NCBI GenBank assembly: GCA_000004985.1
Contig: GG738857.1
From: Naegleria gruberi
Taxonomy: Eukaryota
Strand: one strand, 5' to 3'
DNA length: 64,000 nt
Shown: one piece after another, positions 1 through 64,000 of the stretch
Layout of the letters: the number at the start of each line of letters is the position of its first letter
Numbering within the stretch: the stretch's first letter is position 1
Position numbers and translations under genes: made by a program
The notes under the pieces: generated by a model
What the model was told of the DNA's origin: nothing
What the model saw: the letters and a program-made list of their open reading frames with translations, nothing else
The model's database searches: none

Positions 1-1444
1 GTACATTGGAGCATTTACAAATTAATTCCTTCAAATTGGAATAGACTGATGAATCGAAAATGATTTCGAATAAAGATTCTAAACAAGTCAAGTCAGAAAT
101 ATCCAAGTATTCCAAATTAGATAAGGTAGGAGCACTCAAAAAGGTAACATAGGTACTTTTCAATAATTCCTTGTTTTCGCAATCTAAAGCATATGAATTA
201 GAGATGGTGAGCCTCTTTAGATTTGGGCAATGATAAGTGAGGGAAGGAAAGGTTGAAATGTAGGTATTTTTCAAATACAAATCAGTAATTGAGCTTTGGG
301 AGTTTGGAGGACACTGTACAACCTCTGAATTTTCTTTGGTATACTGTGTTCTCTCTTTAAATATGTTTGCATTTGTCCAATTAAACCGTTCAGCTTTGAG
401 TGTTGTGAGTTTTGGTAAACTTGGAGAAAAAATTAAATTTACAAATTCACTATTTGGCATGTAACCGTAGGAAAGATCAAGGCTAGTAATATTGGTTAAA
501 CTTGTAAACAAGTTTGGGTATTGAGATTCATTCAAGCTACGATTTCTAATAGCCAAATATTCCAGATTGACCTTATCTTTCAAAAATGGGACTAGTCCAT
601 TATCTCCTTTCTTCAAATATTGAACATGTTGTGGTAATTTTAAATGAGTGAGTTGATTCAAATATTTGGATTCTGACATGATTTGAAGAATTGTTTCTGG
701 ATAATCATGACTTGATAAATCTAATTTTTTAACACTAGACATGAAACTGCTATTGAGCAACTCTTTTACCTCCTTTTCTGTAAACTTTCTCATACCGGAC
801 AAGTTTAATTTTGTCAAATTCTTAATTGAACATTTCTTTAAATTCTTCACAGTTTGAATTCCCATATTATTAGATGATAAATCCAATTTTGTCAAATTGT
901 CCAACTTTTTACAAGAAGCAAGAGCTTGAAATGTATCCACACCAGCAGAAAACAATGACAATGAAGTGACATTCTTGATAAATGATCCATCTAATAAACT
1001 GGTAATCTCTTCCTTTCCAATTTTGACTGAATTTCTTTTTGTATAACTTTTAGAACCTAATTTCACTTTAAACGAAAGTCTCTTCAAGGTTTCTCTCCAA
1101 GTCTTGGATACCAATTGACAGGAATTCATCAGAATTGGTAAATCCAAAAATTGATAAATGTGAAATAAATTATCAGAGTTTAATTGATCGGACGAAACTT
1201 TTCTTCTATGCACATCCAAATCCTTCAAGAATTCGTTAATATTGCCCACAAATTCATCAATCATGGAACTATTATTTACAAAATAATGATGACCAACCAA
1301 TTTCACCTTTTTAGAAAGTGAAAGTAATTGATCATTGACAGAGGTCATTTCATTAAATAAAACACCATCAATATTTTCATCAACATGTTCTTCTTTAGAT
1401 GATGATGTTTCTGCGTGTTTTCTCTTCTTGTTTTGTTTTGGCAT
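1..1444 (-). CDS. F-box-like / leucine-rich-repeat protein, N-terminal 481 codons (C-terminus lies beyond window start)
   Basis: This ORF is absent from the supplied track because it stays open to the window edge. The reverse-strand ATG at 1444..1442 sits in an AAAAAAATG context (MPKQNKKRKHAETSSSKEEH...) and the frame is open down to position 1. 'IYQFLDLPILMNSCQLVSKTWRETL' looks like an F-box. It is followed by LRR-like units (LTKLDLSSNNMG, LTKLNLSGM, VKKLDLSSH, LEYLDISDL). Confidence 0.6.
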   Translation of the reverse strand, partial: MPKQNKKRKHAETSSSKEEHVDENIDGVLFNEMTSVNDQLLSLSKKVKLVGHHYFVNNSSMIDEFVGNINEFLKDLDVHRRKVSSDQLNSDNLFHIYQFLDLPILMNSCQLVSKTWRETLKRLSFKVKLGSKSYTKRNSVKIGKEEITSLLDGSFIKNVTSLSLFSAGVDTFQALASCKKLDNLTKLDLSSNNMGIQTVKNLKKCSIKNLTKLNLSGMRKFTEKEVKELLNSSFMSSVKKLDLSSHDYPETILQIMSESKYLNQLTHLKLPQHVQYLKKGDNGLVPFLKDKVNLEYLAIRNRSLNESQYPNLFTSLTNITSLDLSYGYMPNSEFVNLIFSPSLPKLTTLKAERFNWTNANIFKERTQYTKENSEVVQCPPNSQSSITDLYLKNTYISTFPSLTYHCPNLKRLTISNSYALDCENKELLKSTYVTFLSAPTLSNLEYLDISDLTCLESLFEIIFDSSVYSNLKELICKCSNV

Positions 1445-1553
1445 TTTTTTTCTGGTGATTTTCATTCAGATGTTCCAGAAAATGGTAGAAGATTTTTTTT
1501 TCAATTCTTTCATTATTGCCCTTAATAAAAGAAACTAGTTTAAATTAATTTAT

Positions 1554-4548
1554 TTACACATCATTTAAAACATCAAAGAATGAAATCTCCTGATTATACG
1601 AGTTTGTTGAAGCTCTTCTATCTGCAGATGGAGAGAGAGGAGTGTTACTTCCACCTAATTCCAAACTAGTATTATTCAAACTCGTTCCAAGAGGAGATGG
1701 GCTAATTAGTGAGCCACCACTTCCAATTGAACCAGCCAAAGTTTGTGCTGTGCTTAATAAATCGGTGGTTGGTGTATTGGCTTTGTCACTTCCAACACTC
1801 ATAGTTCTTCTCAATTCTCTCATTCTAATTTCACCAAAGAGAACACATCCATCAATCGGTTTGGCATATTGATTGAGCATTGGAATACTTCTGCAACCTT
1901 TCTTTAATTGACGAACTGGAAGATAATTTTCACATAAAAATTCATTCGCAGTCTTGTTCTTGTCATAAACTGAAATACGAATTACAGCCAACTCTGGACA
2001 GGTAATGCTAAAGGCAAATCTCTTGTTAAAAACTGGATTGAAACCATTGTCAGTTACACTTTCTGACTTTTCATCATATTCATCTTGTGGAATACCTAAT
2101 ACTTGAAGTCTGACAAATGGATCAACAATTTCTCCCTTATCACTCATACCTGGTTTTGGCAATTGTTCTCCACAAACAACCTTTCCAATAAAATATTCCA
2201 GTAATTTCATTCAATTATTTAAAATATAAAGTTAATAATAAAAATAAAGAATAGAAACTCACTGTAAAAACAACAGATAATACTGGTGAAGTTCCAGCAG
2301 AGAATGGACTTGGAATGCCCTCTAAACGTAAAAAGTCAGGTTTTACAACATAGCCACATTTTCCATTCTCCTCGAATAAAACTTCGTTAAATCTCATATG
2401 TTCATCATAGGTCTGATAATTGAGAGCAACCATTTGACAACCAGTGGCCCAGCCCAACATTGGATTGTAATTACTTGATGAAATTCTGGTACCTCTTGGA
2501 TAGGTTCTAGAGATGTGATTCTTATTATACTTGACAAGGGCTTCTGGATCCTTCTTTAGGAGCTTTTCCAATTTACCTTCAGAGAAGCTGTGCATTTTCC
2601 AACATGGCTCAGCAAACTCTCCATGGAATGAAACTGCACACAATGCAATTATATCTGAGAGACCTTTGGCAACTTTGGACTTTTTCTTTTCCTTCTTTGG
2701 TTTCTCCTTCGAGGAGGATGGAGTAGAGACAGCTTCGTCATCCTCATCGTCTTCCTCCTCATCGTCATCTTCATCAGTTCCACTGCACAATCTCTTACCT
2801 TTGAGAAGGATCTTTCTCCTCAATTCGTGAGGAGATGGATATGTCACAATATCTTCAGGTGGAGGCATGTACAAATCCTCTCCAAATATTTGGACCATAA
2901 TCTTGGCCATCATTTCTTGTTGTGGTTCACTGCAGTGAACTTCCAATGATAAAATTACAGGGTACTCTGACGCTTTGAAGGCATAGTCGTGAATAATTTG
3001 GACTACATCTCTGAATTTAATTTTAGAGACGAGAGTGTGACCATGGAAAATGATTGGTTCATCCTTACCATCCCAACAATCCAATTCGACACAACGACAG
3101 CCAGTCAACAGTACATCTCTATACTTTTCAACAGAGCTTTCTCCTTTCAATTGATGTCCTGTCAGGTAGGTATTGTGAGAAGATGAAATAAAGTAGTGAG
3201 ACAGTGGTAGAGTCATATCTTGATGTAATTTCTTAAATCCTGGTTTCAATATTGAGTTTGCTTGTGAAAATAAATATCTGGTAAAATCATAACTTGTCAA
3301 ACCCAATCCCATTTCTGTTTGAATGGCTCCATGATTTTGCATTAATTTTTCTGCATCTTCAACTGTTTTAATATCTTGATCATCTTGTTGGGAGAGAATA
3401 AACTCAAAGAATTGTTGAGAGAGTACTAATTGGTGTTTCTTTGAATATCTGGCAAAGATTGTACTTTCAATTTCAGGTCTTCTCATCATAGATTTGTAAA
3501 ATTCAACAAATTCTTGGTATTCAATATATCCACTTCCATCTGTATCAAATTGTTTGTATTTTTGTTTCATTGATTTACTTGACATGTCAATATTCAACTT
3601 TTGGCATAATTTTACAACTTCCTAATAATAGCAAAAATTGTTTAATACATTAAATAAAAAAATTGAATGTGAATAAAACTTACCTTGTAATCCAGTTGTC
3701 CATCATTATTCACGTCAGCTTTCATCCAATGTTTTAAAATCAACAACTTGGTTGGATCTCTATCATAACTAATTCTTGATTCTCTAATCAAGTAATTGAG
3801 TAAACAAATATTTTCATTAAATTCATTCAAACTCTCACACATGATATCAATTTGTTCATCCTTGGCACCATAAATAATTGTATATCCATGTTCCAATTGT
3901 GGTGACTCTATTTTTCTACCAAAATAACCTTTTGATTGAGTTTTTGCTGCTTTACCCATCATGTCACTACCACAAATTTGTTTAATATCTCGTAAAAACA
4001 CTATCAATATCAAATCATTAAATTTCAATTATTTTCATCAATATTACACATCATAATAATAAATAGTACGTGTTTGTTTTGATAATAACAGGTTTAAATA
4101 GTTTAGAATATTTCCTACATACCATGTACTTTAGTTTCCTTCTTTTTCGAATCCTTTACCTCTATAAAAGTTTCCTCATCATCCAATACAAAATAATGAT
4201 CCTTGAGTGTGGTAGCTTTCTTCTCAAGGGATGATTTTAACTTTCTTCCCGACTTGAATTCTTGTAAAATCTTGTTAATATAGGCTGGTTCAGCATATTG
4301 ATAGGTTTGTAGTAAATGTTGATCAATGCAAATCTGTTCACACAATTCACTATTATCACTTCCAACGTGGAAGCTCCACCTCGAGGTGAAGATTCATTAT
4401 TGTGATTTGTTGTTGTTATTGTTGTTGTTCTACTATTATTGATGATGGATGAGGTGATGATGGGTGGTTGTAGTGGTGAGGGTGATGAAGATAATGATGA
4501 TGAAGGCAAATCATCCAATGCTCCTGGGCTTGTTGGATAGGATGACAT
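1554..4548 (-). CDS. Phosphoinositide-specific phospholipase C (delta-type: PH-like, EF-hand, X, Y, C2)
   Basis: Exons on the minus strand are 1554..2180, 2263..3621, 3684..4000 and 4123..~4345, plus an N-terminal ORF reaching ATG 4548 whose junction is unresolved. Introns 2181..2262 (82 nt), 3622..3683 (62 nt) and 4001..4122 (122 nt) are GT-AG and phase-consistent. Motifs seen are an EF-hand ([13 protein letters not shown]), the X box ([20 protein letters not shown]), an acidic X/Y linker, the Y box ([28 protein letters not shown]) and a C-terminal C2 ([10 protein letters not shown]...). Confidence 0.85.
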
Positions 4549-4931
4549 TTTTTTCTAATTGTCAAATGTCGGAGCATGTTGCCAAATGGTTGTGTACCAG
4601 GTGGATACTCATTTGATATTTACACAACAAAGCGTTAATTGTTATTTCAATGAAATTCTTAACATCACTTATTTTCTACCTAACTTCATGTAACATTACA
4701 AGTTCATTCCGAAGCCTAAAATTCTAAATTTTAATGCCTAAAATTAAACAAGCTATTAATATCAATAAGAATAGACACGTTTTCCTTCCAATTTAATAGA
4801 TTCACCTTACTGATTCCATAACAAACGTACTCTATTTTAAATATCTTTGGAGCAATATCACGTTACCGGCAATCTCCTCTATTTAAATTGTGCTTTCACG
4901 TTTTGTTTTTTTAAATCTAAAAATAAAAAAA

Positions 4932-5579
4932 ATGTCTGTTACAAGTAACAGCAATAGTAGTAACGAGATGAAGGAAAATGCGGTTCTGCAGTTTGTTGTA
5001 CACGATGAACAGCAGCCATTATTATTAGGATTAGAATTGGATGGTAATACGAATGAATTGCTATCAATAATTAATAACATGATACCGAGAGAGGATGTAA
5101 ATGATGATCAGGATGAATTTTTAATATTTGATAATTTTGATTTTAATTTACAGTCGCCGAATAATTTGAATTCGAAAAGTGGAAATGATACCCTTATGAA
5201 TAATAGTGATTCTACTTTTAATGCTACAAATAATTATTTATTTAACAATGTGAGAGTAGAGGAAGGGAAGAACAATGAGGATGAATCTGATTTAATATTT
5301 CCCAAACAGTTATGTCTTCCAACTGGAATGACAATAATTTGCAACAATATGGAAGAGTATAAACTGTTTAGGACAATATGTAAGGATCAAGAGACTGGGG
5401 ATTTTATACCTATTGTACAGGAAACTAAACCACCACCATCAGTTCTCAAACGAATGGAAGAAAGAAGGAAGGAATTATCTTTAAGGAATAATCAAAATAA
5501 TCAAAATAATCAACATAATAGGGAGAGTCATTTAATGAATCGGGGTTGTGAAACCTCACAAGATGAAAAAGAAACTTGA
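4932..5579 (+). CDS. Hypothetical Asn/Asp-rich protein
   Basis: Uninterrupted ORF. I place the start at the first ATG (4932, AAAAAAAATG context), not the track's non-ATG start at 4890. No domain recognised. Confidence 0.5.
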   Translation: MSVTSNSNSSNEMKENAVLQFVVHDEQQPLLLGLELDGNTNELLSIINNMIPREDVNDDQDEFLIFDNFDFNLQSPNNLNSKSGNDTLMNNSDSTFNATNNYLFNNVRVEEGKNNEDESDLIFPKQLCLPTGMTIICNNMEEYKLFRTICKDQETGDFIPIVQETKPPPSVLKRMEERRKELSLRNNQNNQNNQHNRESHLMNRGCETSQDEKET

Positions 5580-5977
5580 ACGAATGATTGGGTCAACTGT
5601 GTATGAAAAGGATTTTTTCGGGATGTAAAAGAATCGAGAAAATATTCCCACTCACTAGGTACTAAAATTTATCAGTCAGAGTAGTATCATCTGATTAGAT
5701 CTAGGCATGCTTGAAAGGAATTAGCAAAATTCTATTACAAAATTTGAATAGTTTTTTGTAAATAATAACAAGAATAAGCTCAAAATTATTCTTTTTATCC
5801 TTTTTTCTATTCTTTTAAAATATAATTTAAGGTTTACACAAGCAACACTACCAATAAATTGACCATCAACGTGGAAATGGTCCATGATCTGGTGGTTGTT
5901 TGAGTTCGTTGATAATCACAAAAATTACAAACCAAATTTTTATTGCTCTTATTAACATTTTTTTCAAAGAAGCCAGA

Positions 5978-6058
5978 GCAGACTTGGCCGAGAGGTTAAG
6001 GCGCGAGACTCGAAATCTCGTGGGGAAACCTTCGTAGGTTCGAATCCTGCAGTCTGCG
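5978..6058 (+). tRNA. tRNA-Ser(CGA): tRNA-Ser (anticodon CGA), class II with long variable arm
   Basis: Folds as an 81-nt cloverleaf. Acceptor GCAGACT/AGTCTGC, anticodon stem CGAGA/TCTCG with loop CT-CGA-AA, 13-nt variable region, T arm GTAGG-TTCGAAT-CCTGC, discriminator G. Confidence 0.9.
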
Positions 6059-6411
6059 ACTGACTTTTACTTTCTCCCAATATCAGCGATCTTTTCTCCC
6101 GTTGTTTAACTTTAAATACTTCAACTTTCTATATCTTCACATCCACAACTGTTATACTATCATATCTGAAAATATTACCTCTCTTCTCCAAGTAATTATC
6201 TAGAACGAGCTGTTCTAAACTGTCGATAGGTTTTTTAGCTTGAACTTTTCTTCGTCAAAGAGTTGGGACTATGCAGATGTGGAGAGTGTATGTGAAGAGA
6301 ATCTTGATAAATGTAATTATTGTGCTCATAGGAATGTTGAGCAAAAGTCTAGTTGTTATGTTTTTCTGCAAATATGAAATTGAAATTGCAAATAAAGTTC
6401 ATTAATAAAAA

Positions 6412-7353
6412 ATGTCGCAACTTGAAGACCCATCTTGATAAATTCTCTTCCCATAGAATTAATTTTGGATATTTATTCATTTTGCAATTTGGATGATTTA
6501 CGTAATTTAATGTTGTCTTTTTCACAATTTTATGAATTGTTGAAAAGTTCGGAAGCATATAGAGTGTGGATGATTCAATTACATCATCTCGATCTTATAC
6601 GAAACTCGAAAGAGAGAAAAACAAGGAAACAATTCAAGAATTTTTCCTTTTTGGAATTGAGTGATAATTTCGAAAGAGTTGGAAAGAATGGTTCCATTGA
6701 AAATAGAACGACAGTAATAATGAAGGTAATTCGTAAACAGTTACATTATTGTATTTTGAAGGAATTGGGTAGTGCAACTTTTTTAGAGAAATGCCATGAA
6801 AGACCAAGGTATTTGGAGGATTTTAGAGATTTGGTGATTGAAAAATTGACCAAAACTTGTGTCATTACATCGATGAATAGATATTTACTGGAATATGATC
6901 CATTCTATTTGTTTAAATATTCTAGTACAAGTACGATTGATCAGATCTTTTTGCAAACAGTTTGTAGATTTATGTTTTTGACAGAAAGTAGTTCTTTTGG
7001 AAGTGATAGTCCATTTCTCCAAACTTGGAAAAAAATGTCAAATAATCAATTGGAACCTAATGTTAAAATTTGGAAGGAAGTTTACCAGAAAAGGTTTTGC
7101 AAGAATACCAAAGCTTGTTTGTTGGCCTATTCAACTGCCTTATTATTTACATGACGGAGAATACAAGACAGCTAGTGAGTTGGTGAAAGAAGAGGGCAGA
7201 TTGAAATGGTTACCACGTTTCATTGAAGAGTTTGAATGTGGTGAAGAATTCAAAAATTTGACGAATCCAAACTGTGAGGAAGCATTAGGATACTGCCAAC
7301 ACTATTTCTACAAGTTCAATATCAATACTGGAAAAAGGCAGTACTTTTATTAA
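6412..7353 (+). CDS. F-box protein, with two unresolved reading-frame changes
   Basis: F-box 'SLPIELILDIYSFCNLDDLRNLMLSFSQFYELL' lies in ORF 6435..7154. The only well-placed ATG (6412, AAAAAATG) is in a different frame and hits TGA after 8 codons. The C-terminal part continues in ORF 6997..7353. That junction needs either a 52-nt GT-AG intron (7062..7113) or a 1-nt change in the T4 run 7095..7098. Confidence 0.5.
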
Positions 7354-7437
7354 CCTGAACAAAGGACTGATTCACTTGGAATATTTACTTAGTTTATCTT
7401 ATAAATAGTTCAATATTATGATTTTTGTATTGTGGTT

Positions 7438-7555
7438 GGCTACGGCCATATCACGATGAATGCACCTCATCCCGTCCGATTTGAGAAGTTAAGCATCGTC
7501 GAGCCACATCAGTACTGAGGTTGGAGACAACTTGGGAACCTGTGGTGCTGTAGTC
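7438..7555 (+). rRNA. 5S ribosomal RNA
   Basis: 118 nt matching the eukaryotic 5S pattern (GGCTACGGCCATATCAC...GAAGTTAAGC...AGTACTGAGGTTGGAGACAACTTGGGAA...GTGCTGTAGTC). The termini pair to form helix I. A T5 run (7556..7560) follows immediately, typical of a Pol III terminator. Confidence 0.85.
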
Positions 7556-7730
7556 TTTTTAGTGAGCTTTTTCAATTTCCTTTTGAACAATAATTCAATA
7601 GGACATTAATACAGTTGCTTAATAGTTTAAGCAAAGAGAGTATAATTTCCTGCGAAATAAGATTTATTGAACATTGTAGTTTTAATACTTTAATACGGAG
7701 AAAATCCCCTTAATTGTTTTTCAAAAAAAA

Positions 7731-8876
7731 ATGGCTGAAACACTATTGTTCTCAACTCATAACCAAGCTGTACGGAAGAATATTGAACATTGGAAAACTT
7801 ACATCCACAAAAAAACTAATTTCTTAAAGGAAAACAAACTTTTCTTTAAATCACGAATGTCTGAAAATATGGAACAACGAAGCAGATTATTATATGATGT
7901 TTTATCTCCCGAGCAAAGAGAAGAAATAATTATTGATAAGTTTGTTCTTGATTTGTTTCTGATATGGAATGTACAAGATTACTATGATGATCTTGAGAAA
8001 AGCTTTCAAGTTCCGTTTTTTTTGAATGACCATTTCGATAAATATACCATGTACAGCTTGCTGTTTTTTAGAAAGATATTGTTTGAATCTGATTCTTATA
8101 TGGAGGAATACATTAGAGAATACCCAAAGATAGCAATTTATTCTCCCATGTTCAAATGTTTTTCTAGTTTTGTAAAGGAAGAATATGACTTGAAGAGTAA
8201 GAGATCCTCAATGTTAAATCACATTCCCTTCTTGAATTTCATTATTAAGCTTTTTAATTCTATGGGAGTTGAAGTTAAGGTGAATGATTATTTAAGAGAT
8301 GAGAATGGAAATATCCTAGTCAATCAATTACTAGCAATTAGCTATGAACAATTTAATATGTGTGGAATAGTTTCAAATGACTTGTCAATAGAGAGTGAAG
8401 AGGAATGGAGAAACTGTATTTTCACTTCACACATAATGCAAAGAAAACAAACAAACTTCAAAAAAGGTAGTATGTTCTCTCTTTGTTTCATTATCCATGG
8501 TTGTAAAATTACTTTCTTTTGTTCACATCAACCTTATTCATTGGATTATTTCGTATTCAACAAGATTCAAACCTGGGACTTTTGCAATGTGGATCATCTT
8601 ATTGAAATAGTTGGATGCCTTTTCATGTTTATAAGTCTTTCGTGGATGAATTCAAAAACAAATCCTTTTGAATATAAAACTGGAGAGATTCTTTCTGCAA
8701 TGAACACTGTTGAACTTTATGAACAAAAACTAAAAGAAAAACAAAAATATGAACAGGAGAGACAACAGTATAGGATAATTAAGGAAAAGCATAGATTGTT
8801 AAAGAGAAAGGACAAAAAAATTAAGTTTACTGATAGTGTTATAGAGCAATTATTAAAATGTACAATTAATAAATAG
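7731..8876 (+). CDS. Hypothetical protein (381 aa), Lys/Glu-rich C-terminal tail
   Basis: Single long ORF starting at an ATG in an AAAAAAAAATG context. No recognisable domain. Confidence 0.55.
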   Translation: MAETLLFSTHNQAVRKNIEHWKTYIHKKTNFLKENKLFFKSRMSENMEQRSRLLYDVLSPEQREEIIIDKFVLDLFLIWNVQDYYDDLEKSFQVPFFLNDHFDKYTMYSLLFFRKILFESDSYMEEYIREYPKIAIYSPMFKCFSSFVKEEYDLKSKRSSMLNHIPFLNFIIKLFNSMGVEVKVNDYLRDENGNILVNQLLAISYEQFNMCGIVSNDLSIESEEEWRNCIFTSHIMQRKQTNFKKGSMFSLCFIIHGCKITFFCSHQPYSLDYFVFNKIQTWDFCNVDHLIEIVGCLFMFISLSWMNSKTNPFEYKTGEILSAMNTVELYEQKLKEKQKYEQERQQYRIIKEKHRLLKRKDKKIKFTDSVIEQLLKCTINK

Positions 8877-8991
8877 AATAACCAAAGTTTAAACACCTTC
8901 TGACCTAGATGTTGGTTAATTAAGAGATTTTAGGTTCCGATTTATTAAGATATTAAGACATTAGCATATTTTTATGAGGAATGAATAAGAT

Positions 8992-9063
8992 TCCCGTGTA
9001 GTCCAATGGCTAGGATACCTGGCTTTCACCCAGGAGGTCCGGGTTCAATTCCCGGCATGGGAG
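8992..9063 (+). tRNA. tRNA-Glu(UUC): tRNA-Glu (anticodon UUC)
   Basis: Folds as a 72-nt cloverleaf. Acceptor TCCCGTG/CATGGGA (one G-U pair), anticodon stem CCTGG/CCAGG with loop CT-TTC-AC, 4-nt variable loop, T arm CCGGG-TTCAATT-CCCGG, discriminator G. A T-rich tract lies downstream. Confidence 0.9.
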
Positions 9064-9707
9064 AATCATTTTGTTTATTATTCAAAAAACTAGTCTTAAT
9101 TCGTGATAGTTCCTGTTTGAGATTTTCGACCACAAGCTTAGGTCAGAAATTATTTCCTTCCAAACAATCCGATGGGATATCCTGTTGTTTTTCTTATCTA
9201 CCATTGACGCACTTGTCCCTTCTTCAATGAAACTGAATATTTTTAAAATTCTTACTTCATTCCAATAGAAATAGTTCTCATCTTCAACGCTTAGTGTTTT
9301 TAATTAAAAAATGAACAGTTCTAACTAATTTACTAGACTTGGGCTAGTTCCATTGTTTTCGTTTGTAAAAGCAAATGTCGAGATGTGGCCACATTTGACT
9401 CCTCAAAGAAATTCTTCGCTCAACAACAAATTCCATTTAACTTTTTTCGAATCGTAAAATAAATTAACAAAATAATCATGAAGTTAACAAGTATCTAAAA
9501 TAGTTTCTGACTACCATTCTAAACAAATAACTTTTCACAAGAATCATTTTCACATCATCAAGTACCCAATTACCCAACCAAAAAAAAATCATTCAATACC
9601 CTACCTCATCCTAGTCTGGTCAATTGATACGTATTGACGTTAATTTTCACAACAACACTCATCAACGCCTGTTTTCCATCAAAACTAATCAAAACTAATT
9701 CAAACTA

Positions 9708-11516
9708 ATGAGGAAAAAGTCTTCTGCTTCATCCCACCTGTATTATTTTCCGTTGAGTTGTGTAATTCTTGATGGTGCCACTAATTTATTGACCACCATT
9801 GTGGACTCGTTCTCTCAACAAGATTCCACATCTTCAGCAGCAACTGGAAATAACCAAACTTTCAATGATACTTCATCAAATTGTAGCTCGCCATCATTAA
9901 TGACCGTTGACAGTTCAATGACATTTACAGAATATCATGATGGAAGATCGTTCACTGTTCCATGTGTTTATGAACTGAGAGATCGTTTTCAGAGGTTTTT
10001 GAAAGAAACTTCAACTAGGAGAGCTGATGATTATCTCATCAAGTTGCATAAATTAATGTTTTTAGATGAATTTTATGATCCAACAAGGAATAGAAGAAAG
10101 AGAATTGAGAATTGTGAAACATTATTCAGAATGTGTGATCAATATTTGACATTGATTCATATTCAATCAAAAAATTCACTTTCCTTTTCATTATTAGATA
10201 CATTCCCATATTTGTATAACTTTGAAGAAATGCAAAAGATTCAACCTGACAATTCCATTTTGAAAAATCATGAATATTTGGTGAAATGGTTCAGAAAACA
10301 ATCTGAAAATTTAAAGAAATATTTGGCAGAGAAAGCTAATCAAGAAGTATTGAATGGTGGAGAATCCACTTCACCAGTTTCACCAGAGGAATCAACACAT
10401 GACCTAAATGAATCGATGGCTTCTCCAACATTGAGTGGATATATTAATTCTCCAACAAAATCCATACCTGGCATTGAGGAAAAACAAGCAGAACAATCGA
10501 AACTTGCCGATTATTTGGATGAAAATGAATTGAAAATGTTAACATACATGTTGAGTTCTGAATTGGAAGATTACTTTTCACTCTTCCAAAAGTCAAATGT
10601 TAAATACATGAAAAAGTGGTTGGAAAAGAATGTAAAAAGTTTGCCAAACTATATTATTGACACAATATCCAAAAAGAGAAAGAAATATTTACATTATCAT
10701 GAAAATTACAAATTGAGAGAAGAAGATTTGAATATGAAAACAATTCTCGACTCTGATTTTGAATTCATTCAATATTTAGCAGAACATACTGAAGATTGGA
10801 CAATAATGAATTCAGATTCTCCCATCATTCAAAGTTTCAAATCAAAAGAAAACTATTCGAAAATTCCAGATATGAAAATGCAAAAGTTCATTTCAAAAAT
10901 CAATTATTCCATTGAAAATGTCTTGAAAACAACTCTTTGTAACACAGATGAAATTGGTGAAAAGGATAACATGATTGAATGCTCTGAATATCATCACTAT
11001 ACTGAAATTGATCCTTCCGTTTCGAGTAGAAAATATTCTTCAGTCATTCAAACTTCAATTATGAATTATGGATCGATATTTAAGAAACGTTCATTGGAAA
11101 ATGTAATTTCATGTAGGGCAACGTTTTGTGGAGATGAAATACAAGATGCCATTCATCTCTACAAGACATGTTCCTATGTTTCTAATAAGAATGAAGATTC
11201 TAAAGCTCCTGTAAAGATAGTTATTGTTGGAGGGAGAATCTTTTCAAGAATCGATTCGAATAGAACAAAAGTAATTGATGTACGAATGTTCAATGTTGGT
11301 GGAATGTTTTTCAATTCAGATTTTGTAGTGCACAAACTTTCGTCCAAGAAAATGCTAGACGATACTTTGGAATATTTGGAAAAATCAATGAAGAAATCAG
11401 AAAAGGAAGGTTTCCCAATGCCACAATCTGATAAGCATTTTATTTGGAAAACTTTTGCAGATTATTGTAAAGTTCATTGTAAAGTAAATGTTGAATTGAA
11501 ATGGGAGAAAAACTAG
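9708..11516 (+). CDS. Hypothetical protein, tandem paralogue A (C-terminal ~200 aa possibly START/Bet v1-like)
   Basis: Uninterrupted 602-aa ORF, colinear with the next gene. The START-like idea rests only on the spacing of W/hydrophobic/R-K patterns (DWTIMNSDSPII...FKKRSLENV...VIDVRMFNVGG) and is weak. Confidence 0.6.
   Translation: MRKKSSASSHLYYFPLSCVILDGATNLLTTIVDSFSQQDSTSSAATGNNQTFNDTSSNCSSPSLMTVDSSMTFTEYHDGRSFTVPCVYELRDRFQRFLKETSTRRADDYLIKLHKLMFLDEFYDPTRNRRKRIENCETLFRMCDQYLTLIHIQSKNSLSFSLLDTFPYLYNFEEMQKIQPDNSILKNHEYLVKWFRKQSENLKKYLAEKANQEVLNGGESTSPVSPEESTHDLNESMASPTLSGYINSPTKSIPGIEEKQAEQSKLADYLDENELKMLTYMLSSELEDYFSLFQKSNVKYMKKWLEKNVKSLPNYIIDTISKKRKKYLHYHENYKLREEDLNMKTILDSDFEFIQYLAEHTEDWTIMNSDSPIIQSFKSKENYSKIPDMKMQKFISKINYSIENVLKTTLCNTDEIGEKDNMIECSEYHHYTEIDPSVSSRKYSSVIQTSIMNYGSIFKKRSLENVISCRATFCGDEIQDAIHLYKTCSYVSNKNEDSKAPVKIVIVGGRIFSRIDSNRTKVIDVRMFNVGGMFFNSDFVVHKLSSKKMLDDTLEYLEKSMKKSEKEGFPMPQSDKHFIWKTFADYCKVHCKVNVELKWEKN
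10044..10325 (+). repeat. Near-identical 282-nt block shared with 12153..12434
   Basis: My by-eye alignment gives 5 mismatches in 282 nt, all synonymous third-position changes. The flanking coding sequence of the two paralogues is far more diverged. Confidence 0.85.
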
Positions 11517-11741
11517 ACAAATAAAAATTAACAGATCACACAATTTAACCAATAGTTGTTTAAAATGGAGGGAAATGTCCATAAATACTTGTTATCATCT
11601 CTTAAACGCATAAATACTATCACATGTCATTTGACTTTTGGCAAGTGTTTGATAAAATTAAGTTTAAAAAAAAATTAGTGAAAAACTAACACATATCCAA
11701 TAAGAGAATCATCTTTTAAAGGTGCGACACCCAATTCTTCA

Positions 11742-13613
11742 ATGAAATCTGCAGTTAAACCTTCATCATCATCCAAACATTTGTATTACTTTCCACTCAG
11801 CACAATTATCGTGGATGGATCAACAAGAAGTTTGTCATCCATGCTTTCTGAGAAAGCCACAACAACAGAAGAGGAAGTTATTAGAAAGTCAATAATGAGT
11901 AGAAGTAAGAGTGTTTCGTCTGCTTCAGGTTCTTTCGGTTCTACTCAACTTACAGTTGGTCCACTCTATACGAATGATTCGTCATCTGGTTGTAGTAGTT
12001 CTCCTTCACAATTAACTATTGATAGCAATGCAACGTTTACTGAATTTCATGATGGAAGATCATTCACGGTTCCATGCATTGTCGAATTGAGAGATCGCTT
12101 TCAACAATATTTAAAGTCAACTAGTGGAAATTCTGGTGATTTCCTATTGAAATTGCATAAATTAATGTTTTTAGATGAGTTTTATGATCCAACAAGGAAT
12201 AGAAGAAAGAGAATTGAGAATTGTGAAACATTATTCAGAATGTGTGATCAATATTTGACATTGATTCATATTCAATCAAAAAATTCACTTTCCTTTTCAT
12301 TATTAGATACATTTCCATATTTGTATAACTTCGAGGAAATGCAAAAGATTCAACCTGACAATTCCATTTTGAAAAATCACGAATATTTGGTGAAATGGTT
12401 CAGAAAACAATCTGAAAATTTAAAGAAATATTTGTCAGAGAAAGCTAGTCAAGAAATTGAAGTTTCCTCTTCACCTGAAGATAATACTGGAATGTTCTTG
12501 TCACCTTCAGTATCATCAACAACACTAAGTTTTGTAAATTCTCCAACATTGTCATTCCCTGGAAGTGATGTTGGACAGCCACTAGAAAAGACAAATCCCT
12601 CTTCTCAATTATTACTAGAATATTTGGATGAAAATGAATTGAAAATGTTAATTTACATGTTGAGTTCTGAATTGGAAGATTACTTTTCACTTTTTCAAAA
12701 AGCTAATCCCAAGTTTGTTAAAAAGTGGTTGGAAAAGAATGTAAAGAGTTTGCCAAACTATATTATTGACACAATTTCCAAAAAGAGAAAGAAATATTTA
12801 CACTATCATGAAAACTACAAATTAACTGAAGAAGATTTGAATATGAAAACAATTCTAGACTCTGATTTTGAATTCATTCAATATTTGGCCGAACATACTG
12901 AAGATTGGAAGATTCTAATGGATTCAAATCCAATAATAGCAGGATTTAAATCAAAAGAAAATTATTGTAAATTTACTGACATGAAAATGCAAAAATTCGT
13001 TACAACGGTCAATTATTCACTGGAAAATGTATTGAAAACCATGTTTGCTAACATTGAAGAATTAGGAGGTAGTGATAACATGATTGAAAGTTCTGAATAT
13101 CATCACTATACTGAAATTGATCCTTCCATTTCGAGTAGAAAATATTCTACTGTAATTCAAACATCATTGTGGAATTATGGATCAATATTCAAGAAACGTG
13201 CATTGGAAAATGTCATGTCATGCAAGGCAACATTTTGTGGAGATGAAATACAAGATGCCATTCATCTCTACAAGACATGTTCCTATGTTTCTAATAAGAA
13301 TGAAGATTCCAAAGCTCCAATTAAAATTATTGTGGTAGGAGGCAGAATATATTCCAAAATAGATTCAAATAGAACAAGAATTGTAGATGTAAGAATGTTC
13401 AATATTGGTGGGATTGTTGGAAACTTTGATTTTGTAACTTCAAACAAGTTGGTAGTGAAAAAGTCAATTGATGGAATTCTAGAATACTTGAAAAAAGCCA
13501 TGACCAATGCAGAAATGGAAGGTTTTCCAGTTCCTGATAGTTCTAAACACATTTGGAGAACACTAGTCGATTACTGTAGAGTGCATTGTAAAGTAGATAT
13601 TTCTAAATGGTAA
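11742..13613 (+). CDS. Hypothetical protein, tandem paralogue B
   Basis: Uninterrupted 623-aa ORF. It shares the N-terminal 'HLYYFPLS..I.DG.T', the central block LHKLMFLDEFYDPTRNRRKRIENCETLFRMCDQYL... and the C-terminal domain with paralogue A. Confidence 0.6.
   Translation: MKSAVKPSSSSKHLYYFPLSTIIVDGSTRSLSSMLSEKATTTEEEVIRKSIMSRSKSVSSASGSFGSTQLTVGPLYTNDSSSGCSSSPSQLTIDSNATFTEFHDGRSFTVPCIVELRDRFQQYLKSTSGNSGDFLLKLHKLMFLDEFYDPTRNRRKRIENCETLFRMCDQYLTLIHIQSKNSLSFSLLDTFPYLYNFEEMQKIQPDNSILKNHEYLVKWFRKQSENLKKYLSEKASQEIEVSSSPEDNTGMFLSPSVSSTTLSFVNSPTLSFPGSDVGQPLEKTNPSSQLLLEYLDENELKMLIYMLSSELEDYFSLFQKANPKFVKKWLEKNVKSLPNYIIDTISKKRKKYLHYHENYKLTEEDLNMKTILDSDFEFIQYLAEHTEDWKILMDSNPIIAGFKSKENYCKFTDMKMQKFVTTVNYSLENVLKTMFANIEELGGSDNMIESSEYHHYTEIDPSISSRKYSTVIQTSLWNYGSIFKKRALENVMSCKATFCGDEIQDAIHLYKTCSYVSNKNEDSKAPIKIIVVGGRIYSKIDSNRTRIVDVRMFNIGGIVGNFDFVTSNKLVVKKSIDGILEYLKKAMTNAEMEGFPVPDSSKHIWRTLVDYCRVHCKVDISKW
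12153..12434 (+). repeat. Near-identical 282-nt block shared with 10044..10325
   Basis: See the partner feature. A second mosaic block (about 10513..10805 versus 12618..12910) is also nearly identical. Confidence 0.85.
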
Positions 13614-13623
13614 ATTAAAATAT

Positions 13624-15363
13624 TTAATCTACATTATTGAGCAACTCGTCCATCTTTCTCTTTTTTGATTGTGATTCCTCTTCGTCTTCTGATTCACTCG
13701 AATAATATTCAGCATATTCGCTATCAGAATCAAATACTTCATCAAACTCCTTAGTTTCCTCTCTGTATCGTTTTGGTTTTGGAATATCATATACTTCACT
13801 TCTTGTACCCCAATAATTAAACCAATCTTTGTATTCCCTCTCATCTAGTTCTTTTACAAGTTTTCTGAGTCTCCAATTTTGTTTCAATCTATTTGAGGCA
13901 TACTCAATGCTATAAGAATTATCCTTCACAGCCTCTGTAACAATTTCTAGATCATCCTTGAATGTATCAGATACATGCTGGAGTACAAATCCATTACCTT
14001 TAACAGTCTCCAAAATAAACTCTCTATCACTTTTCAACTCCTCTGGAATCTGCTGGAAAAGTGCTGAGTTTTTTTTGAGTGCATTCAATAGCATGTTTCT
14101 GTCAACATTACCAAAATCTTTCATTTTCTCTAAAATTAATGGAACATTTTCTCGTGATAAAAGTGTGGCCTTCTTAATGTCATCCTCTCTTTCCATAATA
14201 TATTCTATTGCATTGGTGTGAGTGGATGTTGTCATGGATAGAACTTCCCAGTCATTTTGTAAATCAGGATCAGCATACACAATAGCACTTCCATCATTGG
14301 AAACGGCTGCCAAAACAATTTCCTTATCTGCCTGAAGCTCTTCTGAGGCATATTCCAAAGATAGCCCACAATTTCTTACTGCATTCAATACAATTTCACG
14401 ATCATCTCCATAATCTTCCCAAATATAACTCAAAACTTCTCCATTTTCATTTACACATTCCAAAATGAAATCTCTATCCTGATATAGTTCATCACACGAA
14501 TATTGAATTGCATATGGAAAGGTTTTGATAGCTTCCAAAATGATTTCGTTGTCTCGGAGGAATTCATTGTTCACAAATTGAATAGCCTCTCCATTATTCT
14601 TTAGGGCAAGTAAAACCATTTCTCTGGTTTGATTCTCTGCATAAAACAACATTTCCCCACAATGTCTCACCATACGGCAGAAATCTTTTGTGTTCACATA
14701 AAATGGTTGTCGGAACTGCCAGTCATCCAATGGATTCTGACTATATTTTACAGATATTCTTTGCAGTTCGTCACTGGCATCTAGGTCCAGTTCAAAGATA
14801 TTTAGATCTGGATGCTCTTTTGTTAATCGTTTAAGAAAATCCATATTCGTTTGGTAATGCTGACCAGTCGCAAAAACTCCTGAATTCAAAGCCACGTACT
14901 TTCCCACACTTTGACTGATATAATATTCATCATTTTCCAAATAAGGATCATCAATACATGCAATTTCAAATAGCTCTGTACAAGCATGTCCACATGAATC
15001 CACAAATTGATAAGCTGATCCATCGTTCTTAATAGCTTCCTTACAAACATCATAAGTGACCAAACCATGATCTGAAACACAACTCAGAGCATACCCATTT
15101 TGTTTAACAGCTTCTAACAACAATCCATACTCTACAATTTCATCATCATTGAAATATTCCATTGCCATTCCATTGTGTTGTACAGCTTTTAAAGCAAGCT
15201 TCTCACGAAGATCATCGCTAGCCAAGTCAATCAATTCACAACAATACATGCCAGCCTTTAACATGAATTCTTCATCGGAGCCTAATATTTTCATCATTGA
15301 AGCTTCAATAGGAAAGTCAGAACAAACCGATGGATAATATTCCATGAGCCTCATGTTAATCAT
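13624..15363 (-). CDS. DUF4116-repeat protein
   Basis: 579-aa ORF built from repeated ~30-aa units of the DUF4116 type (ELQADKEIVLAAVSNDGSAIVYADPDLQND; ELKSDREFILETVKGNGFVLQHVSDTFKDD; LEIVTEAVKDNSYSIEYASNRLKQN), with an acidic C-terminal tail. The upstream ORF 15356..15562 (ATG in GAAAAAATG context) may be its true 5' end, but it lies in another frame. Confidence 0.7.
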   Translation of the reverse strand: MINMRLMEYYPSVCSDFPIEASMMKILGSDEEFMLKAGMYCCELIDLASDDLREKLALKAVQHNGMAMEYFNDDEIVEYGLLLEAVKQNGYALSCVSDHGLVTYDVCKEAIKNDGSAYQFVDSCGHACTELFEIACIDDPYLENDEYYISQSVGKYVALNSGVFATGQHYQTNMDFLKRLTKEHPDLNIFELDLDASDELQRISVKYSQNPLDDWQFRQPFYVNTKDFCRMVRHCGEMLFYAENQTREMVLLALKNNGEAIQFVNNEFLRDNEIILEAIKTFPYAIQYSCDELYQDRDFILECVNENGEVLSYIWEDYGDDREIVLNAVRNCGLSLEYASEELQADKEIVLAAVSNDGSAIVYADPDLQNDWEVLSMTTSTHTNAIEYIMEREDDIKKATLLSRENVPLILEKMKDFGNVDRNMLLNALKKNSALFQQIPEELKSDREFILETVKGNGFVLQHVSDTFKDDLEIVTEAVKDNSYSIEYASNRLKQNWRLRKLVKELDEREYKDWFNYWGTRSEVYDIPKPKRYREETKEFDEVFDSDSEYAEYYSSESEDEEESQSKKRKMDELLNNVD

Positions 15364-15973
15364 ATTTAACGTTGAGAAACTTGGTTCTTTCTTGTGATGT
15401 TTCCATCAAGTGTTTTTTCAACAACCTCCGCAGCCATAATTCATCATGATCACCATCACCATCACGATTAGAATATTCCAATAATGATGGATTCGATGAT
15501 GATGTTGTTATTTGATGATGAAAATCTATCAAAGTAATCACAACGTTATCTTGTCGGGACATTTTTTCTTGTTTCTACCAAAGAATGGAAATGTTCACTG
15601 TTGTACATTTGCAGGAACTATTTACACTTGTTTTGTTGCAACATGGGTATCTGTGGTTTTTTTTAAATTAATTATATATATATTTAAAATTATTGTTAAC
15701 GGTACCCAACAGCGCCATTTCTACTATTGGGCAGTCTAGACTACGGCACTGAGTCAATTCTGGTTTCAAATTGTAACAATAATTATTTTAATAATCAATT
15801 CACTTGCTGTAGTAAAATAGAATTTTCAACAGAGTTCAGGTCAACTTGGAAATTTCTAAACGGAATAAATCAATTTCTCCATTGTCGCATCCAGTGAATT
15901 TCACAATCCAACGAAATTCCACTGTATCCACTAATAACATGTCAATAGTTTGGACTGTTCGAAAGAAAAAAAA

Positions 15974-17717
15974 ATGTTACTCACTGCTTTCACCATACTT
16001 TCGTATAGTTTATTGTTTATTCTTTCTGTTGCTTTTCTATTTCTACTGCACAGATATGTAGTTTATAGAAAACATTGTAAAATGGTTTCACATATTCCTG
16101 GTCATTGTCAATTTGTTCCTCCGCCACTTGTCAAATTTATTCCACAATTTTTACGAGATGAAAATTGGATTACTGACATGGGTGATGTTTTTTCATTGGA
16201 TACTTTATTAAACAGCCAGAAGAAATTCAAAACAGATCATTACAAAATGGTCTTTGGATTCTTAAATGCTCCAATGATAATTATTGATAATCCAAAAATG
16301 GGAAAGGAAATTGCAACCAAGAAGAAATTTAAAAAACCAAACATGTTAAAATCAGCTCAAGTTGAACTATTTTCTGGAACTAATATTTTTGTAGAAGATG
16401 AATATCATACTTGGTTACATCAGAGACAATTAATGGATCCAAGTTTTACTCCAGAAAGTTTGAGAATGGTTGCACATGTTACTTCTGAAACTGTTCGAAA
16501 CGATATGATTCCATTTATAGAAAGTAATAGAAATGGAAATGATATTATGGGTGATTTTGCAAAATTAACAATGAATGTTATTGGAATTGCTGGATTTGGT
16601 AAGTTTTTATTGATTATTTTTTATATGATAAATTCGAATTGTAAAAGGTTACAATTTTGATACTTTCAATAATAAGGATGAAAATAGTTTGGAAAAGAAA
16701 TCAGCTCTCTATATTAATTCAATTAATACTTATAGAACTTGTCCAAAAGTTATTAGAAACCACATTAATATTGGATTGTTTGGGAAGGTTAGAGATGCAG
16801 CCACATGTTTCAAACAAGCTATTGGAAAGATTATTCAAAAAAGAGAAATTCATGAAGAAAATGAATCAACTTCAGATGACCAAAAGTCAGACGTCTTGTC
16901 AATCTTATTAAGAGAAAGAAAAACTAAACAGAAAGATGAAAATGGCTCTCTCACCAATGATGAACTAATCTCTAACTCGTTTGTTCTTTTAGTTGCCGGC
17001 CATGAGGTTCGTGTTTTATAATTAATTTTACAAGTATTTTACAAAATATTTGAGACAACTGCAAGAACTCTTGGATTTGCAACTTTTGTGTTGGCAACTA
17101 ATGAAACAGTTCAACAACAAGTTCATGAATTCATTGATGGATTTGTCAAGCAAAATAATGGAAGGGAACATTTCGATTATGATGATTTTGCATCTGGTAA
17201 ATTGGATTATCTCAGAGCTCTATTCCGTGAAACTTTGAGATTATATCCAGTGGCATTGGGTGTTCCAAGAGAGCTCACTTCCAATTCATCAGAATTTAAC
17301 AATGTTTTACTGCCAAAAGGTTCACTAGTTCTCTATTCATGGGCAAATACATTGAGAAATGAGGAATATTGGAAGGATGCCGAAACATTTAATCCTCTCA
17401 GATTTTTGAAAGATGAAGATGAAAGAAGAATGGGTGTTTTTGGTGCATTGCATAATCCACAAACTAATCCATTTGTTTATTCTGTATTTGGAATTGGTGG
17501 AAGAGTTTGTATTGTAAGTTTTTACAACTAATTGAAATCTAATAATACCTTGTAGGGAAGATATTTTAGTGAAGTTGAATCAGTTATTGCTCTTGCCTAT
17601 CTCACAAGAAAGTATTCATTCAAATTGTCTGATCCAAATTATAAGCTTGTATTAAAGACAAGAGTGACACTCTCTCCACAGGACACTATTCTCATTGATT
17701 ATGTTCCTAGAAATTAG
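15974..17717 (+). CDS. Cytochrome P450
   Basis: Four exons: 15974..16598, 16648..17006, 17055..17513, 17556..17717. Introns are 49, 48 and 42 nt, GT-AG and phase-consistent. Splicing restores the I-helix AGHE|TT, the K-helix ETLRLYP and the heme-binding FGIGGRVCI|G motif across exon junctions. An N-terminal membrane anchor is present (LLTAFTILSYSLLFILSVAFLFLL). Confidence 0.9.
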
Positions 17718-17847
17718 ATCAAGAATTGAGAGAGTTATTGTTAAACAATCAGATCAATAAAGTTGTAAAACTCTCAATAGTATCATGTATAATATTTATT
17801 TGATTGTTAAATGGAATAGAATTTCAAGTCTTGTACACCTCTGCTGA

Positions 17848-20068
17848 TCAATCAGATTGTTTATCACGCTTTTTGTTGTAATACTTTTGATAGCACGAAT
17901 TGCAAATCAAACCAAGTCCAATATCTTTTCCCAAATACTTGTTGTAATCATCGATTGTTGTGTAGGAGGTATTATGTTTGCTGGCGAGTGAAGTTGCACC
18001 TCCACAATTTACACATTTTGACAAGTGTTTCTTCAAGGAATTCAAATCTTCATCATTTAAACATTCAATTTCCTCCTCTTCGTCATGATCGTTATATTCT
18101 TCAATTTCATCTCTAGGTCCAGTCCCCAACTCTTCATCCATCTTGTCTTTGCGAATTGGTTTTTGAGTGGCAATTGAAACCACACATACAGTTTTATAAC
18201 CAACTCCGTACTCTTTCAAGTCTGCCTTTACGTTCAATTTTGACGGCCACCTTAAAGAAGTTTCTCTTTTTCTTATAATAGATGTGACTGGCAAGGTAAT
18301 CTTTTTCTAATTGTAATCTTAAATAGAAACAATGTTTGATAGGATCAATACTTCTATCAAAGTAAATCTTCAATCTGGTAAATCTAAGGAATTCTAGGAG
18401 TCCAATCCTTTCACAATTTTCCTGAGTGATGGTTTTAACTTTGTTAATATCAATCAGTGGGCTAAATCTTAATAGGAATAATTCAGTATCTTGTTTAACA
18501 TACATGTCAAACAGTGTACCATTCAACACAAGCTCCTTAATTGTTGAAGTTTTCCCATCCTGCTCTATTTCGCTCTCTTGTATCATAGCTGGGACAAATT
18601 GGTCCTCTGTTTCATTGGTGCTGTTGGTTCCAACAACTGAAGGTTCTTCTTTGAGAATCAAAGGAATTGACGCATTGGATGGGTTGTTATCATCTCTGGA
18701 TTTTAGAGATGATGTAATGATTGATTCAATACCTCTTAGAAGAGCACTACCACCAGAGCTTTCTTCAATAATTTCACATGATTCAACATTCTTATTCAAA
18801 TATTCATCTTTTAGGTAGGGGCTCAATTCTTTTTTAACTTGTTCTAATCTTTCAACTGAAACCATTTTTTCCAAACTTTTTCTAAAATACACTAGCTTGG
18901 TAATGGCTCCACAGAAATATAAGAGTTTAACACCATTGTGAAACATCATCATGGCCAATGGTTTGGTAATCTTCTCGAGTGCTTGTTGAATTTCATCTTC
19001 CAAATCTTGATAATGAGGTGGAAGTTCTTCACTCTCTGGATCATCAAATAGTTCAGCCATAGCTTCACATGGATCAATACCATGCTTGGTAAAAACGTCA
19101 TGAATCAATGAAATGCCACTTGCATTTCCATTCTTGAATGTTACAATCGGTTCCTTCTCTTTCATCTCAAGCATGATAACATCAAGAGTCAGATGTCCTA
19201 AATCAGCAATCATAACACCACTATTACTGACGAGTAAACTGGCATGGACAAAATGCTGCAAACAAGAACTCTCTTCCGTAATGTAGACGTCATTAAGATT
19301 GAGCGTGTTTGATGAAAGTCTTGTAAAGGCATCAAGAATCGCATTTCTATAAATCAACTTTACATAATCTGATGTACCAGTTGGACATGTGAAAAACAAT
19401 GCGCTCACACCATGGAAATATGACTTGTTGCGTGTTTTTTTAGTGGTCAAATTTTTGAAAATGTTTGTAGTAATTAATGAAATTAAATCAGCAACCCTTT
19501 CTCTTCTGCCACCCTTGAACTCAATTTCTAATAACTCTGAGACCATGAACACCTTTTTGATATTCTCAATTTCTTCCCATGATGATGGGGATGTTGAGAC
19601 CTCTTCAGGAGAGCCAGTTTTTACTTCAGGAGAACCAGTTTGGTTGACCCTTATCCAAGATCTACTTGGAAGAAAATCTTTTTTGTCTCCATCAAACCTC
19701 AAGAATCTGCAGAGAAGGTCGGTTCCTTCTTTCGGTACAGTACAATTACATGCCTTAATAAAACTTGAACCCATATCAATATAATAGATTGTCTTTCCAA
19801 TATACTTGGAAACGTTGAATTCTTTTTGGAGAGAAGGAAGATTATCAACTGATTCCAAACTACTTGGTGCAACTTTGGATTTGGTTTGAGTTCTAACGAC
19901 TTGGAAGGCTTCTTGTCCATCGTAAATTACTTGGTGGACATGTTCGTTTATATCCTCAGCTTGATTGTTCTCTTCTGTTTTCTTGTCGGTGGTTGTTTTT
20001 CGTTGTTTTGGCACTGGTTGGTGTTTACAGTCTTTCCTCTTGCTGTTTTTCCTTTTTCTTGCTGGCAT
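17848..20068 (-). CDS. Highly divergent Hsp70/actin-fold (ASKHA)-like protein with acidic linker and C-terminal CxxC...CxxC zinc-finger-like tail
   Basis: Two-exon model: 18331..20068 and 17848..18287, joined by a 43-nt intron 18288..18330 (GTTTCT..CAG, phase 1) that links the two overlapping track ORFs. Degenerate Hsp70-like motifs occur in the right order (YYIDMGSSFIKA; FFTCPTGTSDYVKLIYRNAILDAF; VMIADLGHLTLDV; GGSALLRG). The tail reads CVNCGG...LICNSCYQKY. Confidence 0.45.
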
Positions 20069-20706
20069 GAGTTGTTTTATTTTTTTATCTGTTTTTTATT
20101 TAAATATTTTTTTGAGTTTACAAGAAATTTTGACCAGAACAAAAAAGTTAGTTCCAATGCAACCTCCTTTCCAGCATTTGGTTTGCTTGTTGAGTATACC
20201 ACTACAATACCCTACCAACCGAAACCATCTCGCCGAGACAAGCAATCCAGCTTGTTAGTATCCAAGTTTGCTGTTTGTAAAATTCATAACTTTGCTTTAA
20301 ATCAATCTTGTGGATTTCCGAGAAAGCGAGAACGTTTTTAAACGTAGTAGAATCAAATCATCGTGAAGCTGTTTGTTTTTTCAACTTAACACTATGCACT
20401 TCGTTTTGCTTTAGCCCCTCAGTATTAGGAGTTTGAGTTGTTATTAGTAGTGGTAGTATTCATTAATTAATGAATACTATCTAGAAAGACAAGCGTCCCT
20501 CTGAGCAAGCTCATGTAGTCCTAAAATCTACAACCTTTTTGTTAGTAAAATCACACTTATTTTGTTATTAACAAAACAACATCTTTCTTATCAAAATCGG
20601 AATAATGGTCTTGCTGGACATGATTTTAAGCTCGTTTCCTTTGGAATGATGTTACGTTTTGCTTCAAATCATTCCCTCTCTCAGGAAATCCTGTAGAATG
20701 TTGGTT

Positions 20707-23079
20707 TTACATGAATTGAGAAAAAAATTCCTCAATATTATCCAACACCTTGTCAAAAGTAACCTCTTTGAGTTCTTTTAGTGGTTCAAGATGCGAGACA
20801 TCATGATCTGTACGCTTCTCCTCATCGTCTGTACACTTCTCTTTATCCTCTTTCTTGCCAGATCTAAAATAACAAAAAGGAGTCCAATAGAATATTTCAC
20901 CAGCAGCCTTTCCACAAATAACAATGTCCTCAAACCCACAAACGATAGCACAATAGTGGAAATCGTACTTTCCTTTCACATAGTATAAATTCTTTTCCTT
21001 ATATTCAAAATCGTAGACATCACCAATTCCATCTGAATAAAATCTCATAGAATCTTGCAGAGCACGATATTTCTGCGAAAATATTGAGTCTCTCTGGATT
21101 GATCTATATTCTGCAATGAGATCTAAAACAAAACCATACACTTGATCTTTGATTTTTGGATTTCTTGTTTCGGCTACATCTCCATACTGATGATGAGTTG
21201 TCGGTTCCTCATCTACCCAAAATATTGTAAGAGGATCAAGATCTTCAACATCCCCTATTTGTGCTGGTTCAATTGAAGCAGATAGAGTCTTTCTTCTTCT
21301 TGTTGGTATTTCAATATTTTCCCAAACAGATTGATTCATCACAGATTCACAAGGATTTTCATCCTTTCTAATATTAATGAGGTATCCTCTAAGAAATACA
21401 ATACACATTACAGAATTACACAATGACTCAAAACTTAGTTCCTCAAGTCCTGAGATGTGTTTTTGCACTGCATTTTGCACAAGACAATCATCAGAGCCAA
21501 AGCATTCTTTCTCAAATATATTTTCTGCTGGATCTAAAATATGAATCTTGAAGAATTCGTAGGGGTTTGTTGAATCACTATCTTTTTCAGGTCTAAAATG
21601 TACAAGTTTAAACGTTCCACCATTTGACTTTCTCAAGGTTACTATATAGGTTTGTTCTCCATCATTATCATAACATTTTCCTGAAATGAATTGATTTGCA
21701 ATATGTGGTAAACAGAATTTGGTTGCAATTTCAGAGGAAACAGAGAAAGAGGCCACCGATCTATAAGTTAAATCCATTACATATTTGGCCATATTTTCAG
21801 TGTGTTGAGAATCATCTCCAAATTTCATTAAATCAATTAAGGAATCAATTTGATGCGTTAATGGACACCAACGATAATCCACACCATCCCTTTCCTCACG
21901 AAATTTCTCATTTCCAAAATAACTAACAGGTGCACGAAGCTGCTGTTGCTGATTTTGATTATTATTCTTTTTCTTCTTTTTACCTGGTTGTTGATTGACT
22001 GGAGGGGGTGGAGGTGGAGGTGGTGGAAGAGGAGGGGGTGGTGGATTTTTAGCATACTCATAAGAACTCAGAATGCAATCCAAATAACGATCTATCTTCT
22101 TAACGCCTGCAATTCCTAACATTATTCTAAAGAATACCTCCATTTGAAAATTTCCCCTAATTGTAAACAATAAATTGTCAAAAGAGCTATCAAATATTCT
22201 TTTCTGCGAAATTTCAACCAATTTTTCCAATGAGGAATCGTTCAATTCCCTTGCCAAATAATAATGACCAACTCCCCTTGTTAATTTCACATTCTGATGC
22301 AAGACAACTGGCTCATTAGCGCATGTGAAAAATTTCACATGAATTGATGAATAAATATCTTCTTCCTCCTCTCGCTCATCATCACCACTATCCTCGTCCT
22401 CCGAATGATAATAATCATCCCTGCAACTTTTTAATCTGCTTTTAATCTGAGTTTTTTGGATTTAAATAAATCTTGAAGTCAAAAATTTGCTTGACTTTTT
22501 TGCAGATTTTTTTGTTTTGATTAAAGCTGAAAAAAAAAACGTTCGTATAATCTTTGCGAGTTAATAGGTGTTTTTTGGTTTTATTTGAAGCCTGCTTTAT
22601 GGATTTAATTAAATCTTGTTGNNNNNNNNNNNNNNNNNNNNNNNNNNNNNNNNNNNNNNNNNNNNNNNNNNCAATAAAATCCCAACACTTCAATCAATCC
22701 ACTCTTGAAATAAAAGTTATGAGCATTCAATGAATGACAATTCACCTTTCCCAATGTTTCCTCAATATCATGAATCATCAATGGATGACTAAATTCCACA
22801 CCTTGTGCAATATATAAATTACGTAAAAAACCATCAAGTCTATATAACATTGCCTTTGCTTGTTTGTTTTTATCATTCATTTCATGAACATTTGAAGAGG
22901 AAGAATAATAGGCATGGAGAATCTACATAGGAGAGAATTGTATCAAGTATTTGAATACATGATGATAATGTTGTGAAGAGTGAAAACTTTTCATGTTTAG
23001 ATTCAATTTTCTTCTTTTTGTTCTTTGATTCAAATTCACTTGTTGGATCATCAAAATCTTCAACAAGTCTTTTTAACAT
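20707..23079 (-). CDS. Hypothetical protein with poly-proline tract; multi-exon, structure unresolved because of an internal gap
   Basis: The large ORF 20707..22338 stays open upstream to ~22461 without an ATG (acidic ...DDYYHSEDEDSGDDEREEEED...). ORFs 22605..22880 and 22882..23079 (ATG 23079 in AAAAAAAATG context) are probably upstream exons. A 73-nt GT-AG intron candidate would link the last two. The N gap 22622..22671 interrupts the model. Confidence 0.45.
22622..22671. other. Assembly gap (50 N)
   Basis: Run of N in the sequence. Confidence 1.
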
Positions 23080-23338
23080 TTTTTTTAAATATTAATTAAT
23101 TGAAAGATGGCACAATTGCTTTTTTATCTTCTCAAACAATTGTCATAAAACGGTCAGACCTCCCTTAGTATTTGTTTATTCATTTCAAAGGTTCTGACCT
23201 TTGAGTTTACATAGAATGAGATTTTGTATTTCAATTTCCCAATCATACCAGGTTTGAAACATTGCTTTGGATTTCGGCCATATCTTACTATTTGAGTGAG
23301 GTTAAAATCTTATTCAAAAATTGATTTATTTTCTCTAT

Positions 23339-26227
23339 TTACTTTTTTACAATAATTGTACTTCCTTGTTCTTCCTCTTTCTTTGTCAACTTGAGAAGTA
23401 CACTCTTTGGAAGGAATTTGAGAGCACCATCTCTGACCATTCTTTTAACTCCTGATTTTGCTAGATAAACATCCACACCTTCCCAAACAGTCTTCTTTTG
23501 AACTGTTTTAATTCTTTCTTGCATTGCATTTTCATACTTTTCAAAAGCTTGTTGTAAGCAACTATCGAAATAAATACTCTTCTCCAATGGGATTGTATGT
23601 AAATTATCTTCACCTTCTGTCGAGGCATGGGTTTCTAAAACATTTCTCAATTCCAAAGCAAGAGTTTTAGCAGCAACAATGGCCAAAGCACCACCTTTAC
23701 CACTCAATGGAGTACAAGCTTGACAAGCATCACCAACTAGTACGCATTTGCCCTTGTACCAATTGTCTAAATTTCTAATTTGAGCCAAATCGTCATAGTA
23801 AATGATTCTGCTATCAAAAACGAGATCCATAATGTCGTGGAATAAGAATCCACAATCATCAAACTTGTTCTTTAAGAAATTCTTTCTATCTTCAGCTGAA
23901 ATAAAGAAAGTCTTTGAGTGGTGTGACTTTTCAACCTTTTTCTTCTTTTGTTTCTTTTCTGATTTTTCATTTGGAGACTTTTCGTCATTGCTTGTTGGTG
24001 AACTGCTGCTGTTGTTTGAGTTTGGAGTAACACATTTTTCTTCCAAGTTTTGGACGCTTGCTGATTCTCTGTTGGCCATCGACTCGTTAACCATTTCCAT
24101 AAAAGCTTCAGCAATTTCCTCATCCTCTTCCTCCATTACTTCCTCATGATCTTCAGAGCTGTCACTTGAGTGAGTAACTGATCTTTGATCGTCATTGTCA
24201 TGATGATCTTCAAACTTGTTAATGTCGAATGAGTAGAAATGATTTGTTAAAGATGAAGCAGATGAAGATGGATCTTGAGCCAAGTCATTCTTGATTGGAG
24301 ATTCGGTATGTTTTCTAAATAGAGAAAATCTCTTTCTCCACTTTTCATGAGTTGAAGGTGATTTGCTATCATTTGGTGAATCAATAAGTGCATCATCTAC
24401 AAATGATTTACTCTTACTGACAGTGTAACTTGAGCTTTCTTTCAACATGTCCTCTTCTTTTGGTTGTCTGTACACCAATGATACTGAAAGCTTGTTACCA
24501 TACCTCAGCACATTCATATAACGTCCATGATTTAACAAAACTGAGCTAGATTCTCCATCTTTGATTAACTCGGCAAGTTTCTTAGAAACTTCTTTCATTT
24601 TGGCAATTCTGTCGGGTGTCAATGGTTCTAATCCCTTAATTCCACTAATTTGTGTTGGGTCAAAAGATTCTGTCGACTTCTTCTCCGATCCATAAACATT
24701 ATTCCAATACTTTTCACTCACTTGTTGCTCATCTGCCTCTGTCAAAATCATGTCAACAATAAAGCAAAAGTATCCAACTCCCAAAAAATGTTTAAAATTG
24801 CTCTCATCACCAAAGATTAGTGCTCTAGTTTGACTGTGAATACCATCAGACCCAACCACTAGATCATATTCTTCTCTTTCTATTTGATATAATTTACGAT
24901 CTTCTGTCGATTGATAAACTGAACTCTCAAACGAATCACCTTCATTGAAAGTTACAAGTAAATCATTCATTGAAGTTCTCTTTGGATCATTGATAGTATT
25001 CAATGGAGCAGACATTGGACTACCTTCAAGTAAAATGTTACTTGAACTATCGGACTTGGTTTTTTGTGATGGAGATTGAGCATTTGATTCCTTCTTTTGG
25101 AAAAATCTTCTCCAACCTGCTGATTCCTTTCCTGCACTGTTTGGTGTTGCAATTTCTGCTGGTGTTGTTGTTGAGCTCTTTTTCATTGCTTCCTCTTCCA
25201 TTTGTTGCAAATCTCCTGAAGAACCAGTTGACTTTCTCTTGTGAAGTTTTGAAAGTCTATTAGTAGGACTATCCTTCCTTTCTAAATTTGAAATATCATT
25301 CAAAATTCTAGTATTAAGTGGTGAATTAACACTACAAACTGAACTTGATCTCTTCATTTGAATATTTTCTTGTTGTTCCTTTTGATATTGTAAATGCAAC
25401 CAATCATTCTTATTCATTAGAGTAACTTCAATCTTTTCCTTGTTAAATAAACTTGGTCTCATACTGTAAATTACTCTATTCATCTTGAAATGTTTATCAT
25501 CGGAAAGTTCATCATCTGAAGAAGGTGTTGAACTATTCGAATGTAAATTAGCATTGGAAAGAATGGTTAAATTTCCATCTCGTCGGACTATTAATGGTTT
25601 AATTCTCTTCATTAAAATCTCATGAAATTTATGTCTTTCATATCTTCTACCTTCTTCTTTATATTTAATAACTGAAGATTCATCAAAACTTCTTACGTGA
25701 CGTCCATTCTTGGTGTAGAAATGTTGTTTGGATCTTGGAATTTCAATTTGATGGAGCTCTTCTTCTAGATTCATTTCTTTGAGAGCTCTTATAACTTGTT
25801 CTCCTTCTAGTGTTATGATGGCACCTACTTGTCTATAGTTTGAAATTATAATAGGACTTTCGAATAAATTATTTGAAACTTACCTATACACTGAAGCCTT
25901 CTCTACAATAGTAATTTCGATTGGTAAATTGTTGTGTTTATGACTCAATGAATGAAGTAAATAATAGGAAAAGACTAAACCTGCAAAACCTCCTCCACTC
26001 ACTAACACTTTATAGGTATGATGACTATTCGAATGATGATTCGAATGATGTTTATGATTATTTTGTTGAGAAATCAATGACGATGAACGTCCATAAGAGA
26101 AAAAGTAATTATTATCCTGTTGTTGATTTGTAGATGGAGGTGATTGTGAAGATGATGAATTTTCCTCATCATCATTATCTCCAAAATATCTATGAGTGCT
26201 GATATCTTGATTGTTGGAAAGCATCAT
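23339..26227 (-). CDS. FAD-dependent monooxygenase (aromatic-ring hydroxylase-like family) with very large low-complexity insertions
   Basis: Two exons, 25884..26227 and 23339..25832, with a 51-nt intron 25833..25883 (GTAAGT..TAG, phase 2). Motifs are the Rossmann dinucleotide motif VLVSGGGFAGL, the DG motif VVGSDGIHSQTR and the GD motif VLVGDACQACTPLSGKGGALAI. Hundreds of Ser/Asn/Glu-rich residues separate them. Confidence 0.75.
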
Positions 26228-26935
26228 TGTGTGGCAGTAAAATTATGTGTGTTATCTGATTGTTGTTGTTGTTGTGTGTTGAATGAGTTTTGGCTTTTTT
26301 TATGAATTGTTTTCAAAGCAATGAAACGAATTTTGCTCTTTTATGGAAATTTTAAAAGGAAGGCTTGAACAGCTTTTTTGTGTAGTCCTTTATGGTGTAC
26401 CACTTGCCTAATGTTTGTCAAATATTAAAAATAGTGCTGCAGCAGAGTGGTGTTTTGTATTTCTCCAATTTACCATCGATTTGATTTTTGCAATTTGATT
26501 GAATTTTGGGATTATGAATCTACGGTTTTTAAAAAAGTACAAAATGAATAAAATCGAATATTACTCGAGCGGTTTTTTGTGCACCATTTTAAATAAAAGA
26601 ATCTTCTTTTGGCTGGCTGGAATAGTAAATAATAAAATACTGCTATGGAGCGAAAGAATGGGATATCAGAAATTGTGTAATTTTAGAAACCATTTCCAAG
26701 ATGAGATTCTTTATTTCAAATTGAAGATTATACTAATATATTAAATGTGCACCTAACTACAGCTCAATGTTAATAATTTTAAAAGAGTTTGAAAAACAAA
26801 GATTTCAAAGTGATAAGAATAGAGTTGAACAACAGAAAATTGTAAACAAGTAATTCCACCTCATCATCCTTGTCATCATGGACTCAACGATGTAATAAAA
26901 ATCATGAAAAATTATAGAGATGAACTTTAAAAAAA

Positions 26936-28859
26936 ATGCTCAACAATAGAATCATCCCTACCACTCCCTACATTAATCCAAAACTTAATTATGGTGCTGC
27001 TGTTATAGCAAATTTACATCTTGATCAAGTTGTAGAAGTGAAGGGATCGCATTGGTATTGTGATCCATCCGTTGTAACAAAAGAAAAGATATTCGGACCT
27101 ACAACAACTCTTCAAGTTGGTGGAATGGACGCCATTGATACTGCTTTTGTTAAAAGTGTTCAAAATTCAATGTTTTTCCGATTTGATCTTGATGATGAAT
27201 TTGTAGTCAATAGAAATTATTCGCTAATTATTAATGGAAATACTTTACAAGTTGATAAGGAACTTGTTTGTAAATATTCAAGTGTATTGAAACAATTAAT
27301 TGATTCGTCTTCATCATCGGAAGTTGTGATTGAAGAGAGTCAAGGTGAATATTTACAACATGTATTAACATTTATTCATGAAGGAAAGTTAGGTGTTGAA
27401 TCATCTAAATTCTCCTCTCAACAAGATGCTGGATTGATCAATTTGAAACAATTAATAGAATTGATTAAAATAGCAGACAAGTATCAAGTTGAAAGTTTAT
27501 TAGTAGAAATTGCAAATATTGTTAATGATATGATTGCCATGATTATTATTGAGAAATGTAAAACTATTTCAAATGAGGGCAAGAAGATAGTATTTGAAAA
27601 GTGTTATGAATTTATTGGATTCAATCCAGCAAGTGTTGTTGCTGCTAAAGTTTACAATGACCAACCAATTATCACAAACTTTTTAGAAGATTTCAGGATA
27701 AAGATGCAAGAACTTCAATTAGCTTCAGAAGATATGATTATTGATTATTTATTCTCAGAAAATGGATATGATGTCAATGTTGATATTACAAACAACAAGA
27801 AGACTTTTGCTAAAATGATTGGTGCCCTAAAAACCGATGCATCATTGATTGCCTTTTCTGAATTGGATGCTGAAACATTGATGGGAATTTTGGGTAGCAA
27901 GTTTTTATCAATGAAAACTGAAGTATTATTGAGCGTTCTTGTAGGATGGTATTTAGCTGATACTAGTAGACTTGAAGATGCATGCAAATTTTTATTAGCA
28001 AACGATTGGAGTGATTGCGAAAGAGAAGCTTTTAACCTATTATTTTACAATATTTTCATATTTGGAGCTAAAAAACATGAAAATACTGAACTGTTGGACA
28101 AACTTAGAGATAAGCTCAGCCAAAATATGTTCAAGAAAGAAAATGTTATGGGTGATGAGTGGCATGTTTACAATGAAAATAGACCACCAAGATCAGCTTA
28201 TCGTAATAACTCTGGAGATTTGAGAGTTTTATTGCTTGGATTGGATGCTTCAGGAAAGACCTGCATCTTATACATGATGAAATTAGGAGAAAGAATTACA
28301 ACAGTAAGTAATTAGTCGCTTTGCAAGTTTTTGAATGTTTGTGAAGATTCCAACAATTGGTTTCAATGTGGAAACAGTGAATAGTTGTGGAAAGAATTTA
28401 ACTGTTTGGGATGTTGGTGGCCAAGATAAGATTCGCCCATTGTGGAGACACTATTATTCCAACACCTCAATTGTCATGTTTGTTGTTGATGCTTGTGACA
28501 GAGAAAGATTTGAGGATGCTTGTGATTGCATTCAAAGACTTGGATCAGAAGATGATTTGAAGGATTGTACCATTTTGGTATTTGCAAACAAGATGGATTT
28601 ACCAAATAGTGCCTCTATCAAAGAAATTGTTGAAAAATTAGAATTGAATAGATTGAAAAATCCAAATTGGATGGTTCAAGGTTGCAGTGCAACTCAAAAC
28701 ATTGGTTTAGAGGAGGGTTTCAAACTTGTAATTAAGGCTCACCAATACCAATCCCAGAATACTGCTGTTATTGAACAGTTGACCTCTCAAGAACATGAGA
28801 AGCCACCAAGAACCACTACTCACTTTGGACTCTTTGAACCTAAATTTAACACATTTTAA
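26936..28859 (+). CDS. BTB/POZ-domain protein fused to a C-terminal ARF-family small GTPase
   Basis: Exons 26936..28303 and 28347..28859, with a 43-nt intron 28304..28346 (GTAAGT..AAG, phase 0). BTB-like segment: IINGNTLQVDKELVCKYSSVLKQLI...EYLQHVLTFIHEGKL...LIKIADKYQVESLL. The ARF motifs span the junction: LLLGLDASGKT, ITT|IPTIGFNVE, WDVGGQDKIRPLW, ANKMDL. Confidence 0.8.
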
Positions 28860-29051
28860 TTAAAAAAATTATTGTATAATACATTTGGTTTTTTTATCAA
28901 TTATGTTAATTTTCCATAAAAGCTCTATGGATTATCCTACTGAGCTTGTTGTCACTTTCCAAAAATGTGTATTTTCCTTTTTCAGATGAAACCTCAAATT
29001 CTTTCATTCTTAACCAGAGAAAACATTCCAACAAGAAAAAAAAACACAAAC

Positions 29052-29273
29052 ATGAAATTCCCATTCAACACAAGTGGTACTCGTTCAACCACAACAACCA
29101 CCACCAACACAACAACCATTGTAAACAATCCAAATACAGTAAGAATGTCAATTGACCAACCGATTAGTGATTTAGATAGAAGAGAAATGATTGGTTTAGA
29201 TGATGTCGAGGATATTCATTCTGCTCTCATCTTTGAAAACATTCCTCGCAGACGTTTCAGTTTCCAAAAATAG
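29052..29273 (+). CDS. Small hypothetical Thr/Asn-rich protein (73 aa)
   Basis: First ATG inside ORF 28965..29273. No homology recognised, and it may be non-coding. Confidence 0.25.
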   Translation: MKFPFNTSGTRSTTTTTTNTTTIVNNPNTVRMSIDQPISDLDRREMIGLDDVEDIHSALIFENIPRRRFSFQK

Positions 29274-29533
29274 AAAATATCATTTTATTTATTGTAAATA
29301 TATCAACCAACTATTAAACTATTATATCAATTACAAAAGAATTTCAAAATTGCATTCCACAAAAAATCTGTTGTAACTAAAATGGTAGCCACCTCTGACT
29401 CAATCTTGCAACCCTAGACCAATAAATTTGTTATATTATTAGAAATGGATCTCATTCCAATTCACAAACTTCACAAGCCTTTGAATTCTTTGAAAAAAAA
29501 GCCTTCAACAAAACCTTTGCATCTACTTTTCAA

Positions 29534-31756
29534 ATGGTAAAGAAAAGAATCAGCAACAAGAATGAAGAGAAGGACGACCTTCTTGATGCGAACTCCGGAG
29601 AGGATGCAATAACTTCGGAATCATCAACTATAGCATCTGCTGTTAGTAGTACAATGCAACAACAACAAGTAGACAATAACAATATGCATCATCGTAAACT
29701 TGCATTGGAGGAGGATGAATCATGCAATACTAATTCTCATCATCATGCTAATGATTATTCCAAGCAAGTAGTAGAAGATTCAGAACAAGAAGGTACTTTG
29801 AATGCACAAGGTGTGAATGATGAGACTGATCATGCACAAGTAGCAATTTCTAATAATCAAATACAGAATGAAGTGACTAGTAATGAAGTGAATATTCCTG
29901 ATGGCATGACTAGAAAGCAAAGAATTATAAATCACTTGAAAATGGGAAAGAATGAGCTGATTCAAGTTTTAAAATTATGTTGGCCTGCTGTTGTGATGAA
30001 TGTTTGTTTTCAATTACTTGGTTTGGAAAGTTTGTCTTTTATTGGACATATTACTTTGGAGGATAATGAAATTCCAGGCATTACTAAGGATAAAGTTGGT
30101 GAATTGTATATGGCAGCAGCATCTTTGGGAAATTCATTCTTTTTCTGTATGTTTATTTAACATTTTCATTTTAATTTTCAACTATTTCTAAAATAGGTCT
30201 TGGATTTGTAATTGTTGGATTAATTCATGGTCAAGATACACTCGTTTCACAGGCGGTTGGTGCTAAAAATTTCATTAGAGCTGGTCACGTTTTAGCACGA
30301 TCCCTACTTACCATTCTATTGTGTTCAATTCCAATTTGTGTAGCATTGTGTTTTGCTAATTATTCTCTCTATTGGATGAATCAGGAAAAAGTTTTGGTTG
30401 ATCTAGTTGGAAATTATTTAAGAATTTTAACACCTGGTATGATTCCATTTGTGGTTTGTGAGGCATTGTCTCTGTATTTAATTGCTCAGAATATTTTAAT
30501 GCCAAATGTCATTATTTGGATTATTTCTGTAATTATTAATTTTGGATTGAATTGGTTATTAGTTTTTGGATTTGGATTTGATTCTCTTGGATTTGTAGGA
30601 GCTCCAGTAGCATTAACCATTACAAGATATATCATGTTGGTCATGTACATTGTATTTATTTATTTCAAAGGTTATATGAAAGAAACATGGAAAGGATTTA
30701 TTGATATTAAGGCTGTTTTTAAATGGGATGGATTTAAGGAATATTTGAAATTGGCTCTTCCAGGTTCTGTCATGTTAGCAGTAAGTAATTATTCTATTCT
30801 CAAAACAAATTTGAAACATATTGATATGAAGGCTGAGGTTTGGGGATTTGAGTTATCAACAATTACTTCCTCCTTCTTAGGACCAACTGCATTGGCATCC
30901 CATAGTATTGTTCTTAATATTTGTGCCTTGACATTTATGGTTCCTTTATCAATCGCTACTGCAACAGCCATCAAAATTGGACAATATATGGGTGGTAGAG
31001 AACCAATCAAAGCCAAATATACATCTTATGCATCAATGGTCTTCTCAGGATTATTCATGTTCTGTTCTGGAACTACATTGGCCATATGTAGAGAGTGGAT
31101 TCCACAAATTTACACACAAGATGCTGATATTATTTACAATGCTTCCATTATCTTCCCATTGTGTGCTCTCTTCCAATTCTTTGATGGTGTTCAAGCAATT
31201 GCTGGAGCTACCATTAGAGGTGTCGGCAAGCAAATTGTTGGTGCTGCCAGTACTCTCATTGCTTATTACGTAAGTTGTTCACACAATACTATTACTAATT
31301 CCTGCAAATTTAAAGATTATTGGTTTACCTATTGGAGCTGTATTAGCCTTTGTTGCTGGTTGGGGACTTGTTGGTATTTGGTCTGGATTAGCCATTGCTC
31401 TCTTCTCTGTATTTGTTGGCATGTTATTGTTCATTCGTTTTAGAATTAATTGGGAGAAGGAAGCAGAGGTTGCCTACAATAGAGCAACAACAAAAACATC
31501 AGAAGGATCTTCATCAGTAGAACTGGAAGCAACAGCAGCAGATGAATCAACAACAAGCAACAAGATGATGACAACACAAGTAGAATTGGAGGAAGGAAGA
31601 GTGGATGAAGAAAACAAGGCTGTTGTTATTGATGGTCAAGCAGAAGATTCTAGTGTATCGCCATCTTTGGAAGAAGATGAGGACTATTCAAGAGTGAATA
31701 GCAGAGTAAATTTACTGCAGAGCACGAGCACAGTTGCGCTGGAGGATGAAGAATAA
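29534..31756 (+). CDS. MATE-family multidrug/toxin efflux transporter
   Basis: Exons 29534..30146, 30197..30780, 30832..31269 and 31316..31756, with introns of 50, 51 and 46 nt. The protein has a long hydrophilic N-terminus, then multiple TM helices with MATE-like segments (GQDTLVSQAVGAKNF; AEVWGFELSTITSSFLG; FDGVQAIAGATIRGVGKQ). Removing the third intron restores the frame to the C-terminal ORF 31421..31756. Confidence 0.8.
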
Positions 31757-31967
31757 CATTTTTATTTGATTTTAAAACTAATTTTTAATATTTTAATTGT
31801 TCAAGTAAGATCGAATGGTTCATTCCCAAGAACGAAAAATTGTGTGATAAAAGAGAAAATTTATACATTTATAAATTAATCGTTAACCTTGTTCAAAAGT
31901 TGTCATTCTCCCCCGCAGTTCTATTGTAGTTTTTTGGCGCCAATACAAATACAAATATTTCAAAAAA

Positions 31968-33826
31968 ATGGCTTCTCTTTCTGCTTCAGCCTCATCAAAA
32001 AGTTTAACGGGAAACAACAAGCAAAGTTCCGAAGATCATGTCTGGATAAATGGTTTGTATTGTATTGTATAAGAATATGAATTAATTGTTCTTCTTTAGC
32101 TTGGTATGATCCTCTTGCTTCCGTTACCTCTCTTTCACAATGTATGATGTTTTCTGATATTAATGGTGATGGAGACTACAAACTTGTGGTAGCTACTGCA
32201 AGTAAGAATCCCTTAGAAAGTAAAAAGACAAAACAAGCTCACAGATTGAGAGTCTATAAAGGTACTGGTATTATCAGCGAAAATGTTTTAATGGAGGAAC
32301 CTATTGCACTCGCTTCCTACTACACTGACTACTCATCACCTAAAAGACCTATGATTGTCGTCGCAAGTAGTAATCACATTTACTATTACAAAAACCTACA
32401 ACCATTCTACAAGTTTACTATGCCGGCAAAGACTACAGAAGAAAAGGAAGTGGAAATTTGGCAATATTTAAAGGAATCTAAATATGATGCCAAGACTGGT
32501 TACGCTGAATTAGCAAGACTTAGAGATCATAATATTACTCTTAGTACAAGGAGTTACGAACTTCTTTCTCTTACATCAAATGAAGATATTAAGGCGTTCA
32601 TTGATACCAGGAAAAATTTTGCCTTGGAGAGTCCAAATAATATTACAACTCTATCAATTCTTCCAAAAGACAGAGAAGGAGATGACGCAATTGGATGTCC
32701 AGTTGTCGGTACAGAGAGCGGAATAGTTTTTATCTTAACTCCCCAAGGATCACAAATCATGAAAGCTGTTCAATTGCCTTCAGCACCTGTAAAATTTTGT
32801 ATTGCTGGTAACTATGATAGTGATTATAGAATTACAGCAGCATGTAGAAATGGAAATGTATATACCATTAAAAATGGAGAAGTGAGTGGCGTGGTTATTG
32901 AGTTGGAATCTCATCCAGTTTCTATTGTAAAAATAGACAAAACTTTTGCTATTGGCCTTATGAACAATAGTATTCATTGCTACAATACAAGAGGAAAGAA
33001 ACAATACTCTATCTATTTACCATCTAATATTAAGGACATGGAAGTTCTTGAAATGAGAGGCCAACGTAGTGTGAAATGCATAATAGTAGCTATGGAGAAC
33101 AAGGAATTGAGAATTTATAATGGTAAAAATTTGGTAAATAGGATTGAATTATTTGAAAATATTGCCAGTCTCAGATATGGAATATACGGATCTGAGGTTA
33201 ATAGTTTAATCATTTCTTATAGAAATGGCGGTCTTGATTTTAAAGTTATCTCAAGAAAGGCAAGTTTGGAGAGCAAATCCAAAACTGGTCCACCACCAGA
33301 ACAGGAAGAGCCTTTGGATTTACCCTCCAAGACTTTCCTTTATTTGGAACAAACAAAGAGAGAAGTGGATTATTGCTCTGAAATGCATAATGTTTTCCAA
33401 AAAGATTTGGCAAGAATTAGACTTCACACTGCGAGGGCATATGTTAAAATTTTGACAGATGGCCAAGGTCCATTATCTTACACTTCCGGATCCTCTATTC
33501 GCTTGACGGCCCAAGTGCAAGGACTAGGTCCAAAGTTTAAGATTAATATTGAGGTTCAGAATACTGGCAAAAAGTCAATTTCCCAGTTATTCATTCTATT
33601 TGTTTTTAATGAAGATCTTTACTCGGTGGAGGGTGATGCAAGAAGATTGCTTCTTCCTCCTCTTCTTCCAGGACCAGTATACAGATTTAGTAAGGCAGTA
33701 ACCATGCTTGATCCTTTAGTTGCCCCAGAAACAATGAAATTATATGTTTGTAGTAAGGAGAGTCAAACACCTGTAATAACTGCTGTTGTAAATATGCCAC
33801 CAACAGAAATGATTGAATTAGTATAA
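31968..33826 (+). CDS. BBS1: Bardet-Biedl syndrome 1 protein homologue (BBSome subunit)
   Basis: Exons 31968..32052 and 32100..33826, with a 47-nt intron (GTTTGT..TAG, phase 1). Several blocks match my recollection of animal BBS1: W.NAWYDP; DINGDGDYKLVV; IYYYKNLQPFYKFTMP; AACRNGNVYTI; VQGLGPKFK. Confidence 0.85.
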
Positions 33827-34046
33827 ACTTTTTATTAATAATTTGAAACTCTATAATTGCCATTTTACCAGAGAATATTACGATTAATTGAGATATGGAA
33901 ATATCATGATTTAACTTCGCAAGCCATAATGTTCATGATCTTAGAATTCTTTTAAATTCACGGTTTTGTTTTTTGGAGTGCTCCCAAAAAGTCATTCTGC
34001 AAACATTGTGATTTCTTCCCAGTGCTCTGTGGAAGCAAAATAGATG

Positions 34047-34162
34047 TTAATTTGGTTTGGAATCTTTAGTAAGGGTGTTGAAACAACTCAAAAAGCTCTC
34101 TAATTTTAAAAAAAAACCACTGCTAAAATATTTGGGCCCCTAAAGATTCCAAACCAAATTAA
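34047..34162. repeat. 23-bp perfect inverted repeat with a 70-nt spacer
   Basis: TTAATTTGGTTTGGAATCTTTAG at 34047..34069 is the exact reverse complement of 34140..34162. It lies in the intergenic region between BBS1 and the first coiled-coil gene. Confidence 0.8.
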
Positions 34163-34303
34163 TATTTATTTTGATGGAATCATTCTTGAGAAGTGATACC
34201 ATCATTCCATTAGAGTGGGTCCAGTCTTTGTGCTATTCTTTGAATCCAAATTTTGAGGAGAAGGACAAATCAAATTGATAAAAATTCTACCATGGCATTC
34301 CTG

Positions 34304-34327
34304 TGTCAAAAGTGAATTGACGAGTCA
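34304..34327 (+). promoter_or_regulatory. Candidate promoter-proximal element: TGTCAAA plus the 16-mer GTGAATTGACGAGTCA
   Basis: The 16-mer at 34312..34327 is identical to 40505..40520. TGTCAAA at 34304..34310 recurs 25-80 nt upstream of four cluster ATGs. Confidence 0.4.
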
Positions 34328-34334
34328 ACAAAAA

Positions 34335-35500
34335 ATGCGTAAATCAACATCTGAAAAAACTCTTCCAGAAACAATCAACATAAAAAACCCATCCGAAGAT
34401 GAAAAATCCACTCTCCAACAACAAGATTGGTTTTGTGAATTAGTTTCAACCTACACAGAGCACAAGATAAACGCACTTGAGAAGGAAAATCAAAACCTAA
34501 TCCAAAAGTTGTTGGCTCTAACAGTTGATCAACGCTATATTAAATTTCTTGAATCTATTCCTTCATTGATGCAAAAACAACAAGAGCACAACAAACAAGG
34601 AAACTCTGACAATGAGTACAAAAAGTTAAACGAGAAGCTTGATGAAGTAATTGATGATTATGAGGACGTCAAGAGGAAATTAAAAAAAGCAGAAGAGAAT
34701 GCAAAAAAACCAAAGATGCTTTTGTTGAACAGCACTATTATAATGAAGAGAATATTAAAGAAATCACCAGGAAAGAAGAGAAGGTACGTGAAGAATTGGC
34801 TACCTTGAATGGAAAGTACCTTTATGAAAAGGAATCGTTCTTGAAACAAGTGTCCGAGTTAACAAAAGAAAGAGATCAACTAAATGATCAAATTTCAATT
34901 TACAAAACTCGAAATGATCCTGCCTTGCTGATGAATGACTTTTCTGATAACACAGTCAAAAAGATACATGATGAATATGTCACTTTGAAATCACACGATT
35001 TGAATTCTTTTGTGGGAAGAGTAGTTGAAGAACATTCATTAAGTGAAGATCAGGAATTTGATTTTGATTTAAAAATTGTTGCATTTGCATTCAAAACAGT
35101 CCGTAAACTCATTGAAGAAACCTATTCTGAAATGAATTTCGAACTAATTGGCAAGAAACTTACAAATGAAGAATCAGAAAGAAACCGCCTTATTGAAACC
35201 CTCGTCCAGACAATTGCAAAAATGGAAGAAATTGGAAAGAACAAGAAATTACAACAAGCTGCCAGAGAATTTATAACCAAACTCGTGAAATTCTATTGTA
35301 ACATGTTTCTCATTGATAAGAAGCTTGAATTGGTTTGGGCTTCAACTGGATCTCTCTACAATCCTGAATGGTACGATTCAAGAAATGCAACCAGTAACAT
35401 TGTAGTCACTAATGTTTTCAAACCTGCTCTCATGGACACATTCACCAAAACAGTCTACGAAAAAGGAATTGTTGAAACTACCCAAAAAAGGAAAAAATAA
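34335..35500 (+). CDS. Coiled-coil protein with conserved C-terminal domain (cluster family member 1); 1-nt frame break
   Basis: ATG 34335 (CAAAAAATG context). Frame A reads ...VKRKLKKAEENAKK, then frame B reads TKDAFVEQHYYNEENIKEITRKEEKVREEL... The switch is at the A7 run 34703..34709. The C-terminal domain begins 'KTRNDPALLMNDFSDNT' and ends '...LELVWASTGSLYNPEWYDSRNATSNIVVTNVFKPALMDTFTKTVYEKGIVET'. Confidence 0.65.
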
Positions 35501-35522
35501 CAATTATTACCTATATCAATAT

Positions 35523-38500
35523 TTATATTAAAACTCTCTTGTATGTAATTAAATATTCAGGATAGCATTGATTCCTATCATAGATAATATATTCATTGTA
35601 GGTGTGTTGTGATACCGACTTGGATCTTCCAATAACACTGTCATAAACTCTTCCATTTGAGTTTTCAATGACAGGTGGTCTTCTTTCATTTCTCATCTTT
35701 TCCCTTGTTTTGAAAACCATCTGACCTAACAGAACTCTACTGAGAAATATAAAACACTCACCATCCTTATTCGAAACACAATATTGATCACTCTTACTAC
35801 AGCAATCAGCAAAGTATATTCCAGCTCCAAACAAACCACTCAAAGCACTCAATCTTTCATCAAAGCCGTGTTCTGAAATGATTGACTTGACTACTTCTGT
35901 TGTTCCATGCCATAAATAAACTTCATTCACATTGGAATCTAATTCACACATTTCGTCAACAAAATCATTTCTAATTGGTATATCCATTACCTTCTTTTTA
36001 TCCTTATAGGAAATTAGGTGTTTCTTCTTTGATAGATACATTTCATAAAGTGATAAATTCTCAATTCTTTCCACTTTTAGAACTTGTAACTTGTTATATG
36101 GAAATGAATCTTTTTCATGGTTTCGTTTCTTTCCTAATGTAATTGTTACACATGTCTTATCCAATAAATCTTGAATATCCTCTTTTAATTCAGCGGTAAC
36201 ATCTATAATTGACATGTTATTTTGATTTGATTTCCAATAGGAAGGCTTTTGTTTCGTTTCCTTTCTTCTTGTCCCACGAAAGAATTCATGTCTTAATAAC
36301 TCAGATGCAGATAAAGTACAAATTTCTTCACGAATATTAATTGAGTCCATTAGCGTTTTCAAAAGAGATGAATATTCATCGAGTCGTTCCATTGACATGA
36401 TGTCAATTACCATTTTCACGAAACAAAACATTTCTTTCTGGAATGGTAATTTGTTTCCCTTTTCCTCTATTTTCACAACATTATCAAATCCATCCAATAT
36501 TAATTTAACTTGTTCATCTTCAATAATTTTCACATACACATTCGCAGCTCTAATATTTCCATGAACAAATGAATAGGTATGAAAATGATGAATGGCTGAA
36601 AGAATCTGAAACCAAATATCTTCCCATCCTGATCTAATGGATGAAAAATCTTTCAATGTTCCAATTGAGTAATATGGCATAACAATACAAAGTTTATCTT
36701 GACAAAGATAAAATCCAATTAATTCTGCAATATTTGAATGTTTGATTTTCTCTAGAATTTCAACTTGTTCAATTACCATTTCAATTTTATCCAATGAATA
36801 TTGTTTAACACGATAGAAAATATTCGAATTCTTATCAACTGCCTCAATAAGCATATAATTCAGAAATGCAGTTTCACTAATTGTAGTCAATTCCAAAGTG
36901 CTTACATCTTGAATTCCTATAATTTCTGATAGTAAATCATAGAATCCTGATCGATAGAGTGTAATTGATTTGTTTCGAATATCATTTCTGTTAATTTGAA
37001 GAGTTTCGAGTTCAGTTTCTTGTTCCATAATTTTTAGACAGGGCGCAGTTGATGTTGAGTTGTTTGTTTCCCACAATTTTTTCTCAATTTCAATTGATCT
37101 TTTGCGTGCTTCAATGTTCTCACTCATTAATTTGTAATTAATTCCATATTTAGAAATATCAAATTTAGAAATTATTGTTAAAGTTAATTGCATATTTTTA
37201 AATTCATTACAGATGGTAGTAATATTATTGATAAAATCAAGGCAATTATTTTTCATATCATCAATAAAGTAGCAATATCCTTTCAATTTCTTTTTCAATA
37301 AATGATACAATTCCAAATTTGGATTTTCTTTCAATAAGGAAAATAATTTTGAAATGGAATCTCCAATATCATTTGTATCATTGCTTATTTCTGAAAATTC
37401 AAGTGTTGAAATATTACTTGAAAAATTTGAAAGAAAATTTGCAACTCCACTCAATTGCTTATTACATGTATTAATCCATTTCTCCAAATTAGTCGAATAT
37501 TCTTCAAATGTTAATTCCAATTCTTCATAATTCGATATTTCATTACATGGAATTTCTTCTCCACCATTCAAAAATTCATTAATTTCTTTAGAAATTTCAC
37601 TCAAACTCTTTACAAATTCAATAAGAAAATTTCCATAATCACTTTTCTTAATTTGATTATTCATTGATTCATGGATTTGAAATTTGCTTCGAAATTCAAT
37701 TAAATCTTGAGGATTTTGTGATGAATAAATCGATTTTGAATTAATTTGGATAGGGCTGAGAAGATTCTTAATATCTGTAAACTTTTTCATGTCATATTCG
37801 TTAATTATGATATTTCTAATAAGTCTATCAGTGGTAAATCTTATAGTTTCCAATTGATTTTTCCTATTTTTGTATTCGAAACCTAATTGGGAAAGCTCTG
37901 TAAATATTGATGCAAAATGAATGAATTTAATTTCTATTGGAGATGTGCTAGTAGATGCTTGACTCACTTCTACATTAATTTCTTTTGTTTCCACATTAGT
38001 CTTATTTCTTTTTTCAGATTTCATTTCCTTTTGAATCGTTTTTATGGATTTCCCGCCACATTTCAATGCTATTGATATTTTGATATTAGGATGTTCTAAT
38101 AATAATTTTCACAATTTCAATTTTATCTCTTTCGCAAGCAACTTGCAAAGGTGTTTTAACCTTCCAAAATTGGTAAAATAAAAACTTGCAAATTAATACT
38201 TACCATCTTTAATCTTAAAACTCAATTAATTAAATATCAAACTTACATTCTGAATAATTCAATAAATGTATACTCATCATTAACAAGTTACTTACACCCT
38301 TATTAACATCCAATTCATTTGATTCCAATAATAATTTCACAATTTCAAGATGACCATCATAACATGCAATAAACAAACAAGTTTGTTCTGATTCTACACC
38401 ACAAAATGTCTTGAATAACAAGCTAATAAGTATTCATTTTGCTTCAAATCATACTTACTTCATTGACATTGACAAGTGACAGTAAATATTTGACAATCTC

Positions 38501-38782
38501 AACATTTCCACTTCTACAAGCATGATACAATGGAACCTAAACACATTTAACAATATATGATGATATAAAACCTACTCCGATTCTTGGATTTACCTTCTTT
38601 TCTTCTAACAAGTATTTTGTAATTCTTGTTGAATTATTAGAAATTGATTCTTCTAATAGAGTTTTGTTCGAAACAAGAGTTTTTGAAAAATCGGACAAGG
38701 ATTCAGCTAATGAAATGAATTGCTCTAAATTATCACTTGAAATTGACGAGATTACTTTCTTCTCAAGTTTCTTTTTCAACAT
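35523..38782 (-). CDS. Ankyrin-repeat / pseudokinase-like / PARP-catalytic-domain protein; 1-nt frame break
   Basis: Exons 38576..38782, 38459..38536, 38296..38409 and 35523..38160, with introns of 39, 49 and 135 nt. Ankyrin units: VPLYHACRSGNVEIVKYLL; TCLFIACYDGHLEIVKLLLESNELDVNKG; KTPLQVACERDKIEIVK|LLLEHPNI, where | marks the frame break at the T4 run 38106..38109. The kinase-like region lacks the catalytic Asp (HGNIRAAN where HRDxxxxN is expected, DGF where DFG is expected). The C-terminal PARP signature is H (LWHGT), Y (GAGIYFA), E (YNEYIIYD). Confidence 0.75.
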
Positions 38783-38800
38783 TTTTTTTAAACTAAACTT

Positions 38801-40432
38801 TTAATTCTTTTTTGACACTCTGACAATTACTTTTGCCTTCTCATAAATACTTCTCGATTGCAACTGCATTAGGGATGGAAAGACTGTGCACTGAATCTTT
38901 GGAATGGTTGTGTTATTTCTTGCATCTTGTTCGTATGGATTAAAATTGTCCTTTGCTTTATACCAAACGAATTCCAACTTTTTTGAATTGGTAAACATTT
39001 TCATGTAGAGTTCAATTGCCTTATCAAGTAATTCTGAGGTTAGATTACTAACTTCCCGATCTCTACAAATATGCTCAGGATTCTCAACTTTGAATTTGTT
39101 GAAAACGTGTTCAATGGAGGTGAAAATCTCATTGTGGCAGCTTTTGAGTAGTTTTTTCTTATCTGAATCTTCCAATGGCTTGCATCCATAACCTAATTTC
39201 TTGTCTTTCAATCTGTGTTGTAATGATTTGCCCTTATTGTCGTCTTGAGCTGGTGAAAAGAGGTATTTGGCTAATTCCATTTCAATTTCACATTCAAAAT
39301 CTTGTGCTACATCATCTCCATTAAGATTTTCACTCATTTCTTCACAAAGAGAACCCAATGAATTCTTAATTTCAAAATAAGCATCCTTAATTGACTTGGT
39401 GGTATTGTCGGAGAAATTGTTCATCTCAAGAGCTGGATCATGTTCTGCTTTGACAATTCTAAAATTATCTTCAAGTTGAGCAATCTTTGATTCTAAACCA
39501 TTTTTCAGTTCGATTAGTGCTTCTTTTTCTTTCTCAAATCTTGATTGGTTTTCACTTGCTTCGGTTCTCATTCTGTTTTTATCCTTTTCCAGATTTGAGA
39601 TTTTACTTTCAAGAGATTGAAGGTTTGCCTGGAGTTCAAGTGTGTCATTTTTAAGATCCTTATTATCACTTCTCAAATCTTCAAGCTTTTTGGTTGTATT
39701 TTTGTGGCTGTCTTGTTCAGTCTTCAACTTTTGTTTAGTTTCATCATGTTCACTTCTCAATTTGTTGAAATTCTTTTCTAAAGTGTCCTTTTCCTTCTTG
39801 AGATCTGTAAATTCTTTTTTCTTTGTATTCAATTCAGTAATCTTTTGATCTTTTTCACTAACCAATTGCTTTTCACGGTTCTGCAAATCATCATTTTCTT
39901 TCTTTAATTTCTTCTCATTATCTCTTGCTTCATTGCTTTCTTTGGTTAATTTTTTAATTCTTTCATCTTGATTTTGGGATTTTTCTAATGAGATTGATTT
40001 AAGGAATTCAACAAGTTTCTTATCAACTTGTACAGTGTCTAATATGTCTCTTAATCTGTCAACTTCCTTGGTATGCTTTTCTGACTCTTCCTGGATGTGG
40101 TTAACTTTGTTTTTTTCCTTATCAAGATTACTTTGGAGAATAGAAACTTGTTTTCTTTGACTCTCTAAATCTTGTTTAACCTTGTCAAGTTCGTGTTGGA
40201 GGATTTGTGCTACATTCTTTTCCTGGTCCCAATTACTTTGCAGATTGGAGGTTGTTAGCTTTTCTTTATTAAAGGCCTCTTCAATTGACTTGAGTTGAGT
40301 TTGAAGTTGTGAAATTCTTTTTTGATAATGGGAGGGATCTACTTCTTGTGTTGGGGGTGGAACATCACTTGTTGGTTGTTGTTGGGGTTTGATGGTGGAT
40401 GATGGTTTATTTGAATTGGATTCGTTTGTCAT
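38801..40432 (-). CDS. Coiled-coil protein with conserved C-terminal domain (cluster family member 2)
   Basis: I place the start at ATG 40432 (AAAAAAAATG context), not the track's non-ATG start at 40528. A long heptad-rich K/E/Q/L region is followed by 'KAEHDPALEMNNFSDNT...LEFVWYKAKDNFNPYEQDARNNTTIPKIQCTVFPSLMQLQSRSIYEKAKVIV'. Confidence 0.75.
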   Translation of the reverse strand: MTNESNSNKPSSTIKPQQQPTSDVPPPTQEVDPSHYQKRISQLQTQLKSIEEAFNKEKLTTSNLQSNWDQEKNVAQILQHELDKVKQDLESQRKQVSILQSNLDKEKNKVNHIQEESEKHTKEVDRLRDILDTVQVDKKLVEFLKSISLEKSQNQDERIKKLTKESNEARDNEKKLKKENDDLQNREKQLVSEKDQKITELNTKKKEFTDLKKEKDTLEKNFNKLRSEHDETKQKLKTEQDSHKNTTKKLEDLRSDNKDLKNDTLELQANLQSLESKISNLEKDKNRMRTEASENQSRFEKEKEALIELKNGLESKIAQLEDNFRIVKAEHDPALEMNNFSDNTTKSIKDAYFEIKNSLGSLCEEMSENLNGDDVAQDFECEIEMELAKYLFSPAQDDNKGKSLQHRLKDKKLGYGCKPLEDSDKKKLLKSCHNEIFTSIEHVFNKFKVENPEHICRDREVSNLTSELLDKAIELYMKMFTNSKKLEFVWYKAKDNFNPYEQDARNNTTIPKIQCTVFPSLMQLQSRSIYEKAKVIVRVSKKN

Positions 40433-40454
40433 TTTTTTTAAAGACGTACGAAAA

Positions 40455-40536
40455 TTTGACGAGTTGTAATGTAATTTTGAAACCTGCATTCCGTGTTCCG
40501 TTCTGTGAATTGACGAGTCATCATTCACTTGTCAAA
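40455..40536. promoter_or_regulatory. Divergent promoter with repeated TTGACGAGT / TGTCAAA motifs
   Basis: The 134-nt region between ATG 40432 (-) and ATG 40567 (+) contains TTGACGAGT at 40456..40464, GTGAATTGACGAGTCA at 40505..40520 and TGTCAAA at 40530..40536. Confidence 0.4.
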
Positions 40537-40566
40537 TGTTTAACTATCAAACAAATAATCAAAAAA

Positions 40567-41778
40567 ATGGGATTCTTTGGGTTTTTCAGTGATGACAATA
40601 AAGAAGAAATAAAGAAGGAGTTGAAGGCGGCAAAGGAACAAATTGAATACCAAAAGAAAGAGGTAGAAAGCCAGCGAAACAAAATTATAACATTAGAAAC
40701 AAATAACACCAATTTGCAAACTAGAAACACAACTTTACTCCAAGAATTTAAAATTTTAAACCCGAAACTTGAAAAATTAACACTTGAAAAACAAAATTGC
40801 GAATATATTTCCTCTCAATATCAAGCAAAAGCACAAGAATTGAACAAGAAATTACAAGAACTCGACAAGCAGTACAATTCCACTGTTCAAAATCTCAACA
40901 CTGAATTACAATCTTGTAAATTTCAATTCAATCAAGCAATCACTGAGTGGAAGCAAGAGAAGAACAAATTTGAATTAGAATTGAAAAGTGTAAAACAATC
41001 AAGAGATCAACAAATTTCTTATTCCACTCAATTACATTCAGCATTGACTGAAGAAAGAGAGAATTTCATAAACTTGTCCCAAACCAAAGAACAAGAAATT
41101 GAAAAGTTGAAAGCTGACATTATTTTAATCAAAGCTCAAAATGATCCAGCACTTGTTGTCAATGATTTCTCAGATGAAAGTCCTAAACAAATTAGAGATT
41201 TGTATCTTCAATCAAAATCAAGTATTGACACTTTGACAACAACCTTGGAAGACAATTTGACAGAAGATGAACAAGAACAATTGGAAATTATTATAGCCAA
41301 GACACTCTTTGAGAAATTAGAAGAGACTGTTATGAAATTTGTGTGTGAAACAAAACAAGTTGACAGCAGTGATAGAAAGCTCATTGGTGAATTATTGAAA
41401 TCAGATATTGAAATGAGAAAGCTTGTTATTTATCATACTTCAGTTGGATTAATGAATCAAATTAAGGAACAATTTGCCAGTTTTAGTAATTTTATTGAAA
41501 ATTGTAAAGATGAAGAAAGAATTCAAATTCAAAATGAAATTGACACAATGTCAACAAGTTCAATTTCAATGCTAGCAATGATCTTGAGAAATGAGCAAAA
41601 TATTGGTTTCGTTTGGTATAAACCAAAATCAGATTTCAATACTTTAGAACAAAGATCAAGAAATGCTGATAAGAAAATTGTAATTGATACTTGCATTTAT
41701 CCTTGTTTAATGTTGAAGGGATCAAGAAGTGTTTTTGAACAAGCAGTTGTTACAACAAAATTAACAAAACACAAATAA
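40567..41778 (+). CDS. Coiled-coil protein with conserved C-terminal domain (cluster family member 3)
   Basis: ATG 40567 (AAAAAAATG context). Coiled-coil N-terminal half, then 'KAQNDPALVVNDFSDES...IGFVWYKPKSDFNTLEQRSRNADKKIVIDTCIYPCLMLKGSRSVFEQAVVTT'. Confidence 0.75.
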   Translation: MGFFGFFSDDNKEEIKKELKAAKEQIEYQKKEVESQRNKIITLETNNTNLQTRNTTLLQEFKILNPKLEKLTLEKQNCEYISSQYQAKAQELNKKLQELDKQYNSTVQNLNTELQSCKFQFNQAITEWKQEKNKFELELKSVKQSRDQQISYSTQLHSALTEERENFINLSQTKEQEIEKLKADIILIKAQNDPALVVNDFSDESPKQIRDLYLQSKSSIDTLTTTLEDNLTEDEQEQLEIIIAKTLFEKLEETVMKFVCETKQVDSSDRKLIGELLKSDIEMRKLVIYHTSVGLMNQIKEQFASFSNFIENCKDEERIQIQNEIDTMSTSSISMLAMILRNEQNIGFVWYKPKSDFNTLEQRSRNADKKIVIDTCIYPCLMLKGSRSVFEQAVVTTKLTKHK

Positions 41779-41994
41779 ATATTTACAAATATTACAAAAT
41801 ATTTAAAAATATTGAAAAAATTACTGTAAATTTTGATCATCACACTAAATCTGCATTAACTTTCTACACAATTGTAGTTGACGGAATTTACGGAATTGAA
41901 AATTGTAATATGACTTAATTTGACATGGGAAGTGTCCATTTCAACACGTCATGTCAAAGTTTCTAATTATCAATTCTCAAAAAACAAAAAAAAT

Positions 41995-43871
41995 ATGAGC
42001 ACCAGCACCCTCATCAAACCACAAGCAGGTAAAAACTTTGTCGTTTGCATTGACTTTGGATCTTCAGGTTCTGGCAGTTCAATTCTCTTCGTAAAGGATG
42101 AAGATAAAATTTTCACTCTCAAAACTTATCCAGACTCCCCTAACGTAGTTTACAATAAGAATATGTCATGTATTTTATATGAAGATGGTAAGAGACATAG
42201 TATTGGTTATACTGCTAGAAAGACAATGTTCTTTGAAAATGATGACGAAGATTCAGATGAAGATTCCGGTGAAGATTCGGATAGAGATTCAGATAGTGAA
42301 AGTGAAGAATCTCATGGATCAACTTCAACTGCTCCATCAAAAAAATCAGCAACTCCACTAAAAGATAGAAAATTTATCAGAGATTTAAAAATTCAATTCA
42401 TGGAAGCAACAAAAGATGAGAAGGAAATTTCAATTCCAGAAATAGTAATTTCCAATGATGGAACAACCAAATCTTTACTTGATGTGATGGCAGATTACTT
42501 ATCCATGTTATTCACAGATTTTATCATGAAGAGTTTAAAGAATAACGATAGCTCTGTTAAGAAAACTGATGTTCGTTGGTGCATTACAGTTCCCGCCAAC
42601 TATTCAGAACATCAAAAATCCCTAATGAGGAAAGTGGCATGTAAGGCAAAGATTATAGATAAGGAAAATTGTGATGAGAGTGATTTGATTATCATTTCTG
42701 AACCAGATGCTGCTACCATGTTCTGTATGAAACATAAGGCTAAATCTAAACCACTTACAAATGGTGAAACTTTTATGGTAGTTGATGCTGGTGGTGGTAC
42801 TGTAGATGGTAAGTTTGAGAAATTCTTGATTTAACATTTAAATTCTGTAACAGTCAGTTGTCATATGCTTGAAAATGGTAAATTGAAAGAGTTGGCAGTT
42901 CAAAAGGCAGAGCTATGTGGTTCTACATTTATTGATAGAGAATTTATTAAGATTTTAGAAGAAAATTGTGATAATTTCAAAGAATTTACAGAGAAAAATC
43001 CAGAAACTCTTGTCAAGATATTATCAATTTGGGAAGATGTTAAGAGAGGTACTTTGACAGTTGACAAGAAATTGACATTTGACACATCTCCAATGTTTAA
43101 AAAAGCAAAACCTAATAGTTCAATTTACAAATCAAGATCTACCAAGATTGCATTAACAGATGAACAAATGAAAAGAATATTTGACAGTCAAGTGTCAAAA
43201 GCACTCAAATTGATTGATGAAGTTTATAGAGATTATGAAGAAGATTATCCAAGTAGAAAGATGGATCACTTATTTATTGTTGGTGGTTTAGGAGATAATG
43301 GTTATTTCCAAAATCGTATTAAGGAAAGATTTGAAAAGAAATTTAAGGAAATTTTAATTCCACTTTTCTGTTCGACAGCTGTCATGGAAGGAGGTGCATT
43401 ACTTGCTAAGGATCCATCATTCGTTCAAGAAAATCAAAGTTATCATATGGTGTTGGTGTCATGGAAGAATTTGAAGAAGGGCATCATGCTGAAAGCAAGT
43501 ACAAGGTCATTAATGGTAAACATATGGCAGTTGACGTGTTGGATGTTTTTGTTGAACAACGTGAAGAAGTTGAAATTGATAGAGAAATTGTTAGAGAATA
43601 TGAATGTTTACCAGGTGCTACTCAAATTGATGTTGTTCTCTATTCATCTATTAAGAGAAGAGAAGCAATTCCTTATATTGATTCACCACTAGTTTCTAAA
43701 GAGGAAACAATTACAATTCCTTTTAGAGATTCATCAAAGGAGGCAGATAGAAGAGTTTTTATTAAATTCTTCTTTGGTAAATCAGAATTAATGATTACTG
43801 TTGAAAATGCACAAGGTGAAGTTAAGGAAATTAAGAGAGATTTTGAAGCAAACTCACTTGCCCTAAAATAA
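41995..43871 (+). CDS. HSPA12-type Hsp70-like ATPase (paralogue 1); 1-nt frame break
   Basis: Exons 41995..42808 and 42854..43871, with a 45-nt intron (phase 1). The junction GGGTVD|VSCHMLE matches GGGTVDLTCHKFE in the paralogue. Motifs: VVCIDFGSSGSG; WCITVPANYSEHQK; IISEPDAATMFC; FMVVDAGGGTVD; LFIVGGLGDN. The frame changes at the A4 run 43430..43433, after which the second frame gives ..SKLSYGVGV, aligning with RMRMTYGVKA in the paralogue. Confidence 0.75.
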
Positions 43872-44116
43872 ATAGTTGAAATTCCATTCACAAAAATCTT
43901 AATATTTATTAGTATGAGCGAAATATAACCTCAATATCATTATTACAATCTGATCTTTTTCGTTTATCAAAACTGTAGAAAGCTTTTTTTGAACTGTAGT
44001 CACTCTCGAATCGTGATTCATTGTAAAACTTGTCAAACTTACCGATCAGAATTCCGTATGACGTACGATTTCTCATTTCTCATCAGTTTATTCTGTTCCA
44101 TTAACACACAAAAAAA

Positions 44117-46556
44117 ATGTCATCATCAACTGTTCCTGTTCGTTCAGGTTCCCTCAACAAGAAGAAAGTTGTCATTTCCATTGATTTTGGTACATCAAGA
44201 ACTGGTTTCTGTTATTCACTCACCAATGATGTGAAAAAGACTCGAGTTAAGAATACCTCATGGAAAGATGCACCAAGTGGAGTTTCATTCCCAAAGACTC
44301 TCACTCAATTACTTTATGAAAAGAGTGATACAAGAAAACCTGTTGCTTGGGGTTACACTTCACTTGACATGTTGTCAAGAGAATTTGAAGATGAGAGTGA
44401 ATCTGATGAAGATGAAGAAGGTGGTGAAGAGATTCCAGCACAAAATAGCAAGTATTATCATTTCAAGACATTCAAAATGGGATTATTCAATAATCCATCT
44501 GGTATGGTGAAGGATACAACTGGTGTTTTTGAAAAGAATGTTGGTGAATTGATAGTTGACTATTTGAAATTATTATTCCATGATCAGATTAAGCCAACTG
44601 TTGAGAAATCATTGGGATCTAAATTGAATCTTGATGAAGTTACTTGGTGTTTAACAGTTCCAGCCATTTGGAAAGATGAACAAAAATCAGATATGAGATT
44701 AGCTGCTTACACTGCTGGTTTAACAAAGACACCTGAAGCATCTTCTGATGATTTTAAGATTATTCTTGAACCAGAAGGAGCTGCTGCTTATTGTATGGAA
44801 TATCAAGCTTCTAAAGGTAAACCATTGAGAGAGGGCGAATCATTCCTTGTTTGTGATCTTGGTGGTGGTACAGTTGACTTGACATGTCATAAATTTGAAA
44901 AGGCAAGATTGAGAGAATTAGCTGAAGGATCTGGTGATGCATGTGGTTCTACATATTTAGATGATGCTTTTATTATTTATTTGGAAGAATGTTTTGGTAA
45001 GAAATTTGTTGAAACCTTAAGGAAAAAGTATGGCCAAACTTATTTGGACATTTTAAAGATTTGGGAAAGAACAAAAGTTACAACAACAGATTTAACAAAA
45101 GATATTAATGTTGATATGCCTGGTCAATTAAGTAGTTTTTTAGAAAGTGCCAATGTTAAAAGTGATAAATTCAGAGCTAAAAGAGGTCAACTCAAAATTA
45201 CAAGTGAAGCTTTACAAACAATTTATCAAGATTCATTAGAAAAAACAAGAAATCTTGTTGAAAAGCAATTAGAAACAATCCAATCAGAGACTGGTAAAAT
45301 GGTTGATTATATTTTCATAGTTGGTGGTTTTGGTGCTTCCAAAGTAGTTCAAAACTTTCTAATTGACAATTTCTCTTCACAAGTTAAGGGAATTGTAATT
45401 CCAAATGAACCTGCTGAAGCTGTTGTTGATGGTGCTGCATTATTAGGTATTGATGATTCATTAATTTCAACACGTAGAATGAGAATGACTTATGGAGTTA
45501 AAGCTCAAAAAGGAAGTGAAGAAATATTCGATACTTTTGTAATTGCTAATCAAGAACTTGAAGTTGATCAAGGAATTTCAAGAGAATACAAAGTTCAAAG
45601 AGCTAATCAACAAGCTATGAAAATAATCATCTACAGCACTAAATTGAAATCAATTACAAAAGTTGACGAAACTAAATGTCATAAGATTGGTGAAATTCAA
45701 GTACATATGACAGATATGACAGGTGGCATGGATAGAATAGTGAAAGTTACAATGTATTTTGGTAGATCAGAAACTAGAGTTACTGCCATTGAAAAGAATA
45801 CTGGAATTGAGTATAGTGCATTAATTAAGTATGATGGTGAATTATTTTCACATGGTGAAAGTATTGCTGACACTCCACCAGTTCAACCTCACCATTTGTA
45901 AGTATAGAATGTTATATTGAAGTTTACAATTTCTAACTGTTAAAAGAATTTTTGCAAATGATGTTTCAGGATCAATGTGGGCAAGAGATGCTTTACCAAC
46001 AATGAGTTTACTTAAAGTAAGTATTCTTCCATGATGTTTTTTACTAATATTCAATTAGACCTCTCATAATAACAGAGTAGGAGCACTTTATGAAGCATGT
46101 TATGCCTTTTTAGAAACAAGAAAAGAAACTTCAGATATTTCATCGTGTATTCTTCATAATCATGATTCAATCATTATTTATGATAAAAAACCTGCAACTC
46201 CATCACTTGTTTCTGATTACATGATGAAATATAATGCCGACGGTGGCAACAACTTTTTAAAAGTATTCGAAACTGTCGAACAAGTTCTCAAATCGAGTAA
46301 TAACGAGGAATTCAAACCAATAGTTTTCTTTATGACAGATGGTGCTTGGCACGACGACGGAGCACCTGCCTACTTGGAAGGCTTAATGTTAAGATATCCA
46401 GATTTAACAGTTCATGTCATTAATTTGGGTAGTTCAATTAATTTTGAATTGATGAATAGAATTGCAAAGATTGGTAGAGGAACCATTTCAACATCTGGAA
46501 TGAGCGCTGTAGAATTGAAGAGTACCTATCTCAGCTTGCTTCCTTACTTGGATTAA
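44117..46556 (+). CDS. HSPA12-type Hsp70-like ATPase fused to a C-terminal von Willebrand factor A (vWA) domain
   Basis: Exons 44117..45897, 45947..46016 and 46059..46556, with introns of 49 and 42 nt (phases 2 and 0). ATPase motifs: VISIDFGTSRTGF; WCLTVPAIWKDEQKSDMRLAAYTAGL; ILEPEGAAAYC; FLVCDLGGGTVDLTCH; IFIVGGFGAS. The vWA MIDAS motif DVSGSM appears only after splicing, and a later FFMTDGAWHDDG follows. Confidence 0.8.
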
Positions 46557-46659
46557 TAATATTTCCCATAAAACATTCCCATGGTGGATATCCTTGTATT
46601 GTACAATATTATGAAACTAATAGTATTAATGAATAATTTAATAAAAAGTATTGGTAGTA

Positions 46660-48539
46660 CTACCAATTTGGTTGTGGATTTTTAGTTCTAGATTGATATT
46701 TTCTATCAAACATTTGATATAAATAACCTTCACACATTCCTTGTACTTTGTTGAAATGACATCTAACAAATGGATCAATTTTAGATGCTAAAATAGTTCT
46801 CTTAACATTTGGTCCTAAAATTGGTAATAAGAATTTCTTAAACCACCAATTACCACCTTTAGCATCTAATTGTAAATCAACCATTGTTGCCATAATATAT
46901 GGTGGAATATAAATTCTATAAACACGTGTTTGGAACTCTTCAAATGTTTTGTAATCAATTGTAGAAACATCTCTTCTTAAAATTTCATCTAAAATTAATT
47001 GACATTCTGTCATACATGTAACACCTTGTCCATAGACAGGATTTAATGATCCAACTATTTGCAATTAGTTAATGAATTAATCAATTAGTCAATTAGTAAA
47101 TGAATCAATCTTAATAAATCTTAATAAAATTGCTTACCTGAATCACCAAGTGCAAGGAAATTTTCAAGAACATGTTGATTTCCATTTTCATCCTTATATT
47201 GTGTAATCTTTTCCCAATGATTTAAAACAGTTCCATCCTTCTTATAATTTGACCAATCAATAACTGGACCTTGTTCTAAATCACAATGTTCAAAGAATAA
47301 TTTAGTCTTTTCTGAAATATCAGGTGAAACCTTACTTAAATAATCAATACAATCTTCATGATTCTTAATTTTAACACATTCTGGATTTTTACTACCAGTT
47401 TCACCAATAATAAACATTCCCTTATCTTGTGAAACTCTATAGTAAATCATACCACTTTTAGTTGGAAAACCAACATTACCAATATATGCCCAAACAGGTG
47501 TTTTACCATCTTTTTTAAAGAATCCATCTTGCATATTTGGATCTTTCAATTTGTAAATTGCTGAAGTGTAGGTTGTTGTGAGAATAATCTTACTCTTTTC
47601 CATTTCAAATTTTCTATTAGAATCTTTGGAAAATTCTTCTTCAACCCAAATTGGTGTTTGAGTTGTTAAACCTGAACAATCAATTACTAAATCTCCATAA
47701 ACTTGTTCACCTTCTTGTAATTTAACACCTTTAACACGATGAATAATTTTAGAATCTTGTGTTTGAACCTTTTCAAATATTAAACCACTAACTGTTTGAT
47801 CATCTCTGAATTGAATTTTACCCAATGGTGATGAATTTTCATCAATAGTACTACTATTATTACTACTATTATTACTATTACTATTATTATTGGTGTTGAC
47901 ATTAGTTGAAGTAGATGATTTTCCAATTAATGATGAAGAATTCTTATTAATATTCATAATTAAATCTCTAATATAAGATTCAATTTGATATCTTGTCATT
48001 TGATAACCAGGTGGACAAATAGTTTGACCTTCAATTAAACCACATAATTTATCAGATTTACCATCAATGGCAGCATAATCTGTATTTTCAATTAAAATTT
48101 TAAAAGCTCCCATCTTTTCAATTTCATTAATAAAATCAATATTTAAATAACCACCAAATAATTTCTTGAAAATTGTAATACATCTCAATAAAAAAATGTG
48201 AGTTTGAGTTCCTTGTGGAGCAGTTGACTATTACAATAATATTTAATATTAAATATTAAATTACAATATTTAACATACCTTGTTAGTTTCATATCTCTTC
48301 TTTTCAAATAAAATAACATTTTCAAAATGGAAACAAGCATTGAGTGCAGTTGTAATACCACCAATACTACCACCAATAATAATACATGTACCTTTCTTTT
48401 TCTTATCTGAAACTTGTCCAAGTTTAGAATTTTCCAATTTGACTTGAGCATCAAAGAATGGTTTAATATTATTTAACCAATAATAATAGGCATAACATGG
48501 AAGTGCAACTAGTGCAGACAATGCAAGATATCCTAACAT
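46660..48539 (-). CDS. FAD-dependent oxidoreductase/monooxygenase-like protein with N-terminal membrane anchor
   Basis: Exons 48279..48539, 47138..48227 and 46660..47054, with introns of 51 and 83 nt. Motifs: TM anchor MLGYLALSALVALPCYAYYYW; Rossmann CIIIGGSIGGITTA...VILFEKK; PQGTQTHIFL; and the GD motif split by an intron, LALGDS|VGSLNPVYGQGVT. An Asn/Ser-rich insertion is present. Confidence 0.7.
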
Positions 48540-49180
48540 TTTGGACTATAGTATAGTTTAGGTGTTGAATTAATAATTATAAATATATTTGTATATTGGA
48601 GTGGTGTTATATGATGAAGTGGAGAAGAGTAATATGAATCAACCATTCGTTATATGGTTTAATAGTAATAGTTGTTGTTGTGATAATGATGAGAGGAATG
48701 GAGCGGCTATTAACACTTACTTTTTTTTCTATTCGAAAGATTTTAATTGATGCGTGCTGGAATGCTGTCATTCGATTGATTTGGAAAGCTACTTTGAAAG
48801 ATGGTAGTCAAAATACGGTATGAAACCTTCAACAGTTGATTATCAGATCTGATTACGAATTTTTCAAAAGGCTTTATGAAATTACTGTGAAATAATTGAT
48901 GAAAATATTATTTCTCAGAACTGGTAATTATTTGGTACCGAGTATTACGACATCTACTGTTACTTTACAGTTTTCCGATTTCAACAGCATCATCAAATGA
49001 GAAAAGCCTTATTCCTTGTTACTCCTTCATCAAACACAGATTGTGCTCACTATTAAAAATCAAATGCATTTTTTTAATAATCTAGATTATTGATAAGAAT
49101 TTTAGCAAACCAAAATGCAATCGAATTAAAATCTGCTCAAACAACTAGTTCTTTCGAATACGTTATTCATGATTGAAAAT

Positions 49181-49340
49181 GGATGTGTAGCTCAGTTGGA
49201 AGAGCAAGGAAAACTAGTCCAAGCTGTGTATCAAGTGAAGTGGATGGGAGATGGATGGGAATAAAACTTGATTAAAAAACAGCTAGACTCTGGGACAGAT
49301 CCCAGGCCCCTGGTCGCACGATCGAAACGTGTCACATCCA
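49181..49340 (+). ncRNA. tRNA-like Pol III-type gene: tRNA 5' and 3' halves separated by ~110 nt that do not fold as a canonical anticodon arm
   Basis: The 5' end GGATGTG-TA-GCTC-AGTTGGAA-GAGC gives an acceptor strand plus D arm (A box). The 3' end GCACG-ATCGAAA-CGTGT-CACATCC-A gives a T arm (B-box-like) plus a complementary acceptor strand. The T5 run 49350..49354 lies 10 nt downstream of the gene end. The interior contains a long hairpin (AGTCCAAGCTGT ... ACAGCTAGACT). I could not find a 5-bp anticodon stem consistent with a 37/38 intron. Confidence 0.4.
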
Positions 49341-49413
49341 ATAATATTAATTTTTCATATAAATTGATTGGCAAACAAATATCAACTATGACTAAAATAG
49401 TTTATTTACAATT

Positions 49414-50790
49414 TTAGTAACTTTCTATTACACACGCTTTTAAAGATGAAATAATTATTTCAAATTGTTGTGAACAATTAATATTATGATTTCTTTCTTT
49501 GCAAAATTCAATTAATGGAATAAAATTAGCAAGAAAATGAGTTGTAAAAAGAGATCTCTCACCAATTTCAGTTTTAAATTCATTCTCCAAATTGCTAGAA
49601 TCACAGCAATCGTCACAAATATCAAATGAATCATAACCATCCACTGTTGATTGATAAAATCCTGAACATGTTTGATCACATATTTTACATGTCTTTGTTG
49701 ATTCAATTTTAAAAATATCAAAATTATTTCCATACTTTTGTTTCATGTTTGGAATCAAGTTACTTATTTCTGATGGTAAATGATTTAATAATTCAAAATA
49801 TTGTAAAAATTCAACAATACTTCTTCCTACACATGTCAATTTGTGATCATTTAGGTATGATTTGATTAACCATTTTAGTGATTCTTCCATATTTGGCAAT
49901 GTACCAACACCAACACAATACATGTAAGCTACTCCATATTGTGCAAAGCAATAGTTTTGTTTGGCTGATTTTAACAACCATTCAAGTCCAAGTTTTAAAT
50001 CTTTTTCATAATATTCACCAGAATAGTAATAAATACCAATCCAATATTGAGCTAAACAATTTCCATTTCCAGCAGATTTGAAATACCAATCTGTTGCTTT
50101 TTTGAACTCTTCATTAAGTCTATAATGTCTAGCGAGTTTATGTTGATATTTACTATTTCCTAATTCAGCTCCTTTTAAAAGCCATTTTTCTTTCATTTCT
50201 GATGAATTTTTGTTTAATTTTTTCATTTTCTTTATGGCAGGAAAATAATTTAATTCTGCTGATTTTTCCAAAAATGTAATATCCTTATTATATAAATAAA
50301 TTAAATAGTTAAAAATTGGATTATTGGTTTGTTTGGCACATTTTTTATAAACCTTGTTCAATTTAATTCTACTTTTAATATTTGGTAAATCAATTTCAAA
50401 TTTTTTTAATTGTTTAATAATTGAATTTGGAGAAATAATTAATTTTTCCAATACTTTTAAACTAAAATCACCACTTAAATATAATTTTTCCAATTTTGTA
50501 AATAATTTACAATTAAAAATAGTTTTTAACATTTCAGTATTTACATTATTAAAACTACATTTACAAATTTGTAATACTATTTGACTATTACAAAATTTTT
50601 CCATATCCGAAAGTGAAACAAAACGTGTAGAAACCATTTTCAATTTTAAATAGTAATAAATAGACATATCAGACCAATATTTACAAACAAGTCTATGAAC
50701 CAACCATTCATTTGGTAGATAACTTGAAATGTGTGCTAAAATCTCAGGTGGAATTTCATCATTGAAATTTCGTTTTGATAAATTAGACAT
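49414..50790 (-). CDS. F-box / Sel1-like repeat protein with C-terminal Cys-rich (ZZ-like) zinc-finger motif
   Basis: Single 458-aa ORF. F-box IPPEILAHISSYLPNEWLVHRLVCKYWSDM; Sel1-type repeats (GNSKYQHKLARHYRL..; GNCLAQYWIGIYYYSG..; NYCFAQYGVAYMYCVGVG); C-terminal CKICDQTCSG...FDICDDCCDS. Confidence 0.75.
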   Translation of the reverse strand: MSNLSKRNFNDEIPPEILAHISSYLPNEWLVHRLVCKYWSDMSIYYYLKLKMVSTRFVSLSDMEKFCNSQIVLQICKCSFNNVNTEMLKTIFNCKLFTKLEKLYLSGDFSLKVLEKLIISPNSIIKQLKKFEIDLPNIKSRIKLNKVYKKCAKQTNNPIFNYLIYLYNKDITFLEKSAELNYFPAIKKMKKLNKNSSEMKEKWLLKGAELGNSKYQHKLARHYRLNEEFKKATDWYFKSAGNGNCLAQYWIGIYYYSGEYYEKDLKLGLEWLLKSAKQNYCFAQYGVAYMYCVGVGTLPNMEESLKWLIKSYLNDHKLTCVGRSIVEFLQYFELLNHLPSEISNLIPNMKQKYGNNFDIFKIESTKTCKICDQTCSGFYQSTVDGYDSFDICDDCCDSSNLENEFKTEIGERSLFTTHFLANFIPLIEFCKERNHNINCSQQFEIIISSLKACVIESY

Positions 50791-51212
50791 TTTTTTTAAA
50801 GTTGATCAAAACTCCACAATTTCTAATTCTATTAATAAAAGTGCAAAATCACCATCACGTTTATCACGTTTTGTCAAGTTAGAAAGTTCCAACTCAATTT
50901 TATTTAAATAAAATTTCATTGTTTTTGAATATTACTTAATCATTGAGAGTTGATGAAACCAGGCTTCAATACATGTCTTAATGAGCCTTCCGAGTTCTCG
51001 CATTGGATTAAAAAAATTGTTTAATATTCTTTACAATCCATTCAACAATGAAGGCTTGATTGAAAGGCTTTCATGAATTAGAACTCATGAACTTGATATT
51101 AATATCATTAGAAAAAATATCTTTTCATCATCAACTACCACTCTCTTGTAGAAATATTCATCATCCGATCACATCAAAGTAGTACTGATAGAAACAATTT
51201 GCTATTTTGTTC

Positions 51213-52668
51213 ATGGGTAATAAATCTTTTAAACAAGCGAACAACAAATCAATTTCATCAACAAGTTTATCATCACAACCCAATTCCAATTTTAATAACA
51301 ATAACAACAACAATAATAACATGTATCAAAGAAATACTCATCATCTTAGAACTGGTGGGAAGAGTGTAGTTTTTGGTTGCGGATATAATTCAGCATCATT
51401 ACTCGGAGTATCACACTCTGATGTTGAAGATAATGGAGTTCATGGATCAAATTCCTTTTCTCAAGATGTAACACAATTTGTTTTCTTATCAACATTACAA
51501 GAATTATTGAATAATGATTCTCCTGGACAACATGTTTGTCAAATTGTTGTTCAATTTTCCAAAACCTACTTTTTAACATCTCATGGTCATGTCTATACTT
51601 CATTTCCATTAGCAAGAGATGTTCAATTTGATAGTATTTTACCTGATCGTGTTGTGGAAATGAGATCAGGACAGAATAGAACATTATTTAGAACTGAATT
51701 TGGTCAAATTTATGTAAAAGCAGATGGTCCACTCTCTAAAATTACTGGAGTTACTAATACACAAGTAAATAATGTAAAATTATTTGGAGTTGGTGGTTTA
51801 CATTACTGGTTATTAGATGATGAAACTAATCGTTTATATGGTGAAGGAGAAATTAATGGAGCTAGTGTTGAAAAAGTTATAGAATTGAATGATTATTTAC
51901 AGAAAGATGAAAAAGTTAGAGATATTGTTACAGGTGGTAATTCGTATGTTTTTTTTATTTCATTTTATAGTAACAATTATATATAACATTGTTTAAATAA
52001 TGATGAATTGAAATTTGAAATTTGATAATAGATTTGTTTTAATAACAAATAAGAATAATATTTATGTATATGGAGAGAAGGAAGCTTTTGGATCAACAGT
52101 TGATGAACATTATTCTAAACCAACAAGATTAAGACAATTTGATGGAATGGTAAAATCAGTTGTTTGTGGATGGTATTTTACAATTATTTTAACATTTAAT
52201 GGACAATTATGGATGGCAGGTAGAAATACATATCAACAACTTTCATCTAAAAATCTATCATCTCATGATAATGTTGTTCAATGGTTTATAGATGATTCAT
52301 TAGTATTAAATCCAAATGAAGAAATTGATCAAATTGGATCTGGATCAGATCACGTTTTAATATCAACAACAATTGGAAGAATTTTCACAAGAGGAATGAA
52401 TACATATGGTCAACTTGGTAGAGATAATAGAACTCAATCTGGAGTATTTATGGAACCAAGTTTTAAAAATCAAAATTACAAGGAAATTATTTCTAAATTT
52501 GTTGGACCAAAATTTTCAATTTCATTTGCAGATAATAATTTTAATACTTTAAGTTCCTTTTTAATTATTCATTCAGTTAGAGAATCAAAGGAACTTATTC
52601 AAATGAGATCAAAACTTTTAAATTGTTCAAAACAATCTTTATTATCAGATTTAGTAATTTTACATTAA
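51213..52668 (+). CDS. RCC1-repeat (regulator of chromosome condensation-like) protein
   Basis: Exons 51213..51943 and 52032..52668, with an 88-nt intron (GTATGT..TAG, phase 2). RCC1-like blades: VVFGCGYNSASLLG; GGLHYWLLDDETNRLYGEGE; IYVYGEKEAFGS; GQLWMAGRNTYQQL; GRIFTRGMNTYGQLGRDN. Confidence 0.7.
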
Positions 52669-53247
52669 AACATTTTAATTTATTATTTAATATATTATTT
52701 TGATGATTGTAAAGTTAAAATGATGATCATGTGAGGATTAGTTATTATTGATTCAAGTCATTAGAGATAGATGAATAATAATTGATGAAATTTGAATGAA
52801 AATTTATTGTTTTTAGAATGTACTGTCAACATAATTTTTCCATAAAAGTAACAATTGTGAATCTTCGTAATGTTAAATATCAAAAATCAAAAACTGATTG
52901 ACGTTGTGTAAAACCAAACGTCATCAAAAATCGACTCGTCATTAAAAAAAATATCTGAACAGCTCTTAACAATAACAATCATCATCACCTGTTTCTGATA
53001 ATAAAATTATTATTATTTGATTATTATCGGTTTCTAATAACAATAGAGGTTAAGTGGCAGTAGAGTAATATAGAAGTTTTTTATAGAAGGAGTAGAAACA
53101 AATCATCATCATCATCATCTCTCTCCAGTTACTCACTCCATAACTATATTGTTATCATCATCAATATCATCAATTTATTATTATTATTAATAATATTAAA
53201 TAGTGTACATATTACAATAATAATAATAATAATATTAAAAAATTAGA

Positions 53248-54992
53248 ATGTCAGGTTTTTCATCACAATCTATTCAAGCATCACTTGTTAGACCATCCAA
53301 ATATAGACATTTAAATGGATTTGAAACTAAAAGTGAGAGATATGAAAATATTAATGTTGGTTATGGTCAAAAATTAAGTAATACATTAAAAACCAATGGT
53401 TCAATCTATGCATTACCATTTAATGTAACAGGTGGTACTTTATCATTTAAATATTTAAATGATTATGGTAGATGGGATGAAAAATTACAAAATTATGGAA
53501 TTATTAAGGCTCACAAGGGAAGATTATCAGATTTTGATATTTCCCCTTTTAGAAATAGAGATCATTTAGTAACTGTTTCTAATTCTGATAATATTATTAG
53601 ATATTGGAAATTACCTACAAATAATAATGATAATGATAATAATAGCAATGATATTTCTTCTTCTAATATTACTTCTACTAATACTTCCAATATAAATGGT
53701 AATAATACTATATATAGAACCTATGAAGAAATGGATTGTGATTTGGAATTAAATGATACAAATAATACAAAATCAACTATTAGTAGAATATCATTTAATC
53801 CACTTGTTGATAATTCACTTGTTAGTATTCAAGGAGATTTAATCCATTTTTGGGATGTTGAAAAAAAGAAAATTTTAAATTCAATTCAAAATTTACCAAA
53901 TCCATCAATTTCTAGTAAAACATTACCAACAGTTGAAAGTTTAGGATGGAATGAATATGGTAATTTATTTATATGTGGTACAAATGATCGTTCCATTAGA
54001 ATTTATGATATTAGATTATCTTCCAATTATAGTAATAATAATAATAATAATAATAATCAATCTAATAATCAACAAATATGTATAACTGAAGGACATTCAA
54101 GTATGAAACCATTTCAAACATTATATTGTGAAAATATGTATATATGTAGTGTTGGATTTTCTAAAAATGGAGGTAGAGAATTAGCCATGTATGATATTAG
54201 AAAAGATTTGAAATGTTTACAAAGAATTTCCATTGATAATGGTGGTTCAGTTTTAACACCATTTTATGATTCAGATATTAAATTACTATATTTAGTAGGT
54301 AGAGGAGATGGTAATATTAGATTTTATGAATTAGAAGGTGGTATTATGCATTATTTAAATGATTATAATTGTCAATCTACATCTGCATCTGTTGATTGGT
54401 TACCAAAATGGAAATTAAATGTTAATAATTTTGAATTGGCTAAATTTTTAAGATTAACAAATGAAAAAACAATTGAAACTCTTTCAATGAGAGTTTCTAG
54501 AAAATCAAATATTGAACAATATTTTCAAGAAGATATATTTCCAGATACTTGGAATGGTCAACCTATTTATAATAATACTAATCAATGGTTAAATACTATT
54601 ATTAATAATAATACTACTTCTATTAATAATAATACTATACAAAGTAATATTAATAATAGTAATGGTAATGGTAATGAAAATTTGAATGAAAATGAATTAT
54701 TACAAACTAGACCAACCATGTCATTAAAACCATCTGATAAAATATCTATCTATGATGTACCTATTAGTGAAGGTGGTAAAATTAGACCATCCACTACTAA
54801 TTTAAGTAAATTACATTCATCATCATCTTTAAATAGTATTGAAAATACTCCAACTACTACATTAGATACCCCAACTACTATTACAAATTATAATACAAAT
54901 GAACAAGTTGATGATGAATTTAAAGATTTAAATGAAAATCAACAATTTGATGACAATGAAGAAGAAGAAGAAGAATTAATTACCATTAATAC

Positions 54993-55023
<31 letters not shown>

Positions 55024-58000
55024 GAACATAATCATAATAATTTTAATGATTTAAATGATATAGATTCATTAATGTCACCAACAGAAGCAACTTCCAAATC
55101 CATTTCCATTGGATTAGTTTCTAGTTTAGGTAAAAATGTAGCACTTGCATCAGCTCATATTCCATGGTATAAAAGAATTACAATGGGAATGGGTTATTAT
55201 TTAGGAATGGCAATGTTTTTAATATTTAAATTTACATTCATTTCAATACCTGTTTGGGTTTATCGTAAATCTACTGGTTACACTCCTCCACCTATTAAGG
55301 AACGTTTCGAACAAGTACCTGTTATTAAGGTTATTAAGAAACCTTCAAGAAAAGTTTCATCAAATATCAATTCTTCTACAAGTGTTAAACGTAATATTGT
55401 TGGTGGTGGTGCTAATACTAATAATAATAATACTGATAATAATAATATAACACCTACTACACCAAATGATTATATTAAATCATCAGTATCTAATACATCA
55501 TTATCATTAACTCCACAAACTCCAAGTGGTAGCGGCAATAATTTAATCATTTCAGATCCACTTGCAAGTGAATCAAGTCGATTACTATCACGTGAATATG
55601 GTAGAATTATTATGGAAGAATATATTGGTAAATTAACTAAAGAAGATATATTTCCTAAAAGAGCACATGATAAAGATACCAATCTAAAACAAGTTCTTGA
55701 AATTGATGTAGTTGACTTGAAAAAAGGTCTCACTCATGTACTAATTTGGGTAAAAGGACGTAAAAAATCGAGAGCAACACTTGCACCACTTTATTGGACA
55801 AGTTTAAATCATAATGATTGTTTCATTTTGGATTGTGGTAAAATTTGTTACATTTACAATGGACAATATTCTAACAAATTATGTAGAGCTAAAGCATTAG
55901 ATATTTCACAAATGATTAAATATAAGGAAAGAGGTGGTGATTGTCAAGTTGTAATTATTGATGGTATTGATTATTCTAATAATGGAAATAATTCTAATAA
56001 TAATTCTAATAACAATGACATGACACCATTATATAAAAAACAAGTATTACAATTTTGGAAAGAATTAGGATTAACAAGTGAAAATGAATTTTGTGAATTA
56101 TTAAATATTCACTTTCCTAAAAAGGAAGATTCTAGTAGTAGTAGTAATAATAATGTATTAAACAGATTAAAATTAACAGATAAATCTAAATTTACATCAA
56201 AAGATGAATTAAATGATGATTTATATCAACAATTTAATGATTTAGGTCAAAGATTATATAAATTAAATTCAGAAATCTTTGAAGAACTTCCACTAAAAAT
56301 AGAATTAAATGAAACACAAGATGAATACATAGAAAGAATATCACCATATATGTTAAGTGTTATAAAATTAAATCAAATACCAGGTGGTGAAATTGTAAAT
56401 TTAAAAGAATTAGAAAATTTATTAAATAATGAAAAGAATTTAATTGATCCAAATAAGGTATCAGAAATTACACAACCATCACATCATGTTTTACATTCTG
56501 ATCAATGTTACATTTTTGAAAGTTTATTTACAAATGAAGTTTTCTTTTGGAGTGGAAAACAAAGTAATTTAAATATTAGAAAATGGGGAATTGCTATTGC
56601 TAAAAAATTAGCACAATATAGATCTTTAAATAATAATCCATTTTCATTGAAAAATCCAATTTTACAACGTTTTAAATCTATTTTAAATAATTCTATTAAT
56701 ATTACTATAAATGGAAGTAATTCTATAAATGGAAATCAATTACCTAATAATAGAAAATATTTATCATCCATTACACGTGTTATAGAAGAAGGTGAACATT
56801 CTATTTATAAACAAAAATTTAGTGATTATCCAGGAATGTTAATGATTCAAACACAATCACAAGAATCACGTGGAAATGTTGCAGAAAAAAAGAAACAATC
56901 AAAAATTAATTTTTTAGAATTATTAAAATCTAAAAATAATTTAAAAGAAGAATTAAAATCTAATTCACAAAAACAATTTATTGATCCAACTTTAGTAACT
57001 ACCATATATAGTAGTAAAATTAGAATGTGGAGAGTGAGTGATTTTCAAAAAATACCATATCAACATTTAGGTCATTTCTTTACAGGTGATGCATTTATTA
57101 TTTTATTTACCTATACAAAAATAGAAGGTGGTAAATCTTTCCATAAATTATTCTTTTGGCAAGGAAGAGATATTAAAAAGAAAGATAAAGGAACATCTGC
57201 ATATAAAACTGTTGAAATTAATGAAATGATTGATGAAGGTGTTGTAGAAAATCAAATTAGAGTTGTACAAGATAAGGAACCTAAACTATTTTTAGATTTA
57301 TTTAAATTTAACCCAAATAGTATGGAAGAGAGTACTACTATTGAAAATGATAAACATTATAAGAAGGTACCTTATTTTATTCATAAGGGTAAATATAGAC
57401 CTTCTGTTTTGGAATCTTTTGAAAAGGCTAACAAATTATCTTCTATTATTGGTAATATTTCTAATAATAATAATAATGGAAATATTAATCCAAAATCATC
57501 ACCATTACCAAAATTAAATATTTCTAATAATACAAATGATAATAATAATACAAATAATACCACTACAACTACACCAACAACACCTACAATTTCAAATGAT
57601 GAAGAAATGAATCTTGCACCTGTTAAATTATTTACTTCCATAAATGGAAATTTAGATGAAAATGAAAAATTTTCACCTCAAATTTTACAATTCCAAACAG
57701 AAATGATTGAAAGAATAATTTCTAAAAATATAAAATTAGAATATTTAAAATCCTATGATTTTAGAAATGGAATTTTATGTGAAACTGATGATTTACATCC
57801 AAATTATTTAAATCCATTTAATTTAATAATTTTTTCAAATTTAAATTTTAATGTTTATTTAAATAGAATTGAACTAAATAAGGAAATTGAACAAGATGAT
57901 TTAAAAACTATTATTTATTATGGAAAATATTGTAAAGAATCTGATAAGAAATTTATTGAAAATAATGTTTTAAATTTATTTAATAATAATAATATAATTA

Positions 58001-58908
58001 CTATAAATGGAAATAATCAAGAATTATTAGAAAATGTATTTACTAAGGAAATTGATCCAACATTTGAATATTTTATTTCTAGATTTAATAATTATTTAAA
58101 TACTTTTGAATTTAAAAATAATTATAATATTTCCTTTTATAATATTAATGATCATTCAGGTGAATTTACTTTAAATAGATTGGATCCATTTGGTGAAATT
58201 GATTTATCTTCTTCACAAGCCTTTATTTTAGATTGTCTTGATTTAGAAGGTAAAATCTATGTTTGGATTGGAATGTTATGTAATATTGAAACAAAGAAAT
58301 TTGCACTTTCAACTACCATTCAATATTACTATACATGGAAATCACAAACTTGTAATGATGAATTTTATAAGAAGAAACCTCAAAATGATGACATGGATGA
58401 TTTTGATCCAAGTAAATTTTTACAAAAATCAGATGAACAATCATTACTTGTCATTCAAGAAATGGAAGAACCACAAGAATTTACAAAACATTTCATTTCA
58501 TGGTCAATTAATTCAACTTCATTCAAAGTTAGATTTAAACAATTACAAGATCCAAATTTAATTTCAAAGGGTTTTGTTAAAACACCAAGAACTCCAAGAA
58601 GATCAAATATTAATGTTCAAATTTCTAAACATGAAAAGAATTTATTTGAACATTCTTCATCCATTTTTGAAATTGAACATTGTTCAAATGTTTTACAATT
58701 ATATAACAAATTATTTACTCACAAAACTTATAGTTATGCAATTTTAACAAGTGGTGCAAATATTCCAGAAGGTATTGATAAATCTAAATTAGAATCTTAT
58801 TTATCAAATGAAGAATTCCAAAAAGTATTTGGAATGGATAAAAAGAAATTTGCTACTTTACAAAATTGGAAACAAACCTCTTTGAAAAAGGAAAAGAATT
58901 TATTTTAA
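53248..58908 (+). CDS. Villidin-like giant: coronin-type WD40 N-terminus + gelsolin repeats + C-terminal villin headpiece
   Basis: Single 1886-aa ORF. Coronin-like start: RPSKYRHLNGFETKSERYENINV...NIIRYWKLP...IRIYDIRL. Gelsolin-type segments: LIWVKGRKKSRATLAPLYWTSLNHNDCFILDCGKICYIYNG; IRMWRVSDFQKIP...GDAFIILFTY...LFFWQGRD; AFILDCLDLEGKIYVWIG. Headpiece: LSNEEFQKVFGMDKKKFATLQNWKQTSLKKEKNLF. Long Asn/His/Thr low-complexity linkers are present. Confidence 0.85.
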
Positions 58909-58975
58909 ATCACTCGCATATATTATTATTAAATTTGTATATTTTTTAAAATGATCATATTCTTTCAAAAGAAGA

Positions 58976-61607
58976 TTAATAATTTGTACATCCATTTTCC
59001 TTCATGTACTTTTCTGCATCAAGTCTAGAAGTAAATGATTTAAATTTTGCTCCTTGAAATTGATCAACTTGAATTTTACATTCGTCCCACGTATTAAATA
59101 TACCTGTTCTTCTACCAATACAAACACAATATAATTTACCACTCTTTGACATTCCACTACTTCCACTTCCACTTCCACTACTACCATAACTTTTAGATGT
59201 ATTACTGTTACTGTTGGATGTTATTGCTCTTCCAGGATTAAGTTTTGATTTTTTCATAATTTGTGAATGATAAGATGTTCCACTCTGAGTAGAATTTGAA
59301 TCATTTTTACGTTTCTTTGTATTTCCACCACCACTTGTAAAATCTGATAAATCTAAATTTTGTAAAGTTTCTTCAAATATTTTTCTTCTCTTTTCAAAAG
59401 ATTCTTCATTCTTTTTTAATAAATTTTCAATAAATAAATCTTTTGAACTTGTATCTTGTGCTGAATATTGTTCTTGTTTTTTAAGTTTGTTATAAAAATC
59501 AATTGCTTCTCTATTTATATGTCTAGTTAAATTATATGAATTAAAATTTGTAACTTTTAAATATTTCATTGTTTTTGCACGTGATAATGCAACATAGATT
59601 TGACCTGGACTAAACACTGTTGATAAATCAATTACACATTTTTGTAATGTTAATCCTTGTGTTTTATGTACTGTCATGGCTATTATTATTAAATTTAAAA
59701 ATATAAAATATTAAATATTAAATATTAATATAAATTAAATATTAATATAAAAATATTAAATTATTAAATATTAAATTAAAAAACATACCATAAGCTAATT
59801 TTAAAGGAATTTGAATTCTAACACCTTTAGATTTTTTTGGACCATCTGTTTCAAAAATGGTAGGATGTACAATTTTAATAATTTTAATTTCCTTTCCATT
59901 TTCTTCTCTTGTAAAAACCACTTTTGGAAATAATTCACCATTTTCATTAATATATTGTTCAGCATATTGTTTAATATTCTTATTTGAACTTTGTAAATCA
60001 CTTGGTGTTTGTTTAATAAAACCAATAATTTCACCTCTTGTTCCATTCACTAATTGATTTGTAAAATCATTTTTAATTATCATTACTTGTGCTCCAATAC
60101 GTAAATTAATTTCCTGTGATGCATTAGATGAATTAAAATTTGTTAATATAGCACTTTTAATATATTCTTTAATAGTTGGATGATCTACTTTTGGATCATA
60201 ATCTCCATATGAAAAAAATGTTTGATCTCTATAAGTATATTGTGGTGGTGATAATTTTAATAATTCTGTATCATTCACTGTATCTACATTCTTATTTAAT
60301 GTATGAATAACTGTTGCCTTTTCAATTCCATCAAATTTATTATTTTCTAATCTTTTTAATGTTTGTACTATATTATTATTAGTTTGACAACATCTAATAG
60401 AATTTAATATTGATATCCATTCTTTTTCTTCCTGTCTAAATACATTACTCAATTCAAATGTATATTTAATTGTACGTTCCCAACATGTAGCTTTAAAACA
60501 CATTTCCTTTTTTTGATAAATAGTTTCACCATGTTCATTTTTAAATGATTTACTAACAGGTGGTAACTATAAATATATTTGATAGATTTTGAATAGATAT
60601 TGTAGTAGAATTATTATTATTAGATTAGATTAATGTGAATATGAATATTATATTTTGAGATTAAATTGAATGGTATTAGATTTGATTGGTGTGAATATGA
60701 TTGAAAATCATTAAAAAAAACAAACCTGTAAGAAATCACCACATAAAATAACTTGAATTCCACCAAATGCAGGTAATTGTTTCATAATAACTTCTTTAGG
60801 TGCTCTAGATGCAGCAATTTCAAAGAAACATCTAATTTCAGTTGCAATTGATTCTAATTGATCAAAATATTGACCATCAATCATTGAAATTTCATCAACA
60901 ATTAAAACATCAACACTTCTCCATTCTTTTTCATTTCTCCAAGCTGTTTTACTATCAACTTTACCATTATCCAATGTTCTAATACCTGCAAATGAGCTAA
61001 TTAATTTTTAAATAAAGTATTACAATATAATTACAATGTTAAATATAAGTATACTATAATAATTAGAAATATTTACATACTGTATAGTTGATCCACCAAT
61101 ATTAACAGCAGAAATACCAGTTGAAGCAGTCACCACAACTTTCTTTTGTTGAACATTTGATAAAGTTTGAATAATACATTCTAATAAGAAACTTTTACCA
61201 GTTCCAGCAACACCTGTAATAAAAACTGAATGTCCTTCCATTACACATTTCAAAACATTCATTTGTTCATCACTTAATTTTGATAACAAGCCTTGATAGG
61301 TATCACATTGATTTAAATCAAAACTAGCTAATTCGGGAAATATTGTTGAAGGTAATTCTTGTTGTTTACTTTTCAATTTCATATCATTTGCAAATGATGT
61401 AATTGATCCGAGTGTTTTTGGAGGTGCTTTAGTTGTTGTTGCTGTTGATGTTGTTGTACTATTACTAACACCAGTACTAAAGGAAGGCTTTTTAGATGCT
61501 GAAGCTTTCTTAATTTTAGGTGGTGCACCTCCTCCGGAAGAAGGCATTGATCTTGGTTTTGGCTTTGCATTTGCAGGTACAAATACTACTCCATTCTTTT
61601 CTAACAT
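58976..61607 (-). CDS. PIF1-family 5'-3' DNA helicase fused to a C-terminal RNase H1-type hybrid-binding domain (HBD / Cauli_VI-like)
   Basis: Exons 61081..61607, 60726..60996, 59789..60566 and 58976..59679, with introns of 84, 159 and 109 nt, all phase-consistent. Helicase motifs are restored across junctions: Walker A GVAGTGKS; GGSTI|H SFAGI; LIVDEISMI; LCGDFLQ|LPPV; LAY|AMTVHKTQGLTL; GQIYVALSRAK. The C-terminal 45 aa (LYCVCIGRRTGIFNTWDECKIQVDQFQGAKFKSFTSRLDAEKYM) match the HBD pattern. I place the start at ATG 61607. Confidence 0.8.
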
Positions 61608-62226
61608 TATGATGATGAATTTGTGTTCAAAGCCTTTGTTGAATGTTTGAAGGCTTTTTTTTTGATTCAAAGTGTTTTTAACGTTCTATTAAAAATTAGA
61701 ACATTTTGGCGGGTTGAACGATTCTTGAACTAAGACACTTCTCAATAGAATTTATTAACAGGTAACAATGTCGAAATAACTTTATGATTAAGGGCATCCT
61801 GCTAACTCCCACTGATTTAAAAAGTCAGACGAAATTCACTAAAGTGGTAGTAGCATTGAATAATAATAAATAATTTAATTTTAAAATTGTAAAACGAAAT
61901 GATTATTATTCAATAATATCTTCACTGTTGGAGCACAATTTCCAATAATAATGCGATCATCAATGTCATTGTCATTTCCTTTCACATCATAATCACAAAA
62001 AAATCACTGATTCAAATCTATTCAATTAGCCTTTGTATTTGACTCTACTATTGTTGTTTCTCTGATTTTAACGTTTGATTCTCTCCAACTCACCTCTATT
62101 GGAGCCTTCATAACTTATAATACTCAACAGCGCTCTCTTTCACGAAATATCACAACACCTCATCAATAATAATTCATTGAAAAAAAACAATTCTATTGTA
62201 TCATATATATATTGTAGAGCAAAGAG

Positions 62227-63675
62227 ATGAATAACCGATTACTTGATGATGATCATGACGATGATAATGATTCACTCCTTACACCTGGATTAAATCAACA
62301 ACAACAACAACAACAAGCCTTCAGTAAGTCAACAAATCCAAACTCAACTAGTAGTTTACACGACCGATATGATGATGATGATGATATTTCTGGTGATGAA
62401 TATTTACCTCATAATTCACTATTATTGAATAATCAAAAAGACTCCAATACAACACAAGCCTCTAAAACAAATAAGAAATGGTGGAATTTAAAAAAGGATC
62501 GTAAATCACACGTCGTTTGTTGGATGATGATTTTAGGATCTGGATTATTATTGACTTCTATTGGTATCGTTTCAATGGTTTTATTAGTCATTTACTCTCC
62601 AACTCCAAAGGAAATGTATGTTTTCATATCGTTTTGATATATTTAAATAATAATATTATTTTTTACTTCAATATTTTTTATTCAATTAAATGAATGAAAA
62701 AATTTTGTAATAATTTTAATAATAATTTTAATAATAATTTAAAAATAGTTTGAATGGTACAAGTCCAATTAGTGAAAAACAATGGAAAGAAATAGTATTA
62801 GAAACATTTGGAGTAGTGAGTGGATTTGTTATTGGTATTGGAATAGTTTTATCAGTTACACNNNNNNNNNNNNNNNNNNNNNNNNNNNNNNNNNNNNNNN
62901 NNNNNNNNNNNNNNNNNNNNNNNNNNNNNNNNNNNNNNNNNNNNNNNNNNNNNNNNNNNNNNNNNNNNNNNNNNNNNNNNNNNNNNNNNNNNNNNNNNNN
63001 NNNNNNNNNNNNNNNNNNNNNNGCACAATTGTCATCTCAATTGAATCACAACAAGAAACAGCAAGTCAAGCTCAAAGAGAAGTTGGTACTAAATCAACTT
63101 CAGTGATTGCTGTATTGAAGAATATTAATTTTGTAACAAAATTAAGAACTGCCTCTATTACATTATATCCAATTTATCCATCAACATTGAATCCATCTGT
63201 TACAATACCATATAATGAAAGTATGAGAATTGTTGGATATAAATCATCTAATACTATTTCATTCACAGTTACAAGTTTAACAATTATTGGTGAAGTATTG
63301 GATAAATTAATTGAATTGGGTGTAACACAAATATCAAGTATTAATATGCAAGCAAATGAAACAGCTGTTAATAATGCACGTGAACAAGCTCTTTCATTGG
63401 CTGTACAAGATGCTAAATCTAAAATTGAAAAAGTTGTTGCAACATTGAATCCTGATTTAACCATTGAAACTATTAGAAGTAGAATGTATACCTATGATGT
63501 TAATATTGATAGTGTTAATAGACCAATTCCAATCGCATTCCCTTATTTTGCTCAAGGTGCTTCATATAGAATGGATGCTGCTCAATCACAATCTGTTCCA
63601 GTAGTAGGTGGTGATCAGACTATTGATTCATATGTTACTGTAAAGATGGTTTTTAGACAACAACAACAACAATAG
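62227..63675 (+). CDS. Membrane-anchored SIMPL/DUF541-domain protein (interrupted by an assembly gap)
   Basis: Exon 1 is 62227..62615, followed by a 133-nt intron 62616..62748 (phase 2). Exon 2 runs 62749..62861, then the gap, then 63023..63675. Two hydrophobic segments (VVCWMMILGSGLLLTSIGIVSMVLLVIY; VVSGFVIGIGIVLSV). The C-terminal ~200 aa follow the DUF541 pattern (...ITLYPIYP...IVGYKSSNTISFTV...LIELGVTQISSI...AREQALSLAVQDAKSKIEKV...). Confidence 0.6.
62862..63022. other. Assembly gap (161 N)
   Basis: Run of N inside the SIMPL-domain gene. Confidence 1.
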
Positions 63676-63942
63676 AATATTTGAATTATGATTCCTTATT
63701 GATTTTTTTGAGATTAATTTGAAAGACCTTTTTGTATTTTTTAATAATAAATTGCGAAACTTTTTTGTCAAGTTTTTGGAAGAAATTTCTGACAAGCCTC
63801 TTGTGAAGATAACTTGAAAGGCTTTGTTCTTCGAGCAAAAAATAGAATATCACCACTCAAAAAAATACCTAAGTGATCCACCTAGTGATTCACCCCAACA
63901 ACTGTAAATAACAATCATTCCGAATCAAAGCCTTTGTACAAT

Positions 63943-64000
63943 ATGTCCCGTAAAACAACCTCTCAAGAAGAAAAGCTCGACATTGTTGTTGACTTTTTCC
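63943..64000 (+). CDS. 5' end of a gene running off the window (first 19 codons, MSRKTTSQEEKLDIVVDFF...)
   Basis: An ATG at 63943 followed by open frame to the window end. The S..EEK...F start is faintly reminiscent of Mnd1-family N-termini, but 19 residues cannot support a call. Confidence 0.25.
   Translation, partial: MSRKTTSQEEKLDIVVDFF

What the first reader, a model, noticed from the sequence alone, without database searches (positions are those of the whole stretch)
9708..13613. Tandem paralogues with mosaic near-identical nucleotide blocks (gene-conversion signature)
The two genes are colinear but diverged at their N-termini and in linker regions. Nevertheless 10044..10325 and 12153..12434 differ at only 5 of 282 positions by my count, all synonymous. 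A second block (about 10513..10805 versus 12618..12910) is similarly conserved. Identity at synonymous sites is not explained by protein-level selection alone. It suggests recent gene conversion, or a nucleotide-level functional element embedded in the CDS.
Basis: seen in the sequence. Interest (0 to 1): 0.5.

Follow-up and report, generated by a model that had tools for sequence, protein, structure and literature searches.

The report
Gene conversion between tandem Naegleria paralogues
Two old, neighbouring duplicate genes of the amoeba Naegleria gruberi have had three or four short stretches copied from one to the other, a textbook process (gene conversion) seen here in an uncharacterised protein family that looks like a G-protein-regulator domain joined to a lipid-binding START domain.

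Summary
The window is Naegleria gruberi nuclear DNA. Genes A (9708-11516) and B (11742-13613) are colinear tandem paralogues. Block 1 (10044-10325 vs 12153-12434) differs at exactly 5 of 282 positions, all synonymous.

Silent divergence is strongly mosaic. dS is about 0.10-0.15, 0.49 and 0.31 in three blocks. In the N-terminus, linker, middle and C-terminus, silent sites are at the level expected for full saturation (chi-square p = 7e-15; permutation 1 in 100,000).

Protein constraint does not explain this. Block 1 is the least conserved structured segment across the family, at 35% identity to other family members. The N. lovaniensis/N. fowleri orthologue pair shows no matching dS dip. No RNA family or structure signal was found. 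Five related loci elsewhere carry a single copy.

The best explanation is an old tandem duplication followed by several short interlocus gene-conversion events of different ages.

The helical region upstream is probably a divergent RGS-like domain.

This is an ordinary mechanism in a new instance, of modest interest.

The parts
9708..11516 (+). Gene A, 602 aa (identical to P0002, 'predicted protein [Naegleria gruberi]'). Layout: disordered N-terminus, helical RGS-like region split by a disordered linker, then a C-terminal START-fold domain.
   Evidence: ORF; identity to P0002; AF2 model with pTM 0.69; Foldseek START hits.
11742..13613 (+). Gene B, a 623-aa uninterrupted ORF and tandem paralogue of A. 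The public model P0001 (481 aa) uses a spurious intron and has a frameshifted tail.
   Evidence: ORF; colinear alignment with A and with orthologues through to the final 'KVDISKW'; P0001 sequence.
10044..10346 (+). Encodes the N-terminal helices of the RGS-like region. The left edge is sharp: 10 mismatches in the preceding 23 nt.
12153..12455 (+). Conversion tract 1, copy in B.
10347..10511 (+). Disordered, indel-rich linker in A (B: 12456-12620). It is unconverted, with saturated silent sites, and it bounds tracts 1 and 2.
   Evidence: (pLDDT below 50 for residues 218-261).
10512..10800 (+). Conversion tract 2, copy in A. About 95% identical to B, except for an embedded 19-nt divergent patch at 10592-10610 with 11 mismatches. 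Encodes the C-terminal helices of the RGS-like region and the first START helix.
12621..12909 (+). Conversion tract 2, copy in B.
10929..11209 (+). Region 3 in A, the START beta-sheet core. dS is 0.31 over 10929-11198, with a near-identical core at 11124-11209 (1 mismatch in 86 nt). Its boundaries are less sharp than those of tracts 1 and 2.
13038..13318 (+). Region 3, copy in B.
11517..11741 (.). The 225-nt spacer between A and B. It shares no similarity with the region upstream of A, so homology is confined to the coding sequences.

Best explanation
A and B come from an old tandem duplication in the N. gruberi lineage. Their silent sites are fully randomised wherever they have evolved independently. 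Since then, short stretches of about 80-300 nt have been copied non-reciprocally from one copy to the other. This happened at least three times, at different dates. The likely route is homology-directed repair of DNA breaks using the neighbouring direct repeat 2.1 kb away as template, either within one chromatid or from the sister chromatid. Tract 1 and the 86-nt core are the youngest events. Tracts 2 and 3 are older. The indel-rich, low-complexity N-terminus and linker break homology and probably limit how far a tract can spread.

Shown here: the mosaic itself, its statistical significance, the failure of protein or RNA constraint to account for it, and the single-copy state of relatives. Inferred: the repair mechanism, the number of events and their order, and the idea that the linkers block tract spread. 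The direction of transfer is unknown.
For: 1. Nei-Gojobori dS between A and B varies sharply by segment: N-terminus saturated, block 1 0.15, linker 4.9, block 2 0.49, middle 2.0, block 3 0.31, C-terminus 1.8. A re-alignment gave 0.10 for block 1.
2. Outside the blocks, the share of identical-amino-acid codons that differ synonymously matches the saturation expectation from local codon usage (observed/expected 0.56/0.53, 0.46/0.56, 0.40/0.43, 0.47/0.47). Inside the blocks it is 0.08-0.14 against an expected 0.46.
3. Heterogeneity is significant: chi-square p = 7e-15, permutation 1 in 100,000. Two- and three-state HMMs beat a single mismatch rate by about 190-215 log-likelihood units and place sharp boundaries.
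4. Block 1 is 100% identical in protein between A and B but only 35% identical to other family members. The C-terminus is more conserved family-wide (48%) yet only 63% identical between A and B.
5. In the unconverted C-terminus, A-B identity (0.63) is barely above B-N. lovaniensis (0.56) or B-mg4 (0.57). A+B sister support is 198-199 of 200 in the blocks against 49 of 200 in the C-terminus.
6. The orthologue control shows no matching dS pattern.
7. The gene is single-copy at five related loci, L001-L005. A neighbouring paralogue pair in N. lovaniensis, 33% identical, shows no nucleotide blocks.
8. Similarity stops at the CDS ends.
Against: - Only two sequences from one genome are available, so standard GENECONV/RDP tests with outgroup-defined polymorphic sites could not be run.
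- No close relative carrying the tandem pair was found. Segment-wise gene-versus-species trees therefore cannot be made.
- There is no rise in GC3 in the tracts, so no GC-biased conversion footprint. The sample is small, and GC bias is not obligatory.
- Block 3 coincides with one of the more conserved protein segments of the family (about 54% identity to other members, second to block 2). Part of its low divergence could be constraint, and its edges are diffuse.
- The 19-nt divergent patch inside tract 2 needs an extra assumption: a discontinuous tract, or later rapid divergence.
Confidence: 0.85

Rival explanations
1. Unequal crossing-over or partial re-duplication produced chimeric copies. 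On this view the mosaic reflects reciprocal exchange and copy-number change in the array, not non-reciprocal conversion.
For: Tandem direct repeats 2.1 kb apart are a good substrate for this. Tract 1 has sharp edges. Sequence from one genome cannot separate reciprocal from non-reciprocal exchange.
Against: Each unequal crossover gives one breakpoint and changes the copy number. The alternating pattern seen here (diverged, similar, diverged, similar, and so on), with at least six boundaries and three divergence levels, would need many crossovers plus restoration of exactly two copies. Short internal patches are the hallmark of conversion.
Confidence: 0.07
2. A nucleotide-level functional element lies inside the CDS and holds the synonymous sites fixed in both copies. 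Candidates are a structured RNA, an internal regulatory element or an antisense transcript.
For: Near-perfect identity at synonymous sites over 282 nt is what such an element would produce.
Against: No Rfam family matches within the blocks. Folding z-scores are +0.36 and -0.13 for the two strands of block 1. No minus-strand ORF of 80 aa or more is listed within gene A, whereas gene B has two such ORFs with no counterpart in A. Orthologues are not constrained at silent sites here: N. lovaniensis-N. fowleri dS is 0.57, and A or B vs N. lovaniensis is saturated. Three blocks with graded divergence would need three separate elements.
Confidence: 0.04
3. Ordinary purifying selection on the protein, together with codon bias, explains the similarity. 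No DNA exchange took place.
For: Blocks 2 and 3 fall on the better conserved parts of the family.
Against: Synonymous differences among identical codons are 3-6 times rarer in the blocks than codon usage predicts at saturation. GC3 is the same in blocks and non-blocks. Block 1 is among the least conserved structured regions of the family.
Confidence: 0.02
4. Assembly artefact: reads from one copy, or from another haplotype, were mis-assigned in the draft genome and created falsely similar patches.
For: The source is a draft assembly. The exact proteins were not found on any independent contig in the collection.
Against: The blocks are not identical (5, 27 and 35 differences) and have different divergence levels. 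Both ORFs remain intact and in frame. The tracts are much shorter than a Sanger read, so a mis-assigned read would not give such patches. That last point is my inference, not a test.
Confidence: 0.02

Closest known systems
Interlocus (ectopic) gene conversion and concerted evolution of tandem duplicates. One example is the tandem gene arrays of Trypanosoma brucei, another discoban protist (Jackson 2007, PMC1855330, abstract read). Classic cases such as the globin genes are cited from general knowledge.
   Same: Tandem direct paralogues. Different regions give inconsistent phylogenetic affinities. Homogenisation coexists with divergence. Structural heterogeneity (indel-rich regions) separates homogenised from diverging parts.
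   Different: This is a two-gene pair, not an array. The duplicates are otherwise saturated at silent sites, so the conversion patches stand out unusually clearly. No population or multi-species data are available to show the events directly.
N. gruberi flagellar alpha-tubulin gene family (Lai et al. 1988, PMC2115128, abstract read)
   Same: A multi-copy gene family in the same organism. The abstract describes its copies as 'exceptionally similar and yet neither identical' at the DNA level.
   Different: Those genes are dispersed and similar over the whole coding region. They also encode a highly constrained protein. Here only patches are similar, and the protein family evolves quickly.
START / StARkin lipid-transfer domains (STARD10, CERT, STARD4, STARD5, STARD3/MLN64)
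   Same: The predicted C-terminal domain has the order α-β3-α2-β6-α. START domains are the best Foldseek PDB hits: E from 2e-6 to 1e-4, target TM-score about 0.6, 200-270 aligned columns.
   Different: Sequence identity is 9-12%. No Pfam START hit appears even at E up to 10. No ligand or cavity analysis was done.
RGS / RGS-homology domains (RGS4, SNX25, SNX13, Axin)

Membership tests
Interlocus gene conversion between paralogues | Two paralogous copies in one genome that can serve as donor and acceptor | tested here: met
   Colinear tandem genes with a 2109-nt offset, same strand.
Interlocus gene conversion between paralogues | Significant clustering of identical silent sites into discrete tracts against a diverged background | tested here: met
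   dS is 0.10-0.49 in the tracts and saturated elsewhere. Chi-square p = 7e-15; permutation 1 in 100,000; HMM boundaries.
Interlocus gene conversion between paralogues | The pattern is not explained by selective constraint (orthologue or family control) | tested here: met
   Block 1 is 35% conserved across the family but 100% identical between A and B. N. lovaniensis-N. fowleri dS is 0.57 in block 1, and the two profiles are uncorrelated. No RNA signal.
Interlocus gene conversion between paralogues | Phylogenetic incongruence between tracts and flanks | tested here: inconclusive
   A+B sister support is 198-199 of 200 in the blocks, 49 of 200 in the C-terminus and 140 of 200 in the middle segment. 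This fits conversion, but no species with an orthologous pair exists to show gene-wise versus species-wise grouping.
Interlocus gene conversion between paralogues | Non-reciprocal transfer observed directly (population, pedigree or strain data) | not testable with these tools
   No other N. gruberi strain or close relative was found.
START domain (Pfam PF01852; Bet v1-like / StARkin superfamily) | Helix-grip α/β fold with a nine-stranded antiparallel sheet and a long C-terminal helix | tested here: met
   The AF2 secondary-structure order for residues 348-566 matches α1-β1-3-α2-α3-β4-9-α4. Top Foldseek PDB hits are STARD10, CERT, STARD5 and STARD4, with E from 2e-6 to 2e-5. The model is of medium confidence: pLDDT 50-85 in this domain, from a 9-sequence alignment.
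START domain (Pfam PF01852; Bet v1-like / StARkin superfamily) | Match to the Pfam START profile | tested here: not met
   No START hit for A, B or any of the 9 aligned members at E up to 10, nor in 20 more distant members at E up to 0.01.
START domain (Pfam PF01852; Bet v1-like / StARkin superfamily) | Hydrophobic ligand cavity and lipid binding | not tested
   No cavity analysis or experiment was done.
RGS domain (Pfam PF00615) | Match to the Pfam RGS profile | tested here: not met
   No hit in A, B or close relatives. Only the distant relatives P0053, P0054, P0057 and P0059 hit, with E from 1e-10 to 1e-15.
RGS domain (Pfam PF00615) | All-helical RGS fold | tested here: inconclusive
RGS domain (Pfam PF00615) | GAP-active Gα-contact residues | not tested
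   The alignment to RGS4 is too uncertain to map residues.

The most novel reading that the evidence does not exclude
The patches may not be neutral by-products of repair. Conversion, or retention of converted alleles, may be selectively maintained in a domain-specific way. On this reading the two paralogues keep an identical RGS-like module, and so the same signalling partner. Meanwhile the N-terminus, the linker and the lid and C-terminal helix of the START-like domain are free to diverge, giving different lipid or ligand specificity. The pair would then be an example of domain-selective concerted evolution in a previously undescribed heterolobosean family of RGS-like plus START-like lipid-sensing G-protein regulators.
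Probability: 0.15. Interest if true: 0.5.

Novelty: new member of a known kind. Interest (0 to 1): 0.27.

Why it matters
As a mechanism, this is textbook interlocus gene conversion. Its value is as a clean, well-bounded example in a free-living excavate where recombination is poorly documented.

- Fully saturated flanks make tracts of about 80-300 nt and their relative ages directly readable.
- Such tracts show that homologous recombination between nearby repeats operates in the N. gruberi lineage.

There are also practical by-products.

- The public model of gene B appears wrong: truncated and frameshifted by a spurious intron.
- An unannotated, Naegleria-expanded protein family receives a first structural assignment: a START-fold C-terminal domain preceded by a probable divergent RGS-like domain.
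- Trees or dS-based dating of this gene pair will be misleading unless the converted tracts are masked.

Tried and rejected
- Pfam scans of A, B and seven relatives gave nothing above noise.
- A PDB sequence search with the family profile gave only a chance hit at E = 0.07.
- An Rfam scan of 9000-14000 found only the upstream tRNA-Glu plus three hits at E near 1.
- RNA folding of block 1 on both strands was no more stable than shuffled sequence.
- There is no GC3 enrichment in the tracts, so no footprint of GC-biased conversion.
- There is no third copy or pseudogene in the 64-kb window that could act as donor.
- Exact-protein look-ups for A and B in other assemblies found nothing.
- Two metagenome scans for close relatives found nothing: a protein-pattern scan and a degenerate 50-mer from block 1.
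- A second indexed protein search with the alignment added no new members.
- The afdb50 Foldseek library was unavailable.
- A neighbouring paralogue pair in N. lovaniensis (P0019/P0023) was checked for similar patches. It has none.
- Literature searches found no paper on this gene pair or on an RGS-START architecture.
Full report
**What the window is.** GC content is about 31%. The two ORFs match 'predicted protein [Naegleria gruberi]': P0002 is 100% identical to gene A, and P0001 is 100% identical to gene B over 74% of its length. The window is therefore N. gruberi nuclear DNA. Gene A (9708-11516, 602 aa) and gene B (11742-13613, 623 aa) lie head to tail on the + strand, 225 nt apart.

**Checking the observation.**
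- A protein-guided codon alignment shows the genes are colinear. Indels are confined to the N-terminus, a linker and two single-codon sites.
- Block 1 is exactly as described: 10044-10325 vs 12153-12434 has 5 of 282 mismatches, all synonymous. It includes a 134-nt perfect match.
- The second block as written is 4 nt out of register, giving 216 of 293 mismatches. With the common offset of 2109 (10509-10801 vs 12618-12910) there are 27 of 293 mismatches, 11 of them inside a 19-nt patch at 10592-10610.
- A third region at about 10929-11198 has reduced divergence. It overlaps a near-identical core at 11124-11209, with 1 mismatch in 86 nt.

**Is dS uniform?** No.
- Nei-Gojobori dS by segment: N-terminus saturated, block 1 0.15, linker 4.9, block 2 0.49, middle 2.0, block 3 0.31, C-terminus 1.8. 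A second alignment gave 0.10 for block 1.
- I then took only codons whose amino acid is identical in both genes. In the four unconverted segments, the share differing synonymously (0.56, 0.46, 0.40, 0.47) matches what two independent draws from local codon usage would give (0.53, 0.56, 0.43, 0.47). Those silent sites are fully randomised. In the blocks the share is 0.08, 0.14 and 0.12, against an expected 0.46.
- Heterogeneity across segments: chi-square 78.4, p = 7e-15. A 90-codon window as clean as block 1 arose in 1 of 100,000 permutations, and a 43-codon run with no silent change in 11 of 100,000.
- Two- and three-state HMMs on the mismatch series improve the log-likelihood from -796 to -607 and -581. 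They place sharp edges at 10043/10044 and 10346/10347. Ten mismatches fall in the 23 nt just left of tract 1, against one in the next 160 nt.

**Constraint or exchange?**
- *Family-level conservation.* Block 1 is 100% identical in protein between A and B. Across the family it is the least conserved structured segment: 35% identity of A and B to six other members, and 40% among those members. The C-terminal segment is more conserved across the family (48%) yet only 63% identical between A and B.
- *Age of the duplication.* In that C-terminal segment, A-B identity (0.63) barely exceeds B-N. lovaniensis (0.56) or B-mg4 (0.57). NJ bootstrap support for A+B as sisters is 49 of 200 there, against 198-199 of 200 in the blocks. 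The duplication is therefore old, and the blocks have a much younger common ancestry.
Between the N. lovaniensis and N. fowleri orthologues, dS is 0.57 in block 1, 0.95 in block 2 and 1.04 in block 3, with a gene mean of 0.79. The lowest value (0.37) lies in the 'middle' segment, which is saturated between A and B. The two profiles are uncorrelated (Spearman r = 0.19, p = 0.46). A or B against N. lovaniensis is saturated everywhere.
- *Other signals.* No Rfam family matches within the blocks. Block 1 folds no better than shuffled sequence on either strand, with z of +0.36 and -0.13. GC3 is the same inside and outside the blocks, so local codon bias is not the cause. The regions upstream of the two genes share nothing.

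**Context in relatives.**
- The homologous gene is single-copy at its locus in N. lovaniensis (L001), N. fowleri (L002), a second N. lovaniensis paralogue (L003) and two environmental contigs (L004, L005). The tandem pair is therefore specific to the N. gruberi lineage among sampled genomes.
- A neighbouring but divergently oriented paralogue pair in N. lovaniensis (P0019/P0023, 33% identical) shows no nucleotide blocks.
- No closer relative of N. gruberi could be found. A gene-versus-species tree test was therefore not possible.

**Mechanism.** The most economical account is an old tandem duplication followed by several short, non-reciprocal transfers (interlocus gene conversion) during homology-directed break repair between direct repeats 2.1 kb apart.
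- Tract lengths of about 80-300 nt and the patchy structure are typical of ectopic conversion. That statement rests on general knowledge, not on a test here.
- The three divergence levels indicate at least three events: tract 1 and the 86-nt core are youngest, and tracts 2 and 3 are older.
- The indel-rich, disordered N-terminus and linker (pLDDT below 50) interrupt homology and probably delimit the tracts. This is inference.
- Donor and recipient cannot be told apart, because outgroups are saturated.
- Unequal crossing-over is a related alternative. It would need many events and restoration of copy number to give at least six boundaries.

**What the genes encode.**
- Pfam finds nothing.
- An AF2 model of A has pTM 0.69 and mean pLDDT 66. 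It shows a disordered N-terminus, a helical region (residues 86-216 and 256-341) split by a disordered linker, and a C-terminal α/β domain with the order α-β3-α2-β6-α.
- The best Foldseek matches against the PDB are all START domains: STARD10 at 2.3e-6, then CERT, STARD5, STARD4, STARD13, BmCBP and MLN64. More distant Bet v1-like proteins follow.
- An exhaustive profile search found 76 cluster representatives. Several named ones are multiple Naegleria paralogues.
- The most distant relatives have a bona fide Pfam RGS domain immediately upstream of the homologous START-like domain. They include Acrasis kona KAL0481656.1, annotated 'RGS domain-containing protein'.
- The family motif 'ELEDxFSLFQK' aligns with the C-terminal RGS helix motif of P0053. 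Profile-profile alignment is not significant.
- I therefore call the helical region a probable, highly divergent RGS-like domain carrying a disordered insertion.
- Tract 1 covers its N-terminal half. Tract 2 covers its C-terminal half plus the first START helix. Region 3 covers the START sheet core. The unconverted parts include START β1-β3/α2-α3 and the C-terminal strands and helix.

**Comparison with what is known.** Concerted evolution and gene conversion in tandem duplicates are long established. In another discoban, T. brucei, tandem arrays show region-dependent phylogenetic affinities, and homogenisation is limited by structural heterogeneity (PMC1855330). In N. gruberi itself, the alpha-tubulin genes were described as exceptionally similar at the DNA level (PMC2115128). 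I found no paper on this gene pair or on an RGS-START architecture.

**Verdict.** This is a clear new instance of a known process, with a modest bonus in the domain assignment of an uncharacterised heterolobosean family and a corrected gene model for B. Interest is low to moderate.

Noticed in passing
window 11742-13613 (gene B) vs P0001: The public N. gruberi model for gene B (P0001, 481 aa) ends in 'KTCIGKCHVMQGNILWR'. This is an out-of-frame reading of B's own sequence reached through a predicted intron. The uninterrupted 623-aa ORF aligns with A and all orthologues through to the last residues, so the public model is probably wrong.
   Followed up: partly
window 8991-9064 (+) and 5978-6058 (+): tRNA-Glu(UUC) lies about 640 nt upstream of gene A, and tRNA-Ser(CGA) lies further upstream.
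   Followed up: no
window 13624-15363 (-): A 579-aa protein made of seven DUF4116 repeats (Pfam E = 1e-84) converges on gene B. Its stop codon lies only 10 nt from B's stop codon.
   Followed up: no
window 6435-7154 (+): An ORF with a borderline F-box match at its N-terminus: E = 4e-4, exactly at the Pfam cut-off.
   Followed up: no
window 15950-17021 (+): Three consecutive ORFs in different frames look, on reading the translations, like a cytochrome P450-type gene interrupted by short introns. This was not verified with any search.
   Followed up: no
L002 10001-10400 (N. fowleri orthologue): The annotated intron in the N. fowleri gene removes sequence that, read in frame 0, resembles the N. 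lovaniensis N-terminus ('HSHNDLSSVHDNTATSSSSC' vs 'NSHNDLSSIHDNTNTATSSSSC'). This suggests a frameshift or sequencing error hidden by a false intron.
   Followed up: no
window 10592-10610 / 12701-12719: A 19-nt patch with 11 mismatches ('KSNVKYM' vs 'KANPKFV') sits inside the otherwise roughly 95% identical tract 2. It could be a discontinuous conversion tract or local divergence after conversion.
   Followed up: partly
L006 4283-7180 (-) and 10001-12346 (+), N. lovaniensis: Two further members of the same family (P0023 and P0019) lie 2.8 kb apart in divergent orientation around a succinyl-CoA-ligase-like gene. They are 33% identical and have no shared nucleotide blocks. The family is multi-copy in Naegleria.
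   Followed up: yes

What the first reader, a model, noticed from the sequence alone, without database searches (positions are those of the whole stretch)
34304..46556. 12-kb cluster interleaving coiled-coil paralogues, an ankyrin-pseudokinase-PARP protein and HSPA12-like ATPases (one with vWA)
Seven consecutive genes come from only three families.
- Three coiled-coil proteins share a ~200-aa C-terminal domain: 34335..35500 (+), 38801..40432 (-) and 40567..41778 (+).
- Two HSPA12-type Hsp70-like ATPases sit at 41995..43871 and 44117..46556, the second fused to vWA.
- One ANK-pseudokinase-PARP gene (35523..38782) is wedged between coiled-coil genes, with only 22 nt and 18 nt of spacer.

The domain logic is a chaperone-like NTPase, a vWA adaptor, an ADP-ribosyltransferase effector with repeat and pseudoenzyme sensor modules, and oligomerising coiled-coil scaffolds. 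That resembles the NTPase/adaptor/effector organisation of stress or immune conflict systems more than a housekeeping locus. The genes share promoter-proximal motifs, and three of the seven carry single-nucleotide frame breaks, which fits a fast-evolving or poorly assembled paralogue array. I know of no described system with this exact combination, but I could not search.
Basis: partly seen in the sequence, partly recalled or inferred. Interest (0 to 1): 0.8.

Follow-up and report, generated by a model that had tools for sequence, protein, structure and literature searches.

The report
Conserved Naegleria atypical-Hsp70 gene cluster
In the amoeba Naegleria gruberi, two unusual Hsp70-like ATPases (one fused to a vWA domain), three fast-evolving coiled-coil proteins and a PARP-kinase enzyme lie side by side; the ATPase/coiled-coil pairing recurs in at least five protist lineages, so they probably work together as an undescribed chaperone-type machine.

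Summary
The window is Naegleria gruberi nuclear DNA. Positions 34335-46556 hold six genes (not seven) from three families:
- three coiled-coil (cc) paralogues sharing a ~230-aa C-terminal domain;
- a tankyrase-like PARP with a degenerate kinase and upstream ANK exons;
- two HSPA12-like ATPases, the second with a MIDAS-bearing vWA domain.

Most ORF breaks are 42-57-nt introns, but three genuine ±1 frame breaks remain in short homopolymer runs.

The same six-gene set is contiguous in N. fowleri, internally rearranged, with unrelated flanks. The ATPase-vWA gene also lies next to cc genes of this family on contigs from three further uncultured lineages. An Acrasis contig keeps the ATPase pair.

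Best reading: a linked atypical-Hsp70/vWA machine with dedicated coiled-coil cofactors, joined in Naegleria by a PARP-kinase. An immune role remains plausible but untested. I found no prior description.

The parts
34335..35500 (+). Coiled-coil paralogue 1 (cc1), about 390 aa once a 1-nt frame break in the A7 run 34703-34709 is repaired. The C-terminal domain is 34817-35497.
   Evidence: ORFs 34275-34808 and 34796-35500 overlap in two frames, and no intron joins them. The last 83 aa hit Pfam MIEAP positions 124-195/195 at 21.8 bits, E 2e-4, below the 27-bit cutoff. The domain aligns with the other two paralogues.
34312..34327 (+). 16-mer GTGAATTGACGAGTCA, 8 nt upstream of the cc1 ATG. An identical copy lies at 40505-40520.
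   Evidence: These are the only two matches in the window, even allowing 3 mismatches. The core TTGACGAGT occurs exactly three times in the 64 kb (34317, 40456, 40510), all upstream of coiled-coil genes. With up to one mismatch there are 28 sites against 10.6 expected.
35523..38024 (-). Pseudokinase-PARP gene (annotated 833 aa, NAEGRDRAFT_47537). The degenerate kinase is about 36267-36842 and the tankyrase-like PARP catalytic domain about 35538-36110.
   Evidence: Pfam PARP 2.4e-25 and Pkinase 2e-10, partial. 100% match to P0134. Closest solved PARP domains are tankyrase-1/2 at E 1.5e-17, with H-Y-E present as LWHGT / GIYFA / YNEYIIY. The kinase reads HGNIRAAN with no activation loop, against HCDIKPEN/DFD/APE in N. 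fowleri.
38086..38782 (-). ANK-repeat exons (about 150 aa, 3 repeats, 4-5 mini-introns) directly upstream of the kinase-PARP ORF. They are separated from it by a +1 frame break in the A4 run 38106-38109. The ATG lies 18 nt after the cc2 stop codon.
   Evidence: Pfam Ank/Ank_2 hits. Splice enumeration gives an open ANK reading frame with introns 38593-38537, 38458-38410, 38295-38207 and 38203-38161. Removing one A gives EIVK-LLLEHPNIKIS..., a continuous ANK repeat running into the kinase ORF (read).
38801..40432 (-). Coiled-coil paralogue 2 (cc2), 543 aa, NAEGRDRAFT_79006. The C-terminal domain is 38804-39523.
40456..40520 (+). Divergent promoter region between cc2 and cc3, holding two exact TTGACGAGT sites (40456, 40510) and the second copy of the 16-mer (40505-40520).
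40567..41778 (+). Coiled-coil paralogue 3 (cc3), an intact 403-aa ORF. The reference annotates only its last 148 aa (NAEGRDRAFT_65183). The C-terminal domain is 41071-41775.
   Evidence: The AF2 model of the last 150 aa has pLDDT 86.2 and the same helices-plus-six-strand layout.
41995..43871 (+). HSPA12-like ATPase without vWA ('H'), about 610 aa. Intron at 42809-42853; 1-nt deletion at 43417-43425.
   Evidence: Intron GTAAGT..ACAG. The repaired protein aligns end to end with the N. fowleri orthologue at 43% identity, with no other stop codon. ATPase motifs are IDFGSSGSG, EPDAA and DAGGGTVD.
44117..46556 (+). HSPA12-like ATPase fused to a C-terminal vWA domain ('V'), 782 aa, XP_002679444. Introns at 45898-45946 and 46017-46058. 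The vWA domain is encoded by about 45947-46553.
   Evidence: Pfam HSP70 1e-14. The MIDAS DxSxS is NDVSGSM and the TD is MTDG (read). The N. fowleri orthologue is 61% identical.

Best explanation
The locus is a conserved heterolobosean gene neighbourhood encoding one functionally linked machine built around atypical (HSPA12-type) Hsp70 ATPases.

Shown:
- Two paralogous ATPases keep intact nucleotide-binding motifs, and one carries a C-terminal vWA domain with a complete MIDAS.
- Two or three coiled-coil genes of one family lie next to them in every lineage where enough flank is available.
- In Naegleria the block also holds a tankyrase-type PARP with an H-Y-E triad, fused to a protein kinase. 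The kinase looks active in N. fowleri and is degenerate in N. gruberi.

Inferred mechanism:
- The coiled-coil proteins dimerise through their long N-terminal helices.
- They dock their C-terminal helix-plus-β module, which is GrpE-like or MIEAP-like, on the ATPase domains. There they act as dedicated nucleotide-exchange or tethering cofactors.
- The vWA MIDAS captures a protein ligand.
- ATP-driven remodelling by the H/V pair then acts on that ligand.
- In Naegleria the PARP-kinase is either the client or regulator, or the signalling output, through ADP-ribosylation (plus phosphorylation in N. fowleri).
- The biological process is most likely stress or quality-control signalling, and possibly defence.
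For: Synteny:
- N. fowleri locus L003 holds V, H, three coiled-coil genes and SNase-kinase-PARP contiguously.
- All similarity to the window maps to 34.3-46.6 kb. Neither flank matches anything in the 64 kb.
- Gene order and orientation differ inside the block (H then V in N. gruberi, V then H in N. fowleri).

Wider linkage:
- Acrasis kona has H then V in tandem.
- Uncultured contig L005 reads cc(-), H, V, cc(+), cc(-).
- L001 reads V, cc(-), cc(+).
- L008/L009 read V followed by one or two convergent coiled-coil genes.
- V identity to N. gruberi across these contigs ranges from 34% to 44%.

Family rarity:
- A profile search of 1.84 billion representative proteins found only 8 proteins of the coiled-coil family, so adjacency by chance is implausible.

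GrpE-like module:
- The AF2 model has pLDDT 82.7.
- GrpE takes Foldseek ranks 1 and 2 of 350,542 chains.
- hhalign places the whole β domain in register with the GrpE signature region (FNPYEH.A against FDPYEHEA; R.V..A.V against R.LRPA.V), with P 0.027 falling to 0.016 as members are added.
- Some members beat all or nearly all shuffles against a GrpE C-terminal HMM (P0124 0 of 500, L001_525 4 of 500).

ATPase and MIDAS motifs. PARP triad.
Against: - No experiment or expression data were available.
- Neither the PDB profile search nor Pfam hits GrpE for the coiled-coil sequences.
- Most family members do not beat shuffles.
- To my knowledge (not tested here), eukaryotic cytosolic Hsp70s are not known to use GrpE-type exchange factors.
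- The PARP gene is linked only in the two Naegleria species, so it may be a lineage-specific neighbour rather than part of the machine.
- Three of the six N. gruberi genes carry frame breaks, so the set may be partly non-functional in this strain.
Confidence: 0.5

Rival explanations
1. One reading: an immune or conflict system organised as NTPase (HSPA12-like), adaptor (vWA), effector (PARP with ANK or pseudokinase sensor) and coiled-coil scaffolds. It would fire ADP-ribosylation on sensing an invader such as a giant virus or an intracellular bacterium.
For: - The block is conserved.
- Coiled-coil paralogues diverge fast, at 23-28% identity between Naegleria species against 61% for V.
- The PARP protein's N-terminal domain differs, ANK in N. 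gruberi and SNase in N. fowleri.
- The kinase is degenerate in one species only.
- Three genes carry frame breaks.
- N. fowleri has a recent 6.1-kb, 99.8%-identical duplicate of V-H.
- Kaur et al. 2020 (PMC7159879) describe chaperone-vWA and HSP70-containing conflict systems in prokaryotes.
Against: - PADLOC has no match for H, V or cc3. The cc2 hits are generic coiled-coil matches and the kinase hits are generic kinase matches.
- I found no Death, TIR, STAND or other recognised immune adaptor domain in the Pfam scans.
- PARP is absent from the three non-Naegleria contigs, though their flanks are short.
- No infection or expression data, and no literature on these genes.
Confidence: 0.25
2. 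The coiled-coil proteins are protist members of the MIEAP (SPATA18) family. They would be condensate-forming, lipid- or mitochondria-associated quality-control proteins, with the HSPA12-like ATPases regulating their assembly rather than the reverse.
For: - The Pfam MIEAP hit on cc1 covers the last 72 profile positions at E 2e-4.
- The overall architecture matches that described for Mieap: N-terminal coiled coils followed by a structured C-terminal region (PMC10845071).
- Several members start with MGxxxS, a myristoylation-like motif that would suit membrane association (read).
Against: - The hit is below Pfam's gathering score (21.8 against 27 bits) and is seen in only 1 of the 12 members scanned.
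- The profile search over 1.84 billion proteins found no named MIEAP protein.
- Mieap orthologues are reported only in metazoans.
- AFDB was unavailable, so the models could not be compared with a MIEAP model.
Confidence: 0.15
3. The genes are merely neighbours by descent (residual synteny and tandem duplication), with no functional coupling.
For: Tandem duplication alone explains the adjacency of paralogues. Naegleria genomes are compact, so unrelated genes are always close together.
Against: - Adjacency of non-homologous families (V with the coiled-coil family) recurs in five lineages, down to 34% V identity.
- It persists with different orders and orientations.
- Flanking genes are not conserved even between the two Naegleria species.
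Confidence: 0.1

Closest known systems
HSPA12A/HSPA12B-type atypical Hsp70s (animals, fungi; bacterial 'Hsp70 family protein' with DUF8340)
   Same: The ATPase domain has Hsp70 motifs. The best named hits are HSPA12A-like proteins and 'actin-like ATPase domain' proteins at 24-30% identity. The N. fowleri H protein has a weak DUF8340 hit.
   Different: One paralogue is fused to a vWA-MIDAS domain. The genes occur as a conserved H/V pair and are linked to a dedicated coiled-coil family. None of this is described for HSPA12 in the literature I searched.
DnaK-GrpE (Hsp70 plus nucleotide-exchange factor)
   Same: An Hsp70-family ATPase is paired with a partner that has a long N-terminal helix or coiled coil, then helices, then a small six-strand C-terminal β domain. 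The motif resemblance is FNPYEH.A against FDPYEHEA. GrpE is the top structural family for one model.
   Different: There is no significant sequence match to Pfam GrpE. The helical part is larger than in GrpE. The proteins appear cytosolic, as I see no obvious targeting peptide. There are several fast-evolving paralogues per genome. The structural match was not reproduced with a trimmed model.
MoxR(AAA+)-vWA chaperone pairs and vWA-based ternary conflict systems (Kaur et al. 2020, PMC7159879)
   Same: A chaperone-type NTPase is combined with a MIDAS vWA module and, in Naegleria, with an enzymatic 'effector' gene, all in one neighbourhood.
   Different: The NTPase is Hsp70-like, not AAA+. The vWA is fused to the ATPase. 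The host is a eukaryote with spliced, separately oriented genes. There are no VMAP or effector-associated domains and no PADLOC hit.
Tankyrase (ANK-SAM-PARP)
   Same: The PARP catalytic domain is closest to tankyrase-1/2, with an H-Y-E triad, and N. gruberi has N-terminal ANK repeats.
   Different: No SAM domain was found. A (pseudo)kinase domain is inserted. The N. fowleri orthologue has SNase domains instead of ANK.
MIEAP / SPATA18
   Same: Coiled coils are followed by a structured C-terminal domain. One paralogue gives a sub-threshold Pfam MIEAP hit over the C-terminal module.
   Different: The hit is below the curated cutoff and is seen in one member only. MIEAP is reported as metazoan-restricted.

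Membership tests
Hsp70 superfamily, HSPA12-like branch | Hsp70-type nucleotide-binding domain with phosphate-1, phosphate-2 and adenosine motifs | tested here: met
   Pfam HSP70 1e-14 for V. Motifs are IDFGTS / EPEGAAA / DLGGGTVD / IVGGFG in V and IDFGSS / EPDAA / DAGGGTVD / IVGGLG in H.
Hsp70 superfamily, HSPA12-like branch | Closest named relatives are HSPA12A/B rather than canonical Hsp70, DnaK or Hsp110 | tested here: met
   Named hits are 'heat shock 70 kDa protein 12A-like', 'Hsp70 family protein' and 'actin-like ATPase domain' proteins. No canonical HSPA1/8 or DnaK orthologue is among the 120 listed.
vWA domain | MIDAS motif DxSxS ... T ... D | tested here: met
   The sequence shows NDVSGSM and FFMTDG. 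Pfam VWA_3 is only E 0.027 on V itself, but orthologues carry PF00092/PF13519.
PARP / tankyrase | PARP catalytic fold with H-Y-E triad | tested here: met
   Pfam PARP 2.4e-25. The alignment to tankyrase-1 shows the His of LWHGT, the Tyr of GIYFA and the Glu of YNEYIIY.
PARP / tankyrase | ANK repeat clusters plus a SAM domain N-terminal to the PARP domain | tested here: not met
   ANK repeats are present but out of frame. No SAM domain was found, and a kinase-like domain sits there instead. The N. fowleri orthologue has SNase, not ANK. It is therefore not a tankyrase orthologue.
Active protein kinase | Catalytic loop HRD..N, the DFG Asp, and an activation segment ending in APE | tested here: not met
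   N. gruberi reads HGNIRAAN and DGFD, with a deletion of about 23 aa covering the activation segment. N. fowleri keeps HCDIKPEN, DFD and APE. N. gruberi therefore has a pseudokinase.
GrpE nucleotide-exchange factor | Significant match to the GrpE profile or signature | tested here: not met
   No Pfam GrpE hit at E<=10 for any coiled-coil sequence, while true GrpE fragments score 83-111 bits. The PDB profile search found nothing. hhalign gives P 0.016-0.027, in register but with probability below 3%.
GrpE nucleotide-exchange factor | Fold: long helix, then a helical bundle, then a six-strand C-terminal β domain | tested here: inconclusive
GrpE nucleotide-exchange factor | Binds an Hsp70 ATPase domain and accelerates ADP release | not testable with these tools
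   This needs biochemistry or a complex prediction that reports interface scores.
MIEAP (PF16026) | Pfam score at or above the gathering threshold (27 bits) | tested here: not met
   cc1 scores 21.3-21.8 bits. All other members scanned give no hit.
Prokaryote-type NTPase-vWA-effector conflict systems / known defence systems | Match to known defence-system protein models, or presence of their adaptor domains | tested here: not met
   PADLOC gives no hits for H, V or cc3, and only generic kinase and coiled-coil hits elsewhere.
Conserved gene cluster (functional neighbourhood) | Adjacency of the non-homologous families persists across divergent genomes while the flanks change | tested here: met
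   N. fowleri L003 has all six genes with unrelated flanks. V-cc adjacency holds in L001, L005 and L008/L009. The H-V pair is present in Acrasis.

The most novel reading that the evidence does not exclude
The coiled-coil family, and by extension the animal MIEAP C-terminal domain, derives from GrpE. It would be the long-missing dedicated nucleotide-exchange or tethering cofactor of HSPA12-type Hsp70s, making this an ancient eukaryotic cytosolic chaperone module. In Naegleria the module would be wired, as a rare eukaryotic multi-family gene cluster, to a PARP-kinase enzyme whose sensor domains are swapped between species, acting as a stress or anti-pathogen switch.
Probability: 0.2. Interest if true: 0.85.

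Novelty: new variant of a known kind. Interest (0 to 1): 0.62.

Why it matters
- HSPA12-type Hsp70s are widespread in animals, fungi, protists and bacteria. The 2026 HSP70 review I read names no dedicated cofactors or exchange factors for them.
- A gene neighbourhood that repeatedly pairs them with one coiled-coil family gives a concrete, testable candidate partner. It also suggests a function for a vWA-fused Hsp70.
- If the weak MIEAP and GrpE links hold, this would connect a poorly understood human tumour-suppressor protein (Mieap/SPATA18) to Hsp70-cofactor biology.
- Conserved clusters of non-homologous genes are uncommon in eukaryotes, so the locus also bears on how such clusters are maintained.
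- N. fowleri is a lethal human pathogen. There the PARP partner keeps an apparently active kinase, whereas the N. gruberi copy is degenerate.

Tried and rejected
- The search for homologous proteins with the three-sequence coiled-coil alignment returned nothing, not even self hits. The same tool with the kinase-PARP ORF returned only the N. gruberi protein itself.
- The look-up of encoding contigs has no record of the N. gruberi proteins or of N. fowleri P0002.
- The afdb50 library was unavailable, so the models could not be compared with AlphaFold MIEAP.
- The PDB profile search with the C-terminal module gave no hits at E<=10.
- I considered a prokaryotic or giant-virus origin because of the low GC and dense ORFs. 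I rejected it because of spliceosomal introns, the BBS1 and PLC genes, and 100% matches to N. gruberi proteins.
- I considered that every frame break was an intron. I rejected this for three sites, where no GT..AG intron restores the frame and the homologous reading continues after a ±1 shift.
- I took the 560-aa gene flanking the N. fowleri block for BBS1 because of its size. It is an F-box protein with no similarity to the window.
- The Anaeramoeba HSPA12-vWA locus (L007) and the N. fowleri duplicate (L006) show no coiled-coil gene by tblastn.
- The bacterial-type relative P0014 sits in an unrelated operon.


Full report
**Source and gene structure.** The window is Naegleria gruberi nuclear DNA.
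- My spliced model of 44117..46556 is 100% identical over 782 aa to XP_002679444, 'chaperone protein [Naegleria gruberi strain NEG-M]'.
- Two other genes match annotated N. gruberi proteins exactly: P0121 (NAEGRDRAFT_79006) and P0134 (NAEGRDRAFT_47537).
- GC is about 30%, and genes are dense.
- Introns are short (42-57 nt) with a GTAAGT donor.
- Flanking genes are ordinary eukaryotic ones: BBS1, PI-PLC, a DUF4116 repeat protein, MatE, an F-box/Sel1 protein and a coronin-gelsolin-villin protein.

**Observation check.** The region holds six genes, although the finding says seven while listing six.
- Three coiled-coil (cc) proteins sit at 34335..35500(+), 38801..40432(-) and 40567..41778(+). They share a C-terminal domain of about 230 aa at 27-35% identity.
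- Two HSPA12-like ATPases follow. H is 41995..43871 with one intron. V is 44117..46556 with two introns.
- Both ATPases keep the Hsp70 phosphate and adenosine motifs. V ends in a vWA domain with a complete MIDAS.
- The minus-strand gene between cc1 and cc2 has a PARP domain closest to tankyrase, with an H-Y-E triad.
- Its kinase-like domain has lost the catalytic Asp, the DFG Asp and the activation segment.
- ANK exons lie upstream of this gene.
- The 22-nt and 18-nt spacers are as stated.

**Frame breaks.** Three real ±1 frame breaks remain after the introns are accounted for.
- They lie in an A7 run in cc1, in an A4 run between the ANK exons and the kinase ORF, and at a single-base deletion in H.
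- Each gene is otherwise open and alignable to its N. fowleri counterpart. The lesions are therefore either recent or assembly or allelic artefacts.
- The reference annotation avoids the second break by starting the PARP gene at ATG 38024.

**Promoter motifs.** The claimed shared motifs hold only for the coiled-coil genes.
- An exact 16-mer occurs at 34312 and 40505.
- All three exact TTGACGAGT sites in the window lie upstream of coiled-coil genes.
- The motif is not found in the N. fowleri promoters.

**Is the clustering more than chance?** Yes.
- The N. fowleri locus L003 carries V (762 aa), H (600 aa), three coiled-coil genes (326, 399 and 580 aa) and an SNase-kinase-PARP gene (1353 aa) contiguously.
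- tblastn and tblastx map every significant match to window 34.3-46.6 kb.
- The genes flanking the N. fowleri block have no counterpart anywhere in the 64-kb window, and the window's flanking genes have none in L003.
- Inside the block the H/V order and several orientations differ, so the set has stayed together through rearrangement.

**Linkage beyond Naegleria.**
- Acrasis kona has H then V in tandem on a short contig.
- Uncultured contig L005 reads cc(-), H, V, cc(+), cc(-). Its V is 34% identical to N. gruberi V.
- Contig L001 reads V, cc(-), cc(+), with V at 44% identity.
- Contigs L008/L009 read V followed by one or two convergent coiled-coil genes, with V at 43% identity.
- The coiled-coil family is rare. 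A profile search of 1.84 billion representatives found eight proteins: N. gruberi, N. fowleri and one metagenomic.
- Its repeated adjacency to V is therefore strong evidence for functional coupling.
- PARP linkage is so far seen only in Naegleria.

**What are the coiled-coil proteins?**
- AF2 models of the C-terminal domain are confident (pLDDT 82.7 and 86.2). They show a helical bundle followed by a six-strand β domain at the extreme C-terminus.
- My PDB sequence searches found only five distinct GrpE sequence families.
- The family's conserved motifs line up with the GrpE signature region. Examples are FNPYEH.A or TFNPEKHEDA against FDPYEHEA in GRPEL1, and RVVTRASVE or KVICPATVE against RTLRPALVG.
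- hhalign aligns the whole β domain in that register, with P 0.027 improving to 0.016 as more members are added.
- Against this, every score is weak. Pfam and PDB sequence searches do not connect the two families.
- Only some members beat shuffles, and a trimmed model of cc3 put GrpE only at rank 48.
- Separately, the last 83 aa of cc1 hit the C-terminal 72 positions of Pfam MIEAP at 21.8 bits. This is below threshold and is the only such hit among the 12 members scanned.
- Mieap is described as N-terminal coiled coils plus a structured C-terminal region, and as metazoan-only (PMC10845071).
- I therefore treat 'GrpE-like or MIEAP-like cofactor module' as the leading hypothesis at about 40%, not as a result.

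**The PARP gene.**
- Between the two Naegleria species the PARP domain is 46% identical.
- The N. fowleri protein has two SNase-type domains instead of ANK, plus a canonical-looking kinase (HCDIKPEN, DFD, APE) and an extra coiled coil.
- In both species the gene follows a coiled-coil gene on the same strand. The spacer is 18 nt in N. gruberi and 114 nt in N. fowleri.
- The 18-nt spacer leaves no room for a separate promoter.

**Interpretation.**
- The best-supported reading is a linked atypical-Hsp70/vWA machine with dedicated coiled-coil cofactors, joined in Naegleria by a PARP-kinase enzyme.
- It lacks positive evidence. PADLOC gives no relevant hits, and I found no recognised immune adaptor domains and no expression data.
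- Literature searches found no description of this cluster, of HSPA12 in Naegleria, or of an HSPA12-MIEAP or HSPA12-GrpE link.
- Kaur et al. 2020 describe prokaryotic chaperone-vWA and HSP70-containing conflict systems but do not mention Naegleria.

**Verdict.** This is a real, conserved and apparently undescribed gene neighbourhood. It is a new variant of known kinds (Hsp70 with a cofactor; chaperone ATPase with vWA). The mechanism is inferred and testable. I score interest at 0.62.

Noticed in passing
window 38783-38800 (between the cc2 stop at 38801 and the ANK ATG at 38782): Only 18 nt separate two same-strand genes, leaving no room for a promoter. The ANK-PARP gene must be transcribed from inside cc2 or co-transcribed with it. 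The same cc-then-PARP order holds in N. fowleri with a 114-nt spacer (L003 11743/11858).
   Followed up: partly
window 38161-38593 (-): The ANK exons are interrupted by four or five mini-introns of 40-57 nt within about 430 nt. One splice solution includes a possible 3-nt micro-exon (AAT). Intron density here is far higher than in the rest of the cluster.
   Followed up: partly
window 40567-41778: The reference annotation (NAEGRDRAFT_65183, 148 aa) covers only the C-terminal third of an intact 403-aa ORF, so the gene model is probably truncated.
   Followed up: partly
L006 8700-14785 versus L003 1715-7799 (N. fowleri VFQX01000029.1): A 6.1-kb copy of the V-H pair, 99.8% identical (FDP41_002290 and its neighbour), lies about 84 kb from the main cluster. 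It lacks the coiled-coil and PARP genes. It is either a very recent segmental duplication or an assembly artefact.
   Followed up: partly
L003 11858-16005 versus window 35523-38782: The PARP proteins of the two Naegleria species differ in their N-terminal domain (SNase x2 against ANK). The kinase looks catalytically competent only in the pathogen N. fowleri.
   Followed up: yes
N-termini of P0124, P0126, L005 7558-8901(-) and window 40567: Several coiled-coil family members start with MG...S (MGLSFS, MGNGVS, MGGSGS), an N-myristoylation-like motif that suggests membrane tethering. cc3 starts MGFFGF.
   Followed up: no
window 42220-42330 and 44370-44430; L003 H and V genes: Both ATPases carry an acidic Asp/Glu/Ser-rich insertion in lobe I of the ATPase domain (for example DDEDSDEDSGEDSDRDSDSESEE). 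It is conserved in position in N. fowleri.
   Followed up: no
window 17848-20068 (-): ORFs 18194-20068 and 17848-18294 overlap in different frames, and my scan found no canonical intron joining them. This is a possible further frame break or a non-consensus intron outside the cluster, and is relevant to the assembly-error baseline.
   Followed up: no
window 5978-6058 and 8991-9064: tRNA-Ser(CGA) and tRNA-Glu(TTC) genes lie among the protein-coding genes.
   Followed up: no
contig of P0014 (JGI 3300059473, no DNA held): One of the closest non-heterolobosean relatives of the ATPase (32% identity) sits in a tightly packed same-strand operon. Its neighbours include an AAA+ ATPase, a Fer4_12 protein and large unannotated proteins. 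This may be a prokaryotic or viral system worth examining as an ancestor.
   Followed up: no
L007 and the P0071 cluster (Anaeramoeba flamelloides): Anaeramoeba has several near-identical HSPA12-vWA genes with consecutive accessions. Some are annotated 'alpha kinase/elongation factor 2 kinase' although only Hsp70-like and vWA domains are detected. This is likely a mis-annotation, and a second protist lineage with the fusion.
   Followed up: partly
L005 5900-6168: The V orthologue in this uncultured contig is called as two genes (590 aa and 124 aa), yet it aligns to N. gruberi V in a single frame across the gap. The gap is either an in-frame intron or an interrupted gene.
   Followed up: no

What the first reader, a model, noticed from the sequence alone, without database searches (positions are those of the whole stretch)
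34304..44037. Shared promoter-proximal motifs in the cluster: an identical 16-mer and a positioned TGTCAAA
GTGAATTGACGAGTCA occurs identically at 34312..34327 and 40505..40520, and a third TTGACGAGT sits at 40456..40464. TGTCAAA occurs at 34304..34310, 40530..40536, 41952..41958 and 44031..44037. Those copies end 25, 31, 37 and 80 nt before the ATGs of the four plus-strand cluster genes. The related CGTCAAA (reverse complement of 40455..40461) lies ~23 nt upstream of the minus-strand ATG 40432. I did not see TGTCAAA in the last ~60 nt before the other ATGs I inspected (7731, 26936, 29534, 31968, 51213). A TGACGAGTC copy also lies upstream of the villidin-like gene (reverse complement at 52933..52941, next to two TGACGT cores). 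The TGACG core may therefore be a general bZIP/CRE-like site.
Basis: seen in the sequence. Interest (0 to 1): 0.5.

Follow-up and report, generated by a model that had tools for sequence, protein, structure and literature searches.

The report
Shared TTGAC promoter code, Naegleria cluster
Six neighbouring Naegleria gruberi genes share short DNA words built on a TTGAC core, placed just upstream of each start codon and also scattered in pairs through the genes themselves; this looks like a switch that controls the whole cluster together, and it would be the first such regulatory code proposed for this organism.

Summary
In detail: every coordinate checks out. The window is Naegleria gruberi NEG-M.

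- **16-mer:** GTGAATTGACGAGTCA lies upstream of two paralogues that share only 25% protein identity. Their flanks do not align, so it is a conserved island, not a duplication relic.
- **TGTCAAA:** it is not enriched in the window overall (34 found, 34.2 expected). Its sense-strand placement upstream of start codons is cluster-specific: 5 of 6 cluster genes against 0 of 21 others. The sixth gene has CGTCAAA.
- **One theme:** both motifs are TTGAC[A/G] sites. The 16-mer core is a double site, TTGAC-GA-GTCA.
- **Paired sites:** 27 occur in the window against about 6 expected, and 18 of them lie in the cluster. Twelve sit in coding DNA against 1.5 expected after synonymous-codon shuffling.
- **Palindrome:** TTGACA-N3-TGTCAA occurs three times, only in cluster genes.
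- **Other species:** the same gene neighbourhood in other heteroloboseans carries such sites in its promoters.

Best reading: these are cluster-specific transcription-factor sites. Binding, start sites and co-expression are untested.

The parts
34335..35500 (+). Gene A: coiled-coil protein with a conserved C-terminal domain. The reading frame shifts at about 34720-34800, so this is a possible pseudogene or an assembly error.
   Evidence: faint MIEAP match, E=3e-4, below cutoff; 25-27% identical to D and C.
34304..34310 (+). TGTCAAA box of gene A. It is in sense orientation and ends 25 nt before the ATG.
34312..34327 (+). 16-mer copy 1, GTGAATTGACGAGTCA. Its core at 34317..34328 is the double site TTGAC-GA-GTCAA.
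35523..38782 (-). Gene B: ankyrin repeats, a kinase-like domain and a PARP catalytic domain, with several short introns. The ATG is at 38782, only 18 nt after the stop codon of gene C.
   Evidence: PARP E=2e-25, Pkinase E=2e-10. Exon 1 and the ankyrin exons were read directly.
38811..38826 (-). Gene B proximal site. Read in B's sense it is TTGTCA-GAG-TGTCAAA. The TGTCAAA (38811..38817) ends 29 nt before B's ATG and lies inside gene C's last codons.
38743..38750 (+). Fourth TTGACGAG copy, inside exon 1 of gene B.
38801..40432 (-). Gene C: coiled-coil paralogue (XP_002679563.1, NAEGRDRAFT_79006).
40433..40566 (.). Divergent C/D promoter, 134 bp. It holds GACGTACGA (40443..40451), TTTGACGAGT (40455..40464, which is CGTCAAA 23 nt before C's ATG), 16-mer copy 2 (40505..40520) within the dyad GTGAAT-TGAC-GA-GTCA-tc-ATTCAC (40505..40528), and TGTCAAA (40530..40536, 31 nt before D's ATG).
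40567..41778 (+). Gene D: coiled-coil paralogue. The ORF is 403 aa but only a 148-aa fragment is annotated (XP_002679442.1). It carries 7 TTGACA/TGTCAA sites between 41157 and 41554.
41878..41958 (+). Gene E promoter sites: TTGACG (41878), TGAC-ttaat-TTGACA (41911..41925), CACGTCA (41945..41951) and TGTCAAA (41952..41958, 37 nt before the ATG).
41995..43871 (+). Gene E: HSPA12-like Hsp70-fold ATPase. It has a 45-nt intron at 42809..42853 and a frame shift near 43440-43460.
   Evidence: 31% identical to F.
44031..44068 (+). Gene F promoter sites: ACTTGTCAAA (TGTCAAA at 44031..44037, 80 nt before the ATG) and TGACGTACGA (44059..44068).
44117..45901 (+). Gene F: HSPA12-like ATPase (XP_002679444.1, 'chaperone protein'). 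This is its first exon. The annotated 782-aa protein continues downstream; homologues carry a weak VWA match.
36392..36406 (.). Exact palindrome TTGACA-TGA-TGTCAA in the coding DNA of gene B.
   Evidence: 3 in the window, 0.03 expected.
41540..41554 (.). Exact palindrome TTGACA-CAA-TGTCAA in the coding DNA of gene D.
44364..44378 (.). Exact palindrome TTGACA-TGT-TGTCAA in the coding DNA of gene F.
43054..43198 (+). Dense sites in the coding DNA of gene E: four TTGACA within 31 nt (43054..43084), then TTGACA-GTCAA-g-TGTCAA (43181..43198).
41225..41262 (+). Three direct TTGACA copies in the coding DNA of gene D. TTGACACTTTGACAA matches 38812..38826 at 14 of 15 positions.
38463..38495 (+). Three direct TTGACA copies in an ankyrin exon of gene B, antisense to B.
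35882..35891 (+). TTGACTTGAC in the coding DNA of gene B. A second copy lies at 44874..44883 in gene F.
   Evidence: The same 10-mer is the potato BEL5/POTH1 site in PMC3904721.
52823..52941 (.). Possible outlying member, 307-425 nt upstream of the villidin-like gene: TGTCAAC (52823), TGATTGACGT (52895), ACGTCA (52919) and GACTCGTCA (52933).

Best explanation
**What it is.** The motifs are binding sites for a sequence-specific DNA-binding factor that co-regulates a compact six-gene cluster in Naegleria gruberi. The cluster holds three coiled-coil paralogues (A, C, D), an ankyrin-kinase-PARP gene (B) and two HSPA12-like ATPases (E, F). The unit is a TTGAC[A/G] site.

**Three layouts.**
1. A strand-fixed YGTCAAA box lies 23-37 nt upstream of the start codon (80 nt for gene F). 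Each gene of the divergent C/D pair has its own sense-oriented copy. I infer that this box sits at or just upstream of the transcription start and gives direction.
2. Position-flexible double sites, of which the identical 16-mer (TTGAC-GA-GTCA) is the clearest. It lies upstream of the box in gene D and downstream of it in gene A. I infer that it acts as the regulated operator or enhancer.
3. Many further paired sites lie inside the coding DNA of B, C, D, E and F. I infer that they raise local occupancy of the same factor.

**Which factor.** The most likely factor class is a TALE-homeodomain dimer (about 40%). bZIP or an unknown family remain possible.

**Shown and inferred.** Shown: the sequence pattern, its statistics, its specificity to the cluster, and its recurrence in related species. 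Inferred: protein binding, the identity of the factor, transcription start positions and co-expression.
For: 1. The 16-mer is a perfect island. The A and D proteins are 25% identical and their upstream regions do not otherwise align, so neutral DNA would be saturated.
2. Sense YGTCAAA is present in 6 of 6 cluster promoters and 1 of 21 others. It is the top-ranked word in an unbiased test, and no label permutation reached it. Non-homologous genes share it (B, E/F and A/C/D), so common ancestry does not explain it.
3. TTGACGAG occurs 4 times, all in the cluster, against 0.76 expected.
4. Paired TTGAC/TGAC sites (linker up to 5 nt): 27 in the window against 6.1±2.5 expected, and 18 of them lie in 19% of the window (binomial 1e-7).
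5. In cluster coding DNA there are 12 paired sites against 1.5±1.2 after synonymous-codon shuffling. Control coding DNA has 2 against 2.4.
6. The exact palindrome TTGACA-N3-TGTCAA occurs 3 times against 0.03 expected, all in cluster genes.
7. Site density peaks at 40-42 kb, around the divergent promoter.
8. The same neighbourhood (HSPA12-like genes next to this coiled-coil family) recurs in Acrasis kona and in Logan contigs.
   - In L001 the 177-bp divergent promoter holds 4 of the contig's 10 sites and all 3 of its TGATTGAC copies. One TGTCAAT ends 30 nt before one ATG and another ends 60 nt before the other.
   - In A. kona (L005) TGTCAAC ends 36 nt before an ATG.
   - L002 has TGTCAAC-TGTCAAA in its divergent promoter.
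9. The architecture matches published TALE sites.
   - Potato BEL5/POTH1 double TTGAC motifs occur in any orientation with a linker of up to 4 nt, including TTGACTTGAC and TTGACaaGTCA (PMC3904721).
   - The TGIF1 crystal structure is on ATTGACAGCTGTCAAT (PMC6158717).
   - The Hth-Exd seed is TGATTGACAG (bioRxiv 10.1101/706473).
   - N. gruberi encodes 12 TALE homeobox genes (PMC6219170).
Against: - No transcription start, expression or binding data exist for these genes. A literature search on their accessions found nothing.
- Only 27 candidate promoters could be tested, some with uncertain start codons.
- The N. fowleri orthologous locus could not be fetched.
- The coding-DNA enrichment is not seen in the related contig L001 (3 found, 1.45 expected).
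- The palindrome in gene F is incompatible with the N. fowleri protein at that position (LDMLS vs LELIS), so those sites are not anciently conserved.
- Two related promoters lack the motif (L008, and the L002 gene at 4702-5937).
- The palindrome spacer is 3 nt, not the 2 nt of TGIF/MEIS homodimer sites.
- The box in gene F is much further out (80 nt).
- The order of box and 16-mer is reversed between A and D.
- L001, L002 and L005 may come from one species, so they may not be independent.
Confidence: 0.68

Rival explanations
1. bZIP/CRE-like sites. A bZIP dimer binds TGACG cores, and these are a general promoter element in this genome.
For: - TGACG lies within 100 nt of 5 of the 6 cluster ATGs.
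- ACGT-core elements are present: TGACGTAC (44059), CACGTCA (41945), GACGTACGA shared at 40443 and 44060, and TGACGT twice upstream of the villidin-like gene.
- TGACG is mildly over-represented in the window: 42 found, 29.6 expected.
- L007 has TTGACGTCAA at its start codon.
Against: - There is no TGACGTCA anywhere in the window. The only AP-1 site in the cluster is in coding DNA.
- Only 1 of 21 non-cluster promoters has TGACG, so it is not general.
- In the 16-mer, TGAC and GTCA are 2 bp further apart than in a CRE.
- bZIP binding does not explain TGTCAAA, the TTGACA pairs or the N3 palindromes, which make up most of the signal.
Confidence: 0.15
2. YGTCAAA is a class-specific core-promoter element, an initiator or a TATA substitute, that sets the start site. 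It would not be a regulator's site. This can coexist with the best explanation.
For: - The strand is strictly sense in 6 of 6 cluster genes, and the position is narrow (23-37 nt before the ATG in five genes).
- Each gene of a divergent pair has its own sense copy, in N. gruberi C/D and in L001.
- TATTTAAA-type boxes are nearly absent from the cluster: 1 of the window's 42.
Against: - It is absent from 20-21 of 21 other promoters, so it is not a general core element.
- Gene F has it at 80 nt, and relatives at 60, 96 and 149 nt.
- The same word occurs in pairs inside coding DNA in both orientations, which a start-site element does not explain.
Confidence: 0.25
3. The element acts in RNA. UGUCAAA in the 5' UTR and UUGACA-N3-UGUCAA hairpins in the mRNAs would be bound by an RNA-binding protein that co-regulates the transcripts.
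For: - The proximal box is in sense orientation in all six genes.
- The three exact palindromes would each form a 6-bp stem with a 3-nt loop.
Against: - The intragenic direct arrays are sense in D and E but antisense in B.
- TTGAC is biased to the + DNA strand whatever the gene direction.
- The 16-mer lies in opposite orientation relative to C and to D.
- In gene A a transcript starting upstream of the box would need a start not yet shown.
Confidence: 0.06
4. The locus-wide paired sites serve a DNA-level function other than ordinary promoter activation. Examples are dense repressor or silencer coating of a conflict-type gene island, a boundary, or a recombination or gene-conversion signal.
For: - Twelve paired sites lie in coding DNA against 1.5 expected, with none of this in control genes.
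- The density profile is a broad peak over about 9 kb.
- There is a + strand bias, 39 TTGAC against 20 GTCAA.
- The cluster's content (PARP, HSPA12-like genes, fast-evolving paralogues, two frame-shifted copies) fits a rapidly evolving island.
Against: - No precedent has been tested in this organism.
- The enrichment is not seen in L001.
- The promoter-proximal, strand-fixed copies are more simply read as promoter elements.
Confidence: 0.12
5. Chance, plus remnants of duplicated promoters between paralogues.
For: - A/C/D are paralogues and so are E/F.
- TGTCAAA is not enriched in the window as a whole.
- The motifs were chosen after looking at the sequence.
Against: - Upstream regions do not align outside 18 of 19 nt, although the proteins are 25% identical.
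- The motif is shared by non-homologous genes.
- The permutation, Markov and synonymous-shuffle controls all reject chance.
- The sites recur in other species.
Confidence: 0.03

Closest known systems
TALE-homeodomain double sites: plant KNOX/BELL (potato POTH1/StBEL5), animal MEIS/PBC (Hth-Exd) and TGIF
   Same: - The core is TTGAC/TGACA.
- Sites occur as two cores on either strand with a short linker. TTGACTTGAC occurs twice here, and TTGAC-GA-GTCA parallels potato TTGACaaGTCA (PMC3904721).
- The palindrome TTGACA..TGTCAA matches the TGIF1 crystal DNA ATTGACAGCTGTCAAT except for the spacer (PMC6158717).
- The L001 sites TTGATTGAC[A/G] match the Hth-Exd seed TTGATTGACAGC at 9-11 of 12 positions.
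- N. gruberi has 12 TALE genes (PMC6219170).
   Different: - The palindrome spacer is 3 nt, not 2.
- N. gruberi sites prefer TTTGACA or AATTGACG rather than TGATTGAC.
- The proximal copy is strand-fixed and within 40 nt of the ATG, whereas the plant sites lie 0.5-1.8 kb upstream.
- Dense occurrence in coding DNA is not a described TALE feature.
- No binding has been tested.
bZIP sites: CRE/ATF TGACGTCA, AP-1 TGA(C/G)TCA, and plant as-1/TGA-factor TGACG repeats (recalled from general knowledge)
   Same: The TGACG half-site is present in the 16-mer and near 5 of 6 ATGs. ACGT-core variants lie upstream of E and F. TGAC..GTCA has dyad symmetry.
   Different: - There is no full CRE in the window.
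- The half-site spacing in the 16-mer is +2.
- Most cluster sites are TTGACA, which bZIPs of these classes are not known to prefer.
Plant WRKY W-box TTGAC(C/T) (recalled from general knowledge)
   Same: It shares the TTGAC core, often occurs in clusters, and sits upstream of defence-type genes.
   Different: The base after TTGAC is A or G in 73% of cluster sites and C in 3%, against 22% C elsewhere in the window. This is the opposite of the W-box preference.
Protist core-promoter elements at fixed distance from very short 5' UTRs, such as the Trichomonas Inr and the Entamoeba TATA/GAAC/Inr (recalled from general knowledge)
   Same: It is a short, strand-specific word at a narrow distance upstream of the ATG in a compact genome.
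   Different: Those elements are found at most genes. This one is confined to the cluster within the window.

Membership tests
TALE-homeodomain binding sites (MEIS/PBC, KNOX/BELL, TGIF) | Core TGAC(A) / TTGAC | tested here: met
   All cluster motifs reduce to TTGAC[A/G]. There are 59 TTGAC in 12.3 kb against 119 in 51.7 kb elsewhere, and the next base is A in 58% and G in 15%.
TALE-homeodomain binding sites (MEIS/PBC, KNOX/BELL, TGIF) | Two cores within a few bp, in any orientation (potato criterion: one TTGAC plus one TGAC, linker up to 4 nt) | tested here: met
   With a linker of up to 5 nt there are 27 pairs in the window against 6.1 expected, and 18 are in the cluster. TTGACTTGAC occurs twice and TTGAC-GA-GTCA twice. 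The criterion is from PMC3904721.
TALE-homeodomain binding sites (MEIS/PBC, KNOX/BELL, TGIF) | Homodimer palindrome TGACAGCTGTCA (2-nt spacer between TGACA and TGTCA) | tested here: not met
   The three exact palindromes have a 3-nt spacer, TTGACA-NNN-TGTCAA. The reference site is from PMC6158717 and bioRxiv 10.1101/706473.
TALE-homeodomain binding sites (MEIS/PBC, KNOX/BELL, TGIF) | Heterodimer composite TGATTGAC(AG) | tested here: inconclusive
   It is met in the related contig L001: 3 copies, all in the 177-bp divergent promoter. In the N. gruberi cluster there is only one copy, in B's coding DNA at 35879, plus one upstream of the villidin-like gene at 52895.
TALE-homeodomain binding sites (MEIS/PBC, KNOX/BELL, TGIF) | The organism encodes TALE homeodomain proteins, and one of them binds the site | not testable with these tools
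   PMC6219170 reports 12 TALE genes in N. gruberi, including PBC-like and MEIS/KNOX-like ones. Binding needs EMSA or DAP-seq.
bZIP CRE/AP-1 sites | Palindromic TGACGTCA or TGA(C/G)TCA | tested here: not met
   The window has no TGACGTCA. Its single AP-1 site in the cluster, at 37960, is in B's coding DNA, and none lies in the cluster promoters.
bZIP CRE/AP-1 sites | TGACG(T) half-site near promoters generally | tested here: inconclusive
   It is present near 5 of 6 cluster ATGs and three times upstream of the villidin-like gene, but near only 1 of 21 other ATGs.
WRKY W-box | TTGAC followed by C or T | tested here: not met
   In the cluster C follows in 3% and T in 24% of sites, while A or G follows in 73%.
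General core-promoter element of the genome (TATA or Inr type) | Present at a large share of promoters | tested here: not met
   TGTCAAA is in 0 of 21 and GTCAAA in 1 of 21 non-cluster promoters.
General core-promoter element of the genome (TATA or Inr type) | Fixed distance to the transcription start site | not testable with these tools
   No start-site data are available. Only the distance to the ATG is known: 23-37 nt in five genes and 80 nt in F.
Giant-virus early promoter AAAATTGA | The exact octamer upstream of genes | tested here: not met
   There are 14 copies in the window. The two in the cluster (36781, 38117) are not in promoters. No relatives of F or the coiled-coil family were found in viral contigs.

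The most novel reading that the evidence does not exclude
The cluster is a direct target island of the ancestral TALE-homeodomain dimer in a discoban. A conserved heterolobosean module of HSPA12-like ATPases, a rare coiled-coil family and a PARP gene would be switched as a unit by TTGAC double sites. In N. gruberi the factor would coat the whole 9-kb locus through sites written into the coding sequences at synonymous level. If so, this would be the first cis-regulatory code for Naegleria and would show that TALE double-site recognition predates the split of the major eukaryotic groups. It would also be a rare case of locus-wide selection for factor sites inside protein-coding DNA.
Probability: 0.2. 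Interest if true: 0.75.

Novelty: new member of a known kind. Interest (0 to 1): 0.5.

Why it matters
My literature searches found no study of promoter motifs or transcription start sites in Naegleria. This cluster offers a concrete, testable candidate:
- a short strand-fixed box near each start codon;
- a perfectly conserved 16-bp double site;
- an unusual load of paired sites inside coding DNA.

It also ties together a gene neighbourhood (HSPA12-like ATPases, a rare coiled-coil family, a PARP fusion) that recurs in other heteroloboseans and whose function is unknown. If the TALE link holds, it gives a first target set for these ancient regulators outside plants and animals.

Tried and rejected
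- **Duplication relic.** Rejected. The A and D upstream regions align only over 18 of 19 nt, and the proteins are 25% identical.
- **Overall enrichment of TGTCAAA or TTGACR in the window.** None: 34 found vs 34.2 expected, and 101 vs 98. The signal lies in placement, pairing and locus.
- **Fetching more N. gruberi or N. fowleri DNA.** Exact look-ups of F, P0001 and P0002 found no contig. The one metagenome scan gave a single distant locus (35% identity) without the motif. Neither the genome-wide test nor a Naegleria-to-Naegleria footprint could be done.
- **More family members for more promoters.**
  - Gene D found nothing in the word-indexed protein search.
  - The profile found only the known members.
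  - The exhaustive search found 31 proteins in 1.84 billion.
  - The MIEAP link is weak: 1 of 7 members, below cutoff.
- **L008.** Its divergent spacer is only 38 nt and has no motif. L007's start is ambiguous.
- **Coding-DNA enrichment in relatives.** Not significant in L001.
- **W-box, giant-virus early promoter, canonical CRE/AP-1 and STAT-like TTCNNNGAA.** None fits.
- **Viral origin of the cluster.** No viral relatives were found.
- **Known RNAs in the cluster.** None in Rfam.
- **Poly(A) signal reading of TGTCAAA.** Rejected, because the divergent C/D spacer has no upstream gene.
- **Literature on the gene accessions, or on HSPA12 together with MIEAP.** Nothing found.

Full report
**Source and gene map**

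The window is Naegleria gruberi strain NEG-M. The ORF at 44117..45901 is 100% identical to XP_002679444.1, 'chaperone protein'. The finding covers six tightly packed genes.

| Gene | Coordinates | Strand | Content |
|---|---|---|---|
| A | 34335..35500 | + | Coiled-coil protein with a conserved C-terminal domain; frame shift near 34720-34800 |
| B | 35523..38782 | - | Ankyrin repeats, kinase-like domain, PARP catalytic domain |
| C | 38801..40432 | - | Paralogue of A |
| D | 40567..41778 | + | Paralogue of A |
| E | 41995..43871 | + | HSPA12-like Hsp70-fold ATPase; one 45-nt intron; a frame shift |
| F | 44117..45901 and on | + | HSPA12-like ATPase, paralogue of E |

- Paralogue identities are low: A-D 25%, A-C 27%, C-D 28%, E-F 31%.
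- The coiled-coil family is rare: 31 proteins among 1.84 billion representatives.
- Its link to the MIEAP domain is faint.

**Checking the observation**

- The 16-mer has two exact copies and no near copies; 0.05 are expected.
- The two upstream regions share 18 of 19 nt and nothing else. Given 25% protein identity, this island is unlikely to be a passive relic.
- TGTCAAA is not over-represented in the window: 34 found, 34.2 expected.
It ends 29 nt before the ATG of gene B and lies inside the last codons of gene C.
- Sense YGTCAAA therefore ends 25 (A), 29 (B), 23 (C, as CGTCAAA), 31 (D), 37 (E) and 80 (F) nt before the start codons.

To correct for choosing the word after looking, I ranked all stranded k-mers. 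The measure was presence in the 100 nt upstream of 6 cluster start codons against 21 other candidate start codons.
- GTCAAA ranks first among 6-mers: 6/6 vs 1/21, 2e-5.
- TGTCAAA ranks first among 7-mers: 5/6 vs 0/21, 7e-5.
- None of 300 label permutations reached these values.
- Caveats: some non-cluster start codons are uncertain, and C and D share one spacer read in opposite directions.

**One motif family, mostly in pairs**

TGTCAAA is the reverse complement of TTTGACA, and the 16-mer contains TTGACG. Several results support treating both as TTGAC[A/G].
- TTGACGAG occurs 4 times against 0.76 expected, all in the cluster.
- TGTCAA/TTGACA on both strands occurs 83 times in the window. Of these, 34 fall in 33827..46100, which is 19% of the window (binomial 4e-6).
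- Site density peaks at 40-42 kb, with 15 sites per 2 kb against about 2.5 elsewhere.
- The base after TTGAC is A in 58%, G in 15% and C in 3% of cluster sites. Elsewhere in the window C follows in 22%.

The sites are usually paired.
- The 16-mer core is TTGAC-GA-GTCA.
- Gene A has TGTCAA-7-TTGACG.
- Gene D has TTGACG-14-TGTCAA.
- Gene E has TTGACA-26-TGTCAA.
- Gene B has TTGTCA-GAG-TGTCAA.

I then counted pairs formally, as one TTGAC plus one TGAC on either strand with a linker of up to 5 nt.
- The window has 27 pairs against 6.1±2.5 under a second-order Markov null (maximum 13 in 300 simulations).
- Eighteen of the 27 lie in the cluster (binomial 1e-7).
- With both cores full (TTGAC), there are 14 against 1.6 expected, and 12 are in the cluster.
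- The exact palindrome TTGACA-N3-TGTCAA occurs 3 times against 0.03 expected. All three are in coding DNA of non-homologous genes: B at 36392, D at 41540 and F at 44364.

**Sites inside coding DNA**

I shuffled synonymous codons within each gene, which keeps the protein sequence and codon usage.

| Set | Measure | Observed | Shuffled (mean ± sd) | P / maximum |
|---|---|---|---|---|
| Cluster coding DNA | TTGACA/TGTCAA hexamers | 26 | 11.5 ± 2.9 | P<0.001 |
| Control genes | TTGACA/TGTCAA hexamers | 25 | 17.6 | P=0.03 |
| Cluster coding DNA | Paired sites | 12 | 1.49 ± 1.19 | max 6 in 500 |
| Control coding DNA (25.8 kb) | Paired sites | 2 | 2.44 | P=0.69 |

The pairs in gene bodies therefore reflect a DNA-level pattern, not amino-acid content. 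Four points limit the functional claim or remain unexplained.
- The enrichment is not significant in the related contig L001.
- The palindrome in F cannot exist in N. fowleri, given its protein sequence at that position.
- TTGAC is biased to the + strand, 39 against 20, whatever the gene direction.
- Gene A shows no enrichment.

**Related sequences**

N. gruberi and N. fowleri DNA could not be fetched. Contigs carrying 40-43% identical homologues of F show the same neighbourhood of HSPA12-like genes next to members of the coiled-coil family. These are L001 and L002 (Logan, organism unknown) and L005 (Acrasis kona).
- **L001.**
  - The 177-bp divergent promoter between two coiled-coil genes holds 4 of the contig's 10 TTGAC[A/G] sites.
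  - The sites are arranged as TTGACA-9-CGTCAA and TTGACA-7-TGTCAA.
  - The promoter also holds all three TGATTGAC copies of the contig.
  - Sense TGTCAAT ends 30 nt before one ATG and 60 nt before the other.
- **L005.** TGTCAAC ends 36 nt before one ATG, and TGACAATTGAC abuts the other.
- **L002.** TGTCAAC-TGTCAAA lies in the divergent promoter.
- **Negative cases.** L008 has a 38-nt spacer. The L002 gene at 4702-5937 and L006 also lack the motif.
- **Independence.** These contigs may come from a single species.

**Interpretation**

The simplest account is a set of cluster-specific transcription-factor sites.
- The proximal box is strand-fixed and narrowly placed, which suggests a role at or near the transcription start.
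- The 16-mer changes place relative to the box between A and D, so it behaves like a position-flexible regulator site.

The architecture matches published TALE-homeodomain sites.
- Potato BEL5/POTH1 binds double TTGAC motifs in any orientation with linkers of up to 4 nt. Examples are TTGACTTGAC, which occurs twice here, and TTGACaaGTCA, which parallels TTGAC-GA-GTCA (PMC3904721).
- TGIF1 was crystallised on ATTGACAGCTGTCAAT (PMC6158717).
- The Hth-Exd seed is TGATTGACAG (bioRxiv 10.1101/706473).
- N. gruberi encodes 12 TALE homeobox genes, including PBC-like and MEIS/KNOX-like ones (PMC6219170).

This is a resemblance in how the sites look, not a demonstration. The palindrome spacer is 3 nt rather than 2, and no binding has been tested.

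Three results weigh against it as a general explanation.
- The window has no canonical CRE.
- The 16-mer half-site spacing is atypical.
- TGACG is rare at other promoters.

**Verdict**

- The feature is a new, untested member of a known kind: a regulon-type cis-element set.
- The locus-wide load of paired sites in coding DNA is an unusual and unexplained extra.
- Confidence that these are functional cis-regulatory sites is about 0.7.
- Confidence that the factor is a TALE homeodomain is about 0.4.

Noticed in passing
window 34036..34069 and 34140..34173: An inverted repeat with 34-nt arms, 94% complementary and 70 nt apart, lies in the spacer between the BBS1 gene and gene A. It could be a small foldback element or hairpin. 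It has no Rfam match.
   Followed up: partly
window 34720..34800 and 43440..43460: Genes A and E each change reading frame in mid-gene, while homology to their paralogues continues in the new frame. They are either pseudogenes in a fast-evolving family or assembly errors at A-runs.
   Followed up: partly
window 40567..41778: Gene D has an intact 403-aa ORF, but the public annotation holds only a 148-aa C-terminal fragment (XP_002679442.1, NAEGRDRAFT_65183). The full-length query found nothing in the word-indexed protein search.
   Followed up: yes
window 38782..38801: Gene B's start codon lies only 18 nt after gene C's stop codon on the same strand. B's promoter must lie inside C's coding DNA, or else the two genes are co-transcribed.
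   Followed up: partly
window 35523..38782: Gene B has an unusual domain combination: ankyrin repeats, a protein-kinase-like domain and a PARP catalytic domain.
   Followed up: partly
window 33827..46100; L001, L002, L005: HSPA12-like ATPase genes and members of a rare coiled-coil family lie next to each other in N. gruberi, in Acrasis kona and in unidentified Logan contigs. The family has 31 proteins in 1.84 billion representatives. This is a conserved eukaryotic gene neighbourhood of unknown function.
   Followed up: partly
window 33827..46100: TTGAC is twice as frequent on the + strand (39) as its complement GTCAA (20), across genes of both orientations. Elsewhere in the window the counts are 55 and 64. 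This is unexplained.
   Followed up: no
window 40443..40451 and 44060..44068: The CpG-rich 9-mer GACGTACGA occurs only twice in the window. Both copies are in cluster promoters: the C/D spacer and upstream of F.
   Followed up: partly
window 3579..3590 and 29147..29156: Outside the cluster there are two tight full double sites. TTGACATGTCAA sits at the candidate start codon of the minus-strand ORF 2215..3585, and GTCAATTGAC is at 29147.
   Followed up: no
window 9615..9640: Upstream of the unknown 602-aa gene (ATG at 9708) lies GGTCAATTGATACGTATTGACGTTAAT, which holds two TTGAC-type cores. This gene may be another member of the regulon.
   Followed up: no
window 7438..7556, 5978..6058, 8991..9064: A 5S rRNA gene (105 bits), tRNA-Ser(CGA) and tRNA-Glu(TTC) lie among the protein-coding genes.
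   Followed up: yes
window 33827..46100 vs the rest of the window: The TATA-like word TATTTAAA occurs 42 times in the window but only once in the cluster (41800). It sits 38-48 nt upstream of several other start codons (4932, 20068, 48113).
   Followed up: partly
window 22622 and 62862: Two runs of N, 211 bases in all, mark assembly gaps.
   Followed up: no
window 52000..60000: G+C content drops to 22-26%, with long AAT/ATT-type runs around and inside the 1886-aa coronin-gelsolin-villin headpiece ('villidin-like') gene.
   Followed up: no
window 13624..15363: This minus-strand gene is made of seven DUF4116 repeats (E=1e-84).
   Followed up: no

What the first reader, a model, noticed from the sequence alone, without database searches (positions are those of the whole stretch)
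34335..41778. Three-member coiled-coil family with a conserved C-terminal domain (possibly MIEAP-like)
All three proteins switch from heptad-rich sequence to a shared domain. It opens with K(T/A)(R/E/Q)(N/H)DPAL..N.FSD(N/E) and closes with (L/I)(E/G)(L/F)VW....(S/D/N)..N..E...RN.......(V/I)(F/Y)(K)P.LM.....(T/S)(V/I)(Y/F)E(K/Q)..V. From memory, the start and end resemble the MIEAP (mitochondria-eating protein / SPATA18 C-terminal) domain pattern (RPS.L...FS.L ... P.L.....V.KG.V). I could not verify this, so treat it as a low-confidence hypothesis.
Basis: inference. Interest (0 to 1): 0.55.

Follow-up and report, generated by a model that had tools for sequence, protein, structure and literature searches.

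The report
MIEAP-like coiled-coil proteins beside Hsp70-like genes
Three neighbouring Naegleria genes encode coiled-coil proteins whose shared tail domain is a distant relative of the animal "mitochondria-eating protein" (MIEAP) domain, and their position next to unusual Hsp70-like genes, as in two bacterial groups, suggests they are dedicated helper proteins of those chaperone-like ATPases.

Summary
The window is Naegleria gruberi. Genes g1 (34335-35500 +), g2 (38801-40432 -) and g3 (40567-41778 +) encode an N-terminal coiled coil plus a shared ~200-aa C-terminal domain. The domains are 27-30% identical (BLASTP E 1e-15 to 4e-28).

The MIEAP guess is partly supported:
- Pfam MIEAP is the top hit for g1, but below the curated cut-off (22.4 vs 27 bits).
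- Profile-profile comparison gives P 2.7e-5, far above column-shuffled controls.
- g2 and g3 do not hit the Pfam model on their own.

The context is new. The genes sit beside two HSPA12-type Hsp70-like ATPase genes, and this arrangement is conserved in N. fowleri. The only non-Naegleria homologues are in Thiomargarita. They are encoded 6 nt downstream of a homologous Hsp70-like gene. Streptomyces plasmids carry an analogous pair.

An AlphaFold model (pLDDT 86) has GrpE, the Hsp70 nucleotide-exchange factor, as its best Foldseek matches, although none is significant. The bacterial partner proteins give weak GrpE profile signals (P ~1e-3).

Best reading: these are dedicated, possibly GrpE-like, partners of HSPA12-type ATPases. 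This is inferred, not shown.

The parts
34335..35500 (+). g1: coiled-coil plus MIEAP-like-domain gene. The reading frame changes between 34647 and 34810. The product is 359 aa if 34647-34732 is an intron, or 388 aa if one A is added in the A7 run at 34703-34709.
   Evidence: No protein covering this domain is present in the 1.84-billion-protein library.
34892..35497 (+). g1 C-terminal domain (202 aa). The AlphaFold2 model has five helices followed by a six-stranded beta subdomain.
38801..40432 (-). g2: 543-aa protein (NAEGRDRAFT_79006) with a ~320-aa coiled-coil N-terminus. The C-terminal domain is at 38804-39463.
40567..41778 (+). g3: 403-aa protein that starts MGFFGFF. The C-terminal domain is at 41119-41775. 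The public model (NAEGRDRAFT_65183) covers only the last 148 aa.
40433..40566 (.). 134-bp head-to-head intergenic region between g2 and g3. It carries two copies of TTGACGAGT. One copy lies inside the 16-mer GTGAATTGACGAGTCA, which is also found 8 nt upstream of the g1 ATG (34312-34327).
41995..43871 (+). HSP70A: HSPA12-type Hsp70-like gene directly downstream of g3. It has a 45-nt GTAAGT..AACAG intron at 42809-42853 and a 1-nt frame break at about 43419.
44117..45901 (+). HSP70B: HSPA12-type Hsp70-like gene (594 aa). It is 32% identical over its full length to the Thiomargarita Hsp70-like protein that precedes the bacterial homologue of g1-g3.
   Evidence: Pfam HSP70 54 bits. BLASTP E 2e-76. 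NCBIfam matches cover the DnaK nucleotide-binding domain only.
35523..38066 (-). Kinase-like plus PARP catalytic domain gene between g1 and g2. It is also a neighbour of the cluster in N. fowleri. Whether it belongs to the module is unknown.

Best explanation
g1, g2 and g3 are fast-evolving paralogues. Each encodes a coiled-coil stalk, presumably for dimerisation, followed by a ~200-aa alpha/beta domain. That domain belongs to the same remote superfamily as the animal MIEAP (SPATA18 C-terminal) domain.

They most likely act as dedicated partner proteins of the HSPA12-type Hsp70-like ATPases encoded next to them (HSP70A, HSP70B). In this reading the C-terminal domain docks on the ATPase domain in the way a GrpE-type nucleotide-exchange factor or adaptor does. 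The variable coiled-coil part would provide dimerisation, localisation or client contacts.

What is shown:
- The three genes are paralogous.
- They have homologues in N. fowleri and Thiomargarita.
- Their domain has statistically supported remote similarity to MIEAP.
- The gene adjacency to HSPA12-like genes is conserved in Naegleria and Thiomargarita, with an analogous pair in Streptomyces.

What is inferred:
- Physical or functional partnership with the Hsp70-like ATPase.
- GrpE-like fold and mechanism.
For: Family and distribution:
- An exhaustive HMM search of 1.84e9 representative proteins found only 8 members. These are N. gruberi, four N. fowleri genes and one metagenomic protein, P0008.
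- P0009 is 72% identical to P0008 and comes from a Thiomargarita MAG.
- hhalign of the Naegleria-only profile against the Thiomargarita pair gives Prob 95.9%, P 5.3e-9.

Linkage to Hsp70-like genes:
- In Thiomargarita the gene starts 6 nt after an Hsp70-like gene, and a WD40 gene follows.
- The independent contig of P0008 shows the same junction.
- That Hsp70-like protein is 32% identical over its full length to window HSP70B (E 2e-76) and also matches HSP70A.
- N. fowleri keeps the order HSP70B-HSP70A-P0006-P0004-P0005-kinase/PARP.
- Eight Streptomyces linear plasmids carry full-length homologues of the same Hsp70-like protein (E 1e-61 to 1e-68). In all four loci inspected, a 236-244-aa coiled-coil protein follows 7-10 nt downstream.
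- Canonical grpE occupies this same position after dnaK.

GrpE-likeness:
- The top four Foldseek hits of the g1 domain model in the PDB are GrpE. Eight of the top 37 hits are GrpE.
- hhalign against a 14-sequence GrpE profile gives P 1.4e-3 for the Streptomyces partner (29.4 vs 11.4+-2.0 in shuffles, 0/100). For the beta-domain alone it gives P 1.1e-3 (0/60).
- Thiomargarita against GrpE gives P 3.8e-3. Thiomargarita against the Streptomyces partner gives P 1.7e-3.

MIEAP link.
Against: - No interaction has been shown.
- Gene order in eukaryotes is weak evidence on its own. The fourth N. fowleri copy has no Hsp70-like neighbour.
- Direct comparison of the Naegleria family with GrpE is not significant over the full length (P 0.015-0.11) and only marginal for the beta-domain (P 0.025, 1/100 shuffles).
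- The Naegleria-only profile against the Streptomyces partner is not significant (P 0.4).
- The domain has five helices, whereas GrpE has three.
- The vertebrate MIEAP model gives no GrpE hit. Its beta region was modelled poorly.
- Neither MIEAP nor the Naegleria domains hit Pfam GrpE.
- Published work assigns Mieap to condensate formation and cardiolipin metabolism, not to Hsp70 (PMC10845071).
Confidence: 0.5

Rival explanations
1. These are Mieap-type scaffold proteins. Like animal Mieap, they self-assemble through the coiled coils and use the C-terminal domain to bind lipid or organelle surfaces. On this reading the Hsp70-like neighbours are unrelated, or merely remodel these assemblies as clients.
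For: Remote MIEAP homology. The architecture is the same: N-terminal coiled coils plus a structured C-terminal domain, as described for Mieap in PMC10845071. Some paralogues have MG- N-termini with Ser at position 6 (N. fowleri P0004 and P0006), which is compatible with membrane anchoring.
Against: This reading does not explain the tight bacterial operons with Hsp70-like genes. The RS-rich, positively charged disordered regions that define Mieap's condensate behaviour are absent (sequences). No mitochondrial presequence is evident.
Confidence: 0.2
2. These genes are part of a conflict or stress-response module acquired together with the Hsp70-like genes by transfer between bacteria and eukaryotes. 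On this reading the coiled-coil protein is a sensor or adaptor that recruits the ATPase, and perhaps the neighbouring kinase-PARP protein. It would not be a nucleotide-exchange factor.
For: The bacterial pairs lie among toxin-antitoxin, Abi, HNH, zeta-toxin and RHS genes. The family is extremely patchy: Naegleria, Thiomargarita and a Streptomyces analogue. It also evolves fast. Positional orthologues in N. fowleri are 25-30% identical, against 60% and 39% for the two Hsp70-like genes and 46% for the PARP domain. A kinase-PARP gene is a conserved neighbour. Conflict systems that combine HSP70 and GrpE have been described in actinobacteria (PMC7159879).
Against: No PADLOC model matches the Hsp70-like or partner proteins. 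The GC content of the Thiomargarita operon equals that of its surroundings, so there is no sign of recent transfer. No effector domain is fused to the proteins.
Confidence: 0.2
3. These are lineage-specific structural coiled-coil proteins of Naegleria. The MIEAP and GrpE resemblances would be chance or convergence, and the Hsp70 adjacency would be a coincidence.
For: The hit is below the Pfam gathering threshold. g2 and g3 have no Pfam hit on their own. The structural matches are non-significant.
Against: Three different directed tests for MIEAP exceed their controls by a wide margin. The library-wide significant homologue in Thiomargarita (E 1.6e-5 among 1.84e9 proteins) sits in an operon with the same rare Hsp70-like family that neighbours the Naegleria genes.
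Confidence: 0.1

Closest known systems
MIEAP domain (Pfam PF16026; C-terminal domain of Mieap/SPATA18)
   Same: Both have N-terminal coiled coils followed by a ~195-200-aa structured domain. The C-terminal motifs are collinear: LE.VW....FNP against LDIAF..DGE.F, and P.LM.....V.EKA.V.T against WPALME...V..KGEAVT. The opening motif is similar: AL..NDFSD against RLVSRFSD. The predicted helix order is similar.
   Different: The score is below the Pfam gathering threshold, and only the last ~75-100 residues align with confidence. There are no RS-rich disordered regions. The family occurs in a heterolobosean amoeba and a giant sulfur bacterium, whereas Mieap orthologues were reported in metazoans and not in fungi or prokaryotes (PMC10845071). 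The genes are linked to Hsp70-like genes.
GrpE / Mge1 / GRPEL1 (Hsp70 nucleotide-exchange factor, Pfam PF01025)
   Same: Both have a long N-terminal helix or coiled coil that forms a dimer, then a helical bundle, then a small six-stranded beta domain at the C-terminus. The gene lies directly next to an Hsp70-family gene. The beta-domain motifs are collinear: G..FDP..H.A against D.FNP.EQ.S, and GY.L..R.LRPA.V.V against P.LM...R.VFEKA.V.T. GrpE gives the best Foldseek matches.
   Different: There is no Pfam GrpE hit, and direct profile similarity is not significant. The domain has two extra helices. The partner ATPase is an HSPA12-type protein that lacks a canonical substrate-binding domain. Exchange activity has not been tested.
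dnaK-grpE(-dnaJ) operons, and the HSP70+GrpE-containing GTPase-centric conflict systems of actinobacteria (Kaur et al. 2020, PMC7159879)
   Same: An Hsp70-family gene is followed within about 10 nt by a small coiled-coil cofactor gene. The bacterial examples lie in variable, toxin-antitoxin-rich regions.
   Different: No GTPase, tubulin or DnaJ-fused component was seen next to the Thiomargarita or Streptomyces pairs. The Hsp70 is of the HSPA12 type.
HSPA12A/B (atypical animal Hsp70s), for the neighbouring genes
   Same: Both have an Hsp70 nucleotide-binding domain plus a non-canonical C-terminal region. A human HSPA12A sequence that I recalled from memory aligns over its full length with the Thiomargarita protein (32% identity, E 2e-90).
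   Different: The recalled sequence could not be verified against a database, so this assignment is provisional. No cofactor is known for HSPA12 proteins (my knowledge; nothing relevant came up).

Membership tests
MIEAP (PF16026) | Whole-protein score at or above Pfam's gathering threshold (27 bits) | tested here: not met
   g1 scores 22.4 bits (E 1.3e-4). g2, g3, the N. fowleri paralogues and the Thiomargarita proteins give no hit at E<=1.
MIEAP (PF16026) | Statistically supported profile-level similarity to bona fide MIEAP domains | tested here: met
   hhalign gives P 2.7e-5 with score 39.8, against shuffles of 12.9+-2.0. The Naegleria-only profile gives P 1.2e-3. The family HMM against 120 MIEAP proteins gives a best score of 19.2 bits, P 4.5e-8.
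MIEAP (PF16026) | Similarity over the whole ~195-residue domain | tested here: inconclusive
   The confident alignment covers profile positions ~100-195 only. The N-terminal half aligns collinearly only at a low alignment threshold. Helix order is similar in the two AF2 models, but the MIEAP beta region was modelled with low confidence.
MIEAP (PF16026) | Coiled-coil N-terminal half preceding the domain | tested here: met
   Heptad periodicity and coiled-coil family hits. The Mieap architecture is taken from PMC10845071.
MIEAP (PF16026) | Arg/Ser-rich positively charged disordered regions flanking the domain (PMC10845071) | tested here: not met
   No RS-repeat segments occur in g1-g3. There are only short Lys-rich C-terminal tails (sequences).
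MIEAP (PF16026) | Mitochondrial condensate formation or cardiolipin binding | not testable with these tools
   Requires experiment.
GrpE (PF01025) | Sequence-profile match to GrpE | tested here: inconclusive
   No Pfam GrpE hit. hhalign against a 14-sequence GrpE profile gives P 0.015-0.11 for the Naegleria+Thiomargarita family, 0.025 for its beta-domain alone, 3.8e-3 for Thiomargarita alone and 1.4e-3 for the Streptomyces partner.
GrpE (PF01025) | GrpE fold: long helix, helical bundle and C-terminal beta domain | tested here: inconclusive
GrpE (PF01025) | Genomic association with an Hsp70-family ATPase | tested here: met
   Thiomargarita and Streptomyces operons and the Naegleria clusters.
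GrpE (PF01025) | Nucleotide-exchange activity on its Hsp70 | not testable with these tools
   Requires biochemistry.
Hsp70 family, HSPA12-like subgroup (neighbouring genes) | Pfam HSP70 above threshold, with similarity to DnaK restricted to the nucleotide-binding domain | tested here: met
   HSP70B scores 54 bits against a cut-off of 20.6. NCBIfam DnaK matches cover model positions ~3-370 only.

The most novel reading that the evidence does not exclude
The MIEAP domain, the Naegleria/Thiomargarita domain and the Streptomyces partner proteins are all divergent GrpE-like domains. Together with HSPA12-type Hsp70s they form an ancient two-gene module, a non-canonical Hsp70 plus its own exchange factor or adaptor, that is shared by bacteria and eukaryotes. 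By extension, animal Mieap/SPATA18 would be a GrpE-like cofactor of HSPA12A/B or another Hsp70. That would recast its role in mitochondrial quality control.
Probability: 0.3. Interest if true: 0.85.

Novelty: new variant of a known kind. Interest (0 to 1): 0.62.

Why it matters
- Mieap/SPATA18 is a p53-induced tumour-suppressor-linked protein. The biochemical activity of its conserved C-terminal domain is unknown, and its family was thought to be essentially metazoan.
- A divergent branch in a heterolobosean amoeba and in giant sulfur bacteria extends the superfamily far outside animals.
- The repeated adjacency to HSPA12-type Hsp70 genes gives a concrete, testable mechanism. HSPA12-type proteins are themselves orphan chaperone-like ATPases with no known co-chaperone.
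- If the GrpE-like reading holds, it would assign a function to two poorly understood protein families at once.
- It would also define a new Hsp70/exchange-factor pair that bacteria carry in variable, toxin-antitoxin-rich regions.

Tried and rejected
- A word-indexed homology search with full-length g2 was swamped by coiled-coil words and returned only itself.
- The same search with the 8-sequence domain alignment returned only P0009.
- Sequence searches against the PDB with 3- and 8-sequence profiles found nothing meaningful.
- PADLOC gave no defence-system model for the Hsp70-like or partner proteins. The g2 hits to JetC and LmuB are coiled-coil noise.
- NCBIfam gave nothing for the partner proteins.
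- Metagenome and genome pattern scans recovered only the Thiomargarita contigs already found, and one alignment was too divergent to scan.
- The phage collection holds no homologue of the Hsp70-like protein.
- The AlphaFold-database libraries were unavailable, so no direct structural match to SPATA18 could be made.
- Foldseek of my vertebrate MIEAP model gave only non-significant helical hits, because its C-terminal third was poorly modelled.
- A 3-sequence GrpE profile was too weak. I enlarged it to 14 sequences from plasmid records.
The paralogues and the N. fowleri orthologues are only 25-30% identical in protein, so synonymous sites are saturated.
- The 318-aa N. fowleri gene in the position corresponding to g1 is unrelated.
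- The shared 5' motif was not found in N. fowleri promoters.

Full report
**Source and gene models**

The window is Naegleria gruberi. The ORF at 38801-40528 (-) is 100% identical to NAEGRDRAFT_79006, and the last 148 aa of the ORF ending at 41778 are NAEGRDRAFT_65183.

Three genes carry the feature:
- g1 is 34335-35500 (+). It is broken over two frames. It is restored either by an 86-nt GTAATT...AACAG intron at 34647-34732 (359 aa) or by adding one A in the A7 run at 34703-34709 (388 aa).
- g2 is 38801-40432 (-) and encodes 543 aa.
- g3 is 40567-41778 (+) and encodes 403 aa. It lies head-to-head with g2 across 134 bp.
- The C-terminal domain of g1 is absent from the 1.84-billion-protein library, so it is effectively unannotated.

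**Observation**

- Domain-only BLASTP between the three copies gives E 1e-15 to 4e-28 at 27-30% identity over 216-237 aa. This excludes compositional similarity.
- A family HMM finds exactly three copies in the window.
- Heptad periodicity is very strong in g2 and modest in g3 and the middle of g1.
- Pfam hits in the N-terminal halves are all to coiled-coil families, below threshold.

**Distribution**

An exhaustive HMM search of 1.84e9 representative proteins found only eight members.
- The members are the N. gruberi genes, four N. fowleri genes (FDP41_002251/2/3, which are adjacent, plus FDP41_013066) and one metagenomic protein, P0008.
- A relative of P0008, P0009 (72% identical), lies on contigs of a Thiomargarita MAG from a sulfidic cave.
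- The Naegleria-only profile against the two Thiomargarita proteins gives hhalign probability 95.9%, P 5.3e-9. This is genuine homology.
- Positional orthologues between the two Naegleria species are only 25-30% identical. The flanking genes are 60% (HSP70B), 39% (HSP70A) and 46% (PARP domain) identical. The family therefore evolves fast.

**MIEAP**

- Only g1 hits PF16026 (E 1.3e-4, 22.4 bits, profile positions 100-195). The gathering score is 27.
- To run a profile-profile test I needed real MIEAP sequences. A human SPATA18 sequence that I recalled from memory scored 256 bits on PF16026. I used it only as bait to retrieve 140 database MIEAP proteins.
- A 20-sequence MIEAP alignment against the 8-sequence family alignment gives P 2.7e-5 to 6.4e-5 with hhalign. 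The score is 39.8, against 12.9+-2.0 (maximum 19.5) for 60 column shuffles and 13.3 for the reversed profile.
- With a permissive threshold the alignment extends collinearly to the N-terminal motif.
- The family HMM scores MIEAP proteins up to 19.2 bits (P 4.5e-8).
- AlphaFold2 models show the same order of five helices. The family model is confident (pLDDT 86, pTM 0.81). The MIEAP model is confident only in its helical part.
- I conclude that this is a remote relative of the MIEAP domain and not a member by Pfam's criterion. It also lacks the RS-rich disordered regions described for Mieap (PMC10845071).

**Context**

- Directly downstream of g3 lie two Hsp70-like genes.
- HSP70A (41995-43871) has a 45-nt canonical intron. 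It also has a 1-nt frame break at about 43419 that interrupts an otherwise continuous match to its homologues.
- HSP70B (44117-45901) scores 54 bits on Pfam HSP70.
- Both resemble DnaK only in the nucleotide-binding domain.
- N. fowleri keeps the cluster: HSP70B-HSP70A-P0006-P0004-P0005-kinase/PARP.
- In Thiomargarita, P0009 starts 6 nt after an Hsp70-like gene. That gene's product is 32% identical over its full length to HSP70B (E 2e-76).
- The separate contig of P0008 has the same junction.
- The same Hsp70-like family occurs on eight Streptomyces linear plasmids and nowhere else in the plasmid or phage collections.
- In all four Streptomyces loci inspected, the gene is followed 7-10 nt downstream by a 236-244-aa protein with an N-terminal coiled coil and a C-terminal motif ...PLDP..QE.W....PAYLV.GRVYGRQLVYT.
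- Canonical grpE occupies this position after dnaK in actinobacteria.
- A recalled human HSPA12A sequence aligns over its full length with the Thiomargarita protein (E 2e-90). This suggests that the ATPases are HSPA12-type, but the recalled sequence is unverified.

**GrpE lead**

Evidence pointing to GrpE:
- Foldseek ranks GrpE first to fourth and gives eight GrpE chains in the top 37. All have E 0.04 or worse and TM 0.26-0.38.
- I built a 14-sequence GrpE profile from PDB and plasmid records.
- The Streptomyces partner against GrpE gives P 1.4e-3 (29.4 vs 11.4+-2.0 in shuffles, 0/100). For the beta-domain alone it gives P 1.1e-3 (0/60).
- Thiomargarita against GrpE gives P 3.8e-3. Thiomargarita against the Streptomyces partner gives P 1.7e-3.
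- All of these alignments place the same motifs in register.

Evidence that weakens it:
- The Naegleria+Thiomargarita family against GrpE gives P 0.015-0.11 over the full length and 0.025 for the beta-domain (1/100 shuffles).
- Naegleria alone against the Streptomyces partner or against GrpE is not significant.
- MIEAP against GrpE is not significant, and the MIEAP model does not hit GrpE.

The chain GrpE - Streptomyces partner - Thiomargarita - Naegleria - MIEAP therefore has two robust links: Naegleria-Thiomargarita and family-MIEAP. The other links are weak but consistent. They are reinforced by an orthogonal fact, the position next to an Hsp70-family gene.

**Interpretation**

- The best-supported reading (about 0.5) is that these proteins are dedicated partners of HSPA12-type ATPases and may work like GrpE.
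- The alternatives are Mieap-like scaffolds, adaptors in a conflict-type module, and unrelated structural proteins. They are weighed in the rival list.
- The bacterial pairs sit among toxin-antitoxin, Abi, HNH, zeta-toxin and RHS genes. No PADLOC model matches them.
- The literature held here contains no paper linking Mieap with GrpE or HSPA12.

**Caveats**

- The hhalign P-values come from small alignments without secondary-structure scoring.
- Column shuffles do not control for shared coiled-coil periodicity. For that reason I repeated the key tests on the beta-domain alone.
- The structural matches are below accepted significance.
- Two bait sequences came from memory and were used only as described.

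Noticed in passing
window 34640-34810: The g1 reading frame changes here. Either an 86-nt intron (34647-34732, GTAATT...AACAG) or a missing A in the A7 run (34703-34709) restores a single ORF. The candidate intron also reads as plausible coiled coil, so a frameshift or pseudogene cannot be excluded.
   Followed up: partly
window 43410-43425 (HSP70A): A 1-nt frame break at about 43419 lies inside a motif that is continuous in the homologues (DPS-IRSRKSKLSYGVGV; Thiomargarita has DPSIRSRVSRLTYGAG). There is no room for an intron. This is either a sequencing error or a recent pseudogenisation. With g1, it is the second possible frame break in the same cluster.
   Followed up: partly
window 34312-34327 and 40505-40520; also 40456-40464: An exact 16-mer, GTGAATTGACGAGTCA, lies 8 nt upstream of the g1 ATG and again in the g2/g3 intergenic region. 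The 9-mer TTGACGAGT occurs exactly three times in 64 kb, all in the 5' regions of these three genes (0 of 100 shuffles reach 3). It may be a shared regulatory element. It is not seen upstream of the Hsp70-like genes or in the N. fowleri promoters.
   Followed up: partly
window, whole: One-mismatch variants of TTGACGAGT, mostly TTGACAAGT and TTGAAGAGT, occur 28 times against 10.6+-3.4 expected. One lies at 44028-44036, upstream of HSP70B. This may be a common Naegleria promoter word.
   Followed up: no
window 35523-38066 (-), perhaps with 38537-38782: An 847-aa ORF carries a truncated protein-kinase-like domain and a PARP catalytic domain (89.7 bits). The N. fowleri counterpart is 1353 aa with an additional weak SNase hit, so upstream exons are probably missing here. 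The 81-aa ORF at 38537-38782 may be one of them. The gene is a conserved neighbour of the cluster.
   Followed up: partly
window 40567-41778; proteins P0002, P0007, P0011: Public gene models are poor. g3 is annotated as only its last 148 aa. One N. fowleri model (P0007) fuses a truncated copy of the domain to leucine-rich repeats.
   Followed up: partly
g3 N-terminus (40567-); N. fowleri P0004 and P0006: Several paralogues start with Met-Gly. P0004 (MGLSFS) and P0006 (MGNGVS) fit the N-myristoylation pattern with Ser at position 6. g3 (MGFFGFF) does not.
   Followed up: no
g1 ~34523-34580 and g2 N-terminal half: g1 (VDQRYIKFLESIPS) and g2 (VDKKLVEFLKSISL) share a short non-heptad motif inside their N-terminal halves. 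The similarity between them therefore extends beyond the C-terminal domain.
   Followed up: no
L021-L024 (Streptomyces linear plasmids): The pair of Hsp70-like gene and coiled-coil partner is flanked by Phd/RelE, zeta toxin, HNH endonuclease, Abi and AAA ATPase genes. A small conserved divergent ORF of about 85-90 aa lies upstream.
   Followed up: no
L001 7171-8052 (Thiomargarita): A 293-aa WD40 protein with higher GC (0.50 against 0.40) follows the pair after 58 nt. No homologue of it is in the Naegleria window.
   Followed up: partly
window 32144-33826: An intact BBS1 (BBSome subunit 1) gene scores 256 bits on Pfam. It is also the neighbour on this side in N. fowleri.
   Followed up: no
window 49414-50790 (-) and 30319-31443 (+): An F-box plus Sel1-repeat protein and a MatE transporter fragment. 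Both are ordinary neighbours.
   Followed up: no

What the first reader, a model, noticed from the sequence alone, without database searches (positions are those of the whole stretch)
34703..43433. Single-nucleotide frame breaks at homopolymer runs, concentrated in the cluster
In three cluster genes, good protein sequence continues in another frame exactly at a short homopolymer.
- A7 at 34703..34709: ...AEENAKK | TKDAFVEQ...
- T4 at 38106..38109: an ankyrin repeat reads ...EIVK | LLLEHPNI, and the canonical repeat is restored by removing one base.
- A4 at 43430..43433: the second frame aligns with the paralogue's ...RMRMTYGV.

No GT-AG intron of plausible size fixes the second or third break. 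For the first, a 65-nt GT-AG candidate (34668..34732) with a weak GTCAAG donor would also restore the frame, but I judged it unlikely (see rejected items). Similar problems occur in the F-box gene (C3 at 6429..6431; T4 at 7095..7098). These are either assembly or sequencing homopolymer errors or genuine recent pseudogenisation in a paralogue array.
Basis: seen in the sequence. Interest (0 to 1): 0.45.

Follow-up and report, generated by a model that had tools for sequence, protein, structure and literature searches.

The report
Recent frameshift lesions in Naegleria paralogue cluster
Three genes in a small cluster of Naegleria gruberi-specific paralogues have broken reading frames, and these are most likely real, recent inactivating mutations in the sequenced lab strain rather than sequencing errors, which is an ordinary case of gene decay.

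Summary
The window is the Sanger-sequenced Naegleria gruberi NEG-M reference. Three public gene models match it exactly: NAEGRDRAFT_65180, 47537 and 79007.

All three frame breaks are real in the assembly, and no intron-like sequence bridges them. "Single nucleotide at a homopolymer" holds for at most two.

- **Break 3 (HSPA12-like gene):** this is not at A4 43430-43433. A 98%-identical orthologous contig from an environmental metagenome reads straight through. It shows NEG-M lacks 4 nt (ATAT of an (AT)3 repeat) at 43417/43418, and the A4 has the same length in both.
- **Break 2 (ankyrin-kinase-PARP gene):** this is confined to 20 nt. Comparison with the neighbouring ankyrin repeats places one extra A in GTGAAA(A)TTATTATT.
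- **Break 1 (MIEAP-like coiled-coil gene):** this lies within about 50 nt that hold two A7 runs. That association is unlikely by chance (P about 0.02) but is not verified externally.

Thirty other runs of 7-9 bases in coding sequence are in frame, and conserved genes in the window splice canonically.

The best explanation is recent slippage mutations, either pseudogenes or null alleles, in a fast-evolving paralogue array. Consensus error remains possible for breaks 1 and 2. One F-box "break" is explained by a canonical intron. Interest is low.

The parts
34335..34709 (+). g1, MIEAP-like coiled-coil gene, part read in the first frame. The public model NAEGRDRAFT_65180 (157 aa) runs on in this frame to the stop at 34806-34808.
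   Evidence: The exact look-up found this truncated 157-aa product as XP_002679441.1.
34682..34688 (+). First A7 run inside the interval where the g1 frame switch can lie.
34703..34709 (+). A8 here would restore ...AEENAKKTKDAFVEQ... It lies in A_AAA_AAA register.
   Evidence: There is no downstream structure.
34710..35500 (+). g1, part read in the -1 frame. It encodes the conserved C-terminal MIEAP-like domain (NDPALLMNDFSDNT...). It is absent from any public protein model.
   Evidence: PF16026, E=3e-4, below the curated cut-off. Alignment. In one search the best database match was only 31% identical.
38161..38782 (-). g2 5' region. Exons are 38782-38576, 38536-38459 and 38409-38296, encoding the N-terminus and ankyrin repeats 1-2. 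Introns are 38575-38537, 38458-38410 and 38295-38161.
38089..38108 (-). Interval to which the g2 frame switch is confined by stop codons. It lies inside ankyrin repeat 3.
38106..38109 (-). A4 on the coding strand (T4 on +). It has one base more than the homologous GTGAAATTATTATT of repeat 2 and is the probable 1-nt insertion.
35523..38108 (-). g2 main open frame: end of ankyrin repeat 3, a kinase-like domain and a PARP catalytic domain. The public model NAEGRDRAFT_47537 (833 aa) starts at the internal Met at 38024 and omits the ankyrin exons.
   Evidence: PARP E=2e-25; Pkinase E=2e-10..
41995..43417 (+). g3, HSPA12-like gene, up to the lesion. Exon 1 is 41995-42808, the 45-nt GTAAGT intron is 42809-42853, and exon 2 starts at 42854.
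43417..43418 (+). Site of the 4-nt deletion, (AT)3 to (AT)1, relative to the intact orthologue. This is the true break 3.
   Evidence: Orthology of L001 is shown by collinear 3' intergenic sequence.
43430..43433 (+). It is identical in length in the intact orthologue and is not the lesion.
43418..43871 (+). g3 after the lesion, read in the shifted frame. It is open to the stop, is homologous to the paralogue, and is still mostly synonymous against L001.
38801..40432 (-). Intact MIEAP-like paralogue (543 aa, equal to database protein P0064).
40567..41778 (+). Intact MIEAP-like paralogue (403 aa).
44117..45901 (+). Intact HSPA12-like paralogue, used as the reference for g3.
   Evidence: HSP70 E=1e-14..

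Best explanation
The three breaks are most likely genuine, evolutionarily recent frame-disrupting mutations in the genome of N. gruberi strain NEG-M. They may be fixed or carried on the assembled haplotype.

**Proposed lesions**
- g3: a 4-nt loss in an (AT)3 microrepeat. This is shown by comparison with an intact orthologue.
- g2: a 1-nt gain in an A3 run, inside an ankyrin repeat. This is inferred from the neighbouring repeats.
- g1: probably a 1-nt loss from an A8 run. This is inferred only.

All three are the kind of change that replication slippage produces at short repeats.

**Setting**
They sit in a 12-kb array of lineage-specific, duplicated genes: three MIEAP-like coiled-coil genes, two HSPA12-like ATPases and one ankyrin-kinase-PARP gene. 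Redundancy and rapid turnover in such an array make loss of single copies tolerable.

**Consequence (inferred)**
- g1 would give a 157-aa protein lacking its conserved C-terminal domain.
- g2 would give an ankyrin-only stub, possibly alongside an N-terminally truncated kinase-PARP protein.
- g3 would lose its last 150 or so residues.

These are young pseudogenes or null alleles, not a decoding mechanism.
For: **Identity of the sequence**
- Three public N. gruberi models match the window exactly, and each works around a break. One is truncated at the break, one starts after it, and one has an invented 62-nt 'intron' that deletes 21 conserved residues.
- The only assembly listed for this species is Sanger-based (PMC9928731 Table 1; PMC8040595).

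**g3**
- L001 is a contig from metagenome ERZ929261. It differs from the window at 35 of 1769 aligned columns and is collinear into the 3' intergenic region.
- L001 has an uninterrupted frame. Its reading DPSYIRSRKSKLSYGV aligns without gaps to the intact paralogue's DDSLISTRRMRMTYGV.
- The window differs by a 4-nt deletion in CATATATT.
- Codon differences are 12 synonymous against 7 non-synonymous, with 5 synonymous ones downstream of the lesion. The frame was therefore under constraint until very recently.

**g2**
- One extra A relative to the two sister repeats.
- The repaired protein scores as three ankyrin repeats.

**g1**
- Both halves match one paralogue.
- The switch interval contains two A7 runs (P=0.02 by chance).

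**No intron rescue**
- Twenty-two real introns in the window average 45% T, 19% GC and 48% purine, and none is open in all frames.
- The g1 candidates are 17-21% T and 70-72% purine.

**No systematic homopolymer problem**
- Thirty other runs of 7-9 nt in 47.6 kb of coding sequence are in frame.
- The MATE, BBS1, P450, PLC and PIF1-like genes read through with normal introns.
Against: - Only g3 could be checked against an independent sequence. No allele or orthologue of g1 or of the g2 ankyrin region was found, and the negative is unreliable.
- No reads, quality values or cDNA were available, so a consensus error at A7/A8 or A3/A4 cannot be excluded for g1 and g2.
- Each gene has a single lesion and is otherwise open. 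That fits very young pseudogenes, but it also fits errors or a heterozygous null allele.
- L001 is from another strain, so it shows the ancestral state, not the state of NEG-M's other haplotype.
Confidence: 0.7

Rival explanations
1. Consensus (assembly or base-calling) errors of one base in short homopolymers at g1 and/or g2. The genes would then be intact in the organism.
For: - Both proposed lesions are single-base run-length changes.
- Each gene is otherwise fully open.
- The assembly is a draft with gaps nearby (N runs at 22622-22671 and 62862-63022).
- No independent sequence was found for these two sites.
Against: - Sanger chemistry does not systematically miscount A3/A4 or A7/A8 (platform: PMC9928731, PMC8040595).
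- Thirty runs of 7-9 nt elsewhere in coding sequence are in frame.
- Random consensus errors would not pick three of six genes in one paralogue array while sparing about 40 kb of other coding sequence.
- The testable break in the same cluster is a 4-nt deletion, which is not an error type.
Confidence: 0.17
2. Heterozygous null alleles. NEG-M carries one intact and one frameshifted copy of each gene, and the assembler happened to choose the broken haplotype. The genes would then still be functional in the strain.
For: - Naegleria is described as mainly a heterozygous diploid with patches of loss of heterozygosity (PMC9928731, section 3.2.3).
- The lesions are very young.
Against: - No second, near-identical N. 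gruberi model exists for g1, g2 or g3. Their 90% clusters have one member each.
- Choosing the null haplotype three times in 9 kb requires the three lesions to be in phase on one haplotype.
Confidence: 0.08
3. Recoding or unusual splicing restores the frame in the RNA or on the ribosome.

- g1: -1 ribosomal frameshifting or polymerase slippage on the A_AAA_AAA heptamer.
- g2: exon skipping from the GTAAGT donor at 38295 to the cryptic acceptor at 38028 (a 268-nt intron).
- g1: non-consensus introns.
For: - Both A7 runs in g1 are in X_XXY_YYZ register, and slipping gives the good downstream frame.
- The 268-nt splice in g2 is in frame and has a 6/6 donor.
- Non-consensus donors (GTTCGT, GTTTGT) do occur in real N. 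gruberi introns, as shown by the restored AGHETT and GDFLQLPPV motifs.
Against: - There is no structure downstream of the heptamer: MFE -5.5 kcal/mol, and 184 of 200 shuffles fold at least as well.
- The three breaks need shifts in different directions (-1, +1, and a 4-nt deletion), so no single mechanism fits.
- The g1 candidate introns are exon-like in composition.
- For g3, the intron used by the public model is refuted by the intact orthologue.
- The g2 skip would discard a well-preserved ankyrin repeat.
Confidence: 0.04

Closest known systems
Young processed-free (duplicated) pseudogenes or strain-specific frameshift null alleles in birth-and-death multigene families
   Same: - A single frame-disrupting indel at a microrepeat in an otherwise open gene.
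- Intact paralogues lie next door.
- At least one close relative has an intact orthologue.
- Substitutions are still biased towards synonymous changes.
   Different: Fixation, expression and loss of function were not measured. Two of the three lesions lack an outside comparison.
Homopolymer-length errors of pyrosequencing, semiconductor or nanopore assemblies
   Same: Two of the breaks would be repaired by changing a homopolymer by one base.
   Different: - The platform is Sanger.
- Longer runs elsewhere are correct.
- One break is a 4-nt deletion outside any homopolymer.
Programmed -1 ribosomal frameshift sites (slippery heptamer plus downstream structure, as in retroviral gag-pol, dnaX or PEG10)
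   Same: g1 has A_AAA_AAA in the correct register, and the -1 frame encodes the conserved domain.
   Different: - No downstream stimulatory structure.
- No evidence of conservation.
- Intact paralogues do not use a frameshift.
- The neighbouring breaks are of other kinds.
Gene models with invented introns that bridge frameshifts in automated eukaryotic annotation
   Same: The public g3 model (XP_002679443.1) removes 21 conserved residues with a GTCATG...AAAG 'intron' exactly over the lesion.
   Different: This concerns the annotation, not the biology. g1 and g2 were truncated instead of bridged.

Membership tests
Sequencing or assembly homopolymer artefact | Data come from a platform with run-length errors | tested here: not met
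   Window equals N. gruberi NEG-M. The assembly GCA_000004985 is listed as Sanger (PMC9928731 Table 1; PMC8040595).
Sequencing or assembly homopolymer artefact | Errors scale with run length and hit genes indiscriminately | tested here: not met
   Thirty runs of 7-9 nt in coding sequence are in frame. Conserved genes are intact. The breaks are at A7, A4 and a non-homopolymer site in one paralogue cluster.
Sequencing or assembly homopolymer artefact | Run length differs from that in independent reads of the same strain | not testable with these tools
   No NEG-M reads or second assembly were reachable. For break 3 the run length equals that of a related strain.
Recent pseudogene or frameshift null allele | Reading frame disrupted relative to intact homologues, with homology continuing in another frame | tested here: met
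   g1. g2. g3.
Recent pseudogene or frameshift null allele | Not rescued by a credible intron | tested here: met
   Intron search and composition test against 22 real introns. The g3 bridging intron is refuted by L001. A 268-nt exon-skipping splice in g2 remains formally possible.
Recent pseudogene or frameshift null allele | Lesion absent from the orthologue of a close relative (derived state) | tested here: inconclusive
   Met for g3 (L001). No orthologue was found for g1 or the g2 ankyrin region.
Recent pseudogene or frameshift null allele | Lesion truly present in the organism's DNA and transcripts | not testable with these tools
   Needs NEG-M reads or cDNA.
Programmed -1 ribosomal frameshift site | Slippery X_XXY_YYZ heptamer in the zero-frame register | tested here: met
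   GC[A_AAA_AAA]CC at 34703-34709 and TT[A_AAA_AAA]GC at 34682-34688.
Programmed -1 ribosomal frameshift site | Stimulatory stem-loop or pseudoknot a few nucleotides downstream | tested here: not met
   MFE -5.5 kcal/mol for 34703-34800, z=+1.24.
Programmed -1 ribosomal frameshift site | Site and two-frame arrangement conserved in relatives | tested here: not met
   Two window paralogues and five other family members are single open frames. No orthologue is available.
Spliceosomal intron at the break | GT...AG boundaries with correct phase and intron-like composition (T-rich, stops in frames) | tested here: not met
   g1 candidates are 17-21% T and 70-72% purine, against 45 +/- 6% T and 48 +/- 5% purine in real introns. 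g3 has only 4/6 donors. g2 has no short candidate. By contrast, the F-box 5' 'break' does meet this test.

The most novel reading that the evidence does not exclude
The A_AAA_AAA heptamer in g1, in the correct register with the conserved MIEAP-like domain in the -1 frame, might be a functional recoding site. Ribosomal -1 frameshifting or polymerase slippage would then produce a short product and a full-length product from one nuclear gene of a heterolobosean.
Probability: 0.03. Interest if true: 0.6.

Novelty: new member of a known kind. Interest (0 to 1): 0.15.

Why it matters
The value is mainly practical.

**Annotation of the reference**
- Three public N. gruberi protein models are artefacts of frame breaks. 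XP_002679441.1 is truncated, XP_002679562.1 lacks its ankyrin repeats, and XP_002679443.1 has an invented intron.
- These models should not be used as full-length sequences in comparative work on HSPA12-like, MIEAP-like or PARP families.

**Method**
- A near-identical environmental contig can separate a real mutation from a homopolymer error without any reads.

**Biology**
- The finding suggests rapid gain and loss of copies in an unusual HSPA12-like / MIEAP-like / ankyrin-PARP gene array.
- The losses may have occurred in a strain kept axenically for decades. That link is inference, not shown here.

Tried and rejected
**Searches for independent copies of g1 and g2**
- A concatenated g1 plus g2 N-terminal protein search found no near-identical hit. 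This negative is unreliable: it missed P0061 and P0062, which share 190 and 157 identical residues with the query. Ankyrin words probably saturated the candidate list.
- A JGI metagenome scan with peptides found nothing.
- An exact DNA pattern across the A7 run found nothing.
- A full HMMER search of 1.84 billion representatives with the g1 downstream ORF gave only six distant relatives, the best 31% identical.
- Exact look-ups of two short g2 exon ORFs found nothing.
- Exact look-ups of the 594-aa HSPA12-like paralogue and BBS1 ORFs, and of P0001, in the contig index found nothing.

**Exact look-ups of guessed models**
- Spliced g1 models with the 65-nt and 86-nt introns are not in the collection. 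The ankyrin-only g2 model is not there either.

**Intron explanations**
- These were rejected for g1 and g3.
- A GC-AG candidate in g1 (34689-34732, 44 nt) was considered by eye and rejected on composition.

**Recoding**
- Programmed frameshifting was rejected for lack of downstream structure.

**Literature**
- The 2010 genome paper is not held.
- No paper mentions PRJEB11402.
- No paper mentions Mieap together with HSPA12.
Full report
**Source of the window**

The window is AT-rich eukaryotic DNA of about 31% GC, with long ORFs and very short introns. A conceptually repaired product of the third broken gene matched 'predicted protein [Naegleria gruberi]' (P0001) on a 573,072-bp record. It was identical except for one 21-residue gap.

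Exact look-ups then found two more public N. gruberi proteins encoded verbatim in the window:
- XP_002679441.1 (NAEGRDRAFT_65180), 157 aa
- XP_002679562.1 (NAEGRDRAFT_47537), 833 aa

The window is therefore the NEG-M reference. Two papers list that assembly as Sanger-sequenced, and it is the only N. gruberi assembly they list (PMC9928731 Table 1; PMC8040595, GCA_000004985). Two N-gaps in the window (22622-22671 and 62862-63022) fit a scaffolded draft.

**The cluster**

Between about 34.3 and 46.6 kb lie six genes:
- Three coiled-coil genes with a C-terminal domain faintly similar to Pfam MIEAP:
  - g1, 34335-35500 (+)
  - 38801-40432 (-)
  - 40567-41778 (+)
- One gene with three ankyrin repeats, a kinase-like domain and a PARP catalytic domain: g2, 35523-38782 (-)
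- Two HSPA12-like actin-fold ATPases:
  - g3, 41995-43871 (+)
  - 44117-45901 (+)

**Break 1 (g1)**

The ORF 34275-34808 carries the N-terminal coiled coil and a VDQRYIKFLESIP motif shared with a paralogue. The ORF 34664-35500, in the -1 frame, carries the conserved C-terminal domain.

Both frames are open from 34664 to 34805. The first frame turns into junk (PKMLLLNSTIIM...) after 34709, so the switch lies within about 34664-34712. That stretch holds two A7 runs, and repair needs one added base.

In 47.6 kb of coding sequence, a random 49-nt stretch holds a run of 7 or more with P=0.02. The association with a homopolymer is therefore more than chance, although which A7 is responsible cannot be decided.

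Candidate introns do not look like introns:
- The candidates are GTAATT (86 nt), GTCAAG (65 nt) and GTACGT (89 nt).
- The first two are 17-21% T and 70-72% purine.
- Twenty-two verified introns of this window average 45 +/- 6% T and 48 +/- 5% purine.

The heptamer is in A_AAA_AAA register, but the 98 nt from it onward fold no better than shuffles.

The public annotation simply stops at the out-of-frame stop codon, giving the 157-aa model. The downstream 278 codons have no counterpart above 31% identity among 1.84 billion representative proteins.

**Break 2 (g2)**

On the minus strand, three short introns join the N-terminal exons:
- 39 nt, donor GTAGGT
- 49 nt, donor GTAAGT
- 135 nt, donor GTAAGT

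The third ankyrin repeat reads KTPLQVACERDKIEIVK and then continues as LLLEHPNI in the +1 frame. That frame is the 861-codon open frame (35526-38108) ending in the PARP domain.

Stop codons confine the switch to 38089-38108. A run of 4 or more occurs in a third of random 20-nt coding stretches, so the T4 by itself is not evidence.

Aligning the DNA of the three repeats shows GTG-AAATTATTATT in repeat 2 against GTGAAAATTATTATT in repeat 3. That is one extra A. With that base removed, Pfam recognises three ankyrin repeats.

The public model avoids the problem by starting at an internal Met and dropping the ankyrin exons. An in-frame 268-nt splice (38295 to 38028) that skips the damaged repeat is formally possible but unsupported.

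**Break 3 (g3)**

The homology search also returned a 335-aa protein from a metagenome (P0002). Its 1929-bp contig is L001 (ERZ929261, run ERR1078381).
- L001 differs from the window at 35 of 1769 aligned columns.
- It has the same 45-nt intron, with a 1-nt length difference.
- It continues collinearly into the 3' intergenic region.

It is therefore the orthologous locus of a close relative.

L001 has one uninterrupted frame...AKDPSYIRSRKSKLSYGVGV.... This aligns without gaps to the intact paralogue's ...IDDSLISTRRMRMTYGV.

The only frame-changing difference is that the window has CCATC|ATTCG where L001 has CCATCATATATTCG. That is a loss of two AT units at 43417/43418.

Across 556 codons there are 12 synonymous and 7 non-synonymous codon differences, and 5 of the synonymous ones lie downstream of the lesion. 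The whole frame was therefore under purifying selection until very recently.

The public model bridges the lesion with a GTCATG...AAAG 'intron' that deletes 21 conserved residues. L001 shows this is an annotation artefact.

**Is the assembly generally unreliable at homopolymers?**

No.
- Thirty other runs of 7-9 identical bases in coding sequence are in frame.
- Nearly every other ORF-to-ORF junction in the window is joined by an intron with a GTAAGT or GTATGT donor and a length of 42-160 nt.
- The junctions without a consensus donor restore textbook motifs when spliced: AGHE|TT in a P450 with a GTTCGT donor, and GDFLQ|LPPV in a PIF1-like helicase with a GTTTGT donor.
- The MATE transporter and BBS1 genes are intact.

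**F-box gene**

A 17-nt first exon (ATG at 6271), a consensus GTATGT donor at 6288 and an acceptor at 6427 (140 nt) give MQMWRVPILINSLPIELILD... in frame. The short ATG-TCG-... ORF then lies inside the intron.

The second break (T4 at 7095-7098) stays open. A 55-nt GTTTGT...AG candidate (7117-7171) fixes the frame but is exon-like in composition. No public model of this gene was found.

**Interpretation**

Three points favour real mutations over homopolymer error:
- the Sanger origin of the assembly;
- correct long homopolymers elsewhere in the window;
- a demonstrated 4-nt microsatellite deletion in the one break that could be tested.

The breaks are concentrated in the cluster. Three of six cluster genes are broken, against at most two of about 23 others. 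My hypergeometric estimate is P about 0.005-0.05. This fits turnover in a redundant, lineage-specific paralogue array.

The lesions require different corrections (+1, -1 and +4 nt). That argues against any single recoding mechanism.

What remains inferred is that the g1 and g2 lesions exist in the organism's DNA. I could not find reads, cDNA or an orthologue for them. A heterozygous state is also not excluded.

**Verdict**

The frame breaks are real, one is mislocated and is not a homopolymer event, and one F-box break is an intron.

This is an ordinary phenomenon. It has some value for correcting three public gene models, but it is not a new kind of system.

Noticed in passing
window 44117-46556 (+): The stop codon of the intact HSPA12-like gene overlaps a consensus GTAAGT donor (CAT TT|GTAAGT). 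Splicing 45898-45946 and 46017-46058 joins it in frame to about 190 further residues that begin IFANDVSGSM (a DxSGS, MIDAS-like motif). These residues give a weak VWA_3 match (E=0.0025, below the curated cut-off). The gene may therefore be an HSPA12-vWA fusion of 782 aa.
   Followed up: partly
window 34335-46556: The gene neighbourhood is unusual: three MIEAP-like coiled-coil genes, two HSPA12-like ATPases and an ankyrin-kinase-PARP gene side by side. The MIEAP-like family has only six representatives at E<=0.001 among 1.84 billion proteins. No paper in the library mentions Mieap together with HSPA12. Its function is unknown, and it could be a stress or conflict module.
   Followed up: partly
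window 17848-20068 (-): A 624-aa ORF (stop at 18194) and a 148-aa ORF (17848-18294, Cys-rich C-terminus CVNCGG...CNSCYQKY) overlap by about 100 nt in different frames. No credible intron joins them. This is either another frame break or two very tightly packed genes. There are no Pfam matches, and the junction-region segments of both ORFs included in the query found no public model.
   Followed up: partly
window 6271-7353 (+): The F-box gene seems to have no public protein model. A 17-nt first exon plus a 140-nt GTATGT intron gives it a proper start. The 3' frame change near 7095-7171 is unresolved.
   Followed up: partly
window 17007-17054 (+) and 60725-60567 (-): These are real introns with non-consensus donors that have T at position +3 (GTTCGT and GTTTGT). 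They are validated by the restored P450 AGHETT and PIF1 GDFLQLPPV motifs. This is useful for N. gruberi gene modelling.
   Followed up: yes
window 9708-11516 and 11742-13613 (+): These are tandem paralogues of about 600 aa. Their central regions of about 100 aa (FYDPTRNRRKRIENCETLFRMCDQYLTLIHIQSKNSLSFSLLDTFPYLYNFEEMQKIQPDNSILKNHEYLVKWFRKQSENLKKYL) are identical while the flanks have diverged. This looks like recent gene conversion.
   Followed up: no
database proteins P0063 and P0067: Two MIEAP-like database proteins share an identical segment of about 180 aa but have different ends. One continues into leucine-rich repeats. This suggests further split, fused or mis-modelled members of the family elsewhere.
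   Followed up: no
vs 35, 36 and 47 (tool behaviour): The word-indexed protein search missed two identical N. gruberi proteins (157 and about 190 shared residues) when the query contained ankyrin repeats. 'No hit' from that tool is not reliable for repeat-containing queries.
   Followed up: yes
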